This document shows, piece by piece, positions 1-25,765 of a stretch of DNA of 25,765 nucleotides. Made by a program: the position numbers and the translations under genes. The DNA comes from Myxococcota bacterium (lineage in GTDB: Bacteria; Myxococcota; JACRCW01), in the NCBI GenBank assembly GCA_040752415.1, contig JBFMGU010000154.1, positions 1-25,765 of the forward strand. The letters are read 5' to 3'. The notes beneath the pieces were generated by a model that was not told where the DNA came from, ran no database searches, and worked only from the letters and a program-made list of their open reading frames with translations. How positions within the stretch are numbered: position 1 is the stretch's first letter; each line of letters begins with the position of its first letter.

Positions 1-340
1 GAGGCGGCGCGGGAGGCGGCGGAAGCGGAGGCAGCGTAGGTGGGGGTGGAGGTGGCGGTGGAGGCGGTCGCAGGCTCTGGCAGATTACCGGGAGGGGACG
101 GACCGCGTAATGCGCCATTCCCGGTTCGGGAAGTTCTATCGCCACAAATCGTCGACGCTTTGGTGGTCAAAAGACAACGCTGGGCACGGCAAAAGCGTTT
201 GGAAGGTCTTTGAGCAGAGGGGAGACGGATTGCATTGGATTGCAGACGCCGATCAGTTCGGTGACTTCATCAAGCACAAGCACAAGGGGCCAACTGGATT
301 GTATATTCCGTGGTCGGACTTGGACGCGAGCGGGTTCTAG
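1..340 (+). CDS. C-terminal tip of a polymorphic (RHS-like) toxin, partial, with apparent 1-nt frameshift near 88-90
   Basis: Frame 3 from the window start reads a Gly linker GGAGGGGSGGSVGGGGGGGGGGRRLWQIT. Frame 2 continues REGTDRVMRHSRFGKFYRHKSSTLWWSKDNAGHGKSVWKVF...KHKGPTGLYIPWSDL* (stop 338-340). The DxxGHxxxxWK pattern resembles Ntox21/colicin E3-like RNase tips. An immunity-like gene starts 4 nt downstream. Confidence 0.6.
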   Translation, partial: RRRGRRRKRRQRRWGWRWRWRRSQALADYREGTDRVMRHSRFGKFYRHKSSTLWWSKDNAGHGKSVWKVFEQRGDGLHWIADADQFGDFIKHKHKGPTGLYIPWSDLDASGF

Positions 341-344
341 AGAG

Positions 345-734
345 ATGATTGAGAGCGCATCAGAATTCAAGCGACTTAGGGAAAGCGAAAGTCCAAATGA
401 TTACAGGCGGACCGTTGTTGAGTCGGCACCAGAAGAGGTTTGGCTCGAGTTGCTATTGGAGCCTGAGTGGCGATTTTGGGTGGCTTGTAATCGGACGGTT
501 CCAGACAAGGTTCTCGAGCTGCTTGCGAAGGACGGCGATAGCAGGGTGCGGGGACAGGTCGCGAGGACGCGCCGAACTCCGCCCGGCATTCTCGCAATGC
601 TGGCGAAAGATGCCGACGAAGGGGTGCGTCTCGCGGTCGCCGTGAATGCGAGGACGCCACGCGATATTCTGGAGTCTCTCCAAGATGATGCCTGGGAGAG
701 CATTCGTGAGGCGGTAAACGAGCGCCTGAGATGA
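345..734 (+). CDS. HEAT/LRV-repeat protein, putative immunity protein
   Basis: ATG at 345, 129 aa. Repeated units such as VLELLAKDGDSRVRGQVA, ILAMLAKDADEGVRLAVA and ILESLQDDAWESIREAV. Lies directly behind the toxin tip. Confidence 0.75.
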   Translation: MIESASEFKRLRESESPNDYRRTVVESAPEEVWLELLLEPEWRFWVACNRTVPDKVLELLAKDGDSRVRGQVARTRRTPPGILAMLAKDADEGVRLAVAVNARTPRDILESLQDDAWESIREAVNERLR

Positions 735-1035
735 TGCGGACAGAATCAGAACCATTCTGGTCTTCTGGTCTCCAGAGGTGGTGTGTCAATGAGTATCCCT
801 TCCGCTCCCTTTGGGCGACGGATGGGATGGCTCGTCCGCGGTGCTTGACTCCTCTGCGCGTCTCCGTGCTCGGCTCCGGCCGCACCTCACCGCTCGACGT
901 GGGAACGCACTTCGGTGCGGCCTTTGCCCCTTTGCCCCTGCGCGGGGAGCTGGGCTCGCTCTGGGATTCCCACGTGCGCCGGGCCGGCCGCTTCCGCTAC
1001 GGGGCCTTGCCCGCTCACGCCCAGCGCAAAGCCCT

Positions 1036-1156
1036 ACAGAATCAGATCTTATCAGACATGGCCGGTCCGTCACGTGGCATGCATCTCAATTTGACGTCGT
1101 CACGCACTGGCATGCCCCGCGCCGGCCCGGCCACATCTGATAAGACTGGATTCTGT
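1036..1156. repeat. 121-bp imperfect inverted repeat with two inverted TCTGATAA-N7-TTCTGT motifs
   Basis: Paired segments: ACAGAATC (1036-1043)/GATTCTGT (1149-1156), TCTTATCAGA (1047-1056)/TCTGATAAGA (1136-1145), TGGCCGG/CCGGCCA and GGCATGC/GCATGCC. A partial third copy, ACAGAATCAGA, lies at 740-750. Confidence 0.8.
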
Positions 1157-1647
1157 GCGTGCCGCGCAAAGGCACATTGATGCAGCCGGTGAGAGTCCGG
1201 CCGAAGGAGGTGTCGGTGCACCTTTGTAGCTACCTGAGTGATGGGAAGGGCGACCAACCTGTCGGAGCCTCGGGGACAAACTTGCCTTTTGTGCAGGGAG
1301 CAAGTGTGCGGGCCGTAACGCGAGTGAAGCCTGAGCAGGCCTCGAAATGCTTGATGCGAGCGCTGAGCCGCCACATAATCGGCGAAGGCCGCTGGGGCGG
1401 GTTGGATGAACCGACAAGAGAAGACCCGTCCGCTCGCCGGGGTATTGGGCACAGCACGCACGCAAGCAGCAGCGTGAAACGCGGGAGACCTGATGCAGCC
1501 CATGGCGCTGGTGGCCTGGAAACCGCCCTTGGGGTGGCGCTGCAACAGGAGTCGGAGGGGCTCATAGTAGCGAGGAAGCGCCGTAACGGGTGTGGAGCCA
1601 AGGAGCCCTGGTTCAGGGTGCGTCTCGACAAGCAGAAGGGGAGGGAC
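1155..1647 (+). ncRNA. Group II intron, 5' fragment (domains I-III and start of IV); no RT ORF or domains V/VI
   Basis: Starts with GTGCG at 1155 and has GCCGGTGAGAGTCCGGC in domain I. GAGTCGGAGGGGCTCATAGTAGCG...GTAAC...GGAGCCAAGGAGCCC (about 1549-1608) is typical of the DII/DIII region, with a GGGCTC/GAGCCC closing stem. Confidence 0.75.
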
Positions 1648-1849
1648 GGGTAGGAAGAGCAAAAGGGTGTGAGAATCCGGCACACTCCCTTGTGCCCCTT
1701 CTGGAGGGTGTTGGCGGGCGGCTCCGCTGGACACACGAGGGCAGTGGTGGAGGAGGAGCGGCGCACACGGCGGTTGAGCTTCGGCGTCGCGTTGCCGTTG
1801 CGCACGGGCATGCCCGGGCAGCGTGCTGGCTACCTGGTCCACGCGCGGT

Positions 1850-2215
1850 TCACGCTGCAAGCTCGGGTGGTCCACGCGCGCGTTCATGCACGGTGGTCTC
1901 GCCGGTGTGGCCGAGGTAGCGGCGGATCTGCTCCTCGTCTTCGATGACGGTGAGGGCGCGCATGGTGGCGTCACAGCGTGGGCACCTCAACGCGTCGATG
2001 CCCCAAACACGCCTCAGCAACTCGGCCCAGGGCAGCGTGTTAGGCGGGGCCTCTCCGCTCGCGCGTTCCCTGCGCCAGCGCAGCGCGTCCGCACGCCCCG
2101 AGCGCGTCGAGCTGCTCCTGCACGTTGCCATCATTCTGCTTGAAGAGGCCGCGCCGCTGGCACCAACGCACCAGCCGCCGGTGGATCTGCGCCGCCAGCG
2201 TGTCCACCTCCGGAC
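1850..2215 (-). pseudogene. IS91-family (Y2) transposase, internally deleted fragments
   Basis: C-terminal signature LPWAELLRRVWGIDALRCPRCDATMRALTVIEDEEQIRRYLGH...ARGPP. A mid-protein piece EVDTLAAQIHRRLVRWCQRRGL...ALGACGRAALAQG is in another frame. No HUH or catalytic Tyr region is visible. Confidence 0.75.
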
Positions 2216-2221
2216 TCCTGT

Positions 2222-2345
2222 GCTGCGCGGTGAGCAGGTCGTCGGTGAGCGTGGGCGGATTGGTTCCCAGCGAGGAGCGCGCCGTCGAGAACACCAACTC
2301 CACGTCCCGCCAATCCTCCCGGGAGTCCTGCCAGACCGCGGCGAA
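2222..2345 (-). pseudogene. Short fragment of a MuiA/DUF4139-family gene
   Basis: AAVWQDSREDWRDVELVFSTARSSLGTNPPTLTDDLL resembles the AxVxQx(T/S)GEDWxxVxLxxSTAxP motif of DUF4139 proteins. Confidence 0.55.
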
Positions 2346-2350
2346 CGAGT

Positions 2351-2851
2351 GACGACGACCGCGCACCCTTCGCGGAGATGAACGCGGCCCCCCTGGTGAG
2401 GGAGCACTTCCCTGCGACGCTGTCCCACGCGGAGAGCGACGCGATGGTGGACCGCATCAGCGCGATGTTCGCGCAGCGCGGCTTTGGATTGTGGGCGGTG
2501 CAGGTCAAGGGCGGTGCGTCATTCGTCGGGTTCGTGGGGCTGCTGGTTCCCACGTTTGAAGCGCATTTCACGCCGTGCGTGGAGGTGGGTTGGCGACTCG
2601 CCCGGGCGCACCAGGGTCTCGGCTATGCCATCGAGGCAGCACGCGCCGCGGTCCGCTTCGGCTTTCCAGGTGCTGGGGTTGGAGGAGATCGTGTCCATGA
2701 CGGTGCCGCGCAACGTGAAGTCGCGTCACGTGATGGAGAAGCTGGGCATGACCCGGCGCGAGGCGGATGACTTCGACCATCCCCGCCTTCCCGAGGGGTA
2801 TCTCTCCGTCGTCACGTGCTCTACCGGCTGCGCCGTCAGGGAAGCGTGTAG
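2351..2851 (+). pseudogene. RimJ/RimL-type GNAT acetyltransferase, 5'-truncated, two frameshifts
   Basis: DDDRAPFAEMNAAPLVREHFP...GFGLWAV...VEVGWRLARAHQGLGYAIEAARAA. It shifts frame at about 2665 to LGLEEIVSMTVPRNVKSRHVMEKLGM...FDHPRLPEG, then at about 2802 to LRRHVLYRL...* (TAG 2849-2851). The N-terminus is missing. Confidence 0.8.
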
Positions 2852-3696
2852 CTCCCGCGCGCCACTTCCACGACAAATCCCCCCACGTAAACGTCCGTGA
2901 CGACGTCTCCGCTCAGCGTGGCGCGCACGTGGATGCGGCTCGGACGACGCATTTCCAGGCCCTGGTCGATCATCACGCGCTGCCCTGAGGGAGCCACGTC
3001 GTGCCGCACCATCCACGCCGCGGTGCAGCCGGCCGCCGAGCCGGTGGCGGGGTCTTCACCGTTGTAGAAGATCTGCCGCGCCTGCAGGTGCGCGTCGGCG
3101 TTCACCGTCTCCCGCGTGACGAAGTAGAAGAACCGCGCATCCGTCTTCTCCAGGTACGCGCGTGCGCTCGCCCAGCTGAGCCGCAACCCCTGCAGCGCCG
3201 CCAGCGACGTCAACGGCACCACGCACATGGGCAAGCCGGTGGAAACCGTCTGGATCGGCACGTCGGTGCGGAGGTGCGGCAGGGGAATGCCGGTGACGCG
3301 GGAGATCTCCGTGACGTCGTGGATGGTGCCAAAGACGGGATCACGCTGGCGCATCTCGCCGTAGGTCCCCTCGCTGCGCGACTCGAAGCGCACCGGGATG
3401 CGACCCACCTGCAACTCCAGCGCCACCTCCGTGCGCTCGCCACGCAGCACGAACGCGGTGCCCAGCGTGGGATGACCCGCGAACGGCAGCTCCTCCTCGA
3501 CGGTGAAGATGCGCACGCGCGTGGTCTCGCCCACCGGCGGAATGATGAACGTGGTCTCCGAGAGGTTCGTCTCGCGCGCCAGCGCCTGCATCTCCTCCGT
3601 GGAGAGCGTCGAGCCGTCCAGGAACACCGCAAGCTGGTTGCCAGTGAGAGGCCGCGGGGTGAAGACGTCCAGGAGCACGTAGGGAATGGTTCGCAT
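2836..3696 (-). CDS. phzF: PhzF-family epimerase/isomerase
   Basis: Motifs DVFT..GNQLAV, NLSETTF, ELPFAGHPTLG and EDPATGSAAG. ATG at 3696 chosen (MRTIPYVLLDVF). Confidence 0.92.
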   Translation of the reverse strand: MRTIPYVLLDVFTPRPLTGNQLAVFLDGSTLSTEEMQALARETNLSETTFIIPPVGETTRVRIFTVEEELPFAGHPTLGTAFVLRGERTEVALELQVGRIPVRFESRSEGTYGEMRQRDPVFGTIHDVTEISRVTGIPLPHLRTDVPIQTVSTGLPMCVVPLTSLAALQGLRLSWASARAYLEKTDARFFYFVTRETVNADAHLQARQIFYNGEDPATGSAAGCTAAWMVRHDVAPSGQRVMIDQGLEMRRPSRIHVRATLSGDVVTDVYVGGFVVEVARGSYTLP

Positions 3697-3834
3697 GGTG
3701 ATGCTGTAATGGCCGGACCGTTGGGTTGTCGACGGAAGCGGCGTTCTGGCGCACGGACGCAACCTGTTGGCGCGGAAATGCAAGCGACCCTGCTGCGCTC
3801 TTCCTAGGGTGCCGGCCCTCTCCAAGGAGGCGAC

Positions 3835-4689
3835 ATGACCACCCGGTTCTCCCAGGCACAGGACATCTCATCCTTCCGACAGATCGCCGCGGCCATGTGG
3901 GGGCGGCCCAACGATCCCACCATCTACGGATCCATGGACGTCGACGTCACAAGGACCCTGGCGTTCATTCAGCGATTCCGTCGCCAGACGGGCGTGCAGC
4001 TCAGCATCACCCACGTGGTGACGCACGCCGTGGCCCAGGCCTTTGCGCGTCATCCCGAGCTCAACGCCAAGGTGCGGTTCTGGGGGCGGGTGGAGCGACG
4101 GGAGAGTGTGGATGTCTTCGTCTCGGTGGCCTCGGAGGGAGGCAAGGACCTCTCCGGCGCGCGCATCGACGGGGCGGATCAGCTTTCCCTGAAGGACCTC
4201 GCCACGTTGGTGCAGGATGGTGCAGCGGGCATTCGCAGCGGTGCGGACAAGACGTATGCGCGCAGTCGCGGGATGTTCCGTCGGATGCCGTGGTGGCTGG
4301 CCCGCCCCGTCCTTCAGCTCACCGACGTGCTGACCAACGAGCTGCACGTGCACCTCCCGTCGCAGGGAATGCCGCGCGACCCGTTCGGGACGGCGGTCAT
4401 CACCAACGTCGGAACCTTCGGCATCGACACCGCGTTTGCGCCATTCATCCCGTTGGCGCGCAGTCCCATGCTGCTGCTCATCACCGAGATTCGCGACCGG
4501 CCCTGGGTTGTCGACGGAAAGCTGGAGGTCCGGCCGGTGCTGCGTCTGTGCGGCACGTTTGATCACCGCATCATCGACGGGTACGGCGCGGGCTTGTTGG
4601 CGCGGGAGATCCGCACGCTCGTCGAGGATCCCGACCCCGTCCCCGCCATGCGTCCGGTGAGCATGCCCAGCGCGGAGGTGCGTCAATGA
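3835..4689 (+). CDS. Stand-alone 2-oxoacid dehydrogenase E2-like acyltransferase catalytic domain
   Basis: HPELNA, ITNVGTFG and catalytic FDHRIIDG motifs. AGGAGG RBS. No lipoyl domain. Confidence 0.88.
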   Translation: MTTRFSQAQDISSFRQIAAAMWGRPNDPTIYGSMDVDVTRTLAFIQRFRRQTGVQLSITHVVTHAVAQAFARHPELNAKVRFWGRVERRESVDVFVSVASEGGKDLSGARIDGADQLSLKDLATLVQDGAAGIRSGADKTYARSRGMFRRMPWWLARPVLQLTDVLTNELHVHLPSQGMPRDPFGTAVITNVGTFGIDTAFAPFIPLARSPMLLLITEIRDRPWVVDGKLEVRPVLRLCGTFDHRIIDGYGAGLLAREIRTLVEDPDPVPAMRPVSMPSAEVRQ

Positions 4690-5906
4690 CCACGTTCGAC
4701 TGCTTCATCGCGCTGGATGGCAATGGCCTCAACGGTTTCGAGGGGTTTGGCGGCGTGGCGCAACTGCGCTGCGACCCCGACGCGGACCGCTACGACATCA
4801 ACGTGCGCTTCTTTGACGGCTTCTCCGGCGGCCACGCCACGCAGATCAACAAGCAGGGCACGTTGGGCTTCCTGGGGAATCTCTCCCAGACGCTGCTCTT
4901 CTATGACCCGCGCACGTTGCGGGAGGTCCGCCGTTTCTCGACGCTGCGGTTCCACTCCCCGGACGTCTTCTACAGCAGCCAGACCCACGTGGTGTGGATG
5001 AGCGAGCGCACGTTCATCACGGTGCTGGGACCGGATTTCTACCTCTTTGACCTCGACAACCTGGAACACCCGCAAAGGCTTGGTGCGCACGGCGTGACGT
5101 TGCCCCACGCGCTGAAGCGTTCTCCGTCGGGGCGGTACCTCTTCTACGGCGCCATGGACCACGACCGGCACGGCTACGCCAACCAGGCGGGCATCTTTGA
5201 CCTGGAGAAGCGGACCGCGCGCGTGGTGTCACTGCCGGCCACCGTCTGGCACCTCGGCGTGCATCCAACGCGCGACGTCTTCTACGCGCCCACGCAGCGC
5301 TGCACGCCGCAGAATGGCCAGGAGTTCGTGGAGTACACCATTGCGCACTTCAAGAACTACCTGTTTGAGATCGACGGTGAGACGGCCACGGTGACGCGCC
5401 ATCTCTCCATTCCCAAGGACCTGCCCGGCGCGCTCACTTCCGACGTGGTGGTGACCAACGAGCACATTCTCTACAACGCCTGCGCCAGCGGCGTGGTGAT
5501 CCGCGTGGACCTGGAGACGTTCAGCCGGCTGGAGTTCCTGGATGAGCGCCCCGGCCTCGTCGACACCGTGCGGCACTGGCGCACCGGCTGGTCCAACGTC
5601 GTGGAGAGCTTCAGTCGCGCGAATGTGCCGGGGAACACGCACGTGCTCATCAAGGCGCTGCGCGCCACGCGCTGGAGCGCGCTGGACGGCAGTTATGGCC
5701 TGCAGCTCAGCCCGGACGGACGGCACCTGCTCTCGGCGCATCGCGGGCTCAACGAGGTGCGGGTGTATCGGTACCCGGATTTGACGCTGGTGCGTCGCAT
5801 TCCCTTCCCGTCCATCCAGGAGTTCTTCCCCCGCCACTTCGGGCTGCTGGATGACCCGCGACTGGGGTTCCATCACAGCGCGCTTTCCGTCGCCACGGTG
5901 GCGTGA
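4686..5906 (+). CDS. Beta-propeller protein of unknown function (YncE/YVTN-like)
   Basis: 406 aa, ATGA overlap with the upstream stop. Blade-like segments PHALKRSPSGRYLFY and YGLQLSPDGRHLLSAHRGLNEVRVY. Confidence 0.75.
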   Translation: MTTFDCFIALDGNGLNGFEGFGGVAQLRCDPDADRYDINVRFFDGFSGGHATQINKQGTLGFLGNLSQTLLFYDPRTLREVRRFSTLRFHSPDVFYSSQTHVVWMSERTFITVLGPDFYLFDLDNLEHPQRLGAHGVTLPHALKRSPSGRYLFYGAMDHDRHGYANQAGIFDLEKRTARVVSLPATVWHLGVHPTRDVFYAPTQRCTPQNGQEFVEYTIAHFKNYLFEIDGETATVTRHLSIPKDLPGALTSDVVVTNEHILYNACASGVVIRVDLETFSRLEFLDERPGLVDTVRHWRTGWSNVVESFSRANVPGNTHVLIKALRATRWSALDGSYGLQLSPDGRHLLSAHRGLNEVRVYRYPDLTLVRRIPFPSIQEFFPRHFGLLDDPRLGFHHSALSVATVA

Positions 5907-6719
5907 TCAGCCCTTCCCCGTCCGACGGGAGCGCCACACGCTCGGCGCCTCTCCCACCGCACGACGGAACACCGCGCTGAAGTGCTGCAGCGAGCCAAAG
6001 CCCACGTCGAGACAGATGTTGGTGAGCGGCGCGTCGCTGTCCAGCATGCGGCGTTGCGCTTCCCGGATGCGCACGTCGGTGAGCTCCTGGTTGAACGTGG
6101 TGCCCGCCGTCTGCAGACGACGTTGCAGCGTCCGCTCGGAAACACCCAGGTCCACCGCGGCGCGCTCCACCGCCGCGTCGACGAGGCGCGCCACCATCCA
6201 CGCGCGCAGCTGCCCCACCAGCGGGTCCACGCCGCTCAGCTCCGACTGCAGCGCAGACAGCTCCCGCGCCAGGGCCGCGGCATCACGCTCGCCCAGCCAG
6301 GTGAGACCCCGTTCCGCGTTGTCGACGACGTTGACGGGGTAGGGCGCATCCAGCACGTGGAAGAAACCCGCCACCAGCGCACCTTCCATCCCGTTGGGAC
6401 GGACCAGCGCCAGACGGGTGACGGCCTTGCTGAGCGGCGCGCGGTGCGTATGCACGTAGTCGCTCAAGGCAGAGAACGCGCCGGCGTCGACGCCTTCCAG
6501 CCGACTCGCATCCACCAGGGACCGGTGCGGCGCCACGCGGGGATCCAGCTCGACGAGCAGCGTGCGCACCAGGGACCGCATGTCCTCCTCCGACGGGCGG
6601 GACCACAGCACCACCCCGAAGAGCTCCGCGTGCGCGCAGAAGTGCAGCCACGAGGGACCGGCCAGGTAACGGCCCCGCGGCTCACGCCGGAAGTCATCAA
6701 GCGATGCGGCCCGCTGCAT
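5907..6719 (-). CDS. AraC-family transcriptional regulator
   Basis: C-terminal double HTH: LGVSERTLQRRL...ICLDVGFGSLQHFSAVFRRAVGEAPSVWR. Confidence 0.92.
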   Translation of the reverse strand: MQRAASLDDFRREPRGRYLAGPSWLHFCAHAELFGVVLWSRPSEEDMRSLVRTLLVELDPRVAPHRSLVDASRLEGVDAGAFSALSDYVHTHRAPLSKAVTRLALVRPNGMEGALVAGFFHVLDAPYPVNVVDNAERGLTWLGERDAAALARELSALQSELSGVDPLVGQLRAWMVARLVDAAVERAAVDLGVSERTLQRRLQTAGTTFNQELTDVRIREAQRRMLDSDAPLTNICLDVGFGSLQHFSAVFRRAVGEAPSVWRSRRTGKG

Positions 6720-6842
6720 GAGGTCATCCTAGCCGGTGATGCAGGTGCCAACCCATGCTAGATGGTGGCGCACATGAAGACGACGCTCGCGCGTGGGAAT
6801 GGCGACGGAAACCTGCGCGCGACGCATGAGAGGGGAAACACC

Positions 6843-7916
6843 ATGATGCGCCGGACGGTCACGTTCCTGTGGGTGACGATGTCGTTGCTGGGCGGGTGCA
6901 AGCAGGAGGGTGCGGAGAAGGCGGCCACGCCACGCATTGCCATCCTGCTGCCCGAGACCAAGACCGCGCGCTACGAGAGCCAGGACCTCCCCATCTTCAA
7001 GAGCCGTCTCCAGGCGCTGGGCTACGACGTCACCACGCTCATCTACGCCAACGCCAACCAGGACGCCGCGGCGCAACGACAGCAGGCGGAGGCCGCGCTC
7101 ACCAACGGCGCCAAGGTGCTGGTGCTGGACCCGGTGGACTCCGATGCGGCGTCGTCGGTGGCGGAGCTGGCGCGTTCCCGTGGGGTTCCCGTCATCGCGT
7201 ATGACCGCCTCATCAACGGCACCGACGCCGTCACCGCGTACATCTCGTTCGACAACGAGCAGGTGGGGCGGCTGCAAGGCCAGAGTCTCCTCGAGGCGCT
7301 GGCGGGCAAGGCCAATCCCACCGTGGTCATGATCAACGGCTCGCCCACGGACAACAACGCCACGCTCTTCAAGCGCGGAGCGCACAGCGTGCTGGATGGC
7401 AAGGTCAACGTCGCCAAGGAGTACGACACGCCGGATTGGAGCCCGGACAAGGCGCAGGACCAGATGCAGCAGGCCCTCACCGCGCTGAACAACGTGGTCG
7501 ACGGTGTCTACGCCGCCAACGACGGAACCGCGGGCGGCGCGATTGCGGCGATGAAGGCCGCGGGCCTCAAGACCCTTCCCCCGGTCACCGGCCAGGACGC
7601 CGAGCTCGCGGCGATTCAGCGTGTTCTCGTCGGGGAACAGCACATGACCGTGTACAAGGCGATCCGCCAGGAAGCGGAGGCCGCGGCGGAGATGGCCTAC
7701 ACGTTGGCGCAGGGGAAACCGCTCCCGGCCACCATGACTCCGAACAAGGTGAACAACGGGAAGGCGGAGATTCCGTCCCGGTTGCTCACGCCGGTCGTCG
7801 TCACCAAGGCCAACGTGAAGGACACGGTGGTGAAGGACGGTTTCTGGAAGGCCGCGGAGACCTGCACCGGGACCTACGCCGCGGCGTGTGCGCAGGCGGG
7901 AATCACTGCTCCGTGA
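6843..7916 (+). CDS. Sugar ABC transporter substrate-binding lipoprotein (XylF/ChvE-like)
   Basis: Lipobox LLGGC. Motifs VIAYDRLI, SFDNEQVG, GSPTDNNA, AANDGTAGG, VTGQDAE and MTVYK. GAGGGG RBS. Confidence 0.92.
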   Translation: MMRRTVTFLWVTMSLLGGCKQEGAEKAATPRIAILLPETKTARYESQDLPIFKSRLQALGYDVTTLIYANANQDAAAQRQQAEAALTNGAKVLVLDPVDSDAASSVAELARSRGVPVIAYDRLINGTDAVTAYISFDNEQVGRLQGQSLLEALAGKANPTVVMINGSPTDNNATLFKRGAHSVLDGKVNVAKEYDTPDWSPDKAQDQMQQALTALNNVVDGVYAANDGTAGGAIAAMKAAGLKTLPPVTGQDAELAAIQRVLVGEQHMTVYKAIRQEAEAAAEMAYTLAQGKPLPATMTPNKVNNGKAEIPSRLLTPVVVTKANVKDTVVKDGFWKAAETCTGTYAAACAQAGITAP

Positions 7917-8677
7917 GCAACACCGGCACCCCCCTGCTGGAGCTGCGCGGCGCGGGGAAGCGTTTTGGGGCCATCCAGGCGCTCTCCGGCGTGGACCTCG
8001 TGGTGCGCTCCGGCGAGGTGCTGGCGCTGGTGGGCGACAACGGTGCGGGGAAGAGCACGCTCATCAAGTGCATGGCCGGCAGCCATCCGCTCGACGAGGG
8101 ACTGCTCCTGGTGCAGGGCGAGCCGGTGCACCTGCGCGCTCCGCCCGACGCCACGCGGCTTGGCATCGAGACGGTGTACCAGGATCTCGCGCTGTGTGAC
8201 GCGCTCGACGTCGTGGCCAACCTGTTTCTCGGTCGTGAGCTGCTGGTGCCGGGTGCGGGACGACCGCTGCGCATGTTGGATGAGGTGGTGATGGAGCAGA
8301 AGGCGCGGGAGGTGCTCGCCGAGCTCGCCGTCACCATCCCGGACCTCCGCGCGCCGGTGGCCTCGCTGTCCGGCGGTCAACGCCAGTGCATTGCCGTGGC
8401 GCGCGCGGTGATGTGGAACTCCCGCCTGGTGATCCTCGACGAGCCCACCGCGGCACTGGGGGTGGCGCAGGCGGGTCAGGTGTTGGACCTGGTGCGTCGA
8501 CTTCGCGCGCGGGGACTGGCGGTCCTCATCATCTCCCACAACCTCGCCGACGTGTTCGCGGTGGCGGATCGCATCGTGGTGCTGCGGCTGGGCCGCAAGG
8601 TTGCCGACGTGGATGCACGCGCGGTGAGCCGCGAGGACGTGGTGGCGGCCATCACCGGCGCGGCGGAGCGGGCATGA
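7913..8677 (+). CDS. Sugar ABC transporter ATP-binding protein (single ATPase domain)
   Basis: GTG start overlapping the upstream stop. Walker A GDNGAGKST, signature LSGGQRQ, Walker B ILDEPT, H-loop ISHN. Confidence 0.93.
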   Translation: MSNTGTPLLELRGAGKRFGAIQALSGVDLVVRSGEVLALVGDNGAGKSTLIKCMAGSHPLDEGLLLVQGEPVHLRAPPDATRLGIETVYQDLALCDALDVVANLFLGRELLVPGAGRPLRMLDEVVMEQKAREVLAELAVTIPDLRAPVASLSGGQRQCIAVARAVMWNSRLVILDEPTAALGVAQAGQVLDLVRRLRARGLAVLIISHNLADVFAVADRIVVLRLGRKVADVDARAVSREDVVAAITGAAERA

Positions 8678-9816
8678 AGGAGCTGCGGGCCACGCTGGCG
8701 TTGCAGTCGTTGCCCTGGCCGGTGCTGGTGGGCCTTGGCGTCATCGGGGCCGTGTTCCAGCTCGCCAATCCCAACTTCCTCACGCCGCTGAACCTCACGA
8801 ATCTCCTCCTGCAGATCGCCGCGACGGGAACCCTGGCCACTGGCATGGTGCTCGTGCTGCTGCTCGGCGAGATCGATCTCTCCGCGGGCGCGGTGAGCGG
8901 TCTGTGCGCGGCGTGCATGGCGGTGCTGCACGTTCGTCACGGCGTCAATGGAGCGCTGGCGGCCGGCGCCGCGCTGGTGCTGGGGGCGACCATTGGCACG
9001 CTGCAGGGCTGGTGGATCACGCGGCTGCGGGTGCCGTCGTTCGTGGTGACGTTGGCGGGACTGCTGGCCTGGCAAGGCGCGCTCCTGTTCGTGTTGGGGA
9101 GCACGGGCAGCGTGAATCTGCGGGATCCCTTCGTCGTCGGGCTCGCGGGCACGTTCCTGCCGTCGGGCGCGGCGTGGATTGCGGCCAGCGTGGTGGTGCT
9201 GTTGCAACTGGCGGCGCGTGTCAGGCACCAGGCGCAGCGGGCCCGCGCGGGCCTTGCCACGTCGTCAACCGGGAACATGGCGGTCCACGCGGTGCTGCTC
9301 ATCCTGGTGATTGGCGGAACCACCGCGGTGTTGACGGCGGACCGCGGATTCCCGCTGGCGGTGGTCATCCTCGTCGGGATGATGGCGGTGGTGGATGGGA
9401 TGGTGACGCGCACCCGCCTGGGACGACACATCCTTGCCGTGGGCAGCAACGCGGAGGCCGCACGACGCGCTGGCATCCCCGTGAGCCGCGTGCGCATCAC
9501 CGCCTTTGCGCTCTGCTCGACGCTGGCCGCGCTGGGTGGTGTGCTCGCCGCGTCGCGCCTGCAGGCGGTGAACCAGTCCAGCGGAAGTGGGGACCTGCTC
9601 CTGAACGCCATTGCCTCCGCCGTCATTGGTGGGACCAGTCTGTTCGGCGGCAAGGGCAGCGCGTGGTCGGCCTTGCTTGGCGCGTTGGTGATTGGCTCCA
9701 TCTCCAACGGCATGGATCTGCTGGCGCTGGAGTCCTCCATCAAGTTCATGGTGACCGGCGCGGTGCTCCTGGTGGCCGTCACCGTCGACGCGCTGGGCCA
9801 GCAGGGCCGCCGCTAG
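8674..9816 (+). CDS. Sugar ABC transporter permease (XylH-like)
   Basis: Multiple hydrophobic segments. Motifs GEIDLSAG, PSFVVTLAG, GSNAEAARRAGI and VIGGTSLFGG. Confidence 0.92.
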   Translation: MKELRATLALQSLPWPVLVGLGVIGAVFQLANPNFLTPLNLTNLLLQIAATGTLATGMVLVLLLGEIDLSAGAVSGLCAACMAVLHVRHGVNGALAAGAALVLGATIGTLQGWWITRLRVPSFVVTLAGLLAWQGALLFVLGSTGSVNLRDPFVVGLAGTFLPSGAAWIAASVVVLLQLAARVRHQAQRARAGLATSSTGNMAVHAVLLILVIGGTTAVLTADRGFPLAVVILVGMMAVVDGMVTRTRLGRHILAVGSNAEAARRAGIPVSRVRITAFALCSTLAALGGVLAASRLQAVNQSSGSGDLLLNAIASAVIGGTSLFGGKGSAWSALLGALVIGSISNGMDLLALESSIKFMVTGAVLLVAVTVDALGQQGRR

Positions 9817-9989
9817 GTACCGGGTCAGAAGTTCCTTCACCGAACACCTCGATCCAAGGCGGTATTTCAGACCGCGCTCCCAGATTGCCGGCCGCGCCAT
9901 CCCATGGGGCGGAGAAGCCCGCACTACCGCTTTGGCTCGGGCAGTCCGGGCTCACCGGGGCTCCGCCACATGTAAACGAAGTTGTTCCC

Positions 9990-10260
9990 GAAGTTGTCAC
10001 GCCGCTTGGCCTCCGTCTGGCAGAGGGCGCCCGCTGGTCCGAGCGAAAGCGGCACTTCATGCCGCAGTCCGAAAGTGCCGGCGGCGTTCGCTCTCGTGGC
10101 AAGGGCCGGCACGTTCCCCGACGTGGCGCGGGTGCGGGCGTTCGCAATTTCACGAATCGGAGTGGTGCCCGCACCCTTTCGGACTGCGGCATGAAGTGCC
10201 GCTTTCCCTCGGAGTAGCGGGCGCCCTCTGCCAGACGGAGGTCAGCGGCGTGACAACTTC
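9990..10260. repeat. 271-bp REP/REPIN-like element with ~85-bp inverted arms
   Basis: Arms 9990-10075 and 10176-10260 are near-perfect reverse complements. Each contains the palindrome AAAGCGGCACTTCATGCCGCAGTCC. Lies between convergent genes. Confidence 0.85.
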
Positions 10261-10278
10261 CACGGGAACCGCCGTAGG

Positions 10279-11184
10279 TCACTCCGACGAGGCGCGCGCA
10301 AGACCGGAGAGCGCCTCCCGTTTCACCGCCTCCATGCCTTCCTGGTGCCCATACGCAGCCAACGTTGCGGCCAGGAACAACGCCAGCACGCGCGCGCGCA
10401 CCAAGGAAGCCTCCTCGACCGGACCATATGCCGCCAGGAAATCCTTCCGCGCTGACGACGGGAGGAAGCTCCACATGAGCTGCAGGTCCACGCCCGGGTC
10501 ACCCTGGTGCAGGTCCCCCCAGTCAATGATGCCGCTCAGCGCTCCGGCCTCGTCGACGAGGAGGTGGCGGAAGTGCAGGTCGCCGTGCAGCAGCGCGCGC
10601 GGGGTTGGAGACGGAAGGCGCGCCGCGCCGTCGAGAAACCGCGGCACGGGTGAATCCCACAGACCCAGCGTGCGCAGCTCCACCAGTCGCGCAACCGTCT
10701 TGGGTACGCGTGCTGCCATGTCCGCACGGCCCATGGGATCCACGGGCACGTCGTCACGGAAGGTCCGGTGGACGTCCGCGTCATGCAGCGCGCGCAGGAA
10801 CGTGCCCAGCGGCCGGGCCAGGGCGGCGCGCGCATCGTCGGAGAGGGCGGCCTCCGCGGATTCCCGACCGCGCACCAGCGCGCAGCCGAAGAAGGGCCAC
10901 GGGAACTCCGCGCACGGCGTGCCCAGGTGCACCGGGGCGGGAACCGGGAGCGGAAGACGCGGCGCCAGGCGCGGCATCACCGCCATCTCCCGACGCACCC
11001 CCGGTAGCGCCACCTCCCGACGAGGAAAGCGGAACACCAACGTGTCATCCACCAGGAACACCGTGTTGTCCCAACCCGCACCCAGCAAGGTCACGCGCCG
11101 CGCTTCCACGTCGGGAAACTGGCTGCGGATGAGCTGCGTCGCCAGCTCGGCCGTCACGGTGATTTCAGCGCGCCACTCCGCCAT
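10279..11184 (-). CDS. Aminoglycoside phosphotransferase (APH/choline kinase) family protein
   Basis: GAGWDN, VFRFPR, Brenner motif HGDLHFRH, and IIDWGD. Confidence 0.9.
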   Translation of the reverse strand: MAEWRAEITVTAELATQLIRSQFPDVEARRVTLLGAGWDNTVFLVDDTLVFRFPRREVALPGVRREMAVMPRLAPRLPLPVPAPVHLGTPCAEFPWPFFGCALVRGRESAEAALSDDARAALARPLGTFLRALHDADVHRTFRDDVPVDPMGRADMAARVPKTVARLVELRTLGLWDSPVPRFLDGAARLPSPTPRALLHGDLHFRHLLVDEAGALSGIIDWGDLHQGDPGVDLQLMWSFLPSSARKDFLAAYGPVEEASLVRARVLALFLAATLAAYGHQEGMEAVKREALSGLARASSE

Positions 11185-11255
11185 GGGCGCACCCTAGCAG
11201 GAGCGGCGCTTGCGTGACCGGCCCGCGGCGGACAAGGTTGGGGCAGGAGCATCCG

Positions 11256-11561
11256 ATGAAGGCATTCTTCGCGGGCATCAAGGCCAAGGACATCGTCGAC
11301 AAGGTGCGAGGTGCGTTGCAGGGTCGCAAGCTCGGTGAGATGAGCCGCCTGGATGTCCAGGGCGACCGCATCGTCATGACCATCTCCAAGCTGGGCACGT
11401 CCGTGCTGGAGTTCCAGACCACCGAGCGGCCCGACGGGACCGAGGTGGCGCTGGTGGCCGAGAAGCTCGCGCTGGCGCACCGGGCGCTGCGCGGTGAGGT
11501 CAAGGAGAAGCTCGCCAAGGTCGTCGAGAAGGCCGGCGGGAAGGTCCTCTCGCTGGATTGA
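11256..11561 (+). CDS. Hypothetical protein (101 aa)
   Basis: AGGAG RBS, ATG at 11256, strong GC3 codon bias, globular-looking sequence. Confidence 0.75.
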   Translation: MKAFFAGIKAKDIVDKVRGALQGRKLGEMSRLDVQGDRIVMTISKLGTSVLEFQTTERPDGTEVALVAEKLALAHRALRGEVKEKLAKVVEKAGGKVLSLD

Positions 11562-11645
11562 TCCCGCCGCCGGGATGTCCGCGCCCACGCTCAACACGGC
11601 GCGCAGCGGCCGCGGATCCTCGACGGGAACCGCATGTGCCCGACG

Positions 11646-11987
11646 TCAACCCTTGCGACCCAGCCGACGCGTGGAGCCCTTGAGCTGACGCCCGCCGGTG
11701 CGTCGGCCCGGCGGTTTCCCACCCACCCGACCCGCGCGTGGGGCCGCGGGCGCCTTGGTACGACGCACGGGCGCCGCTTCACTCACCTTCCGTCCCGGAC
11801 GCACGTTCTTGCGGGTGGGCGAGACGGCTTCCGCCTGGTGTGACTCGCCGCGACGTCGAACCGTGTGCGTCTCCTGCCCGCCGGTCTTGCGCTTGTGACG
11901 CCCGCCGCGATGGTGACCCAACTCCTCGGCACGGTTCACCGCACGTTTCGCCCTGTTCTTCTCGGTGAGGATGGTCCTTCTGGGCAT
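11646..11987 (-). CDS. Small, very basic Arg/Lys/Gly-rich hypothetical protein
   Basis: GAGGGAACCACC precedes the ATG. 113 aa, fills the intergenic gap in the same orientation as its upstream neighbours. Confidence 0.6.
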   Translation of the reverse strand: MPRRTILTEKNRAKRAVNRAEELGHHRGGRHKRKTGGQETHTVRRRGESHQAEAVSPTRKNVRPGRKVSEAAPVRRTKAPAAPRAGRVGGKPPGRRTGGRQLKGSTRRLGRKG

Positions 11988-12048
11988 GGTGGTTCCCTCG
12001 GAAGGTGTGAGGGGTGTTGTAGTGACGGCGCGCTCCCCCCGCAGGAAC

Positions 12049-13212
12049 TCACTGGCAGACGTCCACCTGGAGCTCGAAGGTGAAGTCGCAACCGTCCGTG
12101 GAGTCGTTGGCCGTGGTGTACCGGTTGCCTTCGTTGTCGAAGTAGCTCACGTCGCTGAAGCCGATGAGCGCTTCCAGGTCAGCCTCCGGCACCGCCACGC
12201 CATTCACGTAGTCCGCCAGCGCGCTGGGAACACCCTGCACCAGGGTGCCGTCGCCACGACGGAAGTGCAGCAGCCAGGCCTCGGGGCAGGGTTGTGGCGG
12301 CACGTGCTGGTTGGTGCCGTTGGGATAGATGCGCGCAATGCTCACACCCGCCACGGACGTGAGCACGACGCGCTGGCCCGGTTGCAGGTTGGTGCCGTCG
12401 AAGAGGCGCAGCGGCGCCCACCCGTCGCGGACCTCCGTCTGGTACCAGTGGACGGCGTCTTCGTGCGTGGCCTTCACGTCGGTGTGTGACTCCTGGGCCG
12501 CGGTCTGCGACGTGCACGTCAGGCACTGGTTGTCCACGCAGGTGAGCGGAGCCTCGCAGTCCGAGGGCACGTTGCACGCCCCGCCGCTGGAGCTCGACGA
12601 GCTGGACGTGCTGGAAGAGCTGGACGAGCTGGAGGAACTCGATGAGCTGGAGGAGCTCGACGCGCTGGAGGACGATGAGGAGACGGATGCGCTGGACGTT
12701 GCGCTGCTCGCGGTGCTCACGGCGGTGCTGCTGCTCGCGCTGGTGGAGGTCGTCATCGCGGTGGAGGTGCTCGCCGCGCTCGCCGAGGAGGAGGTCGTTC
12801 CGCCGTCACTGCGGCTGGTGGTGGTGCTCCCTCCCGCGGATGAGGAGGTGCTCACCGCGCCGCTGGATGACGACGAGCTGGTGGCGCTGCCCGAAGCCGC
12901 GCTCGAGTTGGCTGACGCGCTGCCGCCTGACGCCGAGGATGACACCGTCCCCGACGAGGAGGACGCGCTGGACGACTCCTCGGTGACCACCGTGGCGGGC
13001 ACGCAGACCTCACCGTTGCACGTGGTGCCGCTGGGACACGTCTCGCCCGCGGCGCACGTCTGACGGCACCGCGCGTCCACGCACGCGTATCCCGCGGCGC
13101 AGTCGGCGGCTTCCTCGCAAGCATATTCACCGGCGGTGGGACACGCGGAGAGGGCCAGCGTCACCAGCGCGGCGCTGATGCCACAGGAGCGGAGGGCATT
13201 CCGCGGCGTCAT
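12049..13212 (-). CDS. Cys-rich lipoprotein with long Ser/Thr linker
   Basis: Lipobox LALSAC, Cys-rich repeats (CEEAADCAAGYACVDARC), a poly-Ser linker, then a C-terminal globular domain. The start could be slightly upstream (up to 13248). Confidence 0.8.
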   Translation of the reverse strand: MTPRNALRSCGISAALVTLALSACPTAGEYACEEAADCAAGYACVDARCRQTCAAGETCPSGTTCNGEVCVPATVVTEESSSASSSSGTVSSSASGGSASANSSAASGSATSSSSSSGAVSTSSSAGGSTTTSRSDGGTTSSSASAASTSTAMTTSTSASSSTAVSTASSATSSASVSSSSSSASSSSSSSSSSSSSSSSSTSSSSSSSGGACNVPSDCEAPLTCVDNQCLTCTSQTAAQESHTDVKATHEDAVHWYQTEVRDGWAPLRLFDGTNLQPGQRVVLTSVAGVSIARIYPNGTNQHVPPQPCPEAWLLHFRRGDGTLVQGVPSALADYVNGVAVPEADLEALIGFSDVSYFDNEGNRYTTANDSTDGCDFTFELQVDVCQ

Positions 13213-13270
13213 GCGGACCATGAGAGCCAGCACGCACCGGACTGTCAAGATGGTTTCCTGGTGGCGCGGC

Positions 13271-14530
13271 TCACTGCGTGATGGGTGTGCGCTGGCAGTC
13301 GTACGTCACGTCGGTGGTGGGGCCGTGGTCAATGACCTCGAAGTCCGTGGCGCTCAGCGCCGCCAGCGAGAACGGGTCAAATCCCACGTCCGCCCATTTC
13401 ACGGTGCTGAGCACGTCGCTCTGCGCGGTGAGCGTGATGCGCCCGCCGTCAGCCAGGTACATGCCGTAACGCTGCAGCGCGCGCGCCACCACCTGCGCGG
13501 CGGGGTCCAGGTTCTCGACGGGGTAGTCCGCGCGCAGCCGCATGTGGAAGCCATAGGGCCCCGACGTGGTGGGACCCGTGGTGTTGGTGCCGTGGGTGGC
13601 CGGCGCCACGTAGCGACGTTGGCGGATCATGTCGTTGGGAAGGATGAAGCGGAGCGCGTGGTTGATTTCTCCCGCCGCAATCTCCTCGGGCGTGAACAGC
13701 AGCGGGGCGATGGGGAAGCCCGCCGCATCCGCGCTGGTGCACTGCTGGCCGCGGCCATCCGCGCTCACCGTCTGCGTGTCCCAGATGGCCAGGCAGCCGG
13801 TCCGGAACGTGTCGGTGTCGTCGATGGTGGCGTGGTAGACCTCGTAGAGGCGGTTCTCGCTCCGCGCGACGAAGAGCATGTGACAATCCGCGCCGTCGTC
13901 GAAGCCGCCGCAGTTGTAGCCGCTGAACGGGCTGCTGAGCTCGGTGGGCGTGCCATACGTCTCCTCCACCGCGCCATAGGGCGTCACCGGGATGGCCGCG
14001 GTGTCGCAGTCCGGCGTGTAGAAGTAGCCCTCCACCGACTCGTGCGTGCGCTTGGTCGTCCCCGCCGGCACCTCCACCGCCACGATGCTGAAGTCCACCC
14101 GCATGTCCTCCGTGCCCCAGCCGTGCGGCGGCGAATGGCCCACCATCCACGACGTGATGTCCGCGCTGTCGGCGGCCACCGGCGCGTTGGTGACATCCTG
14201 GTACCAGGGCGCGTTGTCCGGGAAGTAGCGCGTCACCGTCTGCACCGCGGGCGCCGCCAGACCGGTCCCGCTGCTCGACGACGTCGACGCTGCGCCGGAG
14301 GATGACCCCGCGCCGGAGCTGCTGGTGCCCGTTGCCGCGGTGCTGGTGCTGCCCGCTCCCGAGGAGCTGCTGCTGGAGGACCCCGCCGAAGAGGACACCG
14401 ACGTGGTGGCGCCGTCTTCCGTGGGCTCGGTGGACGTGGTGGGACAGCCGGACCCGGCTTCCAGCACGGTGATGATGCCGCCGAGCAGGGCAGCGTGGCG
14501 GAGGACGGGATGCGGCGCGGATGCGTGCAT
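13271..14530 (-). CDS. Putative lipoprotein with Ser/Thr linker and uncharacterised globular domain
   Basis: Signal-like N-terminus ending AGSGC, Ser-rich linker, then a domain with GADCHMLFV, CTSADAAGFPIAPLL, INHALRF and ALQRYGMYLADGG. Start at 14530 inferred. Confidence 0.8.
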   Translation of the reverse strand: MHASAPHPVLRHAALLGGIITVLEAGSGCPTTSTEPTEDGATTSVSSSAGSSSSSSSGAGSTSTAATGTSSSGAGSSSGAASTSSSSGTGLAAPAVQTVTRYFPDNAPWYQDVTNAPVAADSADITSWMVGHSPPHGWGTEDMRVDFSIVAVEVPAGTTKRTHESVEGYFYTPDCDTAAIPVTPYGAVEETYGTPTELSSPFSGYNCGGFDDGADCHMLFVARSENRLYEVYHATIDDTDTFRTGCLAIWDTQTVSADGRGQQCTSADAAGFPIAPLLFTPEEIAAGEINHALRFILPNDMIRQRRYVAPATHGTNTTGPTTSGPYGFHMRLRADYPVENLDPAAQVVARALQRYGMYLADGGRITLTAQSDVLSTVKWADVGFDPFSLAALSATDFEVIDHGPTTDVTYDCQRTPITQ

Positions 14531-14664
14531 GGAGCTCCCGGGTCGACGTGCGCAGACACCATAGCCGACGTGTGGCGCATTGACATGAGAACGCGTGCCG
14601 TCGTGGACGGCGGCGACACCTGCAGCCTCTCCAGCTTTCCCGCCGCCAACGAGGACAACGTCTG

Positions 14665-15474
14665 TCAGTGAGCGCGGGTGCGCGCGGCGTCGAGGGCCCG
14701 TCGGTACGCGCTGCCCACCTGCGCAGTGACCAGGCGGCGGGGCAGCACCTTGGCCAGCGCGGCGCCAATGCGGTTGGTCACGCCGGGAACGTACAGCTCC
14801 TCCCGCCTTCGGAAGGCGTCCAGTCCCAGCCGCGCCGCGGTCTCCACCGGCATGGTCCACGCGCGCAACCTGGCGAAGCGCTCTCCCGACGTCATCTCGG
14901 TGTCGATGCCGCCCGGCGCGTAGGTGGTGATGGACAGCTGGCGACCGCGCAGCTCGTGGGAGAGGCCACAGCCGTAGTGCACCAGGAAGGCCTTCGTTGC
15001 GGAATAGGTGGTCTGGTAGGGCACGGGCAGCAGCCCCGCCATGCTGGCCACGAGCATGATGCCGCCGCCGTCATTGCGCTGCTCCATGGGCTTGAGCAGC
15101 TCCGTCGTCATGCGCACCACGCTGGTGACGTTGGTGGAGAGCATGGACTCGAAGTCCTCCCACCGCTGCTCCTGGAACGCGCCGAAGTGGGTCACGCCCG
15201 CGTTGAGCACCGCCGCATGCGCCTGCCGCTCGTTCGCGCGCGCGATGACGCGCACCACGTCGTCGGGCTTGGCCAGGTCGGCGGTGACGGGCTCCAGCTC
15301 CACGCCGGTGCTTTTCAGCTCGTGTCGCAGCTCCTCCAGCCTCTCGGTGCGACGCGCCACCGCGATGACGTGGGCCCCGTGCTCCCGCGCCAGCTGCTGC
15401 GCCATGGCGCGCCCCAGTCCCGACGACGCTCCCGTCACCAGCACCCAGCGTCCGCGGAAATCCATCGGTCTCAT
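14665..15474 (-). CDS. Short-chain dehydrogenase/reductase (SDR)
   Basis: TGASSGLG, NAG, catalytic S...YSATK. Confidence 0.93.
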   Translation of the reverse strand: MRPMDFRGRWVLVTGASSGLGRAMAQQLAREHGAHVIAVARRTERLEELRHELKSTGVELEPVTADLAKPDDVVRVIARANERQAHAAVLNAGVTHFGAFQEQRWEDFESMLSTNVTSVVRMTTELLKPMEQRNDGGGIMLVASMAGLLPVPYQTTYSATKAFLVHYGCGLSHELRGRQLSITTYAPGGIDTEMTSGERFARLRAWTMPVETAARLGLDAFRRREELYVPGVTNRIGAALAKVLPRRLVTAQVGSAYRRALDAARTRAH

Positions 15475-15588
15475 GCGGCAGGCTCCCCTTCCGGGTTGTT
15501 GGCCCGGTTGCCCGCCGCCATAGCACGCGAGGACGCCCGCGGGGTCATCTCCGACGAGACGTGGCCTACCCGCAGCTCCAGCGCCAGC
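15462..15588 (+). repeat. Direct repeat, left copy (at least 127 bp)
   Basis: CCATCGGTCTCATGCGGCAGG...CAGCTCCAGCGCCAGC is identical by eye to 25639-25765. Confidence 0.95.
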
Positions 15589-15591
15589 GGC

Positions 15592-15908
15592 TCACTGGCT
15601 CTTCTCGTACGTCCCCATGATCTGGGCGTTGGCCAGCACGTGCCCCTTCATGGCTTGCTCCACGACGGCCTTGGTGGCGTTCTTGAGGTTCAGCGTGGTG
15701 TCCAGCGCGTAGAGCTTGAAGAAGTAGCGGTGACGTCCCACGGGAGGACACGGGCCGCCGTACGCGTGCTTCTTCCAGTCGTTGAGCCCCACGGTGCCGC
15801 CGCGCGGCGCGCTGCCTTCCTGCGCCTCGGTCACGTCGGGCGGGATGTTGTAGACCACCCAGTGCACCCAGGTGGTGCGGGGAGCGGCCGGGTCGGGAGC
15901 ATCCGGGT
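15592..15908 (-). pseudogene. ybhB: YbhB/YbcL (PEBP/RKIP-like) protein, 5'-truncated
   Basis: PDAPDPAAPRTTWVHWVVYNIP and YGGPCPPVGRHRYFFKLYALD are present. Homology stops just upstream of PDAP, and no family-like N-terminus is seen in the translated upstream frames. Confidence 0.8.
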
Positions 15909-16034
15909 GGGGAAGGGGCTTTCGGCAGGCCCAGTGGGGCAAGTTGAGGCGGCCACTCCAACCGGATTGCCCTTCCGTTGTTGGCCAGGTCCTCTTCGTG
16001 CCAGCCTCCGGGAGGCATGGTTGGAGTCCGCCCG

Positions 16035-16313
16035 GTGACGCGCACTCGATTGAGGTCGAGCCTGGTTCACTCCGTCGCGTACGACGCAGACACCCACGTC
16101 CTCGAGATCGAGCTTTCAGGGCGACGCCTCTACCGCTTCTTCGCGGTTCCGCGCGACGTATATGAGGGGCTGCTGCGAGCTGAGTCGAAGGTCACGTTCT
16201 TCAACCGGGAGATCCGCCCCAAGTTTCCCTTCGAGGGGCCCAAAGATAGACCCCATCGCCTCTTGACGGCCGCCGATGGAGCAGGGCATGACACTGAACA
16301 TGCGGCCAGCTGA
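16035..16313 (+). CDS. KTSC-domain protein
   Basis: GTG start after GGAG. SSLVHSVAYDADTHVLEIEL..RLYRFFAVPRDVYEGLLRAESKVTFFNREIR matches the KTSC pattern. Confidence 0.85.
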   Translation: MTRTRLRSSLVHSVAYDADTHVLEIELSGRRLYRFFAVPRDVYEGLLRAESKVTFFNREIRPKFPFEGPKDRPHRLLTAADGAGHDTEHAAS

Positions 16314-17493
16314 ACACATGCCATTTGAAACCTTCGGCGTCATGCGTCGCGACCGCGAGCCGCTTTTGCGGTTCATGCTCGACGCGCTCGAGCGTGTTGG
16401 CTGCAGAGTGCTGCGAGCATCTCAGCCAGATACCGCGCCCTTCCAGTTCTCTTTCGTTACGCCGACGGGGGAACGAATGGGGGTGGTTGCGTACGCGTTC
16501 TATGCGAACTCCCGACTGACAAAGAACCGGCCCGACGACGAATACCGCTTTCAGATCAAGTACGGGTCGAAGGACGGCAAGGAGCATCGCCTCTGGCAGG
16601 ACCATTTCGGTTTGTACACCACGCTTCTCGTCGGAATCAGCCCCGAGGAGGGCTTCTTCGTCGGCGCTGACCCAGTCCTCAACAGTCCGACGAAGTTTTT
16701 CATCTCGAAGGAGTTCAAGCGCGCGCGTGTGGAGCATGTCATTCGCGACGGTTGGCATACGTGGGAGCGAGACCGCCGAGCGGGGGATGAGAGTCCCGTC
16801 GAGGTGCTCGTTGGCGGCACGGCGCACGCCTTCCTCCGGTACGTGCGACTCGAGCGAGAGGCGCTCGGAGAGGACCAAGGCCATCGGCAGTTGCTCGCAG
16901 AGCGCGCAAGCGACCCGGCGTGGGTGGGCACCATCGTGCGACAGGTCCCCGCGCCCGACGTGGTAGCAGTTCCAAATCAGATTCACCGCCTCGCTGAGGA
17001 GTTCGAGCTGCGAGAGGCGGAGGTGCTGGACCTCATTGCGCAAACGCGCCGGCTCAAAATGGCAGTGCGTGGTTGGGTTGCGGAGGAACATCTGCTGAGG
17101 CGGCTGAAGGCCGTGTCGGGCGTGACGGACTGCGCCCGCCTCGATGAGGAAGGCGGGCCGGACTTGCGTCTGCGCTACCGAGGTAGTCGGCCGCTCTCTA
17201 TCGAGTGCAAGAACGTTTTGCGTCAGCGAACACGAGAGGGTCTTCCGCGCGTGGATTTCCAGCGGACCAGAGCGTCGAAGTCTGATCCGTGCTCGAGATA
17301 CTATTCGGCGTCCGACTTCGACGTGCTCGCGGCCTGTCTTCACGCCGTGATAGAGCAATGGGAGTTCTCATTCGCTCTGCCGCGGACGCTCGATGCCCAC
17401 GCGAAGTGCAAAGGGAAGCTGTCCAACAACGTTCGCGTCGACGACCGATGGCAGCGACAGGCCGAGGTCATTCTGGCACAGGCCGCCGCGTGA
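16276..17493 (+). CDS. Putative restriction-like endonuclease: N-terminal methylase-associated (MTaX1-like) domain plus C-terminal PD-(D/E)XK nuclease
   Basis: C-terminal GWVAEEHL...GPDLRL...IECKN is an E...PD...ExK active site. Ends 10 nt upstream of the methylase. Start uncertain (ATG at 16276, 16288, 16300 or 16318). Confidence 0.72.
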   Translation: MEQGMTLNMRPAEHMPFETFGVMRRDREPLLRFMLDALERVGCRVLRASQPDTAPFQFSFVTPTGERMGVVAYAFYANSRLTKNRPDDEYRFQIKYGSKDGKEHRLWQDHFGLYTTLLVGISPEEGFFVGADPVLNSPTKFFISKEFKRARVEHVIRDGWHTWERDRRAGDESPVEVLVGGTAHAFLRYVRLEREALGEDQGHRQLLAERASDPAWVGTIVRQVPAPDVVAVPNQIHRLAEEFELREAEVLDLIAQTRRLKMAVRGWVAEEHLLRRLKAVSGVTDCARLDEEGGPDLRLRYRGSRPLSIECKNVLRQRTREGLPRVDFQRTRASKSDPCSRYYSASDFDVLAACLHAVIEQWEFSFALPRTLDAHAKCKGKLSNNVRVDDRWQRQAEVILAQAAA

Positions 17494-17503
17494 GGAGCCC
17501 GCC

Positions 17504-18748
17504 ATGAGCAGGAGACAACCGCGCATCATCAGCCTCTACACGGGCGCCGGCGGGATGGATTACGGATTTGAGGCGGCAGGCTTTCGCACTGCGGTTGCCG
17601 TTGAGATGAACCACGATTGCTGTGAGACATTGCGCCGCAACCGTCGCTTTCCGGTCATCGAGTCAAGCATCTTTGACGTCGCGAGTGAGGTGCTCCTTGA
17701 AACCGCGGGCTTGAAGCACGGTGAGGCGGATCTGCTCATCGGAGGTCCGCCGTGTCAGCCGTTCTCGAAGTCGGGTTACTGGGCTACCGGCGATTCACGT
17801 CGTCTCGACGATCCTCGCGCGGATACTCTGAGTGCGTACTTGCGTGTCCTCGAAGAGACACAGCCCGCGGCTTTCGTCCTCGAGAACGTGACCGGCATTG
17901 CGTACTCGGGAAAGAGCGAGGGTCTAGATCTCTTGGTTGACGCTGTTCGCCAGATCAATCGCCGCACCGGTTCGCGCTATGAGCCCGTGTACAAAGTGAT
18001 CAACGCGGCCACATATGGCGTGCCCCAGATTCGAGAGCGCTTCTTCATGGTCGCAGCGCGGGATGGCACGACCTTCAAGTTCCCAGCAGCGACTCACGGC
18101 GAGGTCGACCATGACGCCGGTGGCCTTTTTCAGATTGTGAAGCCGTACGTCCGCGCTTGGGATGCACTCGCGGGCCTTATGCCCGAGCCTGAAGAGGACC
18201 TGGCCATGCGAGGAAAGTGGGCGGACCTTCTGCCGACGATTCCCGAGGGGCAAAACTACCTGTGGCACACGGAGCGTGGTGGTGGAGAACCCCTCTTTGG
18301 GTGGCGACGACGCTTCTGGACGTTCCTCCTCAAGCTCGCAAAGGCTCTTCCCTCGTGGACAATTCAAGCGCAGCCGGGCCCTGCTGTCGGGCCCTTCCAT
18401 TGGGACAATCGACGGCTGAGCGTGCGTGAACTATGCCGCCTTCAGACGTTTCCCGACGACGTGATTCCGGTCGGTGGCCGCACGTCCATACAGAAGCAGG
18501 TGGGTAACGCGGTGCCGTCGCTCCTGACCGAGGTTTTGGGACGCGCCATTCGTGCCCAGCTACTGGAGGGCGGTGGGCCACGCGGAGAGCTGTCACTGCT
18601 TCCGCGTGATCGTGGAGATCCGCCCCCGCCACGTAAACCTTCGACGGTGCCACGCCGGTTCCTCCGCCAGCGCTCCCGAGACACGGCGCATCCTGGGACA
18701 GGCAAGGGCAGAGGCGCGGTTGCTCGGGCTCAGGAGTCGGCGCTTTGA
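17504..18748 (+). CDS. dcm: DNA (cytosine-5)-methyltransferase
   Basis: Motif I SLYTGAGG, IV GGPPCQPFS, VI ENV, VIII QIRERFF, IX RLQTFPDD, X QVGNAVP. GAGGAG RBS. Confidence 0.95.
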   Translation: MSRRQPRIISLYTGAGGMDYGFEAAGFRTAVAVEMNHDCCETLRRNRRFPVIESSIFDVASEVLLETAGLKHGEADLLIGGPPCQPFSKSGYWATGDSRRLDDPRADTLSAYLRVLEETQPAAFVLENVTGIAYSGKSEGLDLLVDAVRQINRRTGSRYEPVYKVINAATYGVPQIRERFFMVAARDGTTFKFPAATHGEVDHDAGGLFQIVKPYVRAWDALAGLMPEPEEDLAMRGKWADLLPTIPEGQNYLWHTERGGGEPLFGWRRRFWTFLLKLAKALPSWTIQAQPGPAVGPFHWDNRRLSVRELCRLQTFPDDVIPVGGRTSIQKQVGNAVPSLLTEVLGRAIRAQLLEGGGPRGELSLLPRDRGDPPPPRKPSTVPRRFLRQRSRDTAHPGTGKGRGAVARAQESAL

Positions 18749-19212
18749 CGCCGACGCAGGTGGCGCACGACCGCGCGTACCGCCCCCTCGGGATCCTTCA
18801 GCACGTCCGTCTCCCACACCCTGACGACGCTCCAGCCATCTGCACGGAGCGTCCGTGCAACCCGGCGGTCTCGAGACCGATTCGCGGCGATCTTGGCGAC
18901 CCAGTATTCGGGATTGGCGCGTCCTCTAAGACGAGTCTGAAGCGACGGCCAATGGCGACCGTGCCAAAAGTCTCCGTCACAGAAGACCGCCAAGAGGGCT
19001 GTCCTGAACACGATGTCGGGCTTGCCGGGCAGGTCGGCGCAGTGCGTCTCGAAGGCCAGACCCTTTGCCTTGAGGGCGCGTACCAGCGTGCGTTCCGCCT
19101 TGGTCTCCGTCGATCGTACGCTCCGCTTGATGCGCGACGACGTCTCGGATGCCGGCTTGAATCGTGAGTAGGGAGGGACCTTACTCATGTTCGCGATCGT
19201 GGGTGTCACCAT
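18730..19212 (-). CDS. vsr: Very short patch repair endonuclease
   Basis: TKAERTL, LPGKPDIVF, FCDGDFWHG, YWVAKIAANRSRD and GWSVVRVWE. Start at ATG 19212 (overlapping the upstream stop) or 19188. Confidence 0.93.
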   Translation of the reverse strand: MVTPTIANMSKVPPYSRFKPASETSSRIKRSVRSTETKAERTLVRALKAKGLAFETHCADLPGKPDIVFRTALLAVFCDGDFWHGRHWPSLQTRLRGRANPEYWVAKIAANRSRDRRVARTLRADGWSVVRVWETDVLKDPEGAVRAVVRHLRRRQSADS

Positions 19213-21275
19213 TCATCTCGCTCAAGCCAAAGCAACAGGTCCCGTTGCTCACTCAGCATTCCGGGCGCCCTGTCGCGCGCAGCAGACTTCAGCCGTCGGA
19301 CCACCCGACGGCCGTCTCGGAAACTTGAGAGATAGGCAATAACAAGCCGAAACGTCTCGACGTTTGTCGCCGCGCGAAAAACGGTTTCTGCTGGCCATTC
19401 GTCCGACGTGACCGCGTCTGCGAGCGCTCGCCGACAACGCTCGCATCGATCCCAGTTTGAGAACATTCCGAGAGCAGGGAAAAGCGATGACGCCTGGTCC
19501 CAGGCTCCCAGCGACACCTCTTGCTTGCTTAACGCGTCATGCGCGGCTTGAAAGGAAGCCTCCGCGAGGCGATTTGCCCGCGAGCCGACGGCCAATGCAC
19601 AACTGAAGAGGAACAGTCCGACGTCGCCACGGAGGGAACGCCTCGGCGTTGTTGCAATCGCTAACCACCTATCAGCACCGACGCGCTCGACCTCTCGACT
19701 GCGTGGGTCTGCGTATTGTGCGGCGGTGTCAAGAGCCGCCTGCGGTACGTCAGGGGCCGTCGCAAGCCAACGAACAAGAGCGCCGATTCGCCCTGTCAAC
19801 ACATTCCGCCAACGCCAAGTCAGTCTGGCGGTAGGATGCAAGACGCACCAATCCAAGAGATGACTAACGACATCATCGCCCCAGGTGCGGACCACGTCGT
19901 CCACGAGATCGTCGCTCCCCGCGTCGAGCATGCTCTGCACAATGTCTTTCCGAAGTGCAGCATCGGCGGCTGCAACGAGCGCGAACACCTGCCGCTGCTC
20001 CCAGGCCGACCGACGCCAGATAGCCGGTGACGCCGCGACACGTGCATCCTCCCGCACGAGATGGCAGAACACATCGATTCCATGGCCGAGTAGCTCCTTC
20101 GGGCGTTCGCGCAATAGGGTCGCCGTCACCGCTCTCAGCACCGCATCACGCAATTCGGATCGCGGCAGAACAAGGCAACTGCTGAGCAGCCGCATGCCAG
20201 CTTCAGGGTCTTGCCGGACGATGTTCTCAGCGCGCTCGCCAACTTTGAGACTGCCCGGGTCAAAAGCATCGGGTCGTGCTACCGACACAAGAGCCTCGAG
20301 CAGGCGGTCGTCGGAGCCGTCCGCTGGCGCCCCCAACAGGTCCTCCTTAAGCAGGCGCATCTGTCCTGCTGATTGGAACGCTTCACCGACGGTGCGCACG
20401 AGCGCAGAGTAATCCCTTGAGCGCTCGCTGTGTCGTCGGGCGTTGAAGATCTCCACCAACGTTGCGAACGCGGCGCGCGGCGGGTCAGCCTCTGCGCCAT
20501 ATCGCCAAAGAAACCGTCGAAGGTCCCGTGAGTCACTCTCGATGTCATCTAGAGCTGCCGCCAGCCAGGGCTCCGCTGGAGGCAGCGTGTCAACGAGGGA
20601 AAGCTCCTGCAGGTCGGCCTTTTCTCGTCGCCACCGCGTCGCGCCGACCCTAGTGGTGAATTGCAGGTCAAGCGGCCTGCCGCCGAGGGAGCGTGGGCGT
20701 CCGGACCACGTGCAGAAGGCAAAGCTGCGCCTCAGCCGCGGCCATTGTTGCGACCAGACGGCGAGAGTCGCCATTTCGACATCCGACGACGTCGCCGCGA
20801 CAGCCCACACCGCGCGGTCCGGATACTGATACAGGCCCCTGAGAATCGCCGACAGAAGCTCATGAGGCGGCACCCCATCGCGCGTCGCGCCTTTCACCCG
20901 TACGTCAACCGCTTCGCGGTAAGTGCTCCAGTCGCTGGAATCGATTTCAGCTTGGCCGGGACGCCGGAGTTCACCGAGGAGCGATCGCGCGTCGGACAAC
21001 TCCGCCAAGTCCTGAAAGTCTACGAGCAAACTGTGCGTCCAGGCGCATCCGGGTCGTGGGCGCTCTGGGGCCGACCACGTTCGCGCGAGGACGTAGAGTC
21101 CCGGCTCCGGTAGAGCATAGCCCGTTAGATACGACTCGTCGGGCGCCATGCTTGTCTGACCGGATAGGTCACTCATTGCGAGCATGGTCCGCAGAGCGTG
21201 AGGCGGAAGCTTCACGCTCGCTCCGAGCAGTTCGTGCCCGGCGCCGTACCCATGAAGCGCCTGCTCAACGCGCAT
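19206..21275 (-). CDS. GTPase-associated protein 1 (GAP1-N1 domain plus helical C-terminus)
   Basis: N-terminus QALHGYGAGHELLGAS...SDLSG...YLTGYAL...YVLARTWSAPERPRPGCAWTHSLL, then WSQQWPRLRRSFAFCT, fits GAP1-N1 proteins. Lies directly downstream of two GTPases. Confidence 0.8.
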   Translation of the reverse strand: MRVEQALHGYGAGHELLGASVKLPPHALRTMLAMSDLSGQTSMAPDESYLTGYALPEPGLYVLARTWSAPERPRPGCAWTHSLLVDFQDLAELSDARSLLGELRRPGQAEIDSSDWSTYREAVDVRVKGATRDGVPPHELLSAILRGLYQYPDRAVWAVAATSSDVEMATLAVWSQQWPRLRRSFAFCTWSGRPRSLGGRPLDLQFTTRVGATRWRREKADLQELSLVDTLPPAEPWLAAALDDIESDSRDLRRFLWRYGAEADPPRAAFATLVEIFNARRHSERSRDYSALVRTVGEAFQSAGQMRLLKEDLLGAPADGSDDRLLEALVSVARPDAFDPGSLKVGERAENIVRQDPEAGMRLLSSCLVLPRSELRDAVLRAVTATLLRERPKELLGHGIDVFCHLVREDARVAASPAIWRRSAWEQRQVFALVAAADAALRKDIVQSMLDAGSDDLVDDVVRTWGDDVVSHLLDWCVLHPTARLTWRWRNVLTGRIGALVRWLATAPDVPQAALDTAAQYADPRSREVERVGADRWLAIATTPRRSLRGDVGLFLFSCALAVGSRANRLAEASFQAAHDALSKQEVSLGAWDQASSLFPALGMFSNWDRCERCRRALADAVTSDEWPAETVFRAATNVETFRLVIAYLSSFRDGRRVVRRLKSAARDRAPGMLSEQRDLLLWLERDEW

Positions 21276-22152
21276 TGGGACGCGCCATGCGTGCGATCAG
21301 CGAGGCTATCGGACGCGTGATGTCGTGGCTGACTGCCTGGCCGTCGTCCACGACCGGTCGCTCGTGTGGTGCAAGTTTTTTCAGATGGTCACGTTGCTGC
21401 TCAGAGGTATAGTCCCCGCCCTGCGCGCTTATCCCGACGACATCGCACGGCAGCTGCTCATTCCCATCAAGGAACTGCGACAACAGCGGCAGTCGCTGCC
21501 TGAGCCAGTTCCGTGGTCCTTTGGTTTGGTCTCTCCATATGTCCCACGCGGATATGATTACGACCGCAGGCAGGGGGTGTCCGGCACGCCGCTCTGTCAT
21601 CAGTTGCAGAAGCTCTACGAGCATCACCTGCGTCGCGCAAATGTCGGCCGTCCACTCTGGCAACGGCGCCTGCACGCTTTGGGCAGACGGTGCGGACGCC
21701 GCGTCAGCGGCAACGTCTGCGACCTCGGCTGCAATGAGCTGCGCGTCGTCAAGGCGATGAGGGTCCTTGACCTCTGGCCCGATGAAGAAAAGCAAGCCCG
21801 TACACTGTGAAACGAGTTCGTCAAACTGGCGCGCCCAAGAACGATCGATGACGTGTCGTTCTACGCGCTCACCTGAGATGTCGGGAACTGAAAGCCTGAG
21901 GCGCTGCCCCGCGTCTGTGCGCAAGGCCAGCTCGATGTGCTCGTGACGGTCGACATCCGTTCTGCCAACTGGTTCGAACTTCAGCCAGCGATCTCGGATC
22001 TCGGCGAGGTAGCTCTTGTCAGAGTCAGTCACGCTGTCGACTGCAAGCGCGCTCTTGTCGGCGTCCATCAAGGCGTTCCACAGCGCTGCGATGAACGTCG
22101 TCTTGCCCGACCCATATGGCCCGACGGCGAGAAGGCGGACTTCATCAATCAT
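21265..22152 (-). CDS. TRAFAC-class GTPase of double-GTPase system (downstream copy)
   Basis: G1 GPYGSGKTT, G2 GRTD, G3 DISGE, divergent G4 SAWD. ATG at 22152 overlaps the upstream stop. Confidence 0.85.
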   Translation of the reverse strand: MIDEVRLLAVGPYGSGKTTFIAALWNALMDADKSALAVDSVTDSDKSYLAEIRDRWLKFEPVGRTDVDRHEHIELALRTDAGQRLRLSVPDISGERVERHVIDRSWARQFDELVSQCTGLLFFIGPEVKDPHRLDDAQLIAAEVADVAADAASAPSAQSVQAPLPEWTADICATQVMLVELLQLMTERRAGHPLPAVVIISAWDIWRDQTKGPRNWLRQRLPLLSQFLDGNEQLPCDVVGISAQGGDYTSEQQRDHLKKLAPHERPVVDDGQAVSHDITRPIASLIARMARPNAR

Positions 22153-23125
22153 GAGGCCGCGCCTCCCAGGCGCCATACCGCAAGAACGCCCGTGACGATT
22201 GCAGGTGCTGCGGGAGACGCTGATCAGTTGCAGGAAACTCGGATGTCCACGTCGAAATTAGCGCTTCAACTCCATTGCCCCACGTCAAACCGCGTCCATT
22301 GCGGGCTGCGGTGGAGTGGAGGCCGAGAGTTGGCGCATTGGTGATCGGCAACACCTTGGAAAAGCGGAACATGACGTCATCCGCGTTCGCCTGGCCTACG
22401 TCGACAAGATCGTGTTTCGTGATGACTACTTGAACGCCGGTCGCCCTTCGCAGCGCGCCGACCTCGCCCAGGCTTCGTATGAGGTGCGTGGATCTCGCTA
22501 CGCACGCGTGTCTCTTCGTCGGATCGGAGAGCATCAGTCCATCCAGTGTGACGACGACGGCGTCGGCCCGTTTCACGATTGGCAGAAGAGCGCTTTCAGA
22601 CGGACGGTCTCGCAGTTCGGCGAAGTGCTCGCCGGAGATGTCCGTGAACAGCAAGTCGATTAACTGGTTGGCCGTCTTGCGAACCCCAAGGTGCAGAAAC
22701 CGTGGTTCATCGTCGGCGTCTGTTCGTCGGGTGGCCGGCTGTTCGCGACCGCTGGTGATGCGAGCCTCGAAACAACGACGCTCGAAGCCGTGCAGAGTGA
22801 CCGAGCGAGCGAACCTGTGCTCGCGTGCAGCACCCGCCCCAAAAAGCTCAAAGACGGTGGCGAGAAGAGTCGTCTTCCCACTCTCAACGTCACCAACAAA
22901 GACGACGAGCCGCGCAGGCCATCGCCCCATCACAGTGGCCGTCTCCGCCGCGGAGAGCGCCTCTGCATCCCGGAGCGCGATCCCCTCTTCCGGCTTGGCC
23001 CGCTTCGGCGCGGCTGGCACCGCGCGCTTGCGCCAATGCGGACACTCCTCGAGCGCTAGCCCTTCGAGGCACTTGCCGGTGCTCGCTGCCGAGCAGCCGC
23101 TCTGAGGACAGGGTTGCTCAGCCAT
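22145..23125 (-). CDS. TRAFAC-class GTPase of double-GTPase system (upstream copy) with N-terminal Cys cluster
   Basis: G1 GDVESGKTT, G2 RRTD, G3 DISGE, G4 TKHD. N-terminal CPQSGC...C...CPH. Confidence 0.85.
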   Translation of the reverse strand: MAEQPCPQSGCSAASTGKCLEGLALEECPHWRKRAVPAAPKRAKPEEGIALRDAEALSAAETATVMGRWPARLVVFVGDVESGKTTLLATVFELFGAGAAREHRFARSVTLHGFERRCFEARITSGREQPATRRTDADDEPRFLHLGVRKTANQLIDLLFTDISGEHFAELRDRPSESALLPIVKRADAVVVTLDGLMLSDPTKRHACVARSTHLIRSLGEVGALRRATGVQVVITKHDLVDVGQANADDVMFRFSKVLPITNAPTLGLHSTAARNGRGLTWGNGVEALISTWTSEFPATDQRLPQHLQSSRAFLRYGAWEARPHD

Positions 23126-24161
23126 TCTTGTTCTCGGTCACGAGGCGCAGGGCGATTCGCTCTGCGAACAGCTGCTCAGATAGCTCCAGTGGGCGTAGGG
23201 CACGCGCGGCATCCTGCTGCTTGCCCTGCCCGGCAAGGACCGCGTGTATCGGCAACAGGTCATGCAGGGACATGACACCCTCCTCCGTCACGCGGTCCCG
23301 GACCTTTGCGCTTGTCGCTTCCAAGACCTCATTGAGCTTGAGCTGTGAATCGAGGTCAATCTTACCATCGATGAGCGCGCGTCTGAGGAAGGCGCGGGCA
23401 TTCGGTGGCGGAGGGACAAGTGCAAACCTGTCAGCCAGCTCGATTGCTATCACGACCGGAAGCGCTGGGCGCTTCACGTCGGCGAATTGTTGCTCAGCAA
23501 GGTCGCTCCAATTGGAGAAAAGCCACCAGAGCACGTCGGATTCCTCACTGGCTGCATCCGACCGAGACTCAACGACCTCGCTCAGCTCGGAGACGCACTC
23601 GTGGAGCTTGGCAAGAGCATCATTCACACCGTCCACAAACTTCTTGAAGATCGCTACGTCTGGCGGCACAGTGAGCTTCTCAATTTCCGTTAGGGCCCCC
23701 TTGATGGGCTTTCCTGGGTAGGCCGGAACGGCAGGGAACTCGACGTCAGGATCGCGGAGCCGCTCTGCTTCCTCAAGCAAGACGGCTGCCGCGGCAGCGC
23801 GTAGCGTGTCGTTCACCGGCTTCTGTTCACTGAACCGCAGGCAGTTGATAAGTGCCGCTCCGGCGAGAGCCGCGGGTCCGGCGTTCTGCAACAAGGTCGC
23901 TAAGGCAGCGCCAGCCAGAACCTGCAGCTCATTGTCGTTGCGCATCAAGAACGACGCATCCGCTTTCTTGAACGCGCTTCTCAGAGAGTCTGCGTAGGTG
24001 CTGTCTGCGGCAAGCCGATGAGCGAGGCGAACCAGTTGTGGAACAGTCTCACGCTTTGCCGCCTTGACTATCTCCGTCACGCCTGACCAGCGTTTCTCGA
24101 GCGCCTCCGCGTCAGTGCCCAAGCCCGCTTCGGAATACCAATCGGCGAATAAGTCGTGCAT
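23118..24161 (-). CDS. GTPase-associated system all-helical protein (GASH-like)
   Basis: 347 aa, helical composition. FADWY, KRWSG, NELQVLAG and EESDVLWWLFSNWS. GGAG RBS. Position within the operon fits. Confidence 0.75.
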   Translation of the reverse strand: MHDLFADWYSEAGLGTDAEALEKRWSGVTEIVKAAKRETVPQLVRLAHRLAADSTYADSLRSAFKKADASFLMRNDNELQVLAGAALATLLQNAGPAALAGAALINCLRFSEQKPVNDTLRAAAAAVLLEEAERLRDPDVEFPAVPAYPGKPIKGALTEIEKLTVPPDVAIFKKFVDGVNDALAKLHECVSELSEVVESRSDAASEESDVLWWLFSNWSDLAEQQFADVKRPALPVVIAIELADRFALVPPPPNARAFLRRALIDGKIDLDSQLKLNEVLEATSAKVRDRVTEEGVMSLHDLLPIHAVLAGQGKQQDAARALRPLELSEQLFAERIALRLVTENKNG

Positions 24162-24170
24162 GGTCCGCTC

Positions 24171-25505
24171 CTACTGCTGCGATTGAGAAAAGGGATTGCT
24201 CTTGGCTCCGTCGGGATACTGCGCTTCAACTGCGTCCCAAAGCGCTGCAACCACGCGGCGTTCCTTCGCGCGTGCAAAGAGTCGACGGCTCAGTTCTGGG
24301 TCATTCACTCCCTGATCACTGTCATCGATGAGTTCAAGCTTCGCCGCGATTGTCATGCGCTTATGAAACGGTAGGCTCAGGAACCTATGGACGAGCGTGC
24401 GATGCGGATTCATAGGTGCCTCTTGGCGCCCCACCGCCGGTGATGCGGTCGGCCCTGGCTGAGCAGGAAGGGCTTGCGCGGCGGCGGGTGCTGGTGTTGA
24501 CGGGCTCCATGCCGGCAGGCTGAGGAAGTATTGGAAGAAATCTCGGCCCGTCCTGGGATCGCGCTCGGCGACGAACTCCTTCGAGTCAGACCAAATGCGC
24601 GAGTACACCCGCACGTCGAGGCGCCGGTTGTTCCCGCTTCCGTTGACGCTGATCGCGAGTGCATTGAATCGTGGAATCCACTTTGGCTCCCTGCGATTCG
24701 GATGGACCGCACCAGCGACGATTCTTAGATTGCCGTCGATCTCCGAGCGTGTTTGGACGTGTTTGTGCCCGAAAAGTTGGAGTCGGACCCGTGCCCGGAG
24801 ATCACTCTCGACGGTGTCGACATCCCGGAGCCAATTCGGAGGGTGATGGCACAACGTCATGTGAATCACGCCTTCGAGACGGGGCAGATTCGTTTGTGCG
24901 GCCCCGAGAATGAGCCGCCCGTCGCCATCGCTGTCGTCGTCATCGGAGACGAGCGTTGAGTTGAGCCCTGACAGGCGCAGGGTGGATCCGTCATTCAGCT
25001 TCAAGTCACTCTGCCAAAAGGGTCGTTCGCGACTCACGTCGCACTCGAACCGCATCGCAAACAGGTTGTACTCGGTGAGCGGCTCAAGAAGCAGATTGCA
25101 GCTCGCTGGCTCCTGCATGTATCCCCGCAGACGGTCGTCGAGTTCTTCAAGGGTGCACGTCCTGAAAGCCTTGTGCGCGTCTCTCAGGATGCCGCATTCG
25201 CGGATGCGCTTTCGGTCGACGTCGTGGTTTCCCGGGACTGTCCAAACCATGTCGGTCGGACATTTCGCGATGGCGCACAGCGCGTCCAGCCATGTGGCGG
25301 CCTTTTCGTACTCAGTTCGGGCTCCGCTGTATGCGATGTCACCAGTGACGATGATGCCAGTGGCCGACCCCAACTGTTGCACTAGGACTCCAACGTCGCG
25401 CTCGACCTCGTCGCGGAGGTCCTTGTCCAAGTCGAACCGCGTGCCGTCGCTGTGCTTGTTGAAGTGTACGTCGGAGAGGTGCAGGAGCCAGAGCCTTGTC
25501 TCCAT
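24171..25505 (-). CDS. Calcineurin-like metallophosphoesterase fused to a C-terminal GAAD-like adaptor domain
   Basis: All five motifs present: HLSDVH, TGDIA, GNHD, CHHP, GHKH. A Pro/Ala linker follows, then helical RTLVHRFLSLPFHKRMTIAAKLEL...LFARAKERRVVAALWDAV. ATG at 25505. Confidence 0.88.
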   Translation of the reverse strand: METRLWLLHLSDVHFNKHSDGTRFDLDKDLRDEVERDVGVLVQQLGSATGIIVTGDIAYSGARTEYEKAATWLDALCAIAKCPTDMVWTVPGNHDVDRKRIRECGILRDAHKAFRTCTLEELDDRLRGYMQEPASCNLLLEPLTEYNLFAMRFECDVSRERPFWQSDLKLNDGSTLRLSGLNSTLVSDDDDSDGDGRLILGAAQTNLPRLEGVIHMTLCHHPPNWLRDVDTVESDLRARVRLQLFGHKHVQTRSEIDGNLRIVAGAVHPNRREPKWIPRFNALAISVNGSGNNRRLDVRVYSRIWSDSKEFVAERDPRTGRDFFQYFLSLPAWSPSTPAPAAAQALPAQPGPTASPAVGRQEAPMNPHRTLVHRFLSLPFHKRMTIAAKLELIDDSDQGVNDPELSRRLFARAKERRVVAALWDAVEAQYPDGAKSNPFSQSQQ

Positions 25506-25638
25506 GAAGTCCCCGTGGTCTGGGAGGCCCAGCCGAGTTCTGGCGAACTGTCGGCCCGGAGCGGTTGCCGGGTCAATGGTTTCGGATGTTATCCTATACC
25601 TGATCTCGCAGTCCGAAACGGATCCCGACCCGCGCGCC

Positions 25639-25765
25639 CCATCGGTCTCATGCGGCAGGCTCCCCTTCCGGGTTGTTGGCCCGGTTGCCCGCCGCCATAG
25701 CACGCGAGGACGCCCGCGGGGTCATCTCCGACGAGACGTGGCCTACCCGCAGCTCCAGCGCCAGC
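25639..25765 (+). repeat. Direct repeat, right copy (runs to window end)
   Basis: Identical by eye to 15462-15588. Includes a copy of the SDR start codon (25651) and its upstream region. Confidence 0.95.

Follow-up and report, generated by a model that had tools for sequence, protein, structure and literature searches.

A small foreign defence island with two probably independent cassettes, a predicted double-GTPase system and a probable MTaX1 restriction-modification module, in a Myxococcota genome

In a 25,765-nt stretch of DNA from a Myxococcota bacterium (the window), nine ORFs follow each other in a tight, almost gap-free array that divides into two predicted defence modules. The question raised by this locus is whether a double-GTPase operon and a methylase/nuclease/Vsr module act here as one layered system, as the first-pass annotation had suggested, or have only been brought together. 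All nine ORFs were recovered and the division into two modules is supported, both being of known kinds. We consider it likely that two independent cassettes and a KTSC passenger, delivered together, make up this small defence island, and that they show the usual clustering of defence genes, not a new composite system. Each cassette belongs to a known kind that normally travels alone. The features are as follows.

15462-15908, unstranded: left repeat copy of ~447 bp, comprising 13 nt of the start of an SDR gene, intergenic sequence and the 3' part of an orphan ybhB/ybcL (PEBP) gene
15909-25638, unstranded: island of 9,730 bp, GC 62.2% vs 68.9% in the genome
16035-16313, + strand: KTSC-domain protein (PF13619, E 9e-20)
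16276-17493, + strand: MTaX1 + PD-(D/E)xK nuclease (PF20296), probable restriction endonuclease
17504-18748, + strand: dcm, m5C DNA methyltransferase (PF00145; TIGR00675 above cut-off; PADLOC MTase_II)
18730-19212, - strand: vsr, T:G mismatch endonuclease (PF03852; TIGR00632 above cut-off)
19206-21275, - strand: GAP1 of the GAP1-N1 type (PF20012, E 4e-28, residues 2-101; by alignment)
21265-22176, - strand: DO-GTPase 1 (PF19975, E 1e-60; GxxxxGKT, DISGE, SAWD)
22145-23125, - strand: DO-GTPase 2 (PF19993, E 1e-44; GKT, DISGE, TKHD)
23118-24161, - strand: GASH helical protein (PF19994, E 3e-17, 63 bits vs a cut-off of 27)
24171-25505, - strand: calcineurin-like metallophosphoesterase fused to a GAAD adaptor, putative effector (PF00149 + PF19976)
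25639-25765, unstranded: start of the right repeat copy (127 nt), where the contig ends; identical to 15462-15588

The nine genes indeed lie within 16035-25505, the span first assigned to the system, but the true island is larger (15909-25638) and is bounded by a direct repeat that had not been reported. Only 5 of 1,533 same-size windows of the genome have a GC content as low, and GC3 of the island genes is 0.67-0.75 as compared with 0.92 in the flanking SDR gene. No integrase or transposase was found among the island ORFs, no replication gene in the island and no tRNA within the whole window, and a generic promoter/terminator scan gave a result at chance level. The data support the view that the two modules are one co-acquired foreign block. 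Motif inspection found the catalytic motifs of both cassettes intact. The KTSC gene is outside both conserved cassettes; it had no match in 162 related loci (single-sequence search) nor in 28 further loci. A KTSC paralogue is present on contig C159 of the same genome.

By domain content, the five genes from GAP1 to the phosphoesterase make up the GAP1-N1 DO-GTPase conflict system predicted by Kaur, Burroughs, Iyer and Aravind (eLife 2020; PMC7159879), with its commonest effector: in that paper the calcineurin-like phosphoesterase is the most frequent effector and GAAD a frequent coupling mode. The gene order matches that of related loci. Both GTPases carry the Glu of DISGE in Walker B and score above the cut-offs of PF19975 and PF19993, and DO-GTPase 2 has an N-terminal Cys4 zinc-ribbon motif (C6, C11, C19, C28) predicted to bind metal. 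In the phosphoesterase the D-x-H/GD/GNHD/HH/GHKH motifs are intact, with metal-binding residues invariant in the family alignment. This enzyme fills the effector slot in 39 of 80 loci, a count that leaves out GAAD-only matches; the alternatives are PNPase and TIR (each in 4 of 17 tested loci), and all three are nucleotide-related. Neither the GTPase half nor MTaX1 is covered by a PADLOC model, and PADLOC reported only MTase_II/DruM, Vsr and weak phosphoesterase matches. A PDB sequence search gave no match for the phosphoesterase and, weakly, only SRP54 P-loops for the GTPase. Membership in DS-8/DS-9 was rejected, the NCBIfam matches being far below cut-off and reflecting a shared domain only. 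Following the mechanism drawn by Kaur et al., GAP1 and GASH would sense infection, the paired GTPases would then switch conformation, and the phosphoesterase, tethered through GAAD, would be set free and stop the infected cell by degrading a nucleotide pool or a nucleotide signal.

The other half is a conserved cassette of MTaX1 nuclease, m5C methylase and Vsr, probably a Type II restriction-modification (R-M) system. Among 80 MTaX1 loci from GTDB, dcm was present in 73 and vsr in 55; 16 loci from the phylum had dcm in 15 cases and vsr in 3. The commonest order, dcm-nuclease-vsr, was seen in 17 of 70 distinct loci. The presence of Vsr next to m5C R-M genes has been called "quite common" (PMC2615612), and Rakesh et al. 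(2024, PMC10853773), who cite Krishnan et al. 2020, place MTaX1 (PF20296) together with C5 methylases in gene neighbourhoods of R-M type. The methylase (ATG 17504, in a frame open from 17393) appears intact by its PPCQ, ENV, QxRxR and GNAV motifs and is 66-67% identical to methylases of MTaX1 cassettes. The nearest relatives of the nuclease are 58-67% identical, a divergence that differs from that of the GTPase half, where the nearest relatives of DO-GTPase 1 are at most 41% identical. MTaX1 had no match in viral contigs, nor in a PDB sequence search with its alignment. Palindrome avoidance revealed no cassette-specific recognition site: CAGCTG, CTCGAG and AAGCTT were depleted also in the GTPase control, and GAGCTC is depleted in the host genome. 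In such a cassette, the methylase would put m5C on host sites, the MTaX1-PD-(D/E)xK protein would cut unmarked incoming DNA, and Vsr would nick the T:G mismatches arising from m5C deamination.

The nuclease, which likely starts at ATG 16300, has the catalytic motif PD296...E310-C-K312, with D296 and K312 invariant and E310 nearly so in the family alignment. In AF2 models, I-Ssp6803I is the best match both of the C-terminal domain (Z 12.7, rmsd 3.2, 132 aligned) and of the N-terminal domain taken by itself (Z 7.5, rmsd 3.5, 133 aligned). The model hints that the latter may be a second restriction-fold domain devoid of catalytic residues; its top matches are restriction folds with Z of 7.5 or less (NhoI, Z 4.4), with no SRA, PUA or EVE reader among them. 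Foldseek returned no significant match for this domain, and BLASTP detected no similarity between the two domains. A non-catalytic domain of this kind would probably serve as a second DNA-reading module. Sau3AI has such a layout of a catalytic and a non-catalytic domain, in reversed order. The restriction fold of MTaX1 may already be stated by Krishnan et al. 2020.

Do the two halves belong together? A conserved, layered nine-gene unit should recur in distant taxa, and the proposal fails this test, which came with the first-pass annotation itself. None of 94 double-GTPase loci (80 from GTDB, 2 viral and 12 from the phylum) has dcm or MTaX1, and a single one has a distant vsr; it is among the GTDB loci, 60 of which extend at least 3.5 kb beyond GAP1, and neither the viral nor the phylum loci contain dcm, vsr or MTaX1. 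The two viral loci were found in viral contigs by an alignment query, a single-protein query having found nothing. Reciprocally, GTPase-system genes occur in 0 of 96 MTaX1 loci (80 GTDB and 16 phylum), many of which are short, only 19 of the 70 distinct ones having at least 2 kb on both sides. The 118 ORFs found downstream of GAP1 are a mixture of mobile, defence and housekeeping genes with no methylase or Vsr among them. Across 400 genomes of the phylum, MTaX1 was found in 26, the GTPase in 12 and both in none (~0.8 expected by chance), and plasmid records with the GTPase (16) and with MTaX1 (2) have none in common, a comparison made at record level only. No second GTPase + R-M case was seen in the 94 and 96 loci; the Figure 1 source data of Kaur et al. 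(PMC7159879), a list of neighbourhoods, could contain one. The composite GTPase + R-M system does not hold up, the idea of the GTPase arm as guard or backup finds no comparative support, and we propose that layering between the cassettes, if any, is additive rather than mechanistic.

The gene that probably connects the halves is vsr. Its closest relatives (58-59% identical) are the vsr genes of MTaX1-dcm cassettes, and by descent it belongs to the methylase cassette. The 19-nt overlap of the dcm and vsr 3' ends, noted in the first-pass annotation, was confirmed (18730-18748) and is a cassette feature: the convergent genes overlap by 15 nt in another locus, L115, without GAP1. The claim that the vsr ATG at 19212 overlaps the GAP1 stop was mistaken, as this ATG (19212-19210) is clear of the stop (19208-19206) and it is the frames that overlap, by 7 nt. 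Homologues of vsr start at the second ATG, 19188, which is 17 nt past the GAP1 stop and is likely the start here too. Of the relatives in which vsr is in lead position, 11 of 13 have a -10-like TANNNT box upstream of it, as against 0 of 14 operon-internal ones; the box is absent here, the GAP1 stop occupying its spot. Since the box of lead-position relatives is missing, vsr is probably transcribed as part of the GTPase operon. Its placement as last gene of that operon thus probably holds for transcription in this genome, but not for kinship, which lies with MTaX1-dcm. Dependence on the GTPase transcript is probably a local link between the halves: the cassettes may have been joined in an earlier host, and the join would have removed the vsr promoter, leaving vsr to ride the GTPase transcript. 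The position of vsr is labile, with 14 arrangements across MTaX1 loci. The source genome has two further vsr-like genes, on contigs C46 and C384.

The repeats suggest how the block entered the chromosome. It is probably an "insertion with long target duplication" that duplicated the end of the host ybhB gene: R and M genes lie in an insert of <20 kb, the duplication exceeds 30 bp and there is no integrase or transposase. Such insertion of R-M genes was reportedly described by Nobusato in 2000. We infer that the right copy continues, past 53 unassembled nt, into C471:1-267 and an intact ybhB, so that 394 bp of the ~447-bp duplication are visible in it; the C62-C471 join is likewise deduced from the k=127 assembly, in which the contig stops when exactly 127 nt of the repeat have been read. 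Between C471:1-267 and 15642-15908 the identity is 98.1%, and the 5 differences are all synonymous and in third position. Of the Pfam PBP model, the left copy covers only positions 36-135 and the C471 copy 2-122. In seven duplicated gene segments elsewhere in the genome 8 of 18 differences are synonymous, and the allele-swap signature is therefore not general. No empty SDR-ybhB site was found, as none of 40 relatives held the region at high identity. A similar scar is fully internal to other contigs of the same genome, and in a parallel case from a single-contig genome (locus L179) the GTPase operon alone lies between 1,236-bp direct repeats, which are the end of a host MFS gene, not IS copies, with 6 of 7 in-gene differences synonymous. 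The simplest route for such an entry would be one crossover event in which a circle with a related piece of ybhB recombined with the resident gene, so that one flank has an intact ybhB and the opposite flank an orphan 3' fragment.

One may argue that the repeat is partly an assembly product, and that the island with one copy forms a 10,177-bp circle or a tandem array, or comes from a second strain in the bin. The contig end at exactly the k-mer length, the 53 unassembled nt and a bin contamination of 4.29% would fit this. However, the host sequence that adjoins the island is the same at its two ends, five synonymous sites distinguish the copies, the island has no replication gene, and the same scar occurs inside other contigs of the genome and around the same GTPase system in a single-contig genome, all of which makes an artefact distinctly improbable. 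As to the nuclease, it might be modification-dependent (Type IV/IIM), cutting modified phage DNA, with the methylase being unrelated or an antidote marker. The fold matches do include the m5C-dependent enzymes NhoI (Z 7.7) and Eco15I (Z 6.0), and fusions of MTaX1 with HNH, AAA and HATPase domains exist as well; but an intact m5C methylase in 73/80 and 15/16 loci is what is expected of a cognate R-M pair, and an m5C-dependent nuclease beside an m5C methylase would risk self-cutting. We regard this reading as unlikely.

Could the island be a composite in the making? Capture of vsr would tie the halves: were the GTPase operon lost or silenced, the methylase would become mutagenic, and the phosphoesterase might guard against R-M failure. 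The single co-acquired block, the intactness of both halves and a GAP1 stop where 11/13 lead-position relatives have the -10-like box agree with this idea, which nonetheless appears very unlikely: no second example was seen in the 94 + 96 loci or the 400 genomes, vsr is in only 55/80 MTaX1 loci and occurs in many positions, two more vsr-like genes are present in the host, and in the GTPase family the effector slot varies although no R-M genes accompany it. One may speculate further, at long odds, that a composite is being born in which vsr is under the GTPase promoter and the methylase depends on an abortive-infection operon, in which the integrase-free block excises and re-inserts by homologous recombination through the ybhB repeat, a route by which GAP1-N1 operons on their own would travel too, and in which the nuclease consists of tandem restriction folds, one catalytic and one DNA-reading. 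If true, a widespread family of restriction enzymes with two such folds would have in this nuclease its first characterised member.

Seen as two independent cassettes delivered together, the block is an intact, delimited 9.7-kb cloning unit with two systems; no experimental test was found in the literature searched, the GAP1-N1 DO-GTPase system included. The MTaX1-PD-(D/E)xK proteins are probable restriction enzymes with a two-domain model and form a large family, with 1,968 matches among the 8,000 candidates that were scored. The ybhB duplication and its L179 twin are relevant to the way in which defence islands without an integrase get into chromosomes.

Compared with the system of Kaur et al. 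(PMC7159879), the composition of the GTPase half is identical: two DO-GTPases, one with a Zn-ribbon, GAP1-N1, GASH and a phosphoesterase-GAAD protein. Only here does vsr follow GAP1, which it does in no other locus examined. The R-M half can be likened by gene content to McaTI (M-R-V; PMC2615612), with which it shares a cluster of m5C methylase, nuclease and vsr; unlike in McaTI, the nuclease is an uncharacterised MTaX1/PD-(D/E)xK protein without a PDB sequence match, and in comparison with the MTaX1 domain of PMC10853773 it is fused to a PD-(D/E)xK domain with catalytic residues. The scar shares with the insertions of Furuta et al. (2010, PMC2853133), among which 412-423-bp duplications are precedents, its size, its duplication, the absence of a mobile-element gene and a repeat across gene ends that leaves the target intact. 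The published model invokes R-M-made breaks (PMC2853133), a requirement for R-M cleavage that L179, whose scar encloses a GTPase operon without R-M genes, does not fit. Unlike the published R-M insertions with long target duplication, the insert described here also holds a whole second defence system.

All nine genes proposed by the first-pass annotation were confirmed at their positions by a Pfam search of ORFs in the window, which is one entire contig (C62) of an 11-Mb genome (68.9% GC, 520 contigs). Their families are KTSC, MTaX1, DNA_methylase, Vsr, GAP1-N1, DO-GTPase1, DO-GTPase2, GASH and Metallophos with GAAD, and all catalytic motifs are complete. The GTPase operon and the m5C methylase/nuclease/Vsr module had been read as possibly one layered unit; we find that they are two cassettes of known kinds on one integrase-free island.

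With profiles made from the proteins of the window together with their matches in the loci, the best 80 of at least 250 confirmed GTPase loci from GTDB genomes contain no MTaX1, no dcm and one vsr; this vsr, in L095, lies 5.7 kb past GAP1, shows 44% identity and is unaccompanied by a methylase. At least 3.5 kb of sequence past GAP1 is available in 60 of these 80 loci, and the dcm profile detects even unrelated methylases (102 bits for C46 of the same genome, 112 bits for locus L193). A wider MTaX1 profile found no MTaX1 in these 80 loci either, and two viral GTPase loci and all 12 from Myxococcota, the window's phylum, gave no further case. By Pfam, neither methylase nor Vsr occurs among 118 ORFs downstream of GAP1, which comprise integrases, transposases, other defence genes and housekeeping genes. 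Conversely, the best 80 of 351 MTaX1 loci from metagenomes, and 16 phylum loci, mostly with full-length nuclease frames, chosen from 27 matches, contain no GTPase-system gene; this count is weaker, because 2 kb of flanking sequence on each side is available for only 19 of the 70 distinct metagenome loci. The neighbours in MTaX1 loci (Pfam on 61 of 105) are mixed, with GmrSD appearing three times. A single sample of 400 genomes from the phylum has MTaX1 in 26 and DO-GTPase1 in 12, and none has both, against about 0.8 expected by chance, the genomes including kin and so not being independent. The halves are thus rarely together (0 of 94 GTPase loci, 0 of 96 MTaX1 loci, 0 of 400 genomes), which argues against a conserved composite unit and leaves that reading very improbable.

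The GTPase half belongs to an already described family, the GAP1-N1 DO-GTPase system. In their account of it, Kaur et al. (2020, PMC7159879) describe GAP1 and GASH with two DO-GTPases, one of them Zn-ribbon-bearing; the effector is most often a calcineurin phosphoesterase, and coupling is frequently through fusion to GAAD. The passages retrieved on this subsystem name no methylase or restriction-modification (R-M) partner. Our literature search found no experimental study of a GAP1-N1 system. Among the best 80 of at least 250 loci, GAP1 and GTPase 2 are each present in 78, GASH in 75, GAAD in 65 and the phosphoesterase domain in 39. The closest relatives of GTPase 1 are no more than 41% identical. 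Following Kaur's prediction, a GTP-dependent switch would release a phosphoesterase that destroys a nucleotide pool or signal, which we infer from every named effector being a nucleotide-related enzyme. GAAD proteins lacking the phosphoesterase (17 of 30 tested) include four PNPases, four TIR/SEFIR proteins and nine without further family; the GAAD-fused effectors with no other Pfam family (L023, L027, L031, L032, L047, L052, L063, L076, L083) are candidates for unnamed effector domains. Two operons are decaying copies: in L189 (G354:C2) about 2.1 kb splits GTPase 1 and the phosphoesterase frame is broken, and in L180 the phosphoesterase is interrupted. DO-GTPase systems also occur on 16 plasmids, 10 predicted to be conjugative, of Aeromonas, Klebsiella, Pantoea, rhizobia and others.

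The MTaX1 nuclease, dcm and vsr are likewise a cassette in their own right. Of 8,000 candidates scored, 1,968 are relatives of the MTaX1 protein, the nearest 58-67% identical, and among the best 80 of 351 loci, 73 include dcm and 55 include vsr, arranged in 14 different ways. The window's gene order is also seen in L115, where dcm and vsr overlap by 15 nt and GAP1 is absent. The window vsr shares 58-59% identity with cassette vsr genes versus 33% with the host's other vsr, and a vsr adjoining an m5C R-M pair has been called 'quite common' (PMC2615612). Palindrome avoidance pointed to no recognition site specific to the methylase cassette. Elsewhere in the genome, C46:3400-7450 encodes an additional m5C methylase of 806 aa, accompanied by an HNH nuclease and a vsr, and C384 carries one more vsr-like gene; in L111:1170-2339 an MTaX1-HNH nuclease lies immediately upstream of an MTaX1-PD-(D/E)xK cassette.

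An AF2 model of the MTaX1 protein (pLDDT 87.6) places a PD-(D/E)xK domain at the C-terminal side, with I-Ssp6803I as its best structural match (Z 12.7, rmsd 3.2, 132 aligned); D296, E310 and K312 are conserved. Modelled alone (pLDDT 96), the N-terminal domain matches the same family list (I-Ssp6803I at Z 7.5, then RecU-like 1y1o, Hjc and NhoI), and by our reading of the secondary structure APF and AYAF stand at the expected PD and ExK places. A tandem restriction fold with an inactive first copy is a lead only, since Z 7.5 is in the tool's grey zone and Foldseek gave this domain no significant match. MTaX1 has been termed potentially modified-DNA-discriminating (PMC10853773).

The 19 nt shared by the dcm and vsr ends are as previously described, while the vsr start had been set at 19212 and homologues begin instead at ATG 19188, 17 nt past the GAP1 stop. 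Of 60 BLAST hits, 27 cassette vsr genes had an upstream region fit for comparison. A TANNNT box, 5-32 nt ahead of the start codon, precedes 11 of 13 unit-leading genes versus none of the 14 behind a cassette gene (background frequency 7%). The window vsr has no such box upstream and the GAP1 stop occupies its place; therefore vsr is probably transcribed as part of the GTPase operon, as had been claimed. This link is a local accident that could have a selective consequence, and not a family trait. Between divergent vsr and MTaX1 genes, L105, L108-L110, L112, L120, L126 and L172 share the motif GCTAGRGTAACCT, which may hold overlapping -10 boxes, one per direction.

The island and other elements of the window are as follows.
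10007-10244: palindromic element, 238 bp with 69-nt inverted arms, MITE- or REP-like, with many partial and near-full genome copies in both orientations (199 BLAST rows)
15462-15588: repeated exactly at the contig end
15642-15908: 98.1% match to the first 267 nt of C471, a contig bearing intact ybhB
15909-25638: enclosed island, 9,730 bp, 62.2% GC (as low in 5 of 1,533 genome windows), no integrase
25506-25638: upstream of the phosphoesterase gene; perfect 8-bp inverted repeat, 25-nt spacing, with a -10-like hexamer inside, a possible operator of the GTPase operon
25639-25765: contig-end copy of 15462-15588

The assembly used k=127, with 36 end overlaps at 127 versus 0-10 at other lengths tested. 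Taking the contig-end copy and the C471 start as the two ends of the right copy, the flanking repeat is about 447 bp, and the 53 nt between them are missing from the assembly. The copies differ at five positions, all synonymous third positions. This pattern points to an allele that came from a related lineage and not to a newly made copy of the target site.

Such scars recur, both in this genome and around other GAP1-N1 operons. Six of 14 direct-repeat pairs examined in the genome are a duplicated host gene end around lower-GC cargo, with repeats of 73-905 bp (C51, C53, C95, C117 and two in C279). Pfam was run on the cargo of three. C53 carries an MmeI-family R-M cluster; the C95 insert duplicates a proA-like 3' end and the entire rsfS. 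Only 8 of 18 differences in these duplicated segments are synonymous, so a general allele-swap model is disfavoured. Repeats of at least 30 nt bracket 10 of 94 related loci (2-kb flanks). L179 (G308:C1:11000500-11020400, single-contig genome) has a five-gene GAP1-N1 operon standing alone at 4566-13957, at 55.6% GC versus 68%; the end of a host MFS transporter gene flanks it on both sides as direct repeats of 1,236 bp. Of the 7 differences that fall inside the gene, 6 are synonymous, and neither integrase nor R-M gene is among the ORFs of this locus. L093:4474-16879 (Mitsuaria sp. PDC51) holds a GAP1-N1 operon and extra ORFs, similarly bracketed by repeats of about 1.4 kb, 92% identical, from host genes (DUF2938, flavodoxin-like).

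We infer that the island arrived as a circle by a single crossover; it may alternatively exist as a free circle or tandem array, or come from a second strain. Apart from an empty allele, which was not found among 40 relatives, the island shows the features that Furuta et al. (2010, PMC2853133) give for insertion with long target duplication.
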